DNA from: Eledone cirrhosa
Taxonomy: Eukaryota
Assembly (NCBI GenBank): GCA_964016885.1
Contig: OZ024742.1
Coordinates: 108,376,001-108,440,000, forward strand
Reading direction: 5' to 3'
DNA: 64,000 nt
Every line of letters starts with the position of its first letter. Position 1 is the stretch's first letter. Made by a program: the position numbers and the translations under genes. The notes under the pieces are model-generated. The model saw nothing but the letters and a program-made list of their open reading frames with translations. It did not search any database and was not told the origin of the DNA. Of the stretch, positions 1 through 64,000 are shown one piece after another.

Positions 1-85
1 ATTTGAACTCAGGTCGTAAAGGGACGTAACTATGCTGGAAAGCATGGCTTCCGACCCTCTACCGATACTGCCAATCCACCGCCCT
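1..85 (-). mobile_element. tRNA-derived SINE family A, 5' head (cut by window edge)
   Basis: Matches the heads of complete copies at 49645-49830 and 55610-55768. Reverse complement contains A-box-like TGGCAGTATCGG and B-box GAGTTCAAAT. Confidence 0.8.
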
Positions 86-339
86 AACCACCGCACTATA
101 TAATAGGAATATGACAGCTGCAGTCGTCGCAGTAATTGCTGATGGTTGGTGTTTTCTGTTTGTCAGAGGAGACTAGGTTATGATTATGAAGAACGTGTTT
201 GAATTAAATTGATGGCTTATGCGATACGGTTTTGGTGGGTAGGTTTAATTGTAGGTTTATGATTTGCTTTGCTCGTGTTCGTGGTTGTCATGGGTTTGGT
301 TTAGATTTGTTTACCGTTCTAGTTGAGGCATATAGGTTT

Positions 340-412
<73 letters not shown>

Positions 413-429
413 GAATAACATGACACAGT

Positions 430-1440
430 TTCATATATCTATACGCTGTTTTAGCCCCAAGAGCTATTATTAGTACCACTCCCAGTAAACCTCTAGGCTA
501 CTGAATAACTTACATTGGATCGCCTACTCATATCCTACTGCAGAAAAAAACCCTCTTCAATAATAAAGTTGCCTGGGTCAAAACATTCACTGCCAATGAT
601 CTATTGGATATATTAGTGAGATTAGTTGATAGTGCTGATGTATGCAATTTGGTGGGGCTATATATTTATCTTAGATGCGCTACACAAGAAATTCCCAGAC
701 TTTCATGCGGATCTATACTGCGAGGATGGTCTGGTACGATCAAACCATAACAGCGACCTTGTCCTAACTATAACTAACTATAACTAACTTTAACAAGCTA
801 GTACTAAAGATTACTATATCTATCAATCTCACTAGCGTTAATTTCCTAGACATAAACGTAGAACTTAGCGAAGGACTCAGATACATACACAAAAATTCAT
901 GCCATCCATTCATAGTTTTCAAAAAACCTTCATTAAGAACATCAGCAAGTTGATACCCAACCACTTATTTAACAAAGCTATATTTAATAGGGCAGTCGTC
1001 TACTATATGGAATTGAAACATGGACGCTTTCATCCAAACAACAAAATTGCCTTGATGGCACCTACACTTTCCTACTTCGACGCATTCAGAACATAAGCTT
1101 GCCTCATCTGACTTTAAAAGAATTATATGCCGGCCTCCCACGCATATCTGTCGTTGTACGTAAAAGGAGAGTAAGATTTGCTGGCCACTGCTATCGTGCC
1201 GCCTATGTGGCTGTGCCTCCATTAGTGCTTTGGAAACCACGAGCAGTCACTAATAATAGGGGGCGCAAGCTCTTCTATCCCGTTGTCATCTTCAGTGATT
1301 CTGGTATTGAAATCCAAGATTTGGCAACGGCAATGAACGACAGACCCTCGTGGAGATGAATTGTTGAGTTGATTTCGGCTGAGGCCGCCAGATGATGATG
1401 ATGACTATAACGCAGTCATAAGCAACAGGCTAAACATTAG
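430..1440 (+). mobile_element. Decayed Penelope-like (Naiad-type) RT fragment, interrupted by an RTE insertion
   Basis: Frameshifted translation gives DVCNLVGLY, a GLYRDDGL-like motif, VNFLDINVEL, SCHPFIVFK and FNRAVVYY|NAV. These parallel the PLE ORF at 37.7-38.4 kb. Confidence 0.65.
1008..1403 (+). mobile_element. 5'-truncated RTE-clade LINE 3' end with (GAT)n tail and 6-bp TSD
   Basis: Encodes LDGTYT...HLTLKELYAGLPRISVVVRKRRVRFAGHCYRA...RGRK. Ends in gatgatgatgatg. ACTATA occurs at 1002-1007 and 1404-1409. Confidence 0.8.
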
Positions 1441-1729
1441 ATGCCTGTATAATAGGAGCAATCTATCTAAACTGAGATTATCACTCCCAATTGCCTTTGC
1501 TTAGGTGTCTTTCAAGAGATCCAAGCTAGACGGCACACACCAGTCAGCCACAGAATACGTTCTCTATTTCAAGTTTTTAACTTCTACCCAGATACCTTGC
1601 CACATTTAAGCTTTTTAATTGCTTTTATGAACTCAGCCTCTGAGATGTTAGTCATTGCTCCCAGATGCACTTCATGTAAGTCAGAAAATGTTGTTGTGAC
1701 CGGATTTAGATCAGCAATGTATTACATAT

Positions 1730-1927
1730 AGAAGGTCGGCTGAAAAGTTCATAGGCTGACCAAGATACTCTCATGGAATTACCAAATGAAGTTTATTTTT
1801 CAACATAGTCCCTGGAAGGAAACAATGCAGATATTAATAGGAAGAGTTGAAATTAATGTATCCAAGATTTCACAGCTCAAGCATCACTCCTTCATAGTCA
1901 GCCTATGAACCTTTCAGCCCACTCTCG
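1730..1927. mobile_element. Tc1/mariner-type MITE
   Basis: About 30-bp TIRs (GGCTGAAAAGTTCATAGGCTGAC / GTCAGCCTATGAACCTTTCAGCC) with TA-rich flanks. Confidence 0.75.
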
Positions 1928-2358
1928 TATACATAAGGAACATGAGCTATGGATATCCAAGTAACTTTACTAAAAGTTAAAAAGAAAGAGAAGAAAAAAT
2001 GAAAAATAAAACAAGGATATATTTGATATTTTCTAACGCGTTCAGGAAACAATAGAATGGAACGTTTCGATTAAATTACTATTTCTTTCTTCAACGAGGG
2101 TTATGTTACCCGGAATCTATGAATCTATTAAACAATTAAATATTACCAAGGTAACATTTCTCTTTACTTGCATTTCCTTTTTCTTTCTTTCTCTGGTATT
2201 GTTACCTCATTATTCATATTTTTGTGGGGAGGGGTTTGTCTCATTTGTCTAAAACTAAGTTTTTTATTCTATATTGCTTCAAGCAAATTATAAGTCTATT
2301 TTTCGGCATCTTTAACCACACACACACACACACACGCACACACGCACGCACACACGCA

Positions 2359-2390
<32 letters not shown>

Positions 2391-2630
2391 TACAAGCACA
2401 TGTTTACGCACGTGCACAAGTATAGCTCTTTTTACAAAACGTTTTTTTTTCCCATTTCAGGTAGACGCGCTTCATTATCCACTTTTCTAAAAAATAAATC
2501 AAAAACAAAACGCCAGCACCAACAGTTTTACAAGAGATGTCAACATGAATGGACCTGTTATTTTTATCTAAAGACATTTTTTCCAGTTCCATCCCGCCCG
2601 TTCCCTGAATCTATCTTATTTCTCATTCTT

Positions 2631-2666
2631 TCTTCTGATGAAGGACTAGCGTCCGAAACGTTAAGA
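2631..2666 (+). ncRNA. Minimal type I hammerhead ribozyme (PLE-type)
   Basis: tctt-CTGATGA-a-ggac(tagc)gtcc-GAAA-cgtt-aaga. Stems I and II pair, and stem III is the palindrome ACGT. Confidence 0.75.
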
Positions 2667-3914
2667 CCCTCTTCCTGCTATATCAAGCGTTAACCTAATA
2701 TATCCCTTCCATATACTGTACCGATTGTGTTGTTATTTCTGTTTACCTACATACATACATACATACATATATTTTACATACATACATACATATATATATA
2801 TATATTTCGTTGACAAATATATCAATATGCCCAGACATGCAGATATATTGCCATTGTATGACAGTGTGATTTTAGCTCAATGTAGGATAACTAGTATACT
2901 ACATAGCCGTTATAGTTATAGGAATAACCAAAGTGTACTTAGAAATTTACTGTGGTACAGTTGTATGCCGTACGGTACATTGGTTGAGCGCCAGCTTGGA
3001 CATACAGTGAATTTCACCCGGCACGTTGGATTGAGCGACCGAACGTGAGGATTTTGGGGAATGCCAGTTTCTGCGGACCTGGCGTGTCTTCAATTTCTTC
3101 ACATCTGCGCCGGCTGTATATGTACCATACATTTCTTTAACTCGTCGTACTTCCTTTATTTTTTATTTTGGATTTTGGGTGTATATCCCAGACCGCCTAT
3201 GGTGATAAATCCCCTGGGGATAGGTTTTAGAAAAAGAGTGTTATCTCACTTAACGTCCGGAATTAGAACATATCGATGTGGTTGGGAGGGCGAGGATATG
3301 ATAGGGAGAATCGACCTGCTACAAGGCGATATAATTGGAGTACACTATCCCTCATATGGACTATCATACATGTAAGGCTACACCACTTCTAATCAACTAT
3401 TATTTTCACAGAGTCATGCTTGCAAAGTCTATTGATCTGCCTGTACATCCTGTTTTTGCACTGCTTGTGCTTTGATGCATCTATGCTTTGCTTTGTCTTA
3501 TATTTCTTTGGGGTCTCCGGGCTTTTTGTTCCTTTACTGTTTTGTATTTTTATATTTATCTCTTTTATTATCCCTGTATTTTTGCACCTTTTTATTATTT
3601 TTTAAATTATTTTTATTATTATTTTCTTATTGTTTCTGATCATGCTGAGTAATACCCTCACTCTTCCCTTGCTACCCTCTCCCAACCTCTTTATCATCTA
3701 TTGCACCATCTAAGTGATAAATTTCTGGTGTAATTTTAAATTTTAAATTATTAAATTTTTAAGACATTTTATGACATTATGTGCATCATGTATTCTGCCT
3801 TTTTCCATATAACGCTGGCTTCGGGACCCCCCCCCCCCCTGCTGGTCCTTTAACCTTGTTCTGGTGACGCAGCTCGATGGAGCATGCAACTACTGATATA
3901 CTCATGTTTATAGG

Positions 3915-4890
3915 CTTTGATGATTCCTGCCATGATGTCTGTTACCAAACTTAAAATCAGACTGAGGAAGCAAAAGAAGAAAGCACCCACTACAAGGTGT
4001 TTTGACACTACCAAGCTGAAGAACGGTGACACAGAAGCACAGTTCGAGGCTGCTTTGAGGAACAGATTTGCTGTCCTTGAGGAGTCTGCACCAGGCTCGG
4101 TCAATTGGTGGGGGGAAACGAAGAAGACCATGGAAGCTGCAGAGAAAGAAATCTTGGGCTAGAGGAAGTCCCTCAGAGAAGCTTGGGTCAGCGACAACAT
4201 CTGGCAGCTGATTAATGAAAGGAAAGCCCTACACCAGCAGAGGCATGCCACTATCCCAGAGGCCATCAAGGTATATCAGCAGTATGTTGACAAGGACAAG
4301 GAGGTTAAACGCAGCGCCCAAAGGGACAAGCGAATGTGGCTTGAGGGTAAGACAGAGGAGGCGGAAGCAGCTGCGGCACGCAATGACATGCGCGCTGTGC
4401 ACCAAATTGCAAAGAAAATCACCGGCAGCTCTAGAGCTAACTCAGGCCCGGTGAAAGCGAAAGATGGTACGCTGCTTTCCAAGGGTGAAGAAAAGTTAGT
4501 CAGATGGGCTGAACATTTCAAGGAAGTCCTCAACCGACCGGAGCCACGTATGCCAGCAGACACTAAGGAACCTACTAGTTTTTTGCCTATCAATACTGAT
4601 GACTTCACCGAGAAGGAAGTCCGCATGGCCATCAAAACCCTTAAGAATAACAAGTCACCAGGTGTGGATGGCATTTCTGCTGAAATGCTGAAGTCAGGAG
4701 GCGAAAGCATGGTCAAGTGGATGGGCCATTTATGTAATCTTGTGTGGAACACGGGTGAAGTCCCAGAATATTGGAGAAACGGAGCGGTTGTCTGTATCCC
4801 CAAGAAGGGCAACCTTGCCGATTGTGACAACTGGCGAGGAGTGACACTTGTCTCCATACCAGGGAAGGTCTATTGTCTGGTGATCCTGAA
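3915..4890 (+). mobile_element. RTE-clade LINE ORF2 internal fragment (end of endonuclease to start of RT), pseudogenised
   Basis: Encodes RNRFAVLEE, RWAEHFKEVLNRPEP, KSPGVDGISAEMLK and PKKGNLADCDNWRGVTLVSIPGK, with stops and frameshifts. Confidence 0.85.
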
Positions 4891-4917
4891 CCATGATGTA
4901 CCCTTTGGTTATTCCTA

Positions 4918-4994
<77 letters not shown>

Positions 4995-5546
4995 TGTTGA
5001 TAGATAGATAGATGGAGAGAGAGAGAGAGAAACAGAGATGTGGATATTTTAATATAAATATTCAACTTCCCCACTGTGTTTGTTGATTGCTTTTTTTTTT
5101 CTTTTGTACCAACCTATAGAATGATAGGGAAACAGTGCTTATGTGGGTACCTATTTCTATATGTCTATACCTTTCTCTAGCTCTCCCTAATCATCTCTCA
5201 AATTCTGATATACAACTGTTTTGCTTTTGTATTTATTCAGTAAACATAAGCATTTATTTGTCCACCTACCTACTTATACACTTACGCAGTTATCTACCGA
5301 CTTATCTATTGCATATACATACTATCTATCATCTATCTAGCTTGGGATAGACACATGTGCTGAGCTCGCTCGGTAAGTTTCGTTTAAACTTATCTGGAAA
5401 TTGTGAACTGTAAACTTTCATTTTTGTACCATTTTGTAGAGAGACTGCCAGGTCAAATTTTGATCTGGTCAGTCTCTCTTTAGGCGAAATAGTGTTGTAA
5501 AAATGTTATCTTTCGAAAAATTTCGAAAAATCCTATTTTGATAAAA

Positions 5547-7378
5547 ATGGCTGAAGCATCTTCACCAACATTCAAAGGAAGAAATTGGAAGTCATACTCA
5601 CAGCTTCCCCCTGCCACTGTCACAGCAGCAGATGCCAAAGGCAGAGGTCAGCCAGAGGAAGAATTTTCTTCACCTGTTGACCGACAACTTGATGTAGCCA
5701 CAACTATACAAGAAACTGAAAACAACAACAACAACGACAACAACAGCAACAATAAAGACAACAACAACAACACAAACGTCACAAGTATCCACACACCAAA
5801 CGAGAAAGACAACAATAACAAAGATGAAAACAACTCAAACGACGAGAAACAAAACAATACAAACACCAACAACGAAAACAAAATATATTTTGCACAAACG
5901 GCTAAATTATCAGTCACTTATGTGCTTGAAGATATTTCAAAAGCCAAAGAAATGCTGGAAAAAGCCAAAAAATATGTATCTTTTGGCGAAAACGGTTCGT
6001 TTTCTATAAATTCACCTCCAAAACAGGCGGAATTACGAACTGTCGTATTCCGTACAATTTTAAATAAAACCAAAAAACCAGCACAACCATCTCAAGCTGA
6101 AATTCAGTTAGTACTGAAAGAAGCGATGAAAGACATCACTTTCATACAAAAGGATAAACTCTATGGGAGTTTATCCATATTGATGAAAGACGAATTGGCG
6201 GCGAAAAAATACTCTGTGTCGCCAATTCGTTCCACACACTACACCTTCTTCCCCACCTACATGGGTAAAAAAACCCAGAGAATATGGAAACCACCATCAC
6301 CCCAAACATAAACTACTGGTGGTTACTAACCGGTTTCCTCAATTTAGACGAGGACAATCTCATTTCAATAGGGAAGGCATCCGGCGACGCGTTCAGTGGA
6401 ACGAGTATCGAAGTTCTGACACAAATAAGGCCAGAACGTATCGCCCAAATCCCTGAGCGCGTCATGCTGGATGACCGTACCCACCTCAACATTATTGTGG
6501 AGGGTAGGCGTCCCTGCTGTTACCTCTGTGGCAATAGAGGTCACCTGAGTTGCCTGTCCCCAGCTCACACAGAAAAAAACACTGCTACCAACACCAACAC
6601 CACCGCAACAACAACAACAAAAACAACCACAACAACAACAACAAAAACCAACAACACCACCACCACCACCACCACAACAACAACAACAAACACGTGAAAA
6701 AACAACACAGAATACTGTCCCACCCAACCCCTCCCACCCAAAACAAATACAAAAACACACACACCGCAAACACTACCAGAAAACATACCCTCCCACCCAA
6801 CAAGGAAGACGAACCCCTTTTGTCGCAAGACGAAAAAGATCCCTTCCAAACAGTAAAAAGAAAGAAGAGGAGGCGCACCACAGACACACTTGTTAACATT
6901 AACCCTCCCCAAGAGAACACAAACTACATACAAACCACCCCTCCCCGTCACACAACACTAACTGCTACACACAAAAAGACCTTACAATATACAAACATGA
7001 ACACAGACAACAAAGAACTACTGAAAACAATTTCATCAAACCCTTCGGTCCAAACTGAAGGGCCTAACTTTATAACTGCTGTGGGACTACCTCATTTAAA
7101 AATGATTAAAGTCCCAATGAACTTTTATAAAACACTGAAAATAAATTTCACGGAGGACGTACCCCCCCCCCCCCCCCCCCCTGCGCCAAACCAATCAACC
7201 GCGTCCTCCTAAAAAATGTTATCCCCCCACCTCACCCAGACACCCACTCAAGCACAAACGCCCCAACCCACATCACACTGATGCCCCTTCACTTCCACAA
7301 ACCACCACCCCACCCAACAGCCCATCCCCAACCAGCATGGAAATTGAGCGGCCCGCTTCCCGGGACGCAGAGAGGTAA
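5547..7378 (+). pseudogene. LINE ORF1 (gag-like, zinc knuckle), frameshifted
   Basis: Consecutive ORFs 5538-6311, 6284-6697 and 6550-7212. IIVEGRRPCCYLCGNRGH knuckle, FQTVKRKKRR basic motif and (AAC)n low-complexity tracts. Confidence 0.75.
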
Positions 7379-7402
7379 GTGCCTTTTCTCCTTACCACCA
7401 AC

Positions 7403-10400
7403 ATGGCTGTGCTAAGAGTAGGGTGTCTAAATGCGCGTGGCCTGGGCTCATCTTGGAAGCAAGCAAATCTTCTAGATGAGCTCAGGTCACGATCTATAAA
7501 TGTGATGGTCATCTGCGAGGCCCGGATCAGCAGCATGCGACAGCTAGCCCCCACCTTTGATGACTTTGAGATGCACGCATCTCTCTGTCAACCCGGTGGT
7601 GGAGTTGGGGTTGTCGTTCTGCTGCAAAAACATCTGGGTCTTGCCACACAGATAGTTCACTTGGACCCAGGGGGTCGACTGGTGGTGCTGGACCTTGGCA
7701 GTGGTGAAGGTGGATCCTTTAGGCTGGTAGCCGCATATGCCCCTTTTGGGACAGAGCGGCCCGACTTTTTCCAGTGTCTGGAGTCTTTTCTAGGGACGTC
7801 CCGTCCCCTGCTTTTAGTGGGGGACTGGAATGGTATCCTGGATGCACGTTGGGACAATGCAGGGGCATGTCCCGATAGAGAGGGGTGCAACAGCCTCAAG
7901 AGGTTACTCGGCCGATTTGACCTGGCCGATAGATTTCGACTAGATTTTCCGACGGTGCCAACCTGGTCTTGGTCAAATCGCAGCGGATCATCTAGGTCGT
8001 ACCTAGATAGGTTTTTAGTTAGAAATAAGGACAGGGACTTTTTAAGTTGTCCAGAAATGCTCATGGTTGGCTATTCAGACCACAAGTTGGTGACCTGCAT
8101 GGTCAACCTTGATAGAACGCATAGACAGGGCACCCGTTACTGGAAGCTCAACTTGTCCTTGCCAGAAAGTAGAGCTTACAGGGATCGGATTAGTACGTTA
8201 GTTAAGGAACGGTTGACTGGAGCGATCGTCAACAGCAGGTGGTGGGTATCTCTAAAGAGAGAGAATAGAGTAGTCTCGATAGAATTTAGTAAGGTTCTAG
8301 CTGCGGATAGGAATAGGAAGGAAAGGGAGCTAATAGATAGAGTAGAAGAGGCAATTAGAAGCGGCGACGTGGCCAGAGTGCTAGCGTCGAGAACGGCTTT
8401 GAGCCAGTTTTTCGACGCGAAGCACGAAGGCTGCGTTGTCCGAAGTAAAATACGTGCTCTAGGGAACGAGGGGACCAAAGCTGTTAGCTGGGCCCGCGTG
8501 ACAGAGGCCAAGAGTGGAACTAAATCCACCATCCGGTCTTTGCGAGACCAGGATGGACGGGCGATCCTTGAGCCTAAACAGATGCGTGGGCCTTTCAAAG
8601 GCACTTTGCCCGACTGTTCGGGAGGGGCGGGAGCCGGTTGGGGATGTGGACTTCGGTCCATACCTCGACCACCTGCCGCGTCTCTCGGACAGGGAGGCGA
8701 AGTCCTGCGAGGAGCCGATTTCGGTCGCTGAGATAGAGGACGTGCTGAGCCAATGCGGCAAACGCAAATCCCCGGGTCTCGATGGTCTTCCATACGAATT
8801 ATATCTAGCTATGCCGGACTTGTTCCACGATCTCTTCGAGGCGGTCTACTGCAACTGGCAACAGAACGGGAGAATTGCCTGTACTGTGACCAAGGGCGTA
8901 GTCACGCTAGTGAGGAATGACGAGAACAAGGGGGACGAAATAAGTAACTTCAGGCCCATAACTCTGCTAAGTACAGAGTTACAGATTTTGGCCAGGGTGC
9001 TAGCAAAGAGGTTGGCGCTTGTCGTGGGCAACCTGGTGGGAGATGCGCAGACATGTGCTATCCCGTCCAGGCCCATCCATGACAGCCACCACCTCATGCG
9101 ATACATCATAGAGAGGGTTGGGAACGAACCCGGCTTTGGTGGGGCTCTGATCAACTTGGATCAATCTAAGGCTTTCGATAGGGTCGACCATGGTTACCTG
9201 GATGCGGTGCTAGCGGCGGCAGGCTTCGGACCCGTTTTCAGGGGCTGGATCACTACTATGCACAGCAGCGGCATCTGCTCTAGGGCCAAGGTGAACGGCT
9301 ACCTCTCGGAGCCGTTCAAAGTCGCGCGGTCCATCCGACAAGGGTGCCCTCTCTCCTCCCTTCTGTATGTGTTGACTCTCGAGCCACTACTGCGGAAGTT
9401 GTTGCAGGGCATCCCTTTGGAACCGGAATTGCGGAAAAGGGTGTCGGCCTACGCCGATGACATGACAGTAATGGTATCGACAGCCTCCGAAATCGGGGCG
9501 ATCGGCACCTTACTGGAGGAGTACGAAAGGTTCACAGGGGCTAAGCTGAACCGGGACAAGCCGATCGGTTTGCAACTCGGCACGTGGAGGGGCAGACCGA
9601 TGCCCTCCGATGGCATCGTCGGACGCTGGACAGCGGGCCCGGTGAAGTTGCTCGGGGTCTGGTTCGGACCAGACCTCCAGGTGGAGAAGAACTGGGCGGA
9701 GGTTACGAACAGGGTGTTTGCACTGACCCAGAAGTGGGCCAGTTGCAAACTATCCCTGAAAGGTCGGGTGGAGGTGGAAAACACCTATATAGCGTCCGTC
9801 ATCTACTACCGCCTGACCGTAGTGCCTTGCCCAAGAGAAACCCTCGCCAAGATGGAGCGCGCGCTCTTCCAATTCCTTTGGAAGAGGCGGGCTCTCTTGG
9901 TAAGGAGATCCATCTGCTGTCAACACCCTTCGAAAGGAGGGCTGGTGATGCCGTGGCTAATGATGCGTAAACACGCATTAAGGCTACGGCACCTCCAAGT
10001 ATTCCTCACCGGTCAACCGGTGTGGGCCTCGTTTGTGAGACGAACCTTTCCCAGACTCGTCTCACTCACGGAGCTGCAATCCTGGGTCAAGCAAAGACCA
10101 AGAAAACTGGGCGCCTGGCACACTGAGTGTGCCCAGGCGCGCACCGCCCTCTGGCAGGCGGATCCGGTTATCAGTGGAGACTCCACCGCAACGTTCTATA
10201 GAGGGCTGGTACGCAGCAGGTGCGACGACGCCCTCGGAGAAGCCCTAGACATGGAGGAAGACGAACTGGCCAGCCTGTTCGGTAGGAAATTCAGCCCGGG
10301 ACCTATGGACAATTTCCAGAAGTCCCTGGCCTGGCAGTGCTACCGAGGGGCTCTACCCGTTCGAGAAAAGCTCTACAGACACGGGCGCCCGGGTAGGGAC

Positions 10401-10832
10401 CCCGCCAAAAAGATCTGTCCCAGATGCGTGTGCGACGAGGAAACCGTTGCACACGCATTGGTACACTGCTCGGGCGTAGCCGATCTGTGGGGCTATGTCG
10501 AACAACTGCTGTCAAGGGTGGGACCGATCCGGTTGACCACCGAGTCTATTGTAATGATCAAGCCGCCTCCCCCCTTCAAAGATGAAGGAGAGGCGGTGTT
10601 TCTGTGCGTAATAGCCATAGTGAAAGAAGTTGTATGGTGGACGCGTCTGAAAGGACTGAGGTCAGGCACCTTTCTCTCTGGCCAACAACTGGTCCGTTTC
10701 TTCCGATATCATTTCGGAAGAAGGATCAGGATGGAGAGAGAGGTGCTGCACCCCAGTAGTTTTTATGAAAGGTGGGTGAAAGTGGCGAGAATGGCCCGTA
10801 TGAATGGGCCTTCTCTTTACATAAGCCTGTAG
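7403..10832 (+). pseudogene. LINE ORF2: APE endonuclease + reverse transcriptase + C-terminal Cys/His motif, frameshifted near 8590-8630
   Basis: CLNARGL, GDWN, SYLDR and SDH (APE). KSPGLDGLP, LDQSKAFDRV, RQGCPLS and YADD (RT). CPRC..ETVAHALVHC at the C-terminus. Confidence 0.92.
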
Positions 10833-11189
10833 GTGGAAAAGAGGAAGGAACGAGGGAGCACCCCCTCTCTGTGCTCTTGAGGAGAAGGGTTGCACACTTT
10901 TTTCGGGGGTGTGTGCGACCCCCGAAGGCGCCTCCTCTCTATTGAAGATTTTGTTATAAATTTTATTTTATTTTTATATTTTGTTATTGCCTCCTCCTTA
11001 TTGAGGACGCCTTGTTTTGTAAACTCCCCCCATTGTACTTGTCCCACTTTTGATGCCCTGGTGGCAAATAAAAGAAACATATCTATTGCATATGCATACA
11101 CACATGTGTGTACGTGTGTGTCGTTCGCAAGTGTGTATGTGTGTATCTATAATTATACAGACTCATATACATATATAATATATATAAGG

Positions 11190-11404
11190 AACGATCGACT
11201 TTCGTCAAATCGGACCGAGGGAACAATGTTTCCGTTGGTCTTTCCAATTGCTAATACTATCTATCGGTCGCAACTCCAGGTAGAAGGAGCAACGTGAAAT
11301 AAAGTGTCTTGCTCAAGGACATAACGCATCGCCTGGTCCAGGAATCGAACTTACAACCTTACGATTGCGAATCCAATTCTCTAACCACTCAGCCACACGC
11401 CTTC

Positions 11405-11405
<1 letters not shown>
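11190..11405 (-). mobile_element. tRNA-derived SINE family B (CORE/Meta-like domain)
   Basis: Reverse complement has TGGCTGAGTGG, GTTCGATTCC and GTCCTTGAGCAAGACACTT. Near-identical to the copy at 53090-53300. Confidence 0.85.
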
Positions 11406-11671
<266 letters not shown>

Positions 11672-12689
11672 GCGAGTGTTGCAAGTGTGTGTGTATCAGC
11701 ATATGTAAGTTTTGTTATGCTTTCGACTGAAAAAATAAATATATTCACAAATATCTATGCAATAAATCAATATTAAAAGGGAATATCACGAAAACATTTA
11801 AATTTATTTTTGTGTAAAACTCTTAGTTTCAAGATTTACTTTGTAATTCTGCCACCATCTTTAATTTCTTTTAAAATATAGATATTTACATGAGAGACGC
11901 TAACGTTATTTAATTATACTCAACATTTGCTTTTGAAATGTTCAGCTAATATTAGACTTAATGCATTAAGCATATATGCATTTAATATGTGTTTTATGTG
12001 TCTGTGTGTGATTGTGTTTGCATGTTTGTTAAGGTGTAGTTATGTATATAAATATATATGTATTTATAGCCATAATGTCTAACCATTGCTAGTGACAATA
12101 ATTACTGCATGAGGTGTGTGTCTGTTCGTGTGTATGAGTGTGTGTGTGTGTGTGTTGCGTGCGCGTGCATGTGTGTGCAGTTCTTAATATTCTCGCCAGT
12201 AAAAGAAGGAATCATAATTAGAGTAAAGTACTAAAGAGAGAGAGAGAGAGAGAGAGAGAAGTTTCAAGGACATAAAAAAAGTGTCGTGGGTTATTGACCC
12301 GATGGTTCGGTTGGGACGTTGGGGATATAGATCACACCAAACCTCCAGGGGAATATCTACTGTGGTGAGATTACGTAAAGTTCAGGAGGGGTGACCATCT
12401 CTGGAAATTTCCCAATAGATAGTTACTCATTGAATAGGTCAGACAGAAGTCATCAACGACCAATAAATTGGCTCCGTTATTTACCGTCGTTTGACCGTGT
12501 TTTCTATATTTTTATCAAACAATTCATCAGCTTCAACTTTTCTCTTCATGTGGAAGAGACGCCTCAAAAACTTCTCAGGAGGCCCACTTCATGCCGAAAC
12601 CTTTATGTTGTTGGACCTCTATCAGTTCCGATGACGAGTGTTCTGTTGATCGAACAACGGACCAGCCAGTTTTTTAAATTAACGTGCAA

Positions 12690-12935
12690 GTGGCTGAGTA
12701 TTTTACAGTCACGTGTACTTTAACGTAGCTCTCTAGGAGATTCAATATGACATATATGTGTGACAAGACTAACCTTTTGAAGTAGGTACAGGTACAACGC
12801 ATACTTGTCGACTGAGTGGATTGGAACAAAGACAAATATATTGTATCATCGAAGGACACAAATCGTTACTGGGAATCGAACTCGCAACCTTAGGATCATG
12901 AACCGAACACCTTAACCAGTAAGCCATGTGTGTTC
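12690..12935 (-). mobile_element. Diverged SINE family B copy
   Basis: Reverse complement contains GAGTTCGATTCCC and TGTGTCCTTCGATGATAC. Confidence 0.6.
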
Positions 12936-15593
12936 ACAAATACCCTCTACAGAAAGCGCTCAGTATTCCACCATGGATGATTAATCACGCGCATGCCTGA
13001 ATGGTGGAGCAGGTGTGTTGGAGGTATTTTTCAGGCATGTCTTCTTACAGTTTCTAGTCATTTTGTCAGAAATGACGAATTGGTTCAAACTAAAACTAGG
13101 TTTGTGTCTTGGCATCTGAAATGACATCAGTCGTTGCGGGACTGTAGCTCCGTCACGAATACAAGCTGCGGAGAGACAAAATTGACCAGGCTGATCATAT
13201 ATGCTCAGCGTCTAGGTATCTGCTTATATTGTAGCCCAAGGTATAAGCCTGTGAATTATCGATGACGTGTTCCTGGGCCCTCCCTACCAGCAGTGTTGGC
13301 AACAAGTAGGGCTTCTTACCAACAGACCACATGCCTTCCCCATGCAGCAGCGGGCTGACATGCAGAGTTAATTGTATGTAAATAGCAACAACAGAGGAGG
13401 TGAATTGAAAGAGACATGAGAACATTGGATATAATATTTTACGATACTTTTTCCTACTCTCTGCGTTCCGAGTTCAAATTCCAATATTATCGACTTTACA
13501 TTTCATTGTTTTAAAGTCGATAAGTAAAGGAGCAGTCCATTAGTGTTGGTTTGTCTCGATGGCGACACTACGACTCAACGAAGATGTACGGCTTCATGGA
13601 AACTGCAATAATATGAACAACGCAACTCATATATACTACTGATAGTTTCCACTAGAAAATTCTATACCTCCTCGTTTATAAATTTATTGTAATTTTTGTT
13701 TTATTTAATGAACAGTTTATCAGACAATAAACCTTTCTTTGAAATACTTCTTAAGTTACTAATTTATACACGCCTTACACCCAATTGTCCTTTTTAAATA
13801 TTTATTTAATGAGGGAATGCCTCTTTTCATCTTTTGTTATATATCTCTATCGATGTACTGCGACACTGCGTACAAAACGATTTTTCTATAAAATTACAAT
13901 TAATATATATCGATCCTGTTTTAAGATAGAATTAGATCATGGATGTATAGCGATTGATTATATCGAATTTTTAGTTTCATAATTTTCAATATACCGTTGT
14001 ATTATCAGATGTCAGACACAGTGTATTGAATATAATGTATATATTAGTATTTTATGATATAGCGGTACATCATATATTTATATTGTTTAAAGTGAGGTAG
14101 TTATCTTCAATGTTACCAGTTCTTACAAAGACACTAGATCGATATGACTGATGCCAATGATTAATTTATAAAGTTCTATGTATATAAGCCGAATAAGGTA
14201 GTGAGAGTGTAAACATGGGATGATCATGAGACCATGGATAAAATTCCTGGACTGAGCGATGGGTTGTATTCTTGATTACTTTATTTCATGTTGCCTCTTG
14301 TACCAGGAGTTGCAAGCGGCAAATATTATTTGCAAGAGAAAGACTAATGGAAACATTGCCATTTTGGTCCGATCTCCTCATCGGTTCCTCTCCTTTCTTC
14401 TGCAAGTATTTGCAAATGACAGATAATATCATCTATGTAAAAACTAATGGAAGCATTGTTTCCCTGGTCCGACCTGGCAATTGGATGCTCTACTATACAC
14501 GCTACTACTACTACTCACAAAAAAAATCAATAAATCAATATTAAATCGAGCAGATCATTGAATTTTAATATACTCTGAATATTAGTTGGGTGTTTAAAGT
14601 TCAAAGTGTAATTTCGTGACTATACAAGCCTGGCGACAAATGTCGTTTTCAGTTGATTTATGTAACTAATTTCTTTCTCATCTTACCTTGATCTTAAAAG
14701 AAAGAAACCCAAATAGTTAGAATATTAAAAGAGACTGTTTTTAGGCAATAAAGAGTTCCGGGCTAACCAGAAATTCAATAAAATTTCAAATACCTGTTGA
14801 AACTGTTTGATTTTTCGTAGGTGAAAAGTACCTTTGAGAAAAGGATGAAGAAAATGATATAAACGTCTCGGTTATAGGATCGTGAGTTTCTTTCCATCTA
14901 AAACTAACGAAGATCAAAGAACCCAATATCTCAAATACTGGCATTTCTCTCTTGAAAGAATAATTTTTCAAATAATTTGGTTCCGGTGAAAATTAGTAGT
15001 GTTCTGTCCAATAAAATATTCCATGATTTATATAGTGCCGCTGCAACAGAATTCTTGTAGTCAATAGAAAAGGTCTAAGGTGATGTATGTAAGGAATAAA
15101 TTGTGTAGATCGTACTTTTGTTCATATTGATTGATTGATAGATTTATTACTTCTGATAATGCTAATTTGAGGTGACATAATGTCTAAGAAGTTAAAACGT
15201 CGGATAGAATGCTTTGCTGTATTCAATTCTGTTCTAAGAGAGATTTATCATAAGCTGAATATAATATTTACTTTGAAAGGTACATTGACATAAGAAGACT
15301 ATACATTATATACAACTATGAATGCATTACTAAATCCAATTTTAGTCATACGACTCGGTCAAGTGTTAAGAGGTCTATGAACTCCTTAACACCTGATGAA
15401 GCCACAGGGGCTCCGTCGTGACATACGGTGTATCTTAGGCAGTTAAACCTGGTGGAGCTTATGCCTATTCATCCATCCACGCTGATCCTGACTTGGACCC
15501 TTAACTCCTGATATAGTTATAGTGGTGCTATGCGGTGTATTCTGAACCTGAATATAGCCGGGTTTTTTGCACAGAGAGAGAGAGAGAGAGTGA

Positions 15594-15668
<75 letters not shown>

Positions 15669-16576
15669 AAAAAACGATATAGAGGAAGAATCGAGTCCAC
15701 TCGAACGGAGGAAATATAAAACTGACCTCGATATGATTTGAACTCAGGGTACGCAGAGAGATACGGTACGAATACTACAAAACATTCTATCCGACGATCT
15801 AACGATTTAGGGATTTTTGTTTCCTCATTGTTTTTGTATATTTTATTTTTAATTCGAATATAAAATCCTCGTGTATATTTATACATAAACTCAAAAACTT
15901 ATACAATTACTTACCCTTGCACAGTATCAAATGTTCGGTATTTAATCAGGAAATTAATTCTTCTGATTTCTGGTGCAATATATCAAAGCAATATCAACCA
16001 TGATTACTAACACAAAAGCTACGTATACTCAAGCGGAGTTCTATCTATAGCTTTTATTCAATATGTCAGTCATAAACGATATAAACATCGTATCCTATTT
16101 CGGTGCCTATGAATCATGTCTGGCGTTTGTTTCTTAATAGATATTCTTCAAATTAATACCATTGTATAATGTGGAATTAAAACAACAATACAACTTACTT
16201 GTTATCTTAATGTGGAGATTTTTCTCTTTATCAACAGAAACTAATGACAACTTTAAAAGGTTACTACTTGACATTTTAGCTATGAAGTAGAATACAGAAA
16301 ATTAATCTCGATTTCTATGTTCATTCTAGTGATTAATGCGGTGACGATGTATCTAATTTTATGCATTCTTTTTTATACAAACTGAGAAACCTCTTAGAAC
16401 ATCCATATCAACTTACAAAGACGCTAAAATTAATTGCAGTATACATAAGATATTTTCTATATTTTCTTTTATACTGATATTACTTTCAGTTTTTACTGTG
16501 AGTGTCAAGGATTATCGCTGATCATGCAACAGCAATTTTCTTTACATGGCAAAGTATATATAGGAAATATATAGTA

Positions 16577-16608
<32 letters not shown>

Positions 16609-17012
16609 CCATATACATACACATATATACATTTTGGTTGCTCGTGCCTCCTCTCTCTCACTTTCTCCTGTCTATGTGAGAGTCAGCGAGATTATACCAG
16701 CTCTGAGTCGTAGCTGACCACCAGGTTAAAGTCTCCCAGGTTGGCCACAACTTACTTTCCCTATTTTTCCACGGTTACTCTTTTGCCTGTTTCTTTCACC
16801 TGTGTCTTCCCACGATGTACACTTTTTTTTCTCCTATTCCTTTCCTATTTTTTCCCCTTTTCCCTTCCCCCCTTTGTTCCTCACTCCTCATCTCCCCCTG
16901 TCCTGTTCTTCCTCCTTTACCTCTCTTCCCTTTTCTCTCTCCTTTTTTCTCCCCTTTTTTCTCTCTTTCTCTCTCCTTTTCCACCTGGCCTTTTGATTAA
17001 TAAAAGGCCTCG

Positions 17013-17088
17013 GGCGCACCGGAACTATATCGATGTCCTGTAATTCAGCGCCGAAACATCGGATCGGGAAACATTTACAGCTGACGAT
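17013..17088 (+). ncRNA. Non-circularly-permuted hammerhead, second family
   Basis: ggcgc..cgatgT-C|ctgtaa..gcgcc-GAAA-catcg..ttacag-CTGACGA. Stems III and I are perfect, and the cleavage triplet is GUC. Confidence 0.7.
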
Positions 17089-17228
17089 GGAAACTCCTTT
17101 CCTCCTTTCTTCCTTTCTTCCTTTCTCCTCTTGTTCCGTTCTAACCACCATCCTAAACGTTGTTTTTAGTAACCACACAGCTCCTTTCGTTTCATATCAT
17201 TTTATATTATATATATATATAAATATAC

Positions 17229-17289
<61 letters not shown>

Positions 17290-17689
17290 GAATAAGTAAG
17301 GAAAATATGTTCATTCAAAAATATTCCTACTAAAGGAATCATTTTCCTACACACACACACACAATATATATATATATATATATTCTCTTCATCTTAACAT
17401 GCCAACCATACTCCCATACACATAACACCCATACATACACATAACAACCCCCACACCCACAACTCCCTCCCCCATTTCTACTAATAGAACCACTTTCCTA
17501 CACACATATATACACACACACAAAATATATATTCTCTCCATCTTAACATACTCGCACACACACACATAACACCCATATACACACACACACAACTCCATCC
17601 CCCATTTCTACTAATAGAATCATCTTCCAATACAAACATACACACACACACACACACACACAAGCACACAAATAAACATACATATCTTT

Positions 17690-18302
17690 ACTTCAATAGA
17701 AAATCTGAACTCTGACACCCTAGCGAACTAACCATATTCACTGAACCAGAACAATTCTCCCAATCCCATTTCTCTTGACCACTATCTTTCCCTTGTCATA
17801 ACATTCTCTATAAAGGCTACAGAATAGATTTCCAAATAAGGGTGCGAAAATGGGATGAAAACTTGTTCACGTGACAGCCATAATTTCATTTATAACCAAT
17901 CAAATCACGTTTATTAAAAAAAAAGCCTTCGTGAGCCACCTTTTTTTTAAGTAAAGAAATTCAAACACACACACACACAACACACACACACACACACACA
18001 CACACAAGCACACAAATAAACATACATATCTTTATTTTCTTTATTCAATAGAAAATCTGAATTCTGACACCCCAGCGAACTAACCATATTCACTGAACCA
18101 GAACAATTCTCCTATCCCTTTCTCTTGACCATTATCTTTCACTTATCATAAAATTCTCTAAAAAGGCTACAGAATGGATTTCCAAATAAGGGCATGAACA
18201 TTTAATGAAAACTTGTTCACGTGACAGCCATAATTTCATTTATAACCAACCAAAAAAAATCCTTCGTGAGCCCCTTTTTTCAAGTAAAAAGAAATTCAAA
18301 CA
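17690..18302. repeat. Diverged direct repeat of about 300 bp (17690-17965 vs 18045-18302)
   Basis: Shared ttcaatagaaaatctgaa...cacgtgacagccataatttc...gaaattcaaacac. Confidence 0.8.
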
Positions 18303-19609
18303 CTCATATATGAAAAAACAACCTGTGACAACCCCCCCCCCTCTTATTTGAAGAACTATTGTAACGCGACCTGGCGCGAAATTTATTATAATTATTGACA
18401 AACCAATCAAATTACTTCTCTAAAAACCTGGCATTTCGAGCCACTTTTTTCCATATAAAACAAGTAACATTCAGAGACCAACCAGATGTGAGAAAAACCA
18501 CAGACCCTCCATCTCAACTCACCTTTTGAAAAGCAGAAGAACTGCGAAACCGGTAAAGGAACCAAATAAATATATATATTTAAAAAAAAAAATAAGACTC
18601 CAGTTGCATTTTCGATTTAATATTTTTTTCTTTATACTTTCACTCGTGTAGGACACCTCGGTTATTTTTCAATTTGTAAAAAAAACCTCACTTTCTAATA
18701 TATATATATAGAGAGAGAGAGACATATATGTGTATTAAACAATGCTGTCTTTCTGTGCAGTCCCTTCCTACATATTCTCAGCCTTATTTACACATCTCTT
18801 TGTCTACACGCTGGACTTGTAGTCGATATTTCTTCCCGATTTTTCATTTATTTCCTTCCTATACATTTTTTCTTCTTTGGCTAAACTTTTATACATCGTT
18901 TACATTCGTTTCCCCTTCCTTTTCAGTTGATGCACTTTGATTTGTAGCAATTCTTTTCCTTTCGTTTTTCTTTTTTCATCTTTACTTGTGAAATTTACCG
19001 AAAGTTATAATTTGTGCTGCCTTCAAGCAGTTTTGTTGCGTGCCAATGAGCACTTGAATGAACAGTATAGACCTTAATGTATTGGAACTATAGTGATTTC
19101 CAGAGGTTGAATGAGGAGATGGGACTTTCCGTTCTTCCATTATTTTTTCCGTAGTCTTTGTTTTGAGCAGACCCTGTATTGTAATTCATATTCAAAATCC
19201 TTAGCCATTTGTTTAAGCTCTCATATTATTACGCTTTACAACTAGTCTTTACCTGTTCTCCCTTCTTATTTTTGCGCCTCGTTGTCATTTCTCTTTCTCT
19301 ACACGCAGGACGGATAGTCGATATTAATTACTATTTTTCTATATCTTTCCTTTCTTTGTATATATTTTCTCCTTTCGCTCTTCTTTCATTTCCCCTTTCC
19401 TTTTCAGTTGACGTACTTTGGGTTGTAGCATTTTTCTTTTTTTCTTCTTGCGTCTTCATTAGTGTAATCCACCGAAAGGTATAACTTGTCCTGTCTTTCT
19501 TTCTACCTGTTTTGTTGCTTCCCAATGTGCACTGGAATGAACAGTATCAATGTTAATGCATCAAAACTGTAGCGATTTTCAGAGGTTGACAGTATACACA
19601 CACACGCGC

Positions 19610-19682
<73 letters not shown>

Positions 19683-19698
19683 CGCACACGCACACACA

Positions 19699-19736
<38 letters not shown>

Positions 19737-20099
19737 TATATATATATGTATATATATACGATATTAAATAAATGGAAACTATATTTATAAAACCATATTT
19801 ATTTCATTATATATATTTCAGGGATATCATATTAACAATATGCTATGCCTTCCTCAGACAAAATACAATATAAACAGTTTTATAGATAAATAGATTTGAC
19901 ATACCGTACAACATCGACTTGATTTGAAAAGTTGAATTGGCAGTGAAAAAATTGTAAACAGTTGTAACCCAACAATTTAAATATAACTTTCCATATATGT
20001 ATATATATATATATATAACGACGATAGGGATGCAAAATTACAAAGTCTTATTAGGTTCACTTCTCAAAATTCTAAATATATCTCCTTATAATATATAAC

Positions 20100-20520
20100 C
20101 AGCAATTTCTCTGTCTGTCTGTCCCACAGTGGAAACACGTGCGCGCGTGGTTGCTATCTCACTCTCTCTCCAGCTATCCCTCTCTTTTAGTCTGTCTGTT
20201 TCTCTCACTCTCACTCTTTCTCTTTGTAACACACTAACATTCCTCCCCTCTATCGCTGTGACGAATGGGGAGATGGAGGAGGAGGAGGAGGAGGAGGAGA
20301 GAGTCACTTCGTCACTTCACCTCTGCCTTTCTTTCTCTCCCCTCTCACTCCCTGTCGTCGACCACTGATTCCAACAACCAGCGTTCTAGCCCAGCACGTG
20401 ACACCTGCGTTCCCAGCCATGGCACGCGCGGCCTTGGAGTAGTTACCATGGAGATCTAGCTAGACACAGCCGAGTTCTTTGAATTTACAGACGACAACTT
20501 TAAGACTGGCTTTTGTGTTT
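20100..20520. promoter_or_regulatory. CpG-rich patch with RFX X-box-like and E-box motifs (candidate promoter/enhancer)
   Basis: GTTACCATGGAGAT at 20442-20455, CACGTG at about 20136 and 20395, and local CpG enrichment in an AT-rich background. Confidence 0.3.
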
Positions 20521-22710
20521 TAACCAACTCACTGGGGCTGAGCATATAATGTATATATATATATGTGTGTGTATGTGTGTGTGTGTGTTATATGTGTGTG
20601 TATGCGTGTGTGTGTGTGTATTATATGTGTGTGTGTTATATGTGTGTGTATGTGTGTGTGTGTGTGTGTGTGCGTATGTGTGTTATATATGTGTGTGTGT
20701 GTTATATGTGTGTGTGTATGTGTGTGCGTGTGTGTGTTTTATATATGGGTGTGTGTTATATGTGTGTGTGTGTGTAAATATAATATATATATATATATAA
20801 TATATGTATATATATATATATATTATATATATATATTATATATGTATATTATGTGTGTCTCTCTATATATATACATATATATAGGTTTAAGTGTGTATGT
20901 GCGTGTGTATGTGTGTGTTAGCGTGTGTGCATATGTGCGTATGTATGAGTGTGTGTATGGTATGTGTGTGTTAGCGTATGTGTCTGTATGCGTGTGTGTC
21001 TGTCTGTGTGTGTGTCTTTGTGTATCTGTGTAAGTGTTTGTGTGTGTGTGTGTGTGTGTACAGGAATTCATAAGTTTCCTAAAATATGTCTGTATGCTTA
21101 ATTTTTCTTAAAAATTATAAACTGGTTCTTCCCTGTCAGAGATAATAATCTCATTTGAGAATAATGCATCTCAAATGAACATGGGTGTATATATATGTAT
21201 GTGTGTGTGTGTCTGTGTTTGTGTTTGTGTGTTTGTGTGTGTGTTAAATATATATCGACTAGCAGAAAAGCACCCACCGGGTGGTTTTCTGCTAGTCTAT
21301 ATATATAAAACAGAAGATGTCTGTCTGTCTGTCTGTGTAACCGCATGCATTTCTACATGTTACAACCGATTTGCACCAAATTTCATACATAGGTTTCTGA
21401 AGTCCTATTACGCGTCATAGGCTATTTTATTTTTCCAAACATCGAATGTGCCCCCCCCCCCCCCTCCTCATGGGCAGATAACTCCCTTAAGCCTCTCGCT
21501 TGGAGTCAGCAGTACTACTGCATAAAGGCCCCATAATTCCTGCAGTTTGCCTGCCATCTTCACCAAAATTAATCTTTTGTTTGCTTATGGCCTACAAATA
21601 AATTTGCAGGAATGCACTTGCGCAGAAATTTAGGTAGGCGACCCTTTGGGGCAGTAAACCGACTTGATGAATGCTGAAGTTCATATCATCAATGCAACAA
21701 AACGTTATAACTGCTTGAGTTAGTGTTTGGTTTTCACGAAGCGAGACGTATTGGTTACCCATAACTTATAAAGGAAGGTAAACACATGAACTTTTACTTG
21801 AACTTATCAAGGGGTCCCCTGGGGGCGGGGTAGTAAGCCCCTTCGACTTATCTATTGAAGTTCACATTAACACTGTATTAGTACTGATAACTTTTGAAGT
21901 TTACGTTCAATTTTAACTTTACCGGACACATTGGTTACCCATTGCCTAAAGATGATGTTGAAGACACTGTCTATACCCGGAACAAGCAAGGGGACCCCCA
22001 GGGGCAGTAAGCCCCGGCGAGTATTTATTGAATTTGACTAGTGTAATGCAGTAAAGCGTCATAGCTTCGATAATTGGTAGTCCAATAAAACGAATTTCGA
22101 CTTAGTTGTTATTCATGTACTACAGATGAAGATACAATGAGGCACACTTACTTTCATTTCAATTCAGCAAGAGGACCTCTCACTCCTATTTATATCGGTC
22201 AAGTCCGACCTAGGATCACACTTCTTTTTTGGCTTTTGACAAGTGGTAGGTTTTTGACATGCATACTCTTATAAGCTACCACATGTTACTGAAACGCATG
22301 CTTCTTCATCATTTGTCACCTTAAAGGAGGTTTAGTTAATGTGCTTATGGTCATAAGGTTCCAGTTTATCATGCTGTGATTTTTCAGCCATTTTTGCCTG
22401 TATCCTTTCAATGGTTAGTACTTACTTATTGCTATGTTCGAACTGAACAAACATACTGACACTTATATACCTACCACTGTAGCTACACTATTTAATTTAA
22501 TTTCCTTTATCACAGGTAGTCCGTACGCTGCGTTACCCCTAACTTAAAACCTGAAATTTGACTGGTACACAAAATCTTGCAAAACACCCACTTTCTCAGA
22601 CCACATAGATTTGTCACATTTTTTCACAATTTATATCTGTGTTTAGATTTGCTTACTTAAACGTTATTTGTCCACTATTTATCGTTCTCCCTGGTTAATA
22701 TTCTAAAAAC

Positions 22711-23282
22711 AATGCCCCCCCCCCCCCTTCCCCTCAAGAAAAGTACTTTCATTGGTTGATTATCTAATGATGCAAGTAGGTCTAAGCGAAGGCGTCTCAC
22801 TGAAAATGTAAATGCGACTGCGATCAGGCTCTCACAGAATGCTGTGCAGACGGCAGCTGCAAAAGCGGAAGAGGATGACAGTCGGTGTGAACTTCGACGG
22901 AACAAAGATGCTGCCGCGACTGCTGCTCGCGTTCGAGAGGATGAAGGATGACGCGCCGTTCGACAAAGCAGGGACGCCACTGCAACAGCCGCTGCTCACG
23001 CGCGAGAGGATGAAGGATGACGCGCCGTTCGACAAAGCAGGGACGCCACTGCAATAGCTGCTGCTCGCGCTCAAGAGGATGAAGGACAACGCGCCGTTCG
23101 ACGAAGCAGGGACGCCGCTGCCACTACTGCTGCATGAAATACTGAAACCATAGAGCAACGACGTGGCCGACTTCTGCAAAGTGAACAGCGGCGATCATCG
23201 TTACGTGGCATTTCTCTGGACTTGCAATTCACGATAATTTCTGAAGGACTTTAACTACGACCCCTCCTCTGACTACGCTGTG
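22711..23282 (+). pseudogene. Helitron RepHel N-terminal fragment with about 66-bp coding tandem repeats
   Basis: Repeated gctgctcgcg..gaggatgaaggatgacgcgccgttcgacaaagcagggacgccactgc, ending in FNYDPSSDYA. Confidence 0.6.
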
Positions 23283-23289
23283 CTTGCCT

Positions 23290-23809
23290 GGAAACCTGCA
23301 CGTCTACAAGTCCTTTGACTCTATGGCTGATCCGGACGAAGTTGTTAATTACCCCACAGAATTTCTTAACTCTCTGGACTCTCCTAGATTGCCACTACAC
23401 TTACTGCGACTCAAGAAAGAAGCTCCTGTCATGCTCCTCAGGAATTTGGAACCCCGGCACGCGTCTGGTCCTCCAAAAGGCGATGCTTCATGTTATTTAG
23501 GCAACAATACTTACAGGATGTGGTAAGGGGGATACTGTCTTCATACCAAGGATACCTCTCATTCCATCCGGTAAAGACATTCCTTTCACATTCAGAAGGC
23601 TGCAATTCCCTCTTCCGCTCAGTTTCGCCATGTCGATTAACAAATCACAGGGTCAGACGCTGACGGTCGGAGGGCTTAATTTAGAAGAACCGTGCTTCTC
23701 CCATGGTCAACTATATGTTGGCTGCTCTCGAGTGGGGAGCCGACATAACCTATTTGCTTTTGCAACTCGCGAAAAAAACCAAAATATAGTCTATAAGGAA
23801 GTTTTGTAG
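23290..23809 (+). pseudogene. Helitron PIF1-like helicase C-terminal fragment
   Basis: YPTEFLNSL, VMLLRNL, FIPRIPLIPS, RRLQFP, FAMSINKSQGQT, FSHGQLYVGCSRV and NIVYKEVL*. Confidence 0.9.
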
Positions 23810-24726
23810 GCACCCCTTCCGCCAACAAGTAATCACTGTTGTTTTTTTTTTGTATAAGTGCTTACATTTGCTGTATCCGTGTGCTATTTTTGTCCTTTTG
23901 GCAATACCACGTACGCCTCTGAGGTTACTTTTGCTATACGTTATAAATGTTCAATGTCTCCGTTTTCCACATTTATATGTTGCTATTACACTTTGCTATC
24001 GATGTTCCGTAGCTTTAACCTAATTAATCTACTTTTCCCTACATCTTATTTACACATTTTTTTTTTACATTCCAGCGTGATCTTGCCAAGGCGGTTAAAT
24101 GCTTTTCTAGGATACAATCTCAAATAACAAGCAAAGCAAATACGGCACACCAAAGTGGTGTGAAGGATTTCTTAAGGGCCACCACCTCTAATCGGAGTCG
24201 TCTTTGCTGACAGCACTGCCGCTGGGACTTTTAAGAGTCAACGATCCAAGGTCCTCTTCATGGCCACCTAGTTTAAATTGTTACCATCGGATTCATATTT
24301 GCTGGCAGCACCGCCGCTGAGATATTTCAAAGTGAACGTTAACGGGTGCTCTTCAGGGCCACTAATATAAATTGTTATCACTGGATTCGTTTTTGCTGGC
24401 AGCATCGCCGCTGAGAATTTTAAGATTGAACGATCAAGGCTCTCTTTAGGGTCACCAACTTTAAATTGTTACCATCGGATTCGTCTTTGCTGGCAGCACC
24501 ACCGCAGAGATATTTCAAAGTGAACGTTCAAAGGCCCTCTTTAGGGCCAACACCTATAAATTGTTACTTCTATAGTCGTGTTTAACGGAAGTCTTTCGGT
24601 TCATTTGAACGACTACTCCTCTCAGAGTTATACCGGGCAACGCCGGGTACCTCCATTAGTATAATATATAGTATTAATATATAAGGGAACAAAGAATCAG
24701 TGTTGTATCATATACATATTTAATTA

Positions 24727-24814
24727 CATATTATATGTTTCACTATCGATCAGCTCGAGGAACGATCTATCAATGATCGAACCTAATTCTGGAATCGGAA
24801 GCTCCTCAGATATG
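24727..24814 (-). ncRNA. Type I hammerhead-like motif with long stem II
   Basis: Reverse complement: catat-CTGAGGA-gct..agt-GAAA-catata-atatg. Same family as 44038-44121 and 45265-45333. Confidence 0.55.
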
Positions 24815-25151
24815 TTTTAACATGTAGACTCGCGTCTAAAAGTGGTTGAATATTATCCCGATTCCTTCTTATATGCTACTACTAATTCTGTCATAGTGGT
24901 ATTTCACCGTACTCACTTGTTCGTTTGTTTTCGGTCACATCACAGCGGGTGGTGTTTCTTATAATTTAGGGGCTATTACCGCCATCTCGGTCAAGTTGTC
25001 GCACGTTGGCATGCGTGTCGACCCGTCTGCCTGACGTCCGCTGGCACATTGTTTGAAGTAAGCATTAAGGAGATAAGGCAATACAAGAATGCAGGGGTGA
25101 TAAAATGTAAAGGGTAAAGGAATTAGAATACAAAATAAAAACCACTCACAC

Positions 25152-25204
<53 letters not shown>

Positions 25205-25254
25205 AATAATGGAGCTGCGGCGCTGCAAATGGGTTACATATGAAAAAGTTTGTC

Positions 25255-25325
25255 CTCATCAGTGGCTTTCCAACCGTCGTAGGCATTTCGTCGCATTAAA
25301 GGCCATATACCTCAGGTTGGTGCGA
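25255..25325 (-). ncRNA. Non-circularly-permuted hammerhead, family 1
   Basis: Reverse complement: tcgca-ccaacc-tg-aggtaT-A|tggcctt-taa-tgcga-c-GAAA-tgcct-acgac-ggttgg-aaagcca-CTGATGA-g. Confidence 0.7.
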
Positions 25326-25513
25326 GCAACGGCTAAAAAAAGTCGTTGGGACACGTAAATAAAGGGGACGCTAGGGTAAACAGACAAAATGGTTTAAGCA
25401 GCAGAAAGTGATGTTGTTTCTTCTTCATCACTTTCTGCTGCTTAAACCATTTTGTCTGTTTACCCTAGCGTCCCCTTTATTTACGTGTCCCAACGACTTT
25501 TTTTAGCCGTTGC

Positions 25514-25584
25514 TCGCACCAACCTGAGGTATATGGCCTTTGATGCGACGAAATGCCTACGACTGTTGGAAGGCCACTGATGAG
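25514..25584 (+). ncRNA. Non-circularly-permuted hammerhead, family 1
   Basis: Same layout. Stem I tggcctt/aaggcca, core CTGATGA at 25577-25583, predicted cut after 25533. Confidence 0.7.
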
Positions 25585-25593
25585 GACAAACCT

Positions 25594-25624
<31 letters not shown>

Positions 25625-25626
<2 letters not shown>

Positions 25627-26311
25627 CGGAAAAAATGAAACGAAATTTCATTTCTCTCTCTTAGTACGGCTGTTACTTAAATATAAGTATGTATACGTAC
25701 ATACATTTATGTATACAGACGTACAGTAGCTTGTATATACATATGTTCGGTGAATGTTCGGTGAATCCATATATATATGTTCGGTGAATCCATACGTACA
25801 TATATATATGTGTGCATGTATGTATATATATATACATACTCCTGTACGTCTGTATACATATATGTATGTACGTATACATACTTATATTTAAGTAACAGCC
25901 GTACTAAGAGTGAGAAATGAAATTTCGTTTCATTTTTTGCGTTTATCGTTTTCGGTACCCCGGCCAATTAACTCTCTCGATATGCAAATTTGGCTGCTCA
26001 GCCGTTAATATGCATAAGGAAAATAAATACTTTCAGACGTTCAATCATCTGGCAGGAAAGTATACGTTGCTGACGATAGCCAATAAGCTTGAAACTAGTA
26101 CAGCGTTCCTTTGTCAGGGTTGAACAAATGAGCAACGACGGTTGCTAGACACTGTACGGCTTAATTCGGGATGTTTGTTTACAAACACACCGAGCATTAT
26201 AATAAATGTTCGGTGAATCCATACGTACATATATATATGTGTGCATGTATGTATATATATATATACATACTACTGTACGTATGTATACATATATGTATGT
26301 ACGTATACATA

Positions 26312-26330
<19 letters not shown>
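25625..26330. mobile_element. (TA)n-associated rearranged repeat family with a canonical hammerhead; also at 27630-28270 and 40600-42490
   Basis: Recurrent blocks gaaacgaaatttcatttctc..ttagtacggctgttacttaaat and gttcggtgaatccatacg, present in both orientations. Confidence 0.7.
26064..26106 (+). ncRNA. Minimal type I hammerhead
   Basis: acgttg-CTGACGA-t-agc(caataa)gct-t-GAAA-ctagt-A|cagcgt, with palindromic stem III ACTAGT. Confidence 0.75.
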
Positions 26331-26350
<20 letters not shown>

Positions 26351-26486
26351 AAATTAAAAAACAAAAACAATAGCAAGGAGTGCAGTTTACGAACAGTGTT
26401 TGGTATTAGGGTCACGCTTGAGAGTGGTGGGTGGTGGATATATATATACATATGAATGAAAAATAGAGCGAGAAACAGAACTATCC

Positions 26487-26558
26487 ATCATCAGTGATCT
26501 TCTGACTATCATCGGTATTTCTTCGCATTAAAGATGAGATACCTCAAAGTCAGTGCGA
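26487..26558 (-). ncRNA. Non-circularly-permuted hammerhead, family 1 (diverged)
   Basis: Extra helix is ctgact/agtcag, triplet AUC, and the 10.1-11.1 pair is T-A. Confidence 0.65.
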
Positions 26559-27385
26559 GCAATAACTAAAATAAGTTATTGGGATAAAAAGAATTGGGTG
26601 GAGAAAGAGAGACATGTAAACAAACAAATTCGAAAGGCGACATAAAGAGAGGAAAATGAGAAAACAAGTCAATGATACATGTGAAGTTAAGTTCTAGCAA
26701 ATCAATGACGAGAAGACGACAGACGCGTCCGAACCCTGCGAAATTTGAGCGAGAAAAGGATTTCACACAGGTCAGACGGGAGGAAGTGAGAGAGGGGGAG
26801 TAGCAGAGAGGGAGTGGGTGAAAGTGTGAGGAAGCCGCCAGCCGACAGAGTGTGACCAGCAGAGGGGGTGAATGAAAGTAAGACGTACAAGGAGAGAGAA
26901 GGGGGATAGAGAAAGAGGATAGCAGTAAGGTGATAGAAACAGACGGGTCGCAACGAGGGGAAAAATATAGGAATGCAAAATGGCGTGCATTTATATTTAA
27001 GGATCTGCTTTTCTTTTTCTTCTTCTTTGATTCGTCAAGGTGACATTATTGAAAAAAAATGAGAGGAACAATTCTTTAAAAAAAAGAGTTTTATAATGTA
27101 TATAAAATATATAAAATATATAAAATATAATCGGTTTCGATGTATCAGTATGGACCATCTTATCAAATGTTGAATATCACAATTGAAAGGAATTAAAAAG
27201 AATAAAAAAGAATAAAAGAATAAAAAAGAATAAAAGTTGAAACGGTCTATTCATGCACACACACACACACATATTTATATATACATATATATACACATAT
27301 ACATACATACACATATATATACATACATACACACATACACACGCATACACATACACACATATATATATATATTTAATATAGATGA

Positions 27386-27434
27386 GATTCTACAGGACTA
27401 GAACTGTTTCATTCATTAGAAATCATCAGGAATC
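27386..27434 (-). ncRNA. Type I hammerhead in a small fold-back (mirror copy 27435-27477 on +)
   Basis: Reverse complement: gattc-CTGATGA-t-ttc(taat)gaa-t-GAA-acag(ttctagtc)ctgt-A|gaatc. Confidence 0.75.
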
Positions 27435-27563
27435 TCCTGATGATTTCTAATGAATGAAACAGTTCTAGTCCTGTAGAATCTCATCTATATTAAAACTGTT
27501 ATACTCTGCTATGTATTGAGTACCTTACTTACTGTGGTTACCTCCGATTCAACCCGGAATAAC

Positions 27564-27632
<69 letters not shown>

Positions 27633-27857
27633 AGTATGTATGTATACGTACATACATATATGTATACAGACGTACAGTAGCATGTATATATATATATATA
27701 TATACATACAGGCACACATATATATATGCACATATCAGTTTACCGAACATTTATTATAATGTTCGCTTTGTTCGTTTGTAAACAAACGAACAGCCTGATT
27801 TACGCCGTACAGTGTTTAGGCAACCACGTCACCTTTTTGTTCAACACTGACACAGGA

Positions 27858-27900
27858 ACGATGTACTAGTTTCAACCTTGTTAGCTATCGTCAGCACCGT
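27858..27900 (-). ncRNA. Minimal type I hammerhead (family of 26064)
   Basis: Reverse complement: acggtg-CTGACGA-tagc..ggtt-GAAA-ctagta-catcgt. Confidence 0.65.
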
Positions 27901-28077
27901 ATACCTTTCTGGCAGATGGTTGAACGTCCGAAAGTATATACTTTCCTTATGAAAATTAACGGCTGAGCAGCCTAATTTTCATATCAGGCTGTTCGTTTGT
28001 TTACAAACGAACAAAGCGAACATTATAATAAATGTTCGGTAAACTGATACGTGCATATATATATATATGTGTGCCTG

Positions 28078-28157
<80 letters not shown>

Positions 28158-28266
28158 TGATACTGTACGTCTGTATACATATATGTAAGTACGTATACAT
28201 ACATACTTACATTTAAGTAAGTGCCGTACTAAGAGTGAGAAATGAAATTTCGTTTCATTCTATTCC

Positions 28267-28328
<62 letters not shown>

Positions 28329-28619
28329 GCAAATGCATACATACAATTAGATACATACAGGCATACACACACATACAAATACGCTTTAACACACCATGTT
28401 AATACAACCACTTAAAGAAAAACCTAAAAAACCTTTTGTCTGGTTAGCATAATTGAACCTCGAAAATAAGGAGCGTCTTCTTTTGTATCCCACTGTATCA
28501 CTATATTTCTCCAATCCCCTTTTAATCCATCAGCCAATGATCTCCACATATCCCAATTACCACCTTCCCCTACCACCAGAAAATGTATAAATACCACCAT
28601 AACACATTGATAGTCGCTT

Positions 28620-28664
28620 TTCCTGAGGATTTCCTTCGAATGAAACAGTTCTAGTCCTGTAGAA
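28620..28664 (+). ncRNA. Type I hammerhead (family of 27386)
   Basis: ttc-CTGAGGA-tttc(cttc)gaat-GAA-acag..ctgt-A|gaa. Confidence 0.65.
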
Positions 28665-28696
28665 GCTATTTCGATATTAAATATGTACACACACAC

Positions 28697-28743
<47 letters not shown>

Positions 28744-28770
28744 CGCACACACACACGCGCGCACACACAC

Positions 28771-28893
<123 letters not shown>

Positions 28894-29159
28894 CGTATAT
28901 ATATATTTAAGGTTTAGAAGAGTCAACTAAAGATATTAATCATTTTAAATTCATTTACTGTTCGACAATTATGTCGATTAATGCAGATTAATAAACAATT
29001 ACTCCATAAGAACGGTAAAATAATTGCATTATTATAATTATAATACATTGAGCTTATCCATATCTTGATATATATGATTCCAGTAGATACCTCCATTTAT
29101 AATACAACTCCTTATCTCTCATGGAAACACACACACACACACACACACAAGCACACACA

Positions 29160-29204
<45 letters not shown>

Positions 29205-29224
29205 TCTCACTCTATCTCTCTCTC

Positions 29225-29281
<57 letters not shown>

Positions 29282-29382
29282 TATATATAATATATATATA
29301 TATATTTATCCTTCTATGTTGTTCACTTGTGCCCCTCGCTTTACGCGATTTACTGGTCCCAATAACTTTTTTTAGTTATTGC

Positions 29383-29453
29383 TCGCACCAACCTGAGGTA
29401 TATGATTTTTAATGCGATGAAATACCAATGATGGTTGGAAAATCACTGACGAA
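29383..29453 (+). ncRNA. Non-circularly-permuted hammerhead, family 1
   Basis: Stem I is tgatttt/aaaatca (compensatory changes), core CTGACGA, and the 10.1-11.1 pair is A-T. Confidence 0.7.
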
Positions 29454-29511
29454 GGACTATTTTTATCATATGTAACCCATGTGCAACCACGCAGTATTCT
29501 TCTTTCTTCTC

Positions 29512-29552
<41 letters not shown>

Positions 29553-29642
29553 GATGTCCCAAAAATGCATACTCACTTCATCAGCATTCTAATAAATATT
29601 GCCTGTACAGGTAATGAAAGTGTATATACATATTGGTGAGAC

Positions 29643-29699
<57 letters not shown>

Positions 29700-30037
29700 G
29701 CATACATACACACACACATACACACACACGCACAACACATCTTTTGGGGAGACGGGGAAGGAGGAGTTGATTAAATCGACACCAGTGTGTTACTGGTACT
29801 TTATTTTATCGAGCCCATAAGGATGAAAGGCAAAGCTAGTCTCGGTGGAATTTGAACATATATATATATAACGAAGGAAGTGTGGTAAGGAATCAGATGG
29901 ACCATAACGCACCAGAGTACTCAATACTTAGGATAGTAGAGTGGGTAATAGGAAAATGTTTAACCCCGACGGCAGAACTCAAGCTGTTTCAATGGAGCCG
30001 TCGAAACGGCTTGAGATCTGCCTTCGGGGTTAAACAT

Positions 30038-30082
<45 letters not shown>

Positions 30083-30083
<1 letters not shown>

Positions 30084-30605
30084 TAGCTGAGGTACCCAGC
30101 TTCGCTAGGGTTAACAAATGATAAAAGAAGACCGGCAGAAGAGAAAACGTCTGTATTGAATGCATTGTCTTGTTTACAGTGTGTGTGTATTTTGTGTGTG
30201 TTTGTGTATATATATATATATGTGTGTGTGTGTGTATATATAAATATGTGTGTGTGTGTGTATATGTGTGTGCCTGTGTGAGTGTTCGTGTGCGTGTGCG
30301 TGTGCGTAGGTGTGTGTGTAAACCACCGTTGGAATCGGAGACATAGGCCGCGAAACACGATCATCACTGACAACGAACTCGAGAGAGAATCCCTTATGGT
30401 TGATTCCCAACCTGCTAGAAATAGCAGTCAGGCTGGTTAGCATACGTGGTATGTCTTTCTTCTTCTTTGGTGTTATAAAATTTGTATCAATAAACTTTCC
30501 TGGATATACTCTTATCCCAATCCTGTACATACTTTCCGATTGTCACTTCGTTTTTTTTCGTGTGATACGCGAATGAACCAATCAACAAACATTTCTCTTT
30601 TATAT
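30083..30605 (-). mobile_element. Non-autonomous Helitron-like element
   Basis: Reverse complement 3' end reads CCCTAGCGAAGCTGGG hairpin ..CAGCTAG|T. The other end (tttctcttttata) is approximate. Confidence 0.5.
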
Positions 30606-31044
30606 CTCTTTTATTTGTTCATTCAAAATATTTTTCAGCTAATTCTGTCGTACAATATACACCAGCAATCGTTATCTAATGTTTAAAACATATGAATAGC
30701 TGCAAAAACGATATGAGAATTGAATATCATACTAAAGCGCCAGTAACCTTGCTAAGAACCTGCAGATGGAAATGTTAATAAAGACAACATTTGGCTTGGG
30801 TAAACTTTAAGATGTTCTTTCATTGTAGGTTTCTTTGCTCAGCCAGTACGTTAAAGAAAATTGATAGTTACAACAATAAAGGTTGAACAGAGAACACATT
30901 TTTTAACAAACATTACAATAATTTGTACAACTATAATGGAAATTCCAATACATAAATTACATTGTTAGAGCCTCAGAGTGTACAATATTTTTTGTTCGGC
31001 TCTCGGGAGCAAAGATGAGATTGTTTGGCGAGCTCACACTAGAG

Positions 31045-34017
31045 CAGGGGTCGGCAACCTTTTGGAGAGAGAGGGCCAAACAGCTATGCAGTGTCATGGA
31101 GGAGGGTCATGTTATTAAATATGTAAATTCATTTTCTGAAGGTTTAAAGCAAAACAAGGAATTTAATATCATTTTATTTTAACAAGGCCCCTTATTTTAC
31201 TGCAGGAATAACAAAAAAAAAGAAGAAAAAACTACAAACACGTTCAACAAAAAATAGCAAATTCCTTATTTTACTGCTGGAATAACAGAAAAACAACTAC
31301 TATCACAATCAACAACAAAAAAAAGCAAATTCCTTGCTACAAACGAAATACAGTTAGAAATGGTAAATGATTTAATGAGACACTTGTTTCTGCTTATTGT
31401 GCAATAACCTCTCCACATCAGATGAAATATTTGTCGATGACAGGAGCAAAACATCATCCAGGTGGTCATCACGCAACCTTGTTCTTAAATGACTTTTAGT
31501 ATATTTCATATATATATTTTGGAAAAAAGTTGTTCACAAGCATATGTACTTACAAATAATGATATCATCAGTTTCGCATTAGTCAAGATGTTTTTATATT
31601 TTCCGCTTGGCAATATATATTTCTTGTAGAAGTCAGCAGTGTATTCGAACTGAAATTTCGATTTCAAAGATTCGTCGCACTGTAAGTCAATTAACTCCAA
31701 CTGATATTCTTCTGCCACTTGCTCCACATCTGTTTCGTAAGGAGTACCAAATAACTTAAATAAAGTTCCATATTGCCGGAAGTCAGCAAAACGAGAGGAA
31801 AATTCGTTTCTCAAATCCTTAATAGAGCTCACAAAGATGCCTGGTATTATATCTCTCTTGTGATATTGGAGACTTGGGAAATGAGAGTAGTTTCCTTTTT
31901 GAAGTTGTGATTCCCACATTCGAAGTTTTCTCTCAAAAGCAGTAATTTGACCAAACATCTCAAATACAACCTTGTTCTTTCCTTGAAGCTCAAGATTCAA
32001 AGTGTTCATGTGGGTCGTGATGTCCACTAAAAAAGCTAACTTGACAACCCACTGTGGATCCTGAAAGTAAGAATTATCTTGGTATTTGCTCTCTAAAAAC
32101 ATAGAAATCTCTTCTCTCAATGCATATACTCGTTCTATCTTTTATCCGCGGCTAAGCCATCGAACATTAAAAAAATATGTAAGGTCGCCATACTCTGCTT
32201 CAATTTGTTTTAGAAATTCTTGAAACTGGCGGTTATTTAGTCCTCTTGACAGTATAAAATTCACTGTCTTCACGACCCCTGCCATGGTGTCCTTAAAATT
32301 CAGTGAATTTGCACATAATGCTTCTCGATGAATAATGCAATGAAATTTGATTAGTTTTTGATTAATACCGATGTGCTTTTGGAGCAATGCAATAGACCCC
32401 CTTTTCTCTCCAACCATTGTTACTCCAGAAAGCTTTGATAAATCCAGATTCATTTCGGTAATCCATTTTATTATGCTTTCCAAAATATCTGCTCCAGTGC
32501 TAGTGTCCTTCATAGGAATCAATTGTACAAATTCTTCCACAATATCAAATGTTGGTGTTACACCCCTCACAAACACTGCAAGTTGACAAGTATCCTTCAT
32601 ATCTGTGGTTTCATCGATAGCAATGGAATAATACTCCAGATTATTTAAAATGCTCTTCAAGCCATTTCTGACATTTGCTGCCAGCTCTTCAATTCGCCTT
32701 GTTCTTGCCGATAAGCTGATCGCAGAAAATAATTCCCTTTTTTCTGGACAAACAACATCTGCTACCTTCAACAATAATTCTTTGAAGAAATCTCCATCAG
32801 TAAAAGGTTTCATCCTTTCTGCAATTAGTTTTGACATCTCGTAGCTAGCACGAGTGTCGCGGTCACTTTCTTCAACTTTTCTAGTGAAAAAGGATGATTG
32901 CTTTGTTACATTATTTCTCAGCCGTGCAACTTCGTTTACTCGTGCTTTTCCAGTAAAACTGTTGTAATGATTATGACGAGTTTCATAGTGCCGTTTAATA
33001 TTTTAAACTTTCTTCACGGCAATGGTTTCTTGACAAATTAAGCAAACACATTTTCCGAAGTGTTCAATAAAAAAATAGCTAAGTGTCCAGCCATCGTTAA
33101 AAGTTCGGCACTCCAAATCCACTTTTCTTTTCTTAGCTTCCATGGGCTTGTTTTTGTTCAAACAAAAAAGATTTATGGAAAGGAAAAATAACAAAAAGTA
33201 TAATAATTAGAATGAAGAAATAAGAAACAATGAAAACAAATGTAAATGCAAATACAGTAATGCGATAAAATATGATAATTGTGAATAAATTATATAAAAC
33301 CAGGTTTCTAACCACGTTGTTAGATCAGGGTTGCCATTTGTTTTTTAAACCACTTTTGGCCTAATTCTAATAATAATAATTCACACAATTTATCACAAAT
33401 AATTAAATAAACGTTATTATCGAATAAAGATACCTACTGTATAGTTGTTATACCACAAGACAAAAAACTCAAATGAAAATACTCTGGGGAGGAGGGAACG
33501 AAGTAATTTTTCCAAGGACAGTTTTACATTGTGCCAGGGGCCACAGGTAAGGTCAGGCAAACGAAGACAACAATAATTCACGAGTGATTTTATTGAATGA
33601 CAATATGGGTATAAAAGCGAGTCATGCGAACCGTAAGGTAGTATACCTTCCATTCGCTGACGAAAATGCATACTTCCAGCCAACATGTGTGTTTGTTAAC
33701 TGGAACAAAAACACATACATGAAATCACAGGAAATAATAATACAGGTGATATAATGCTTGGCGGAAAGGCCAGAAAAAGATGGATAAGAGGAAATAATAA
33801 TAAATGGAAAATATAATAAGGTTACAAAGGTATCTGTAAATATATACGGTATGAGCAGCGATTTGTGATGGGCATCAGGTCGACACAACCTTGAGTGAAC
33901 TACTGTATCTGTATTCGATACTAATTACATAATTAGTGTCCAGTGTAATATGGCGGGCCGGACAAGAATCACTCGAGGGCCGGATGTGGCCCGCGGGCCA
34001 GGGGTTGCCGACCTCTG
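31045..34017 (-). mobile_element. hAT DNA transposon (Buster/Charlie/SPIN-like), both ends intact
   Basis: TIRs CAGGGGTCGGCAACC / GGTTGCCGACCTCTG. 8-bp TSD cactagag (31037-31044) vs ctctagag (34018-34025). Confidence 0.92.
31372..33143 (-). pseudogene. hAT transposase (GTF2IRD2/SPIN-like), frameshifted
   Basis: MEAKKRKVD..CVCLIC..KRHYETRH zinc finger, YSIAIDETTD, HCIIHREAL, VRWLSRG, LAFLVD, STYACEQLFS and QVSH*. Confidence 0.9.
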
Positions 34018-34136
34018 CTCTAGAGCGTCCTACATACAACTGACCATGGTTTTCCCAGAGGGAGGCCAGCCACATTTAGGGTTTGACCCTGAGCGTTGTT
34101 GGTGGTAATCGCGAAGCTTAGTCTCTCTGTTACTCT

Positions 34137-34378
34137 AGTAACATTTTTTCTTCTGGAAAATCTGATCTTGCGGCCAGGCTAGGACTTTTTGGGTGGCATA
34201 TCGGCAGCAACAACGAGGATAAGCCGTCTGTGCTTTCGTGAAATAAATACATTTGTTATAACATTTTTTCTTCTGGAAAATCTGATCTAGCGGCCAGGTT
34301 AGGACTTTTTGGGTGGCATATCGACAGTAACAATGGCGATAAGCAGTCTGTGCTTTCGTGAAATAAATACGTTTGTTT
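34137..34378. repeat. 120-bp tandem duplication
   Basis: taacattttttcttctggaaaatctgatc... is repeated with a 120-bp period. Confidence 0.9.
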
Positions 34379-34865
34379 ATATTTTGTTTTTGTGTATGCA
34401 AAAATATCTGTACACGAATATATAATTATATATATATATATATAATTATATATATATATATATATTAAAATAACAGATTAAAGTTTATTTAAGCAAAGAA
34501 TCGCTGCTGTCATCCTTAACGGGATCTTCTGAAACTAAAAAAAATCAATCTGTGAACGCAAAAGTAAATATTTCGAAAAACGTTGCAACCGAAAGAAAAT
34601 AGGAAGAAGGTACTTTGGTTCGTGAAGACGTTAGGAAAGACGTATAACCGGAAGTGTTGACATTTGAAAATTTTAAAGAAGTGAATATTTATATATCTTT
34701 CAGTAGACAAAAATACCCTCAGTAGACAAAAATTCAGTAGACAAAAATACCCTCACTTTCTTACTTGTAAGAAGTTACATCTATGGTGCAAATTTGGTGC
34801 CGTTTGTTCCAGCCGCTTGGCGGAAAGTTTGTTACTTACATACGACCGTCAGCTTTATAGTATAT

Positions 34866-34938
<73 letters not shown>

Positions 34939-34972
34939 TTACAATAATCAAAGTTCAGTTTAAGTCATTTAT

Positions 34973-35021
34973 TTGCTTACAATTGTTTCCTCCAAACCGA
35001 GGTTTGGATTCTTCGGAGCAA
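34973..35021 (-). ncRNA. Type I hammerhead, CCGAAGA core variant
   Basis: Reverse complement: ttgct-CCGAAGA-a-tccaaac..gtttgga-g-GAA-acaattgt-A|agcaa. Confidence 0.65.
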
Positions 35022-36943
35022 CTATTTACTGATCTATAACATACTTGACCTCCTTTTCAACCCAAGAGACACATAAAACATATGCGCATATTGATCAACA
35101 GTGGGGTGACACTCATCAAATGATATAGCATGGCAATTTACATATAAAGGTTACAGGATAAAAATAAAAATAAAAATAAAAGCAAGAATGAAAATAAAGA
35201 TAAACATGAAGGGTTGGCAGTCTATGAAGATAAAGCAAGAGGAAAGCTTAGAGTAGTCAGTGCATGAAACAATCTCACGTGTAGCATGCACGCGTGTCTT
35301 ATTTATACATGATTAGAGTGCGTCAGAGTAATATTTGCAGGGTCAGGCAGTTGAAGCAGACTATCGATCTTATTATATGGGCTGAATTATTAGGTCATTT
35401 TTTCTCATACATCTGTATGATATACAGTCTCGGATGCAGGGAAACACCGAAATATCAGAAACTTTCAACATACTATAAACCTTATTGTATCGTAGGCAAA
35501 GCCGTACCACTGTCTTCGCTCACACCACCACTCACATAATCCATGAGACGCAATATATAGAACACGTGTCTATCGTATAATTCGCGATGGTTCAGCATAT
35601 AATCAAGTTATAAACCGTATCCAGTCGGTTCTTAATTAATAGATCATGCTGTCCAGATTCCGGAAGTGTCTGAATGACTAAGGGGAATTAATGCGTAAGG
35701 GGAGGTAACTAGCTAGTTATCTTAGTTAAATTACTATCCTAAACTACATTAATGGTGATTCAAATACGTGCCTATCATATGAAGTTATAACTAATTTCTA
35801 GAGTATGTTTCCCAATTATAGGTTAGAGAGTTGTCCATTAAGAAGTACAAGGGTGTATATATTAAGATGATTACCATACATTAAGGGGTGTCATATCTGA
35901 ACATTCTATAAGAGGAGTCAGACTCTTTAAGTCACTGTTCCATGCAAATGTAATATAACAGTAGGACCTGGTATGGTCCCACTATTATATATGCCCCCCG
36001 GTAGGCTCCGGGTCATTGCATGTCTGAATCTCCGGTAAATCTTCGGTATGGTCCGGAGATCTAATTTCATATATAAAGGCACTAGTCTGGTCATCAAGGA
36101 ATAGACAACCCCCATCTCATATATAAATCAATTAAGTATCACATCTACAAGTTAGAGTGGAGTCTATTAATAGGTACTAAAGGAGTTCACATCAAGATGA
36201 TTACAATCTGGAGATTAAATCTCTCATACCTTGGCACCTGTCTGGCCACCAAGCAATACATAAACTCACATCCCGCATATAGATCAGGTATCCCATCCGC
36301 AAGCTAGAGTGGAGTCCAGTAACAGTACTAAAGGAGTTCGTATCATGATGACCACAATCCACCATGGGGTGCCACACCCGGCTAATCCATAAGAAGAGAC
36401 AGACTACATAATTAATTACATGGGTCTCACTATCAGTAATGGTCTTATTATCATACATGACTCACGGCGAGATTCAGGTCGTGGTATGACTGCATCCCCG
36501 GTAAATTCACCAGGGTGGTCCGGTGGCCGGTTCTCTCGTCAAAAGGTGCCGGTCAGGTCACCAGGCAATACAGAGGCTCCTAACTCATGCATCTCCTGTG
36601 CATAATTCATTGAACTGATCGTTTACAGTATATATTCACATAACAATACGATTATCTATCTAATCATCAATCTATCTCTTGGTGGGAATCCATGCACAGG
36701 ACTATGTTATCGCAACCAGTACCGTGCCCCCGGTTTATACTAATCTTATATTTGTGCAATGCAGATTAAGTAGTCCCCGGTCCAGATATCAGAATTAGAG
36801 GTACAAGGGGGTATTCCCAGGGTAGGTGGTACTAAAATGCTGTCAGTACTATCTTTAGAGTATACAAATGGGTGTGGGTGTGAGGTGTAAGGTGAGCTAC
36901 TGATGTTAATTGCTAGGGGTGGTGCCGGTTCCAGTCTGACATT

Positions 36944-38434
36944 ATTATATATAGGGTTTAAAGTTTTGGAACGAGTGTCGGAAGCGGTGTTGGCAAGTTG
37001 CGAACACTTCTGATTTTTTATTAAGGAGATTATGTTTAAAGAAGATGATAGTATGGGTCTCTAGTAGACAGAGGTTACAAAATTTATTAGGTTGTTTGTA
37101 CGATGTTGCACTACCTACCACTTCCCATTTAAGTGTATATATTTTATTTTTAGTTTTTAGATAGTGTATGTAGCTAGATAGTGAAGTGGAGTTGGCTAGA
37201 CTGTGTTTTTTGAAAGAGTGGAGGTGCGAATTGTATCTAGTTGTGAAGCAGTTAGAAGTAGAGCCTATATAGGTTTCAGAAGAGTTGTTAGTTGTGACTG
37301 TACATGAGTATATGATATCCTTGGTTAAGCATTTTTTATCTAAAGGGCAGGTTCTACTTGATCTACAGTTACAATTACTCTGGGTGCTAGTCTGCCGGTT
37401 ACTATGCTGTGTAGAAGTTTGGATGCTTGCTATAGGGTTATGGTTATGTGGGTTGTGGTACGCGGCGTTAATGTTTACACTATTGCTATTACTATTATTT
37501 CCATTGATATTACGGTTATTTGCTATAATGTTACTTTGACTGTTATTTTGAATGTTATTTTGAAGGTTTATCGACTGTTGTGATTTAGTTTGTTGGAAGT
37601 AAGAATTATTTTTTCTTTTATTTGTACTAGCTATGTGGTATGCTAAGTTAGGCGTAGTAGAGTAAGAGATCTTAATAGTGTTTTTGTTTAAAAGGCCGTG
37701 GTACCTGTGGCCGATGGGAAGTGTTTATCTAGTAGTGAGAAGAAAGCCCTAGGTAGGTTGGTGGAGACGTTTAAATTGAAAGGAGGGTTGAAAAATGTAT
37801 TATTTCTTCTTCTATTTCTGCTTTTTATGTCTGGTGATTTGTTTCCTTTACTGTTCCTATGGTCATTTCTGTGGTGCGGGTTACTTTTGTTGTTACAATC
37901 CCTATTAGTGTGTGTGCAGTTGCTATTCCTATTGTTAAATTTTCCCATGGACATGTTGTGTGAAATGATGCTGTAGCTATGTGTTTTTATAGGTAGGAAC
38001 TCTATCTCTGTATTATGGCCTGATCTAGCTAATGCCTGATTATAATACTGAGAATTATTGTTAAATGTGTTTATGTCATAGGATAGACTAGAGATTCTAT
38101 TAGATACTCCCTTAGAGATAGAGTTCAATATAAATTTAGGGTGGTTAGACTTGGTATCTACGTAGATGAGTTTTTCATTAGGTTTGTGGAAAGGTGCATA
38201 CATCATTGAGTCTAGGTAGAGTGTGGCGTCTAGGAAGTTGACGTTTTTGGTGTTTTTGTCCATGGTAATACTAAGGTTAAAGTTTTTGAATGTTTTGTGC
38301 AATAGTTTTCTAGTCCTTTCTATATTGAATTTTTTATAGTCTATAAGTAGAAGTGCATCGTCCCGATACAAACCACCGCTGAGGTACGGAAGTTCCCTGT
38401 GGATTTGGTTAAGTAAGTATAGGCCAACTAAATC

Positions 38435-38436
<2 letters not shown>
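36944..38436 (-). pseudogene. PLE RT (C-terminal half) + GIY-YIG endonuclease, frameshift near 37700
   Basis: DLVGLYLL, GGLYRDDALL, VNFLDATL, SNHP, FFNPPF, CNC..CPLDKKC, DIIYSCTV..TYIGST, CNLCLLE and LNKKSE..CQH. Confidence 0.88.
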
Positions 38437-38497
<61 letters not shown>

Positions 38498-38557
38498 GAA
38501 TATGGGTGAGAAGAATACTGCTGGTTGCACATGGATAACATGTTATAAAATGAGTCC

Positions 38558-38629
38558 CTCATCAGTGATTTACTAAACGATCATGGGTATTTCATCGCAT
38601 TAAAAATCATATACCTCACGTTGCAGCGA
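38558..38629 (-). ncRNA. Non-circularly-permuted hammerhead, family 1 (diverged)
   Basis: Reverse complement: aggtaT-A|tgattt..tgcga-t-GAAA-taccc..aaatca-CTGATGA-g. Confidence 0.6.
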
Positions 38630-38675
38630 TAATAACTAAAATAACTTATTAGGACAATAGAAACGCGTAAAGCGA

Positions 38676-38769
<94 letters not shown>

Positions 38770-38770
<1 letters not shown>

Positions 38771-39450
38771 GAAACACCTAGTTAAATGCAAAAACACCGA
38801 CAAAACCATAACAATTAGGATAGAAACTAGGAAAGAAACCTCGGCAATCTTAGAATTAAGGAAGCACTAATTATAGACAAAACACAACCACCAATCAATA
38901 ATAGACTAGAACTCAACACCCAATTTATAACTTGATAGAACTTCTAGCCCCATATTTACACACACACCCCACACACACACGCACACACACACGCACACAC
39001 ACACGCACGCACACACACACACACACACGCTTACACCTCCACTTATTCTCTCTCTCACACACACATACACACACAAAGATCAGTTCTAACACGAGATAAC
39101 ATCTATCCCCCACATTTACGTATAGACATATCTTCTCACACTCACACACACACACTCACATACTTACACCTTCATGCATTCTCCCACACACTTAAACAGG
39201 CATGTACAAAAATAAAACCCCTTTAAAGGGAGACTACTCTTTATTCACCTAACCTTAACTCTTTGACATTAGAGATAGAACAGATACTCTACACGATTTC
39301 CTGTCAGCATGACTTGGCAAGCTATTTAGAACACTAGTTTAACCGCTTTACTTCCCTCAGAAGAAGAGATATTATCTCGAAAATTAAGGACATTTAAATA
39401 AATCTAAGGTAAAAGACTAATTGTCAACAATATCTTTTGCATTTGAAATC
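38770..39450 (+). mobile_element. 3' end of a Penelope-type element (GIY-YIG tail + hammerhead-like motif at 39353-39390)
   Basis: Encodes LRIKEALIIDKTQPPINNRLE. Motif reads cct-CAGAAGA-a-gagat(att)atctc-GAAA-atta-agg. Confidence 0.6.
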
Positions 39451-40427
39451 TTTATTCTATGTCCATACCTGCATTGTTTTGGCTTTATTATACATATACA
39501 AACGTTTATATATTTAATATATTCTACAGGACTAGAATTGTTTCAATCCAAAGAATGTTGATTTCCTTGGAAGGAAACAGTTCGAGTCCTGTAGAAGCCT
39601 TTTTCTATATTAAATATTTATACTTTGTTATATACCTTAACGTGGTTACCCCCGATTGAACACGGCATACACTTATATATATATACATATATATATATGT
39701 GTATCCGCTCTTATATATCCCTATCTATATCTCTTTATCTCGCTATAAATATATATAGAGAGAAAGAGAGATTCTGGAAATACATTAAAATATGAGACAT
39801 ACATGATTCTGTGCGCTATGACAAATCTAAACTTCTGCATAGTATTAATGTGTGGGGTGAAGTATTTCTATATAGAGTGATATAAGGGAGTAAGTTGTGT
39901 AGACGATATCAAATACGCATATAGTATTTATATAAATATGTATGAACAAGTCTAACTGGGTTTGTGGCAACGAATATTTCCTTCATCTAACATATTTCTA
40001 TTTACATATTACATGCAATTAACTAATTAACTTAAAGTAATTAATAAAAATTGCTCTTTACATCAGAAAATCAACTCAATTTAATCAGATAAGAGAACGT
40101 TATTTAATCAAACTTCTCCAGTTCAGCAATTCTGTATACTTTTTCCACCAGGACCTGTTAAGCACACAATGCAGATAATAAAGCCTGTATTCGAGTATGT
40201 GTTTTTGTGCGATGACTGTAACGTGTTGAAATATATTAGAACACTTATTCAGCTACTGTCCCTCTGGCTTTATGGACGTCTTTGAATAAAAAAGCCCTTT
40301 CTGTATATGTATATATATATATGTATATATATATTAAAATATAGAGAAAAATAATACTGCAGGTAGCACATGGTAACATGTATATATATGTATATATATA
40401 TATGTATATATATATGTATATACATAC

Positions 40428-40547
<120 letters not shown>

Positions 40548-40548
40548 G

Positions 40549-40598
<50 letters not shown>

Positions 40599-41510
40599 TA
40601 TATGTATATACATACATGCACACATATATATATGTACGTATGGATTTACCGAACATTTATTATAATGCTCGGTTTGTTTGTAAACAAACATCCCGAATTA
40701 AGCCGTACAGTGTTTAGCAACCATCGTTGCCCTTTTGTTCAACACTGACAAAGGAACGATGTACTAGTTTCAAGCTTATTAGCTATGGTCAGCACCGTAT
40801 ACCTTCATTTCTCACTCTTAGTACGGCTTTTACTTAAATATAAGTATGTATACGTACATACATATATGTATTCAGACGTACAGTGGTATGTATATATATA
40901 CATACATGCACACATATATATATGTACGTATGGATTTAGCGAACATTTATTATAATGCTCGGTTTGTACAGTAGTATGTATATACATATGTTCGGTGAAT
41001 GTTCGGTGAATCCATATATATATGTTCGGTGAATCCATACGTACATATATATATGTGTGCATGTATGTATATATATATACATACCACTGTACGTCTGAAT
41101 ACATATATGTATGTACGTATACGTACTTATATTTAAGAAACAGCCGTACTAAGAGTGAGAAATGAAATTTCGTTTCATTTTTTTCCATTTATCGTTTTCG
41201 GTGCGCCCGGCCGATTAACTCACTCGATATGCACAATAGGCTGCTCAGCCGTTAATATGCATAAGGAAAGTATATACTTTCAGACTTTCAATCATCTGGC
41301 AGGAAGGAATACGGTGCTGACGATACATATACATACTTATACGTATACATACATATACATACTTATATTTAAGTACGTATATGTATGTATACGTATACGT
41401 ACGTATACATACTTGTATTTAAGTAACAGCCGTACTAAGAGCGAGAAATGAAATTTCGTTTCATTTTGTTCCATTTATATATATATATATATATATGAAA
41501 AAGTGAGTCC

Positions 41511-41581
41511 TTCATCAGTGACCCTCCAACCGTCCTCGGCATTTCATCGCTTTAAGGGCCATATGCCTCAGGTTGGTGCGA
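41511..41581 (-). ncRNA. Non-circularly-permuted hammerhead, family 1
   Basis: Stem III ggcat/atgcc, stem I tggccct/agggtca, and the 10.1-11.1 pair is A-T. Confidence 0.7.
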
Positions 41582-41769
41582 ACAACGGCTAAAAAAAGTC
41601 GTTGGGACACGTAAATAAAGGGGACGCTAGGGTAAACAGACAAAATGGTTTAAGCAGCAGAAAGTGATGTTGTTTCTTCTTCATCACTTTCTGCTGCTTA
41701 AACCATTTTGTCTGTTTACCCTAGCGTCCCCTTTATTTACGTGTCCCAACGACTTTTTTTAGCCGTTGC

Positions 41770-41840
41770 TCGCACCAACCTGAGGTATATGGCCTTTAAT
41801 GCGACGAAATGCCTACGACGGTTGGAAGGCCACTGATGAG
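41770..41840 (+). ncRNA. Non-circularly-permuted hammerhead, family 1 (best-preserved copy)
   Basis: tcgca-ccaacc-tg-aggtaT-A|tggcctt-taa-tgcga-c-GAAA-tgcct-acgac-ggttgg-aaggcca-CTGATGA-g. All four helices are intact, with a predicted cut after 41789. Confidence 0.78.
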
Positions 41841-41849
41841 GACAAACTT

Positions 41850-41889
<40 letters not shown>

Positions 41890-42531
41890 GGAAAAAATGA
41901 AACGAAATTTCATTTCTCTCTCTTAGTACGGCTGTTACTTAAATATAAGTATGTATACGTACATACATTTATGTATACAGACGTACAGTAGTATGTATAT
42001 ACATATGTTCGGTGAATGTTCGGTGAATCCATATATATATGTTCGGTGAATCCATACGTACATATATATATGTGTGCATGTATGTATATATATATACATA
42101 CCACTGTACGTCTGAATACATATATGTATGTACGTATACGTACTTATATTTAAGTAACAGCCGTACTAAGAGTGAGAAATGAAATTTCGTTTCATTTTTT
42201 TCCATTTATCGTTTTCGGTGCGCCCGGCCGATTAACTCACTCGATATGCACAATAGGCTGCTCAGCCGTTAATATGCATAAGGAAAGTATATACTTTCAG
42301 ACTTTCAATCATCTGGCAGGAAGGAATACGGTGCTGACGATACATATACATACTTATACGTATACATACATATACATACTTATATTTAAGTACGTATATG
42401 TATGTATACGTATACGTACGTATACATACTTGTATTTAAGTAACAGCCGTACTAAGAGCGAGAAATGAAATTTCGTTTCATTTTGTTCCATTTATATATA
42501 TATATATATATATATATGAAAAAGTGAGTCC

Positions 42532-42602
42532 TTCATCAGTGACCCTCCAACCGTCCTCGGCATTTCATCGCTTTAAGGGCCATATGCCTCAGGTTGGTGC
42601 GA
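42532..42602 (-). ncRNA. Non-circularly-permuted hammerhead, family 1
   Basis: Identical to 41511-41581. Confidence 0.7.
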
Positions 42603-43287
42603 ACAACGGCTAAAAAAAGTCGTTGGGACACGTAAATAAAGGGGGACCGCTAGAGTAACAACAAAAGGGTTTAAGCAACGGAAAGTGAGTAGAAATAGAC
42701 AAGTCCCAGATCTCTATGAATATAAACTCTGTGAAATCGTGAACAAGAGACGAAAGACCATCGAACCTGGTAGAAATGTGAGCAAGGAAAGAATTTCGCC
42801 CAAGTTTGACGGGGGGGAAAAAGAGAGAGAGAGAGAAAGAAAAAGGAGAGAAGAGGAAGAAGAAGAAGAAGAAGAAGAAGAAGAAGAAGAAGAAAAAGAA
42901 GAAGAAGAAGAAGAAGAAGAAGAAGAAGAAGAAGAAGAGGATAAGGAGTTCTGGTCTATGAATTCGGTAAACGCAAGTTTTGTGAAGTCGCAGACGAAAG
43001 AGAGAGAGAAAAAAATTCCATACCAGCTCGGTCAAGACTGCGCGAGAAAAGAATTACACACAGGTCAAACTTGAAGGAGGAGGAGGAAAGAGGAGGAGGA
43101 GAGGTAGTGACAGAGAATGAGTGAGTGAAAGTTGAGGAGAGGGTAACAGAGAGGGAGACTGCTAGAGTTGGTAAAGATACAAGGAACGAAACAGACGAAG
43201 GCAGCATGGAAAAATTATATGTGTAAATATGATGATAATAATGGAGCTGCGGCGTTGCAAATGGGATACATATGAAAAAGTGAGTCC

Positions 43288-43358
43288 TTCATCAGTGACC
43301 CTCCAACCGTCCTCGGCATTTCATCGCTTTAAGGGCCATATGCCTCAGGTTGGTGCGA
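43288..43358 (-). ncRNA. Non-circularly-permuted hammerhead, family 1
   Basis: Identical to 42532-42602, 756 bp away on the same strand. Confidence 0.7.
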
Positions 43359-43499
43359 ACAACGGCTAAAAAAAGTCGTTGGGACACGTAAATAAAGGGG
43401 GACGCTAGAGTAACAACAAAAGGGTTTAAGCAACGGAAAGTGAGTAGAAATAGACAAGTCCCAGATCTCTATGAATATAAACTCTGTGAAATCGTAAAC

Positions 43500-43775
43500 A
43501 TGGGTTCAGTATGAATCCGGTGACATCATCAGGTATTCGAAATTTAACAAAGGACAATAATCCATGAGGCTGAAAAGGCAACGACAAGAAGGCGGCCACA
43601 CATTCGCCAGTTACTAGTCAGGTCGGCCGCCTTCATGTATATATATATATATGTGTGGCCGCCTTCTTGTCGTTGCCTTTTCAGCCTCATGGATTATTGT
43701 CCTTTGTTAAATTTCGAATACCTGATGATGTCACCGGATTCATACTGAACCCAGTCATTGAAATGCTCATGTATA
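43500..43775. repeat. Inverted repeat (about 100-bp arms) with degenerate hammerhead-like motif
   Basis: 43501-43600 mirrors 43654-43754. Motif reads atac-CTGATGA-tg..GAAA-tgctcat-gtat, with an unclear cleavage triplet. Confidence 0.6.
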
Positions 43776-43817
43776 ATAAACCTTTAAGAAATTACACCAG
43801 TCCAACCTCCTGTTATT

Positions 43818-43892
<75 letters not shown>

Positions 43893-44037
43893 AGGGAGTG
43901 TAACGTGAAGTCACTGTAGAGTCACCCAGGTGAGTACTCGATGTTTAGACTCACGTCTGTAGCGAGGTGTAGAGTTAAACAATGTAAATATAATAATTCA
44001 AGGATGATTTGTTAAGCCTTCAATACGTTTATTGATT

Positions 44038-44121
44038 GGTGACGTGCGTTTCGCTATTGATCAGTTCATGGTTCGATCTGTATCGATCTGCCCGACTCTG
44101 GAATCAAAAGCTCGTCGGACC
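44038..44121 (-). ncRNA. Type I hammerhead with long stem II, CCGACGA core
   Basis: Reverse complement: ggt-CCGACGA-gct..agc-GAA-acg(ca)cgt-C|acc. Confidence 0.6.
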
Positions 44122-44415
44122 TCTGCTGTTGTAATGACAGAATGAACATATAAAGCATTCTGTCATTACAACAGCTGAGGTCCGTGGGAGGGTGTGTAAC
44201 ATGCAGTTAAAACTAGGTTCCCCCGAGTGAGCACTCAGTGCGTAGTTTCCAGTCTGTAAACAGGTGTAGAATAAAGCAGAGTGTAAATATAATAATAAAA
44301 GGACGATTTGTTATGTCTTCATTACGTTTATTAAGTAGTGACGCGTCTTTCACTATCGATTTGCTCAAGGTTCGATCTGTATTGATCTAGCTCGACTTTT
44401 GAATCAAAGGTTATT

Positions 44416-44499
<84 letters not shown>

Positions 44500-44639
44500 T
44501 GCATGTGTGTGCATGTGCACATTTATATACATCTCACACACTATACACCGTACCGATGTATAGTTTAGCCCACATAGTTAGTGTACCAACAATTCCATTT
44601 ATTCTTCTATCTATTTATTTATATTCTTTTTAAACACTA

Positions 44640-44800
44640 ACCACAGTCTCCCTTAACATCCTCCGTGGAAACGCCTTCTCCATTCTGTCCGCCGGGGCTG
44701 TGGGGAGGCCATCAATATGATTACTTAACCCTTTCTGTACCTTATAGTACTAACCCCTGCAATATATTTTGATCTTTCGGTACTCAGTGATAAATACTTA
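44640..44800 (+). mobile_element. 3' remnant of an RLE-type (CRE-like) non-LTR element
   Basis: SLNILRGNAFSILSAG..* resembles the terminal xxRGNAxxIL motif of CRE-clade ORFs. Confidence 0.45.
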
Positions 44801-45264
44801 CCTTTAATTGATTATAGTACAAATATCCCTCTAAGGATGTAGATAGTTTACACCAAAGCCTCACCCCTAACATAGGTTAACCTACTTTCCTTATCTTTTT
44901 CTTTATATTTTCTTTTATTCCTCTTCGACAAACCACTGACCAAAAGAACCCCCCTCCCATAATATAGCATAACATAGCCTATAACCACCTCCACACCCAC
45001 ACCCAGCACCTTCGCCTCACCATATACATGCCTTATTGTCTATGAAACAGCCAAAACAACCACACCCCTGCTACTCACAACAACCATCGCTCCCCACCAC
45101 CACCTCGTCATTATCATCCCCCCCTCCACCTATCATACATACCGAAACATTCGGTATAGCAAAGCCACCAATCAAAACAACAGTAAGTGACCACCATAAA
45201 TGAATGTGAATCGTTATAGACCCTTCTAAGCCATACAGGTTCACTCTGTCATTACCACAGCAGA

Positions 45265-45333
45265 GGTCCGATGAGCTTTTGATTCCAGAGTCGGGCTAGA
45301 TCGAAGCTGATCAATAGCGAAACCTGCATCACT
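45265..45333 (+). ncRNA. Hammerhead-like motif (family of 44038), CCGATGA core
   Basis: ggt-CCGATGA-gct..agc-GAAA-cctgcatc-act, with a decayed stem III. Confidence 0.5.
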
Positions 45334-45379
45334 ACTCAATAAACGTAATGAACACATAACAAATCGTCCTTTTATTATA

Positions 45380-45414
<35 letters not shown>

Positions 45415-46269
45415 TTATTTGATTGTTTATATTATGGCGTATAATTTTATATATTCTGGTACATATGGTTTGGCTATGTGTACGGGAGTTTTGCGTCTGT
45501 GTGAGTATGCAGGTTCGTACGTATGTAGAGTGTGTGTATATGTGTACTTCATCTTTTGGTTGACTTACGTCTCCGAACATTTGTGTATTTACATGTAGGT
45601 ATGTGTGTGCGCTTGTTATATACGTATTTATTTATTTATATACGTTTATATAATGATTTATTTATTTGTATACACGCATACACACACACACATTTATATG
45701 TGCGTGGTTTTGTATACCTATGGTAAGTGTTTTGCGTATGCTTGTGTATGCACGTTTTTGTTTGCGTGTATGTATTTATTTATTTCTATTACTTCTGTAT
45801 TGTATTTATTTACTTTGTTCTTAACTCTGTAGCGGAGATTCATTTGGTTTCCTAGTTAGTATTTTAGTCTACGACTTCTGCTATACCATTTACGTGGTTT
45901 TGTCTTTGCGTGCTATTGTTCTCCACGCTCCACATATGACGTATTATCTTCGTTTTTTTCGTTCATTGCCAGAGAACCACCTAAGAGAACATTAGTCTAC
46001 GACCTCTTTTATACTATAAACGTGGTTCTGTCTTTGCGCGTAATTGTTTTTCGCCGCTCCTATTAATGACGTATTATATTCGTTTTTTAAGTACCAGTAA
46101 TGCACTGGATAATTGCTGGCCTTGTGCCTAAAGTAAAAACAATTATATTCGTTTTTTCCCGTTCTTTGCCAGCGAACGTTTCCACGAACCAAAGTATCGT
46201 CTTCTTGTCTTCCTCCGGTTGCAACGTTTTTTGAAATATACACTTCTGCGTTTACAGATTGACTTTGTT

Positions 46270-46320
46270 AGTTTCAGAAGATCCCGTTAAGGGTGAAAGC
46301 AGCGATTCTTTGCTTAAACT
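46270..46320 (+). ncRNA. Type I hammerhead, CAGAAGA core variant (decayed copy about 34488-34536 on -)
   Basis: agttt-CAGAAGA-t-ccc(gttaa)ggg-t-GAA-agca..tgct-T|aaact. Confidence 0.65.
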
Positions 46321-46336
46321 TTAATCTGTTATTTTA

Positions 46337-46376
<40 letters not shown>

Positions 46377-46562
46377 GTAGAGCACTGGAAGGTAATAACC
46401 GTAATGGTAGAGCACTCAGTCCATGGGACGAGTTAGGTAGAACTGGTTACACAACAGTTAGTTCACCATACCGAGAACAATTGTTTCACCTTAGCGGATC
46501 CTCATATATATATATATGAATCAAAAATGGCGAGCTGAGTTGTTGCAATTAAGTATAATAAA

Positions 46563-47020
46563 TAAAGAACTAGAAATAGAAGTTAGGAATATCCATCGTC
46601 AGTTGTCTACTAGGCATCATAGGTATTTCTTCGCATTACAGACAATATACCTCCGTCTAGGGCGATACAATAACTAAAATAAGTTATTGGGATAAAAAGA
46701 GTTGGGTGGAGAAAGCGAAAGACATGTAAACAGACACGAATGGTGGGGCAACGTAATGAGAGGAAAAAATGAAAAAAATCAAGTCAATAATTCATTCCGA
46801 ACATAAGAAAAGGCGAATATTGACGAGGAGATAAAGATACATATTAGGCGCACGGATGTGAGCGAGGAAAAGGATCGCGTACGGTGTGGGATCCCAATAA
46901 CTTATTTTAGCTATTGTATCGCCCTAGCTGGAGGTATATTGTCTGTAATGCGAAGAAATACCTATGATGGCTAGTAGACAACTGATGACGGATATTCCTA
47001 ACTTCTATTTCTAGTTCTTC
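46563..47020. repeat. Fold-back element with two permuted hammerheads (46595-46665 on -, 46919-46989 on +)
   Basis: Arms about 46563-46693 and 46891-47020. Stem I ttgtct/agacaa and extra helix ctagc/gctag. Confidence 0.8.
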
Positions 47021-47023
47021 ATT

Positions 47024-47134
<111 letters not shown>

Positions 47135-47144
47135 GAGAGAGAGA

Positions 47145-47175
<31 letters not shown>

Positions 47176-47420
47176 TGAGAAAGAGAGAGAGAGATAGGTA
47201 GATAGTATGTAAATAAACCTCTATATATATCTATATCTATATATATGCGCACTTGGTTGGTTGGTTGTATACATACGTACATCGATGAAAATGAGTTTTC
47301 TACATTTTCCCATAAAATAATTTGACATTCATTCATTATATAATCTGTTATATATATGTTTACCACACACACACATACATACACACATAGACATACACAC
47401 ACATAGACACACACACACAC

Positions 47421-47468
<48 letters not shown>

Positions 47469-47637
47469 GCGTTATATCCATCTTTCATGCGCGTATATTT
47501 ATGCTTTACAGAACCGCAAGTTTAATGTCAGAATAGCGATAGCTAACAGTAAAAAACAAATAAAGGGAAATTAAAAATAGATATTGCTTTTCATATAGAA
47601 AACATTTTCTTAACAAATAACTTACGGTGACATATTG

Positions 47638-47950
47638 CTAATTAACCAGCTCCGTCATTTCACACATGTCATTTCTTTTGAGATAATTCATCTGATATCT
47701 TCTTCTTGGTGAACCTCCGCCGTTTACGACGATGTCTGATGCAGTTGTATGATCAACGACACAGCCAGCTTGTGAAATTAACATGCAATTGGCTGAAGAT
47801 TCAATGACACATGTCGTTGTAACGTAGTTTTCAGGGAGATTCAACGTGGGGTCACAGTGTGAGCTATAAAGTTGGCTTTCTACAGGTACAACATATTTGG
47901 AGGACAGCCACATGTCTTGCTCTAAGGTACGACGCGCCATGTGCGTACAT
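47638..47950 (-). CDS. Possible terminal coding exon of an unidentified host gene
   Basis: About 100 codons of complex, non-repetitive sequence after CAG (47951-47953). Weak pyrimidine tract and no recognisable domain. Confidence 0.25.
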
Positions 47951-47968
47951 CTGTATGTATATACTATA

Positions 47969-48150
47969 CAGTAAAATTCTGGGATAACGAAATTCAAGTG
48001 GTATGAAAAAATTCGTTGTAACGAAAAATTTTTTATAACGAGATCGACGAAAACAAATCAAGAGTTTGCTTATTATTACCTCGAGGATTGAAAAAATGTC
48101 GTTATGCTGAAAAATTCGTTGCAATGATATTCGTTATAACGGAATTTTAC
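47969..48150. mobile_element. pogo/Tigger-like MITE
   Basis: TA|CAGTAAAATTC..ATAACGAA at the left end and TTCGTTATAACGGAATTTTAC at the right end. Confidence 0.7.
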
Positions 48151-48151
48151 A

Positions 48152-48237
<86 letters not shown>

Positions 48238-48241
<4 letters not shown>

Positions 48242-48855
48242 GTAGAATACTGGAAGGTAATATCCGTAGTGGTAGAGCGGATCCTCAGCTCGTAATGGAC
48301 ATGGTTATACGGAACAGGAAGGACAACCGTACGAATGCACATGCGCAGAAACCGTCACTTCACACAGGCAATACCAAAAAGCGTGCGAGAGGTGTAAGGG
48401 AGATAACTGCGAAAGTCCGAAACGTTTCTAGTTGATAAGAAAATTAGGATCTTGTGATTCACTCCGGAGCTTTCTAGTTAAAGTAAGAGGTGTTTCGAGA
48501 CGTGTGGACAACGTCTGAAAAATTCATTCCTAGTGTTTAGGCAATCACTATTGCATAATCTCTTTAGAATATTTATTCGTTCATCAATACATAGTCCACA
48601 CGACGGATTTCCCCTTGCGTATGGCTTGGAGTTAGTGATGGCTTTCCATTGAATGGAGTAGTCTATACTTGAGTCCTCGAGGGACCATGCATAGCTCGCG
48701 AGTTTCGTGGATGAACGTCTGTCCGGGTACCTAAAGGTAGTGGGAATGTTCTTCAGGGAGTAATCCAGTTCGTATAAATCCATACTGACGTTGATGAGAC
48801 ACAAAATTGTATAGGACACGAGGACATATAGATTGCTCTCAAGGTAGTAAGCCAT
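48238..48855 (-). mobile_element. Internally deleted Naiad-type PLE (ORF start fused to GIY-YIG C-terminus)
   Basis: MDLYELDYSLKNIPT joined in frame to TFRYPDRRSSTKLAS..CGLC..LNTRNE..CPH. The 3' region is shared with 57052-57330. Confidence 0.75.
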
Positions 48856-48859
48856 ATAT

Positions 48860-49500
<641 letters not shown>

Positions 49501-49644
49501 TATATATATATAAATAATAAAAAAGTATATATATACTCGTAGAGCAAATATTTATTATTAGTACAAATTAAAGTTTAAGCAAAGAATCGCTAATTGCACC
49601 CTATTCTTTGCTTAAACTTTAATCTGTACAACTAATAATAATTG

Positions 49645-50045
49645 TTTCTACTTTTGGCACAAGGCCAACAAATACCCAGTGCATTACTGGTACTTTATTT
49701 TATCGACCCCGTAAGGATGAAAGGCAAAGTTAACCTCGGCGGGATTTGAACTCAGAATGGCAAGGGCCGTAACTCTATACGTCAAAGCATGGCGTCCGAC
49801 CCTCTACCGATACTGCCAATCCACCGCCCTTATAATAATAATGGTTTCTGATTTAGGCACAAGGCCAGCAATTTTTGGTGGGAGGGGAAAGTCGATTAAA
49901 TCGACACCAGTGCGTCACTGGTACTTTATTTTATCGACCCGTAAGAATGAAAGGTAAAACTAACTTCGGCAGGATTTGAACTCAGAATGTAAAGGGACGT
50001 AACTATGCCGCGAATCATGATGTCCGATGCTTTATCGATTCTGCC
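49645..50045 (-). mobile_element. Two tandem SINE family A copies (Nin/Deu-like central domain)
   Basis: Reverse complement has a tRNA head plus CCTTTCATCCTTACGGGGTCGATAAAATAAAGTACCAG. Confidence 0.85.
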
Positions 50046-50060
50046 CAAATAATAATAATA

Positions 50061-50159
<99 letters not shown>

Positions 50160-50671
50160 TATATTATATCATATCATTTATTTATTTATGTTTATACACA
50201 GAAAAAAAGCTCTACCTTAGGTTTCAATGTCCAATTGTGACCATCTCCCATGATTTTACTCGGTGGTGCAGAATAGATGGAGGAGGGATCAAATTCGTAA
50301 CCTAGTTATTAGGTGCTGAGATGAGTTTGATGTTAAACATTAAAAGTAGAGAGTCTTAAACTATATATATTGTGAGTTCATCGACTTGAATTCGGGCAAA
50401 ACTATTTTCTTTTTGCAGTCATTGATCTGTATCAGTGGTTTGTTTATCTCTCGTGGCCTTGAGATGAATTATTTAAATATGGCCTTGTCTTGAATGTTTA
50501 ATGTCAGTTGTGACACCGTGTACCATTAAAACGGGCTTTGATCTTGAGTATTCAACACACAGATTTTTAGCCCAGTAGTTGATGTGCATACCTTTAAATA
50601 TGTCGGACAGTAGTGAATGTATTGTCTTGGACTCGTGTAATATAGGGAAGAAAGAATAAATCGCAATAGAA

Positions 50672-50719
<48 letters not shown>

Positions 50720-51083
50720 GTGATGACGATGACGATGACGATGATGATGATGACGATTAACACACAGAATAATCTGATATAGCTATCTGGCATGGCGTTG
50801 CACCAGCGGCGTCCATAGCACTCCAGCATTAATAAAAGCAGCATTTACTAAAACTATATATGCTGTATTGGACTTTACTGGGAGATTCTAGAAACCAATT
50901 TCCTGGAATTTCACTATTTATAAATCTGTACGTTAATTCTTGTGTTTATAACCACATAGTTACCATGAGAATGTCAAAAGAATGCTTTATATTTTGTTTT
51001 CTCTATCTATCTATATCTATTATCTATCTATCTATCTATCGATCTATCTATCTATCTATCTATCTATACTCTTTCTCTCTCTC

Positions 51084-51120
<37 letters not shown>

Positions 51121-52354
51121 TCTTTTACCTATTCCAGCTATTCGGTTGAGGCCATATATATATAGAGTGTTATATCACACTCACTTTTCGCTTTATTGAA
51201 AACGCGGTATATATTAATGAGTGAACACAAATGCTTGTACATCATGAATATACGCTTGCCTCCTCATACATCTTCGATTTAAACACCTACAATGGGTTTT
51301 ACCGTCTTTCATCCCTCTGTTTGCAATAAAGGAAGTGCCAGTTATATTATATTGGGTGTACATATTCTATCGATTATTCCACGAAATCTGTTAGTCTAAT
51401 TCCTACAAACACTGGTTTATTCCTTTGAACGATATCAGGTTTAAAGTATTTCAGTCGATTCCAACTTTCCTTATCAACCAAATTATTTTTTAGGTAAACT
51501 GAATCATTTACATATACATTTCTTTTATATAGTGAATGCGTGCTGTAGAGTCCTGCTTTTTATATGTTTCTAGTCACTGCCTTCCTTTGTAAATCATCTT
51601 GCTGGTCACTGTCGTTTCCATCATTTTAGTTAATAAAGAGAACTCTATGAGAAGCGCCCTGGAGGTGTTTAGCTCAGCTCAATATTGTCTACATAAACAT
51701 TATACTATTCGAGTTCACAGGAAAAAGTGTGGCCTAGTTCGTTGGGTGGTTCGATTCACGATCACAAGGCCGTGGGTTCGATTCATGGCATGGATGGTGT
51801 ATTGTGTTCTTAAGCAAAATACTTAATTCCATTTTTCTGCTTCTGCCAGGAGTTGCAGCAGGAAGATAGTATCAACAATGGGAATACCGATTTGAAGTTT
51901 GTTACCTTGGTCCGATCTAACGATCAGATCTTTCCTTTTCAGTGTTATGCCATTTCAATACGGACGTATCCTTTTATGTCACACACATAAATATATTTTA
52001 TGTCATTCAAGAAAAAGCATCCAGTAACTGAAGGTCTGTAATTTAACAAATGACTCATTTATCCCAAATTTGACAGACCAGACACTGATTGATAATGGAG
52101 CAGACAATAAAATGGAAGAGGACAAATCAATTGTGGGTGTTTGAAAATAATTTGAAATTGATGTGACGTTTGATGGTTTTAAACGGCATGATAAAATATT
52201 CTCAAACAACAAATATATATATATATGTATTATATATATATATATATATATAATACATATATATATTATATATATATGTATTATATATATATATATATAT
52301 TATAGGAATGAAAAATGGCGTGTTGTGTTGTTGCATATGTGATATACAAATTAA

Positions 52355-53050
52355 AATGAAGAATTAGAAATAGAAGCCAGGACTATCCATCATCAGTGGT
52401 CTACTAGCCATCATAGGTATTTCTTCGCATTAAAGACCCGATACCTCAGGCTAGCGCGAACAATAACTAAAATAAGTTATTGGGATAAAAAGAATTGGGT
52501 GGAAAAAGAGAGACAGGTAAACAAACACGAATGGTGAAGCAACGTAAAGAAAGGAAAAAAATGAGAAAATCAAGTCAATGATTCATTTGAACATAAGAAT
52601 TTGCGAATATTGACGAGAAGACGAAAGACACATCTTAACCGTGCGAAAGTAAGCGAGGAAAGAATTTCGCACGGTGTGGGACGATGGAGGAAGTGAGAGA
52701 GGGTGAGTAGCAGAGAGTGAGTGAGTGAAAGTGTGAGGAAGAGGCTAGCCGAGAGAGGATGACTAGCAGAGGGGGTGAATGAAAGTAAGAGGGAGAAGGA
52801 GAGAGAAGGGGGAGAGAGAAAGAGGAAAGCAGTAAGGGAAGAGAAAAAGACAAGTCAGAGCGAAGGTGAAAGCATATAGGAATGAAAAACTCCACCCAAT
52901 TCTTTTTATCCCAATAACTTATTTTAGTTATTGTTCGCGCTAGCCTGAGGTATCTGGTCTTTAATGCGAGGAAATACCTATGATGGCTAGTAGACCACTG
53001 ATGATGGATAGTCCTGGGTTCTATTTCTAATTCTGCATTTTAATTTGTAT
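52355..53050. repeat. Fold-back element with two permuted hammerheads (52389-52459 on -, 52935-53005 on +)
   Basis: Arms about 52355-52503 and 52891-53050. Stem I tggtct/agacca, extra helix ctagcc/ggctag, triplet AUC. Confidence 0.8.
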
Positions 53051-53089
53051 ATATATATATTATATATATATATAATATATATATATAAG

Positions 53090-53300
53090 TGAAGGCGTGT
53101 GGCTGAGTGGTTAGAGAATTGGATTCACAATCTTGAGGTTGTGAGTTCGATTCCTGGACCGGGCGATGCGTTATGTCCTTGAGCAAGACACTTTATTTCA
53201 CGTTGCTCCTTCTACCTGGAGTTGCGACCGATAGATAGTACTAACAACTGGAAAGACCAACGGAGACAGTTTCCTCGGTCCGATTTGACGAAAGTCGATC
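53090..53300 (+). mobile_element. SINE family B
   Basis: TGGCTGAGTGG A box, GAGTTCGATTCC B box and GTCCTTGAGCAAGACACTT. Confidence 0.85.
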
Positions 53301-54144
53301 GAAAAAAAAAATATATATATATATAATGCATATATATATAATACAACTATATATATAAATATACATATATATATACATACACACACAAATATATCTATAT
53401 ATATGTATGTAGAGCGAGAGAGAGAGAGAGAGAGAGAGGGGTAGATAGATAACCCCTTTAAAATTTACACACATATACGCAATGCATTTCTCATTTCAAT
53501 CATGTTGCTACAAGTTCGCTTTCCAATCACAAGTTTCTGAGTTCTAACCCTATCTTTGTCTCTGTGAATAGTTGTTTCTCTAAAGTTTCTCATACTTTAA
53601 TAATGTATGTTATTTGTACATACATGCTGAATATTTCTGTAATTATATCTTATTAAAATATCATTCACATCTTTTATCACTTTCACGTGTCAGTAACCAA
53701 AAATTCTCTCTTATGCAGGTCATTAATTTATGAAGCCGCAAATTTTTCAGTTAGTATAATTGTTCGTATATCAGGTAATTTTGGAGTATATGGCAAAACA
53801 ATGCTGGATTTCAAAAATAAATAGGTTCAACCTGATTGCCCTCATTCCTTACGGCACAGGTCTACTACTGAATAAATACAAAACACTATTTCTTTCAAAT
53901 TTCATTGGGCATAAATCAACTTCTTTCAGCCTAACTTCAAGAGGCAAATCTTACCCCCCAATGGAATCCAGTCCATAACACTTTCGGGCAGCCAGGGACT
54001 TGTGAGGATCCCCATTCTGGCCTGTACAGTCACTAATAGTGCCACACTTTAATAGTGGAATTTCCATCCTCCATCAAAAGGCCTTACTACATTTCTGTTC
54101 TAGCAAAAAAGAAGAAGAAGAAGAAGAAGAAGAAGAAGAAGAAG

Positions 54145-54175
<31 letters not shown>

Positions 54176-54212
54176 GAATTAACTTCCGACTTAATCGTAT
54201 ATTAACTAATAA

Positions 54213-54380
54213 TTGTTTCTACTTTAGGCACAAGGCCAGCAATTACCCAGTGCATTACTGGTACTTTATTTTATCGACCCCGTAAGGATGAAAGGCAAAG
54301 TCAACCTCGGCGGGATTTGAACTCAGATCGTAAAGGGACGTAACTATGCTGGAAAGCATGGCGTCCGACCCTCTACCGAT
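54213..54380 (-). mobile_element. SINE family A
   Basis: Matches 49645-49830. Confidence 0.85.
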
Positions 54381-55609
54381 ATATTAACTAATAATAACTA
54401 AGACAGATGGGATTTGTAATATGTGAGAGTATTCCAGTTGATCCGATCAACGGAACAGCAGCTTGCTCGTGAAAGTAACGTGCATGAGGTTAAGCACTTC
54501 CCTAACATGTGCACACTTAACGTATTTCTCAGGGAGATTCAAGATTCAGCCGGTCATAGTGTGTAACAAAACTGTTTTTCTTTAAATTTCAGATACAGCT
54601 GAGTGGACTGGAGCAGCCTGAAATAAAGTATTGTGTTTTTTTTTATTACTGGATAAATGTATTTGTATTGTGTGCCTTAGGTAGTTGGGGCTTGTTGTTT
54701 TTATTTACTTTAATGTTGGCTAATGATATATAAAGGAAATGGAAACTATCTGTATCAAATTAAGAGTGGTATCCAGTATAACAACAGTCTTGTGGCTGAA
54801 ACTAGTAAAAGAATTTAAGAACAATTTTCTTATTGATCTTTTATATATGACGTAGGTATTTCGCTAGAGAGATAGATACTGACATTGAAGAATCTAATCA
54901 CAAACGCCAAGAATGAAAAGTAATTGTTTCCGGATTATAAGGAACATTTATCAGAGCTACCTGAAAATAAGTTAAATTTAATCTTCCTAAATTAAAATTG
55001 CCGTCATTTTCGACAGCCGTTTGTAAACACGTTGCCAACAGTTAAACCACCGGCAATTAAATTATCGACAGTCAAAATGGCGACAAGAGAAAATTCCTAC
55101 AAACGTCGTCAGTCAAGCTGTCGGCATTGAAAATCTCGACAGTTTTTATTTAGTAAAAATTTATTTTTAAATAATTCTTTTTCTAACTAAACCACTTTAT
55201 TAAATAGAAAGTTGCCAAAATTGTATATTTGATAAACAAAATAAAATCATAAGCGAGGATTATATGAAAAAATATACAAGATGTGTATGTATAACAAATA
55301 CACGTAAGTCTCACTACGAGATTATGATGTGTGAATCGAAGTATGTTAGTGATCTTTCTGAGTAAAACATGTTTAAAACTAAAGCTATATAGTGTAAACA
55401 AGGTGGTTTTAAAAAATAATTCGTTTTAAAATTAAAGCGAATTGTTACAACGAAACTTAAGAGGCATGACTTTAACCCTCTCAGTAATATATTTCTGATG
55501 AAATACACTGTCTGTGATTTTCAAGTCATTTTCAATATAATCAAGAATAACTTTCTCAAAAGTAAGCTGGGCACTGGAATATAAAAACAGTTTCTGACAT
55601 AGAATTATA

Positions 55610-55768
55610 ATTGTTTCTACTTTTGGCACAAGGCCAGAAATTACCCAGTGCATTACTGGTACTTTATTTTATCGACCCCGTAAGGATGAAAAGCAAAGTT
55701 AACCTCGGCGAGATTTGAACTCAGATCATGGCGTCCGACCCTCTATCGATACTGCCAATCCACCGCCT
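55610..55768 (-). mobile_element. SINE family A (internal deletion)
   Basis: Matches 49645-49830. Confidence 0.85.
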
Positions 55769-56110
55769 CACATAGAATTATATGGAAGGATTTTATATAT
55801 TTATAAACAGTTCAAAATAAACAGCTATGTGTTGTAGAACTAGGAGCAGTTTCAAGCAGATTGGTATCAAAGGAGTTAAGAAAAACACTGCCCTGAGACG
55901 TATAATTTGTGAGCACAATTCAATATCATTTATCCGTGTTACATCAACTTTTAAAAAATATGATTTAAGTGTTAGCGAGCTCTAATGTAGCTCCATAGCC
56001 TAGTGTTTAGGGTGTTGGACTCACGAACACATGCACGTTTACTGTCATGGAGTTGCCAAATATAACTATATATAAATTTGAGCGACTTCCGTCCGTCATA
56101 CAATGTGTGA

Positions 56111-56185
<75 letters not shown>

Positions 56186-57014
56186 TATGTGTCTGTAAAA
56201 GGAAGAAAGGGGATGGTGAAAAAACTATATCAAAACACCGGCTGACGTTCCATTTGCTATGTTATGTGTGAGTGTATCTGTATGTTTGTGTAAATATATG
56301 TGTGCGTGTTTGTGTGAATGTATGTTTGTGAGTGTGTATTTTTGTAAGTGTGTCTGTATTTGCGCGTTTATATTTATATACTCATACATACAAATGTATG
56401 CATGCACACACATATACACATATGCGTCAGCGTGTTGAAAAAAATTCTAGTATTAAAAAAGTCAAGCTGATCTCAGTCTGTCTGTCCGTCGCAACATATA
56501 TAAAGAAGGAGGAAGGAAGGATGGAATCAAAAGGGGAGAGGACCGCTGTCACAACATATATGTACGAGGGAAGAAGGGGAGGAGTAAAAATCGTTGTTGT
56601 TAAGAGAGGGTGTGTGTGTGAAAGGGAGGGAGATCGTTTACGACGTCAGAATGAAGGTGATGACGACAGACTTTAAAAAACGATTGTGTGCACGTCTGTC
56701 AGCACTTTCATTTCTATGGTGTCACTCTACCTCCATCTATCTATCACACATACTTACGCTCTCACCGTATTTTTCTCTCAACGACTACTTTTCACGCCTC
56801 TTGTTTACCCCCTCCTTCTACATAGATGTGTGAAAAGCTGTTGTTAAGAAAGAAATACAGTGAAAGAATGTGTGCGTGAAAAATAGATAGATAGCTTAAC
56901 GCGTAATGCAACAATACGGTAACCTCATAATAACAAAGGTAGGAACATGATTCATGATTCACAAATAGCGACGGGGTTTTACTACTTCTAATAAGACCGA
57001 ACTTGTATAGATCA

Positions 57015-57051
<37 letters not shown>

Positions 57052-57054
<3 letters not shown>

Positions 57055-57747
57055 TGGTAGAACACTGGAAGGTAATATCCATAGTGGTAAATCACTCAGT
57101 CCATGGGACGAGTTAGGTAGAAGTGGTTACACAACAGTTAGTTCACCATACCGAAAACAATTGTTTCACCTTAGCGGATCCTCAGCTCGTAATGGACATG
57201 GTTATACGGAACAGGAAGGACAACCGTACGAACGCGCATGCGCAGAAACCGCACTTCACACAGGCAATACTAAAAAGCGTGCGAAAGTCCGAAAAGTTTC
57301 TAGTTGATGAGAAAATTAGGATGTTGTGATTCAATCCGGAGCGTATGGCTTGGACTTAGTGATGGCTTTCCATTGAATGGAGTAGTCTATACTTGAGTCC
57401 TTGACGGACCATACGTGGCTCGCGAGTTTCGTGGATGAACGTCTGTCCGGGTACCTAAAGGTCGACTGGTGGTTCAGGAAGCGTTCCTTAAATCGGCCCT
57501 CCGCCATACCCACATAGGATTTGACCTCTTGTGGTTGATTTGGACGGTTGGAAGTGACCACAGCTTCATAAATTACAGCGGGTGTGTTGCATTGTTGTTG
57601 AAGGGGACAAGCTTCGGGCTTACGGCAAGAGCACCCTGGTGGGGTGTTGCTCTTAGGGCTGTTGGTGATGTGGGCCTTCATGTTCTTAGCGCAGTAGTAT
57701 CCTAGTTTTACTTTGTGTCGGTTAAAGATGGAGCGGTATCCACTTCT
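57052..57747 (-). mobile_element. Naiad-type PLE 3' fragment: GIY-YIG + pLTR, flanked by (TA)n
   Basis: CSCRKPEACPLQQQC..VIYEAVV..SYVGMAEGRFKERFLNH, with the hammerhead downstream. Confidence 0.85.
57152..57189 (-). ncRNA. Minimal type I hammerhead in PLE pLTR (truncated copy 46472-46504)
   Basis: Reverse complement: cgag-CTGAGGA-t-cc(gctaa)gg-t-GAA-acaattgt-T|ttcg. Confidence 0.7.
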
Positions 57748-58132
57748 ATATATATATATAGACCCCCAGTAGACAACTGATGAGGAAAACTCCTCCGCCC
57801 CCGTTCTAGCTTTCTTCGTATTCCCACTACATTTTAAGTTATATATATATATAAGTTTATCCCGGGTTCAATCGGGGGTAACCACAGTAAGTAAGGTACT
57901 CAATACATAGCAGAGTATAAATATTTAATATAGACATTTCTCCCGAATGAAACTGTTCTATCCGATAGAAGCCATTTCTATATTAAATATTTATACTCTA
58001 CTATGTATTGAGTACCTTACTTAGTGTGGTTTCCCCCGATTGAACCCAGGATAAACTTATATATATATATATATAACTTAAAATGTAGTGGGAATACGAA
58101 GAAAGCAAGACCGGGGAGGGGGGGGGGGGTTC

Positions 58133-58202
58133 TTCATCAGTGGTCTACTGGGGGTCTCGGATATTTCTACGCTTTAAAGACAATATATCTCGTACAGGGC
58201 GT
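58133..58202 (-). ncRNA. Non-circularly-permuted hammerhead, divergent family 1 member (partial mirror 57761-57784)
   Basis: Stem III is gatat/atatc and the pseudoknot helix is acgc/gcgt. Both are compensatory changes relative to other copies. Confidence 0.6.
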
Positions 58203-58280
58203 CAATAACTGGATAAGTTATTGGTAACCCGGGTTAAACTTATCTTTTAGCACTTTACTGTGCCCTCTTAACCATCATGT

Positions 58281-58326
58281 CTTCCTGATGATTTCTCCCG
58301 AATGAAACAGTTCTAGTTCTATAGAA
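58281..58326 (+). ncRNA. Type I hammerhead (family of 27386), stem III mismatch
   Basis: ttc-CTGATGA-tttc..gaat-GAAAcag..ctata-gaa. Confidence 0.55.
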
Positions 58327-59235
58327 TATATTTCTATATTATATATATGCGTGTGTGTATGTGTGTGCGTGTTTTTATTCGTGAAAATATGGTTGACTTA
58401 AAAACATTAGGGATATTTAAAATGTAGTTGTCCCAATGAAAATGACTATAATAGTTAATCACTATAAATCATAGTTAAGAAAATTGGGTAAAGTACCCTT
58501 GGTGACGGAAAAATTGGATAGAAATGTCTACTTTCTCTCTCAATTATTATTTATAGTGATCGACTATTGTTGTAGCCATGTACATTGGGATTATTACATT
58601 ACATATATATATATTATTCTACATTTTGTCTGAATACTTTCGATGGTACGGATATAGTTGTAAATAGATTATTTTATTCTTATTTAGATGTCACTGGATT
58701 TAGCTGAGTAACTATAGGAATCGACTGGTTGTCAAATAAGCCATATGTCTATGAGAATAGAAACCAAACCAACGTAAGATTAATGATTTTTAAATTCGTT
58801 GCTCATGAAATATTTCCATAAAATGCCATTTAAAATAAGTATATTGCTTTGTGATTTAATACTTTAACTCCCCAGTTAGACAAATAAGTGAAACATTCTT
58901 TACAAATCGATCCATTATGTTTTCTAACATTAAGGCTAATGCTAAGGATAAAATCCCAGATTTAATGGGTGAATATCTAAATATGTCATTTATAAAATAT
59001 TTTCAATCTTTGGACCCATTAGTTTTCATCAAGCAAAATTCACAATACTCCTCATATACGTGCAGTTCGTCTATTTGGAAGAGCTGCTACACTGCTCTTC
59101 GACCTGCTAAACATAGCAACTAAATGTCTACTGTTTTTTGCAGATGGAGCAAACAAAATATAGGTTCTTTCCAATATTTAAGGATATTCAAGTATCTATG
59201 CGACTGTAAAATCATTATTATGGCTACTCTTGTTA

Positions 59236-59447
59236 CGTTGGATTGGCAGTATCGGTAGAGGGTCGGACGCCATACTTTGCTGCATAGAGTTACGACACTT
59301 TATGATCTGAATTCAAATCCAACCGAGGTTCACTTTGCTTTTCATGCTTACGTGGTCGATAAAATAAAGTATCTGTCACGCACTGGGGTCGATTTAATCG
59401 ACTTTCCCCTCCTCAAAAATTGTTGGCCTTGTGCCTATATAAGAAAC
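59236..59447 (+). mobile_element. SINE family A
   Basis: TGGCAGTATCGG head and CTTTCATGCTTACGTGGTCGATAAAATAAAGT. Confidence 0.8.
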
Positions 59448-61272
59448 CATTATTATGGCTACTCTTATTATTTTTATTGATCTATTTGATCTTATTTTTC
59501 TTCTCCTCGTCTCTATTGCCGATTTATTGCTTATAGTTAAAAGCAGCCGAAAATTCGTTTTTTCTTTTGCCGCGTTTTTGCCTATAGTTAGAAGCAGCTG
59601 ACGAATCAACCTCCCTGTTAATGGTTTATTGCTCATAGTTAGAAGCAGCTAAGAACACGCCCGCCCTGTTAAATGTTATCGCTTATACTTAGAAGCAGTC
59701 GAGAATGCTAATCTCAAATTGTTTGCTTCAAAGAAAATATCGTTTTCGATTTCCACTAACATTCTCTATATTGCCAAATATCAATTATATCTAATTTCGT
59801 ATTCAGAAACCGATAAATATTTCATCCACTCGTAATATAGCGTCTAACATCTATTTATTTATCCCTGTTCTCCTGTGAAATTGTAGAATTTACTACAATT
59901 ATGAAATGCAAGATACAATATTCTCCAACTAAATCGAATTCAATACATTTATCAACGCTTTTGCAAATTTCTGCAGATAGGACAATAAATATCCGCCCGC
60001 CACCTCTTTCACATAGCATATTCTATTAATCTTCCCAATCAATTGGTTGTTTTCGACGACCGCGGGAATCAACATGTGAATTATAACTTGTAGGCACCAT
60101 CTATTTCCAATAACTATAATCGATCTTGAATATTAAGTTTAACAGTAAATGCAAAATATGAAATATAAAGAAACACGTAAAGCTTTGAAGACATTCCATA
60201 ATATGTTCATATCCATAGAGGATTTTAAAATCTTATTTTCATTTTTAGTGAATGCGCGCGACAGTGTTTAGAACGGTAGTGACACCGTCAGGTCGGTTCC
60301 CTGCGGCTCTTTGTAACCTCGAAGAAGACACTTTATTTTTACGCTGACCCATTCTAATTAGCTGGCAAAAATGAATAGCATTTGTATTACAAACGGCTAG
60401 TCTTGTCACATGCTGAATTTTTATGAGACCAATTAAGCTTACATGTGTCTATGGAATGTTCAGGATATTACAGAAACAGGCTGCCCCATTGTTCGAACAA
60501 CTAGAACTCTCATCATTAGAATCGACGGAGATCCAACAATAACATGTATCTGTGAAATACACAGTCACACTATAATGAAAAAGGAAGTGTACCTCTAATT
60601 CAAAAGCCTAGTCATGTCGCGCACTGTATCCTACTGAATCATTCCGAGAATTAAGTTAGGAGTGTACTAGTCTATGCAAAGCTTACAATTCACACGTTGG
60701 TCGAACATCTGGAACTCTCATATTTGAAAACAAAGGACATGCCAAACATTCATTTTCTAAATTTCAAGCGTTGTCTACACTTTTCCATTACCAGGGTTAC
60801 TTATCTCGACTTTTTCAACTATTATTTATAGTTATCAGCATTGTGACGACTATACTTTCAAATTTAAAATACATAATTATATTTACTTGTTTTCTTCGAT
60901 TATTACATTATTTAGTTATCCTTGGGATGATCGCGAAAAATACCAATAATGTATTGATGCTATTCTGTCTCTCACAAACGTTAATCTTACGCTTCAATAA
61001 AGAAACAATATTGGTTAATGCTGAATGGACACAGAGTCCAATGATTTAGAAGAAAAAAAAAAGATAATTATTTCTTTATGTCGACCAGCATTCACAGTCA
61101 CGTGAAATGCCCTCTGGGTTTTCTTTTTCTCGAAGAAAACCTATCTAGCACCATATTAGCCAATGTGTGTGAAAGCGCATGGCATAGTTGTTACGGTATT
61201 CGGCTTTCGATCTTCAGGTTATATCTTAGATTCCCGACAGTGTGTCGTGAATATGAGCAAGACATATTCTAT

Positions 61273-61463
61273 AATTGTTTCTACTTTTGGCACAAGGCCA
61301 GCAATTATGCCAGTGTATTACTGGTACTTTATTTTATCGACCCCGTAAGGATGAAAGGCAAAGTTAACCTCGATGGGATTTGAACTCAGACCATAAAGGG
61401 CCGTAACTCTTTGCCTCAAAGGATGGCGTCCGACCCTCTACCAACACTGCCAATCCACCACCC
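61273..61463 (-). mobile_element. SINE family A
   Basis: Matches 49645-49830. Confidence 0.85.
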
Positions 61464-61994
61464 TATATAATGTTGCCCCAGTACAATCAGTAGACAAAAA
61501 TAAATTGTACCAGTAACTAGAAGGACCAACTTTTTCACACAAGGTGAATCTCCTCTGAATCACGATGAATTGATCGAATCTACTGGAACACTCGTCATTG
61601 GAACCAGCGGAGATGCAACAACAACATCTAGGATATATGTTTCCTTTTCAAAGGAAGGGATGACTTCAAACAGTGTTAAATGCAATTTGTAACATTCTGA
61701 GTATTATATATATTAAATATTTTCTAGTCAACGCGTAAATGTGATTCACATGGTTTCTAGCATAGAATACATTATATACCATCACCGTGGGAACACGATC
61801 TAGGTTATCGCTACACGATCATGTTCCACGGGGAATAAATATTTAAGAGGCAGAATCGCATAAAGGTTTACCTAAAACAAACCAGTTTCAAATACGGAAT
61901 CAGATCTATTTTCTCGTCTGCATAATGCCAGGCTTAAGCTGCAACTTTCAAATGTCATTGGGGTTTACGAGATATTTTCAGTTTTATATGCGAA

Positions 61995-62145
61995 TGAACG
62001 TGGCTTAGTGGTTACGGGGTTCGGCTCAAGATCTTGAGGTCATGAGTCCGATTCCCGGCGGCGCGTTTTGTCATTGAGAAAGACATTTATTTCGTGTTGC
62101 TTCAATTCACTCAGGCTGCAAAATGAATAATACTTGTAATTCTAA
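61995..62145 (+). mobile_element. SINE family B, diverged
   Basis: TGGCTTAGTGG, GAGTCCGATTCC and GTCATTGAGAAAGACATTT. Confidence 0.7.
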
Positions 62146-62217
62146 GTCACGGGAAATAACAGATACAAGCGTAAACATAAACACGGAAACACACACACAT
62201 ATACATAACGCGCTAAA

Positions 62218-62269
<52 letters not shown>

Positions 62270-62292
62270 TATATTTATATATATATATATAT

Positions 62293-62327
<35 letters not shown>

Positions 62328-62362
62328 TATATTATATTTATATATATATATATATAATATAT

Positions 62363-62399
<37 letters not shown>

Positions 62400-62434
62400 G
62401 TTAAAAGAATAGAGGTGTAACACACAAGTTATTA

Positions 62435-62826
62435 TATATTGGTAAACGGAATAGAAAATGCTGACAAATTGTTCACAGTTGAAAAATGGTTTAATTAGGA
62501 ATAAAAGAGTATTAGTGATTGTATGGGTTAGTATTCAGTTGTGGTTTTAAGTTTTTAAGTTTTTACCGGTTGCGCATTTCTAAATGCTTTTCAAAAATAA
62601 TTTTGAGATAGAGTGTCCGTGCTGTTTGCTTTGATCTGAGCAAACAGCACGGACACTCTATCTCAAAATTATTTTTGAAAAGCATTTAGAAATGCGCAAC
62701 CGGTAAAAACTTAAAAACTTAAAACCACAACTGAATACTAACCCATTCAATCACTAATACTCTTTTATTCCTAATTAAACCATTTTTCAACTGTGAACAA
62801 TTTGTCAGCATTTTCTATTCCGTTTA

Positions 62827-62834
<8 letters not shown>
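62435..62834. repeat. Near-perfect fold-back (about 195-bp arms, 8-bp spacer)
   Basis: 62435-62630 is the reverse complement of 62639-62834, adjacent to (TA)n. Confidence 0.95.
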
Positions 62835-62877
<43 letters not shown>

Positions 62878-63027
62878 AATTTTGAGTATATGTTGGTTGT
62901 ATACCAACACCTCAGCATGCAGATTGGAGCACTCGACGAAGTGCGCAGGTTGGTCTGGTTACTCCGGAGTAATGTAAAATAAACTAAAATAAATAAGTCA
63001 AATATTTAAGATTTGGCTTCGATTATT

Positions 63028-63082
63028 ACTGCTATATATATTTCGGTGACAGCCATCTTTGGCTGTGACCTCATCAGGCAGT
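63028..63082 (-). ncRNA. Type I hammerhead
   Basis: Reverse complement: actgc-CTGATGA-ggt-c-acagcca(aaga)tggctgt-c-acc-GAAA-tatatat-A|gcagt. Confidence 0.75.
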
Positions 63083-63229
63083 CCGAATTAGTGTGGTAGA
63101 GACGAGTACACACGTTGTTGAGGTGTTTTACTTTGTCAATACTCTGATATGCCCTGTTCCTGGTTGGGTTGTTATTTCACTGAGGAACTGGAATCATGAA
63201 TTTAAACAAACGAATTTCAGCGTCAAAGG

Positions 63230-63660
63230 ACATCCTCTCCTCCCATTAGTCAGTTTTGAGAACATTCCTCGGTCAAAAGTCTATAGAAACTCGTTCTGAG
63301 GCGAGGCAATCTGTAGTGGTTGTTCTTGTTATTGTTAAGTACATCTGACCTCTACTTTTATGTTGGTAGTGGTGTTGGTATTGGAGTTAGCTCAAAAAAA
63401 TGATAAAGTGGTAGAAGGAATAAGATGGTAAAAGAACAAAATAAAATAAGATAATCAAATAAAATGTGTGTGTGTTATACCCAATCACAATGTTAGAAAG
63501 ATTTGTAAGGTCACTCCTCCCATTGGTCAGTTGTGAGAGCATTCCTCAGTCAAAAGTCTATAGAAATTCTTTCTGGGTGAGGCTACCTGTAGTGATTGTT
63601 TTTGTTATTGTTAAGTACATCTGACCTCTACCCTTATTTTGGTAGTAATGTTGGTGCTGC
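63230..63660. repeat. Diverged direct repeat, period about 280 bp, upstream of the 63028 hammerhead (probable PLE 3' region)
   Basis: ctcctcccatt(a/g)gtcagtt..gagaacattcctc..gtacatctgacctctac occurs twice. Confidence 0.7.
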
Positions 63661-64000
63661 GGTCAGCCTAGGTCTTGCTGCTGCTGACATTTAGAAGTAT
63701 CTGTGTGTGTTTCTTCATCCATTCCATCCTGCCACCATTTCTCGTGGTGGTGGGGGGCTGTGCAATGCATATGAAGAAATAGAAGGCAATAAAGTGAAGA
63801 AAACAGAAAATAAATAATAAATAGAAAATAAATGAAAAATAAATGAAAAATAAATGAAAAATGAAAAATGAAAAATGAAAAATGAAAAATGAAAAATGAA
63901 AAATGAAAAATAAAAATGAAAATTCAAATAAAATAAAATGTGTGTGTGCTATAACCAATCTCAAAATCAGAAATATGTTGGATAAAGTGGTAGGAGGAAC

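What the first reader, a model, noticed from the sequence alone, without database searches (positions are those of the whole stretch)
17013..17088. The same permuted hammerhead architecture in a sequence-unrelated repeat
Seen: ggcgc..(t)cgatgT-C|ctgtaa-ttca-gcgcc-GAAA-catcg(g)..ttacag-CTGACGA. The strand order and the D/D' pseudoknot before GAAA match family 1, and the triplet is a canonical GUC, yet the helix sequences are completely different. It also sits downstream of a long pyrimidine tract and upstream of (TA)n. Inference: the fold is an old or recurrent class rather than a quirk of one repeat.
Basis: partly seen in the sequence, partly recalled or inferred. Interest (0 to 1): 0.85.

Follow-up and report, generated by a model that had tools for sequence, protein, structure and literature searches.

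The report
Rewired hammerhead ribozyme of Naiad retroelements
A common jumping repeat in this animal genome carries a predicted self-cutting "hammerhead" RNA with its strands in a knotted order not found in print, and the same fold appears to end many Naiad retrotransposons, which were reported to lack a normal hammerhead; cutting is untested.

Summary
17013-17088 holds an intact hammerhead core (GUC, GAAA, CUGACGA) with stems I and III in site-GAAA-CUGAnGA order. A descriptor finds 11 such sites in the window against 0.01 in shuffles. This order is type SGC (Eckert 2023), known only from metatranscriptomes. The wiring differs: stem II is supplied by an upstream strand. E shows compensatory changes among 55 copies. 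The motif ends a 5'-truncated copy of a 750-850-nt head-to-tail repeat (at least 800 candidates genome-wide) inserted in (TA)n, with Penelope-like features. Read by eye, 9 of 54 published Naiad consensus sequences end in this fold and 6 in type CSG, though Naiads were reported to lack canonical hammerheads. Cleavage is untested, no RNA run was listed, and no autonomous partner was found in this genome. This scan reported the same thing before on other DNA of this genome; I had reached the Naiad link before that look-up. Verdict: new variant of a known kind.

The parts
16555..16629 (.). (TA)n tract, left flank (likely insertion target)
16632..17206 (+). 5'-truncated copy (about 575 nt) of the ~820-nt head-to-tail non-coding repeat unit (family 2a); right end fixed among copies
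16820..16977 (+). pyrimidine-rich tract, part of the repeat unit
16978..16983 (+). helix E, 5' strand (pairs 17088-17093)
   Evidence: compensatory pairs AU35/UA15 and UA39/CG9 of 55; in the MFE fold
16984..17012 (+). hairpin P0, flush between helix E and strand D
   Evidence: 96% of cells paired in 55 copies, one two-sided change only; covarying counterpart in family 1
17013..17017 (+). strand D = 5' strand of stem II (G17013 would take the place of G10.1)
17019..17024 (+). extension of stem III, 5' strand (pairs 17063-17068; 2 of 6 pairs broken in this copy, intact in most copies)
17030..17037 (+). stem III 5' strand and GUC triplet; predicted cut 3' of C17037
17038..17043 (+). stem I, strand after the cut
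   Evidence: AU43/UA11 at the fifth pair
17048..17052 (+). strand D' = 3' strand of stem II, ending at C11.1
17053..17062 (+). core GAAA (G12-A15.1) and stem III 3' strand
17063..17068 (+). extension of stem III, 3' strand
17075..17080 (+). stem I, strand before CUGAnGA
17081..17087 (+). core CUGACGA (C3-A9)
17088..17093 (+). helix E, 3' strand, directly after A9
17203..17288 (.). (TA)n tract, right flank

Best explanation
This is a hammerhead core with its strands in a permuted, pseudoknotted order, predicted to cut its own RNA after C17037, near the end of a non-coding repeat that is likely a non-autonomous Naiad-type Penelope-like retroelement. Shown: the order is E5'-hairpin P0-D-stem III/GUC/stem I-D'/GAAA/stem III-stem I/CUGACGA-E3'; the copies are head-to-tail units of 750-850 nt with a fixed 3' end in (TA)n and variable 5' ends. 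Inferred: the three-dimensional core is a normal hammerhead. Stem II is D/D'. A9 leads into helix E instead of stem II, so E and P0 form a junction inserted between A9 and G10.1 that holds D beside the core. Read-through transcripts of tandem copies would be cut into unit-length RNAs. A Naiad-type reverse transcriptase/endonuclease would nick (TA)n and start cDNA about 165-170 nt downstream of the cut site, on uncut or re-joined (circular) RNA.
For: The core is intact and the descriptor is enriched: 11 against 0.01; 2245 against 358. In 55 family-2 copies chosen by blastn, 94.6% of cells pair; slid controls give 34-48%. Two-sided changes occur in E (2 pairs) and stem I (2 pairs). In 23 family-1 copies, P0, the extension and stem I covary; E occurs as GUCC/GGAC and AUCC/GGAU; the base after CUGAnGA pairs with the base before GAAA in 19 of 23, in 5 pair types. 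Repeat anatomy: periods of 753-847 nt in 8 loci; 30 of 30 copies picked by their 3' end stop at the same place before an AT-type tract; 3 of 30 have an inverted 5' piece. These match the PLE/Naiad features in PMC8557442. Read by eye in that paper's File S5, 9 Naiad consensus ends show this wiring with different helix sequences and 6 show type CSG. An older family here (L128-L142) resembles the published Octopus Naiad end in sequence, by eye. Related SGC and CSG RNAs cleave in vitro at the analogous site (PMC10085705).
Against: No cleavage data exist for this wiring. Within family 2, D/D' and stem III show no two-sided change, and 2 of the 5 summary measures do not beat the shuffles (294/500 and 195/500); relatedness inflates the other three. 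E's partner lies in a pyrimidine tract, so a count test fails for family 2 (35 of 40 against 31.1 expected); E rests on its fixed register and covariation. No autonomous Naiad ORF was found upstream of any copy inspected, and Naiads are described as inactive remnants in cephalopods, while these copies are 85-89% alike. 21 of 30 copies run through the predicted cut site, so the template is not simply a cut linear RNA. In a Poseidon PLE, ribozyme cleavage was not needed for insertion in vitro and no RNA-seq reads ended at the site (PMC11167929). The Naiad link was read by eye, not computed.
Confidence: 0.72

Rival explanations
1. It is an ordinary type-SGC hammerhead with a short stem II: U17088 is the usual inserted U, and G17089-G17090 pair with C17052-C17051; D and E are accessory or folding alternatives.
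For: Eckert's SGC-1 has CUGAUGA-U-GG as the start of stem II (oligo table). These two pairs can form in 49 and 51 of 55 copies. In family 1 the first stem II pair does come from the 3' strand.
Against: Only 1 of 48 family-2 and 0 of 22 family-1 copies with an intact core pass the 3'-strand stem II rule. The base at 17088 covaries with 16983 (AU35/UA15), which places the tail in helix E. In several Naiad ends the tail begins with A or C and cannot pair with C11.1 (by eye).
Confidence: 0.12
2. The ribozyme reading is right, but the repeat is a retrozyme-like passenger moved by the abundant Neptune/Poseidon-type elements of this genome, not by a Naiad.
For: C-terminal-endonuclease PLE fragments are common in the fetched DNA. 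No Naiad ORF was found. Neptune elements are also linked to (TA)n.
Against: Of 15 such 3' ends printed, those with a readable hammerhead (about 6) have canonical type I order and none has this wiring (by eye). Published Naiad ends do have it.
Confidence: 0.25
3. The fold is a protein-binding or template-positioning signal descended from a ribozyme, and it cleaves poorly or not at all.
For: 21 of 30 copies run through the cut site. The PAc hammerhead needs protein to cleave and is dispensable for insertion in vitro. A9 is not directly linked to G10.1, which is untested chemistry. Family 1 has the less usual AUA/AUC triplets.
Against: The catalytic core and a U-H triplet are kept across families whose helices have turned over completely.
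Confidence: 0.12
4. A chance arrangement amplified by repeat copying.
For: Copies of one family are not independent. Rfam finds nothing at gathering score.
Against: Several families with different helix sequences share the layout; shuffles give about 0.
Confidence: 0.02

Closest known systems
Type-SGC hammerhead ribozymes (HRIMA-1 and SGC variants; Eckert, Friedrich, Weinberg, Weinberg 2023, PMC10085705; read parts 2-6 of 8, supplement part 1 and searches)
   Same: Block order S-G-C; short linker from stem I to stem II (4 nt here, typically 3 there); same core; pseudoknotted.
   Different: Stem II's 5' strand lies upstream of the cleavage block, not after CUGAnGA. Helix E and hairpin P0 are inserted between A9 and 10.1, against their assumption that block C cannot be interrupted. 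Their SGC RNAs came only from metatranscriptomes, none from genomes of known organisms; this one is a genomic repeat of an animal.
Type-CSG hammerheads (same paper; two metagenome sequences)
   Same: The stem II strand precedes the S and G blocks, as D does here. Clean CSG folds appear, by eye, at the ends of 6 Naiad consensi, mostly nematode.
   Different: Here the stem I/CUGAnGA part is at the 3' end, so the form lies between CSG and SGC.
Naiad Penelope-like elements (Craig et al. 2021, PMC8557442; passages and supplement searches)
   Same: (TA)n targets, partial tandem pLTR-like arrays, inverted 5'-truncated pieces; 3' ends with this fold (by eye), including entries the authors marked HHR_core, HHR_half_core, or left unmarked.
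   Different: No ORF in the unit, and no autonomous partner located here. The paper states that Naiads lack canonical hammerheads.
Non-LTR retrozymes and type I hammerheads of PLE pLTRs (bioRxiv 10.64898/2026.07.22.740005, parts 1-2 of 5 and passages; Cervera and de la Pena 2014, seen only as cited)
   Same: Non-coding head-to-tail unit with one hammerhead per unit, derived from PLE ends.
   Different: Those carry type I (CGS) hammerheads; this preprint used only type I descriptors.

Membership tests
Hammerhead ribozyme | Core CUGAnGA, GAAA and UH triplet | tested here: met
   GUC in 32 and GUU in 8 of 40 family-2 hits
Hammerhead ribozyme | Stems I and III flanking the core | tested here: met
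   96.9% and 97.5% of cells paired in 55 copies; covariation in stem I only; covariation in family 1
Hammerhead ribozyme | A stem II closing on position 11.1 | tested here: met
   via upstream D: 94.3% paired, no two-sided change within family 2; 28 of 40 against 4.0 expected
Hammerhead ribozyme | Site-specific self-cleavage after H17 | not testable with these tools
   No RNA run listed; the truncation-point test was inconclusive
Hammerhead ribozyme | Match to an Rfam hammerhead model | tested here: not met
   0 hits at gathering score; no hammerhead family at E up to 10; expected if the models hold only the classic strand orders (inference)
Type-SGC hammerhead | Block order S, G, C | tested here: met
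Type-SGC hammerhead | Block C intact: stem II strand directly after CUGAnGA(U)G, 2 or more further pairs | tested here: not met
   1 of 48 and 0 of 22 copies pass
Type-SGC hammerhead | 'I' helix between the G-C linker and the 3' tail | tested here: inconclusive
   None seen by eye; the tail pairs upstream instead; not scanned formally
Penelope-like element, non-autonomous | Partial head-to-tail tandems, fixed 3' end, variable 5' truncation, inverted 5' pieces | tested here: met
Naiad clade | (TA)n insertion bias | tested here: met
   30 of 30 right flanks are AT-type tracts; the trait is shared with Neptune
Naiad clade | ORF with N-terminal GIY-YIG endonuclease and C-terminal RT sharing this 3' end | tested here: inconclusive
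   No ORF in the unit; no partner found in the loci inspected, a very small part of 3 Gb
Naiad clade | Same ribozyme fold at published Naiad 3' ends | tested here: inconclusive
   Seen by eye in 9 of 54 consensi, and CSG in 6; not computed, and not all motif places were seen
Non-LTR retrozyme | Type I hammerhead in each tandem unit | tested here: not met
   One hammerhead per unit, but not type I
Non-LTR retrozyme | Circular RNA monomer | not testable with these tools
   No RNA run listed

The most novel reading that the evidence does not exclude
A seventh hammerhead topology, outside Eckert's six block orders, in which the CUGAnGA block is split from stem II by an inserted two-helix junction. 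It is an active ribozyme in thousands of places in animal genomes and, together with type CSG, it is the missing hammerhead of the Naiad clade. Non-circularly permuted ribozymes would then be old, host-genome-encoded and spread across several animal phyla, with tandem pLTRs offering a route between CSG and this form.
Probability: 0.62. Interest if true: 0.88.

Novelty: new variant of a known kind. Interest (0 to 1): 0.78.

Why it matters
It would overturn the published statement that Naiads thrive without hammerheads, which was used to argue that these ribozymes may merely parasitise PLEs. It would move non-circularly permuted ribozymes from environmental RNAs of unknown host into animal chromosomes at high copy number, and break the assumption that the CUGAnGA block cannot be interrupted. 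It gives a one-week test (transcribe 130 nt, look for the cut) and a descriptor for re-scanning invertebrate genomes.

Tried and rejected
Rfam gave nothing relevant. A second GAAA at 17068-71 can pair in another register but reads GATA in 7 of 38 other family-2a rows and is absent in subfamilies 2b-2d: rejected. The GAAA just after CUGACGA leaves only 2 nt for stem II and is not conserved: rejected. An exact 14-nt motif of the published Octopus Naiad end gave 7 matches against 11 control; three of the seven look like decayed relatives by eye, none with an RT upstream. Follow-up searches gave one old non-coding family (1011 candidates), unrelated repeats, one weak hit and no match. A protein search meant to supply a Naiad query returned 18 PLE-like proteins that I did not examine or use further. 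Sequencing runs: no RNA holder listed; laying contigs of X1 and X4, kind not on record, shows presence only. The count-based test of helix E fails in family 2 because of base composition. 5' ends near the cut site: 4 of 30 start 1-9 nt after it and 2 of 30 start 5-7 nt before the previous unit's cut, only about twice the local density, so inconclusive. PMC10162972 and PMC13725137 (passages) describe no such wiring. Several spider/crustacean-region Naiad ends with a CUGAnGA (parts 16-19 of the supplement) did not fit either fold by eye, and most bivalve entries showed none in the places seen.

Full report
Observation. U16.1-C17 is 17036-37 within GUC. Stem I is 17038-43 with 17075-80, GAAA is 17053-56, stem III is 17030-36 with 17056-62, CUGACGA is 17081-87, and D/D' is 17013-17 with 17048-52. 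Rfam has no hit at gathering score in the window and no hammerhead at E up to 10 locally. My descriptor for the order site-GAAA-CUGAnGA (stems I and III only) finds 11 distinct sites in the window against a mean of 0.01 in 100 shuffles, and 2 in 400 kb of other stretches against 0 in 5 shuffles. A stricter scan of all six block orders plus this form over 464 kb gave 8 of this form, 4 type I and none of the others; 4 shuffles gave 0. A core-only pattern has 2245 genome matches against 358 for its control; some listed matches are chance or canonical hammerheads.

What is known. Eckert et al. 2023 (PMC10085705; parts 2-6 of 8 read) define blocks S, G and C, assume they cannot be interrupted, and validate types SGC and CSG by cleavage. 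They report no SGC or CSG RNA in genomes of known organisms. The order here is SGC. Their descriptors need CUGAUGA, then (U)G and a stem II strand on the 3' side. With position 7 freed, 1 of 48 family-2 and 0 of 22 family-1 copies with an intact core pass that rule. Instead, 28 of 40 family-2 hits have a partner of 5 or more pairs upstream (4.0 expected) and 0 of 40 downstream. So it works like a type-SGC hammerhead but fails one defining feature.

Larger domain. The six bases after CUGACGA pair with 16978-83 (helix E), and a hairpin P0 (16984-17012) sits flush between E and D; both appear in the MFE fold of 16976-17096. I aligned the window copy with 54 of the 56 blast-found rows (one duplicate and one copy truncated by an inversion dropped) as A1. 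In it 94.6% of cells pair (slid controls 34-48%). E has AU35/UA15 at its first pair and UA39/CG9 at its fourth; stem I has AU43/UA11 and AU41/UA5. D, stem III and nearly all of P0 do not covary within this family, two of five summary measures do not beat shuffles, and copies share ancestry. A count test of E is uninformative here (35 of 40 against 31.1). Family 1 (23 of 25 rows, two 5'-truncated dropped) shows two-sided changes in P0, the extension helix and stem I, E in two versions, and a covarying single pair between the base after CUGAnGA and the base before GAAA (19 of 23). Block C is therefore opened after A9 in family 2 and after 10.1 in family 1. The rival pairing of G17089-90 with C17052-51 is possible in 49 and 51 of 55 copies and needs a bench test.

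Host element. The motif lies in a dispersed repeat of a 3.0-Gb genome: 1185 candidates for a 541-nt query and 801 for the ribozyme alone, lower bounds, with copies 85-89% alike over the longer query. Copies are head-to-tail with periods of 753-847 nt in 8 loci. All 30 copies chosen by their last 80 nt (this one included) end at one place before an AT-type tract, about 165-170 nt after the predicted cut. Their 5' ends vary, 3 have an inverted 5' piece, 9 start after the cut site and 21 run through it. The window copy is 16632-17206 between two (TA)n tracts. The window copy has no convincing ORF (two low-complexity frames overlap it). Subfamilies 2b-2d and at least two older families share the wiring.

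Naiad link. Craig et al. 2021 (PMC8557442; passages) state that Naiads target (TA)n, form partial tandems with inverted pieces, lack canonical hammerheads, and sometimes show unexplained 'HHR_core' or 'half_core' motifs. I read their File S5 by eye through motif searches: CTGACGA 23 of 23 places, CTGATGA 45 of 62, CTGAAGA 15 of 43, CTGAGGA 15 of 25; motifs split by line ends are missed. Nine of 54 consensi show E-P0-D-S-G-C with different helix sequences: three Acropora, Octopus Obim and Ovul (E weak, 4 pairs), and four whose names I did not see (near parts 9, 12, 12, 19). One more near part 8 has only a 2-pair stem I. Six show type CSG. The rest showed no such fold in the places seen. This was not computed. 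In this genome I found no Naiad ORF upstream of any copy. C-terminal-endonuclease PLE ends carry type I hammerheads where one is readable. The likeness to Octopus Naiad ends suggests a cephalopod; not tested.

Mechanism. By analogy with the validated permuted forms, the core would cut after C17037, leaving a cyclic phosphate and a 5'-OH (established hammerhead chemistry). E and P0 would hold D next to the core and replace the direct A9-G10.1 link (inference). Tandem transcripts would give unit-length RNAs. Because most copies cross the cut site, cDNA must come from uncut or re-joined RNA, primed at a nick in (TA)n from an internal start. An internal start and dispensable cleavage were shown for a Poseidon PLE (PMC11167929, passages). 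No RNA run was listed, and the truncation test is inconclusive.

Novelty. Paper searches found no report of permuted hammerheads in Naiads or animal genomes; the library lacks most subscription journals, and the supplements of the bioRxiv retrozyme preprint could not be seen. The scan's own notes show eight earlier reports of the same reading on other DNA of this genome; they are unchecked and not independent support. I reached the SGC and Naiad links before that call. Helix E I worked out afterwards, and one note mentioned an extra strand. Verdict: a real feature, a new variant of a known kind, interest 0.78.

Noticed in passing
window 25236-25603, 26468-26598, 29343-29472, 38539-38668, 41491-43443, 46576-47008, 52370-53024, about 58140 (-): Family 1 copies of the same wiring, often as inverted pairs. 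Here the first stem II pair comes from the base after CUGAnGA and covaries (19 of 23 paired, 5 types); triplets are AUA/AUC.
   Followed up: yes
window 36945-38434 (-), 57331-57867 (-), 48478-48921 (-): Fragments of PLEs with a C-terminal GIY-YIG (Pfam E 0.002, below cut-off; 'Neptune-type' is my recalled label). A canonical type I hammerhead with a palindromic stem III follows at 57185 (-).
   Followed up: partly
window 2635 (+); 27429-27437 (both strands); 28623 (+); 58285 (+): Canonical-order hammerhead-like motifs, one of the small dimer-forming kind (label recalled).
   Followed up: no
window 26070 (+), 27894 (-), 41317 and 42334 (+): Another repeat with CUGACGA followed about 15 nt later by GAAA in two of the four copies; stems not worked out.
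   Followed up: no
window 5493-10832 (+): Near full-length non-LTR retrotransposon with endonuclease-like (450 aa) and RT-like (776 aa) frames; L1/Tx1-like by recalled motifs, not searched.
   Followed up: no
window 4163-5011 (+), 31506-33002 (-), 23245-23809 (+): RTE-like RT fragment, hAT-like transposase pieces and a PIF1/Helitron-like helicase fragment (labels recalled).
   Followed up: no
L114-L116 near 4968 (-); L128-L142 near 1500: Two older, decayed families with GUA triplets and the same wiring; the second (1011 candidates) resembles the published Octopus Naiad end by eye.
   Followed up: partly
PMC8557442 File S5, parts 13-16: Six Naiad consensi, at least three from Nippostrongylus, end in clean type-CSG hammerheads with an extra long helix; CSG was known from two metagenome sequences only.
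   Followed up: partly

Follow-up and report, generated by a model that had tools for sequence, protein, structure and literature searches.

The 64,000-nt stretch of the Eledone cirrhosa genome analysed here (contig OZ024742.1, positions 108,376,001 to 108,440,000; hereafter the window) contains a repeated motif with the conserved core of a hammerhead ribozyme. Hammerheads of types I, II and III are circular permutations of the order NUH, CUGAUGA, GAAA. The focal locus does not conform to this circular order, as its core runs cleavage site, GAAA, CUGAUGA. The locus thus raises the question of whether such a motif can be a self-cleaving ribozyme, to which class it would belong, and what kind of element has spread it.

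Architecture of the predicted ribozyme

The initial annotation described the motif at 41770-41840, and its segments are all present there. The core in non-circular order is likewise borne out by the window sequence. The ribozyme nevertheless starts about 30 nt further 5', at 41742, two elements (helix P0 and hairpin H) having been overlooked. The span of 41765-41850 proposed earlier for transcription leaves out the 5' strand of P0 and the greater part of hairpin H. Read 5' to 3' within 41742-41844, the strands follow in the order P0a-H-D-B-III-site-I-D'-GAAA-III'-B'-I'-CUGAUGA-P0b, with these parts:

41742-41844, + strand: whole predicted ribozyme, about 103 nt (from the window sequence, with pairs counted on 22 representatives)
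41742-41746, + strand: 5' strand of P0 (P0a), partner P0b at 41840-41844
41747-41768, + strand: hairpin H (7 bp; the focal family has one A.C mismatch)
41770-41774, + strand: 5' strand of helix D, partner D' at 41800-41804
41775-41780, + strand: 5' strand of helix B, partner B' at 41820-41825
41783-41789, + strand: stem III strand and cut-site triplet (U16.1 is 41788, H17 is A41789), partner strand at 41809-41814
41790-41796, + strand: stem I strand 3' of the cut, partner I' at 41826-41832
41805-41809, + strand: N11.1 and core G12-A13-A14-A15.1 (GAAA at 41806-41809)
41833-41839, + strand: core C3-U4-G5-A6-N7-G8-A9 (CUGAUGA), followed directly by P0b at 41840-41844

A 3-nt linker (41797-41799) lies directly 3' of the stem I strand, and 5 nt separate III' from B' in the focal ribozyme. 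Stems I and III both abut the core and the cut site. In the window sequence, the cut is predicted 3' of A41789, within an AUA triplet, and the site named in the initial annotation stands as a predicted one.

Conservation, covariation and folding

Pairing was assessed on 22 representatives chosen by hand out of 27 clusters of 97 unique copies. Overall, 87.5% of cells are paired and 22 of 37 pairs have changed on both sides. None of 500 shuffles matched the observed pairing, and controls with a slid register were 29-45% paired. Hairpin H is paired in 95.5% of cells, with 4 of its 7 pairs changed on both sides. The corresponding values are 89% and 6 of 7 pairs for stem I, 87% and 5 of 6 for helix B, and 86% and 2 of 6 for stem III. 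The first pair of helix D is U-A in 17 representatives versus A-U in four. The innermost pair of P0 is C-G in all 22, and its fourth pair is G-C in 13, A-U in five and U-A in two. Helices D, B, I and III, already proposed in the initial annotation, are supported by these counts.

Mapped on a tree, the changes comprise 20 compensatory events on 17 of 33 pairs. In a test on 29 pairs without any pairing requirement, partners changed on the same branch 19 times, versus 2.5 ± 1.6 times for re-paired columns (0 of 20,000 reached the observed value). The helices covary at the level of the structure, but an R-scape-like test on the 97 copies found no individually significant pair (best E about 0.5). 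The covariation set holds few independent families.

Hammerhead chemistry predicts an intact core, a variable N7 and an H17 that is never G. The full core is intact in 91 of the 97 unique copies, a count that is partly circular because many copies were fetched by similarity or core patterns. G12 and A13 are each changed in one copy, and A14 and A15.1 in none. N7 varies among copies. At H17, 70 copies have A, 26 have C, one has a gap and none has G. The rest of the ribozyme is conserved in modest excess over the rest of the unit (0.72 vs 0.66), in a set selected on the core.

Nested folding of five copies returned H, B and III in four of them and P0 in three to four; a nested minimum-energy model cannot represent the crossing helices D and I. 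The nested minimum-energy fold of the focal copy pairs the 3' strand of H with B' instead.

The one-base-pair stem II of the initial annotation may hold, but only for families with a spare nucleotide after A9. Position 10.1-11.1 could pair in 15 of the 22 representatives, with five pair types. It does not hold for the focal family and that of the copy at 58133, in which P0b comes directly after A9 and no 10.1-11.1 pair is free. Because P0 directly follows A9 in these two families, helix D is their likely functional stem II. We infer that stem II takes the form of a four-way junction in which core, D, H and P0 meet, with at most one spare nucleotide per side. In the corresponding geometry, D would be stacked under the core and B would tie stem I to stem II.

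Relationship to known hammerhead classes

The order site-GAAA-CUGAUGA has been named type SGC (Eckert et al. 2023, PMC10085705), and the strand order is in this respect not the novelty that the initial annotation had considered. Its suggestion of a novel occurrence has fared better, as SGC or CSG hammerheads in animal genomes were not found in the literature searched, with subscription journals outside the search. The accessible parts of PMC13725137 and PMC10162972 hold nothing on these types in animal genomes. The available text of PMC10085705 reports 583 SGC and 2 CSG sequences from metatranscriptomes, and neither type in genomes of known organisms. The SGC ribozymes described there cleave in vitro at 0.007-0.19 per min. 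The topology class is already known; what appears to be new is the four-way-junction opening and the occurrence in an animal genome.

Like SGC (HRIMA-1 and an SGC variant) and CSG ribozymes as described in PMC10085705, the motif has the full hammerhead core and a helix linking the strand on the 5' side of stem I' to the extension of stem II. With SGC it also shares the block order S, G, C and the 3-nt linker between stem I and the stem II strand preceding GAAA. By its connectivity, helix B would be the equivalent of the stem I-II interaction helix of the published SGC ribozymes. In the latter, the stem II strand and the interaction strand lie 3' of CUGAUGA, whereas D and B lie 5' of the cut site here. 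Unlike in the published SGC form, the RNA leaves via P0, and there is the extra hairpin H. Judged by their strand connections, both forms are openings of one putative circle, II-B-III-site-I-II'-GAAA-III'-B'-I'-CUGAUGA, here opened right after CUGAUGA. In the published block C (PMC10085705) nothing interrupts the sequence: CUGAUGA leads into the stem II strand, with at least 2 more bp, and this into the interaction strand. The published SGC descriptor, whose block rule disallows an opening directly after CUGAUGA, was re-implemented and matched none of the 97 copies and nothing in the window.

The type I and minimal hammerheads in the pseudo-LTRs of canonical Penelope-like elements (PLEs), the Hydra clade included, have the same core and occupy the corresponding position towards the 3' end of a Penelope-type transcript (PMC4209133, PMC8557442). 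They follow the circular order C, G, S around a three-way junction and are often dimer-dependent, whereas the motif here has a full stem III and is predicted to work as a monomer. The accessible part of PMC4209133 covers type I hammerhead variants.

Twister and pistol were considered as identities of the motif and dropped, since hammerhead words and helices suffice and there was no such Rfam match. A canonical hammerhead formed from two tandem units would involve the same strand pairings and hence is not a separate model. On the strength of core, helices and strand order, the motif is a putative self-cleaving hammerhead of the non-circular (SGC/CSG) class.

Copies in the window and in the genome

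All 14 copies listed in the initial annotation were recovered on the strands given there by a relaxed sequence pattern, a profile search and a structure descriptor. The descriptor, limited to the core words plus the four helices III, I, D and B, found exactly these 14 in the window, and one match in 3.83 Mb of shuffled window sequence, both strands considered. Their arrangement is as follows:

25186-25604, both strands: inverted pair of the focal family, ribozymes 25238-25358 (-) and 25481-25601 (+)
26472-26589, - strand: ribozyme copy of another family (relaxed pattern and profile search)
29351-29470, + strand: ribozyme copy of another family (relaxed pattern and profile search)
38542-38659, - strand: ribozyme copy in (TA)n, adjoining, not within, a truncated Hydra-clade PLE
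41490-41669, - strand: inverted partner belonging to a sister family and placed head-to-head relative to the focal copy; its ribozyme spans 41493-41614
41670-41860, + strand: 5'-truncated retrozyme-like copy bearing the focal ribozyme and ending in (TA)n, 93-99% identical to the 626-nt unit of locus L021
42511-43499, - strand: head-to-tail pair of units, ribozymes 42514-42635 and 43270-43391, spaced 756 nt
46581-47004, both strands: inverted pair, ribozymes 46581-46698 (-) and 46888-47004 (+)
52374-53018, both strands: inverted pair, ribozymes 52374-52491 (-) and 52904-53018 (+)
58126-58230, - strand: ribozyme copy of the most diverged abundant family, without the 10.1-11.1 pair

The two arms of the inverted pair at 41490-41860 have a common 5' part and ribozymes from two different sister families, an arrangement pointing to template switching within a single insertion. 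Against a background of only three profile matches in 40 evenly spaced 10-kb samples of the genome, the window is a hot spot.

In the 3.0-Gb genome, the core pattern has 7,659 + 7,582 = 15,241 exact matches, and its reversed control has 0 + 0. A 121-nt query returned 1,573 first-look candidates, of which 40 were scored and all were 100% identical. The focal family comprises at least 40 dispersed copies identical over these 121 nt. A second pattern, in the style of the Naiad motifs described below, gave 106 further genome matches versus two in controls. These matches represent four older non-coding families (L167-L176) with the same fold and other helix sequences; helix D, for instance, has 6-7 bp of different sequence in the older families L174 and L176. 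Among ten old-family loci, stem III has 4-9 bp in all ten, stem I has 5-6 of 6 pairs in eight, and five pass the full structure descriptor. Metagenome matches to the core words served as a negative control, and none of 73 passed the descriptor.

The expectation that standard models would miss the motif is confirmed: Rfam has no match at its gathering threshold in the window, and across 41400-43500 no hammerhead family reaches E<=10. Two sequencing runs of one sample, of a kind not stated, cover the motif and have no bearing on RNA.

Carrier units and insertion footprints

The units that carry the ribozyme measure 502-756 nt (23 units across families), and the families are about 55-60% alike. 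The L021 unit has 626 nt, 45% GC and a longest ATG frame of 63 aa. No ORF with an N-terminal GIY-YIG and a C-terminal RT domain was found upstream at ten old-family loci, and a coding element upstream of the old families was rejected on these ten loci.

Copies are 5'-truncated and sited in (TA)n. A set of 30 focal-family loci was chosen for an intact motif, which makes core conservation within it fully circular. A same-strand neighbour lies 620-630 nt away at eight of the 30, and eight have an inverted neighbour. The 3' end falls just past the ribozyme at eight loci and has a tail about 40-50 nt longer at 16; at the other six the sequence runs on towards the next unit. In all 30 insertions, selected as they are for an intact motif, the cut site is intact and the 3' end lies downstream of it.

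According to PMC8557442 and PMC11167929, insertions of Penelope-like elements, Naiads among them, are recognised by (TA)n targets, 5' truncation, inverted copies and an optional 3' tail. The copies here are like them in (TA)n, 5' truncation, inverted copies and 3' tail. Like the metazoan non-LTR retrozymes described by Cervera and de la Pena 2020 (PMC7229834) and in the preprint of Li et al. 2026 (10.64898/2026.07.22.740005), the units are non-coding and head-to-tail with one ribozyme each, have a GC content below 50%, occur as dispersed monomers and short multimers, and are linked to Penelope-like elements. Their length of 502-756 nt is above the 150-450 bp of the 2020 account (PMC7229834) and inside the 51-972 bp of the other (10.64898/2026.07.22.740005). 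Both sources define non-LTR retrozymes by type I hammerheads, whereas the hammerhead here is non-circular. In their genomic sequence, the ribozyme carriers are retrozyme-like non-coding repeats with Penelope-type footprints. Such head-to-tail non-coding units agree with the placement of the motif in an animal mobile element by the initial annotation.

Penelope-like elements as carriers and helpers

One ribozyme copy in the window, that at 38558, lies beside RT and GIY-YIG frames of the following element:

36945-38542, - strand: truncated Hydra-clade PLE with RT and GIY-YIG frames and RWR, DKT and CxCX5C motifs

This neighbourhood prompted the consideration of the Hydra-clade PLE as the carrier, which was rejected because intact elements lack the motif. 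Intact ORFs of 829-830 aa were verified at 11 loci (L061-L071), and the motif is absent from the flanks of all 11 (500 nt upstream, 700 nt downstream). It occurs at two of 16 Hydra-clade loci, in each case in opposite orientation to the ORF and separated from it by more than 2 kb. In the Hydra-clade family the 3' UTR exceeds 1.5 kb and many copies share 92-98% protein identity, and the family was apparently active until recently. At L061-L071, a minimal type I hammerhead was seen by eye about 290 nt upstream of the ORF start. It has a U4C core change (CCGAAGA) and, also by eye, a palindromic stem III.

Because Pfam gave no RT family for the Hydra-clade or Naiad-type proteins, both clade names rest on motifs. 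The word YWIPKLHK was also used in the naming. The motifs RWR, DKT and CxCX5C were read against the available text of PMC8557442.

Naiads, another group of Penelope-like elements, are described in PMC8557442 (Craig et al. 2021) as lacking canonical hammerheads. There, the absence is treated as a hallmark of Naiads, and as hinting that hammerheads might be mere parasites of PLEs. The same source flags 'HHR_core' and 'HHR_half_core' words, with eight half cores in which GAAA lies 35-50 nt away on either side. For 53 of the 54 Naiad consensi published there, the final 230-300 nt were read by eye, as were seven further Naiad passages; names were assigned by file order. By this reading, 16 of the 54 consensi have non-circular hammerheads: seven in the focal form, three of other SGC form and six of type CSG. 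The focal architecture, with other helix sequences, occurs in Naiads Amil, Aacu, Anas, 2_Movir, Obim, Ovul and Esco, whose hosts are coral, jellyfish, octopus and squid. Three coral and two octopus consensi among the seven are near-duplicates, and helix D is imperfect in Esco. In the coral Naiads, CUGAUGA runs straight into P0. The other SGC forms, again by eye, are those of the ctenophore Naiad Bfor, with a 2-bp stem I, and of the spider Naiads Ptep and Smim, with stems III and I of 7-11 bp. In the nematode Naiads 1-3_Nbra, Hcon, Hpol and Asuum, a clear type CSG hammerhead including a B helix was read by eye; of this permutation just two sequences have been published (PMC10085705). Four ostracod consensi have GAAA before CUGACGA and no site resolvable by eye, and the remaining consensi show no such motif in the stretch displayed. 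Twister-like words were seen by eye at the 3' end of Naiad_Mley, Naiad-1_Movir and the bivalve and hemichordate Naiads (PMC8557442, File S5, as far as available).

Naiad-type RT persists in the Eledone genome as remnants only, with 89 matches and a longest open frame of 233 aa when one lineage is used as the query. One example is:

C3:104590300-104596500: decayed Naiad-type RT (L177), with about 88 further remnants in the genome

Patterns specific to Naiad_Obim have no match in this genome. Nine remnant loci have no profile match and no intact motif, and five of six aligned remnants have core-like words, too decayed for helices to be recognised, at one aligned position. The units here appear to resemble Naiads in their fold, as read by eye at the 3' end of seven of the 54 consensi of PMC8557442, and are unlike them in being non-coding, without a GIY-YIG and RT ORF. 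The shared fold makes the 3' end of Naiads the probable source of the units, and by these sequence readings the motif appears to be the ribozyme that Naiads were thought to lack. Given that the Naiads found in this genome are dead and that the focal family is present in many identical, dispersed copies, the (TA)n-targeting Hydra-clade element with its intact ORFs would be the best candidate for a present helper. An undetected live Naiad is the alternative.

Proposed function and alternative explanations

The motif probably cleaves after A41789 and so would process multimeric transcripts into unit-length RNAs. Read-through of tandem units would yield a multimeric RNA, from which the cut after A41789 would release unit-length RNA. 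Some 20 bp of P0, D, B and III would hold the upstream product, keeping both ends together and making re-ligation to a circle plausible. A Penelope-type RT/endonuclease may then prime at genomic (TA)n, starting a short way 3' of the ribozyme, with either the circle or an uncut multimer as template. The expected outcome would be truncation at the 5' end, inversion and tandem arrangement of copies, all of them retaining the cut site intact.

It is unlikely, but deserves consideration, that the fold is of hammerhead origin and serves mainly as a 3' recognition or priming signal, cleavage being slow, protein-assisted or dispensable and the template uncut. The 30 focal-family insertions, all with an intact cut site and a downstream 3' end (and all selected for an intact motif), are compatible with such a signal, although a re-ligated circle also predicts intact sites. 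The slow rates of published SGC ribozymes (0.007-0.19 per min, PMC10085705, available text) point the same way, as does the hammerhead of an Anolis PLE, which needed protein to cleave and was dispensable for insertion in vitro (PMC11167929, accessible part). Pure binding, however, need not keep all catalytic nucleotides across families that are only about 55-60% alike, or across Naiads of several phyla, and the twister-like motifs read by eye in the same slot of other Naiads point to selection for cleavage and not for a single shape. Somewhat more improbable is a situation in which only some families are active and the focal and 58133 families are inactive, having spread as passengers or as DNA tandem repeats. 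The absence of a free 10.1-11.1 pair in these two families, the alternative nested fold of the focal copy and the small number of frog retrozymes that cleave in vitro (eight of nine dimers stayed uncleaved, according to the available part of 10.64898/2026.07.22.740005) would fit such inactivity. Against it stand the at least 40 identical dispersed copies of the focal family with Penelope-type ends, from which recent RNA-mediated movement may be deduced. The coral Naiads, in which CUGAUGA by eye also runs straight into P0, suggest that this junction form is old.

The apparent structure might also be no more than the common descent of repeat copies combined with helices fitted by hand, given that no pair is individually significant and that the structure was derived from the same sequences. 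This explanation is barely credible beside the branch co-change test, which found 19 events versus 2.5 ± 1.6 without requiring pairing. In the old families and in the independently curated Naiad consensi the helices persist despite different sequences, and none of the 73 chance core matches has them.

A broader joint reading is offered tentatively, its odds being somewhat short of even. It holds that non-circular hammerheads are the standard 3'-end ribozyme of Naiads in at least five animal phyla and exist in three openings (CSG, SGC with a 3' stem II, and the four-way-junction form). They would have seeded a sizeable animal retrozyme family whose clamped ends re-ligate to circles and which, after the death of their Naiad parent, would still be moved by an unrelated Hydra-clade enzyme.

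Implications

Non-circular hammerheads, previously described mainly from viroid-like RNAs, would move from a few hundred metatranscriptome sequences into animal genomes, one of which holds about 15,000 copies overlooked by standard models. Surveys of ribozymes or retrozymes that rely on type I descriptors would be undercounts. If Naiads carry either non-circular hammerheads or twisters at this one position, self-cleavage would look like a requirement conserved in these elements, and the puzzle of Naiads without canonical hammerheads, posed in PMC8557442, would have a testable answer. The four-way-junction form breaks the assumption, found in the accessible part of PMC10085705, that CUGANGA is inseparable from its stem II strand. 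Natural variants with 0 or 1 spare junction nucleotide per side are ready-made for structure-function work.

Other features of the window

Type I hammerhead-like motifs of other repeat families occur in the same (TA)n islands at 26070 (+), 27894 (-) and 57185 (-), where stem I has 4-5 of 5 pairs, and further ones at 27437 (+), 27429 (-), 28623 (+) and 58285 (+). Two larger elements were tentatively named from their motifs. The frameshift-broken frames for ORF1, endonuclease and RT at 5493-10832 (+) presumably belong to a LINE-like element, and the broken frames at 31506-33002 (-) are taken to resemble a hAT-type transposase. A palindromic TA-rich repeat flanks ribozyme copies at 25600-26350, 40800-41490 and 41860-42510 and has been duplicated together with them.
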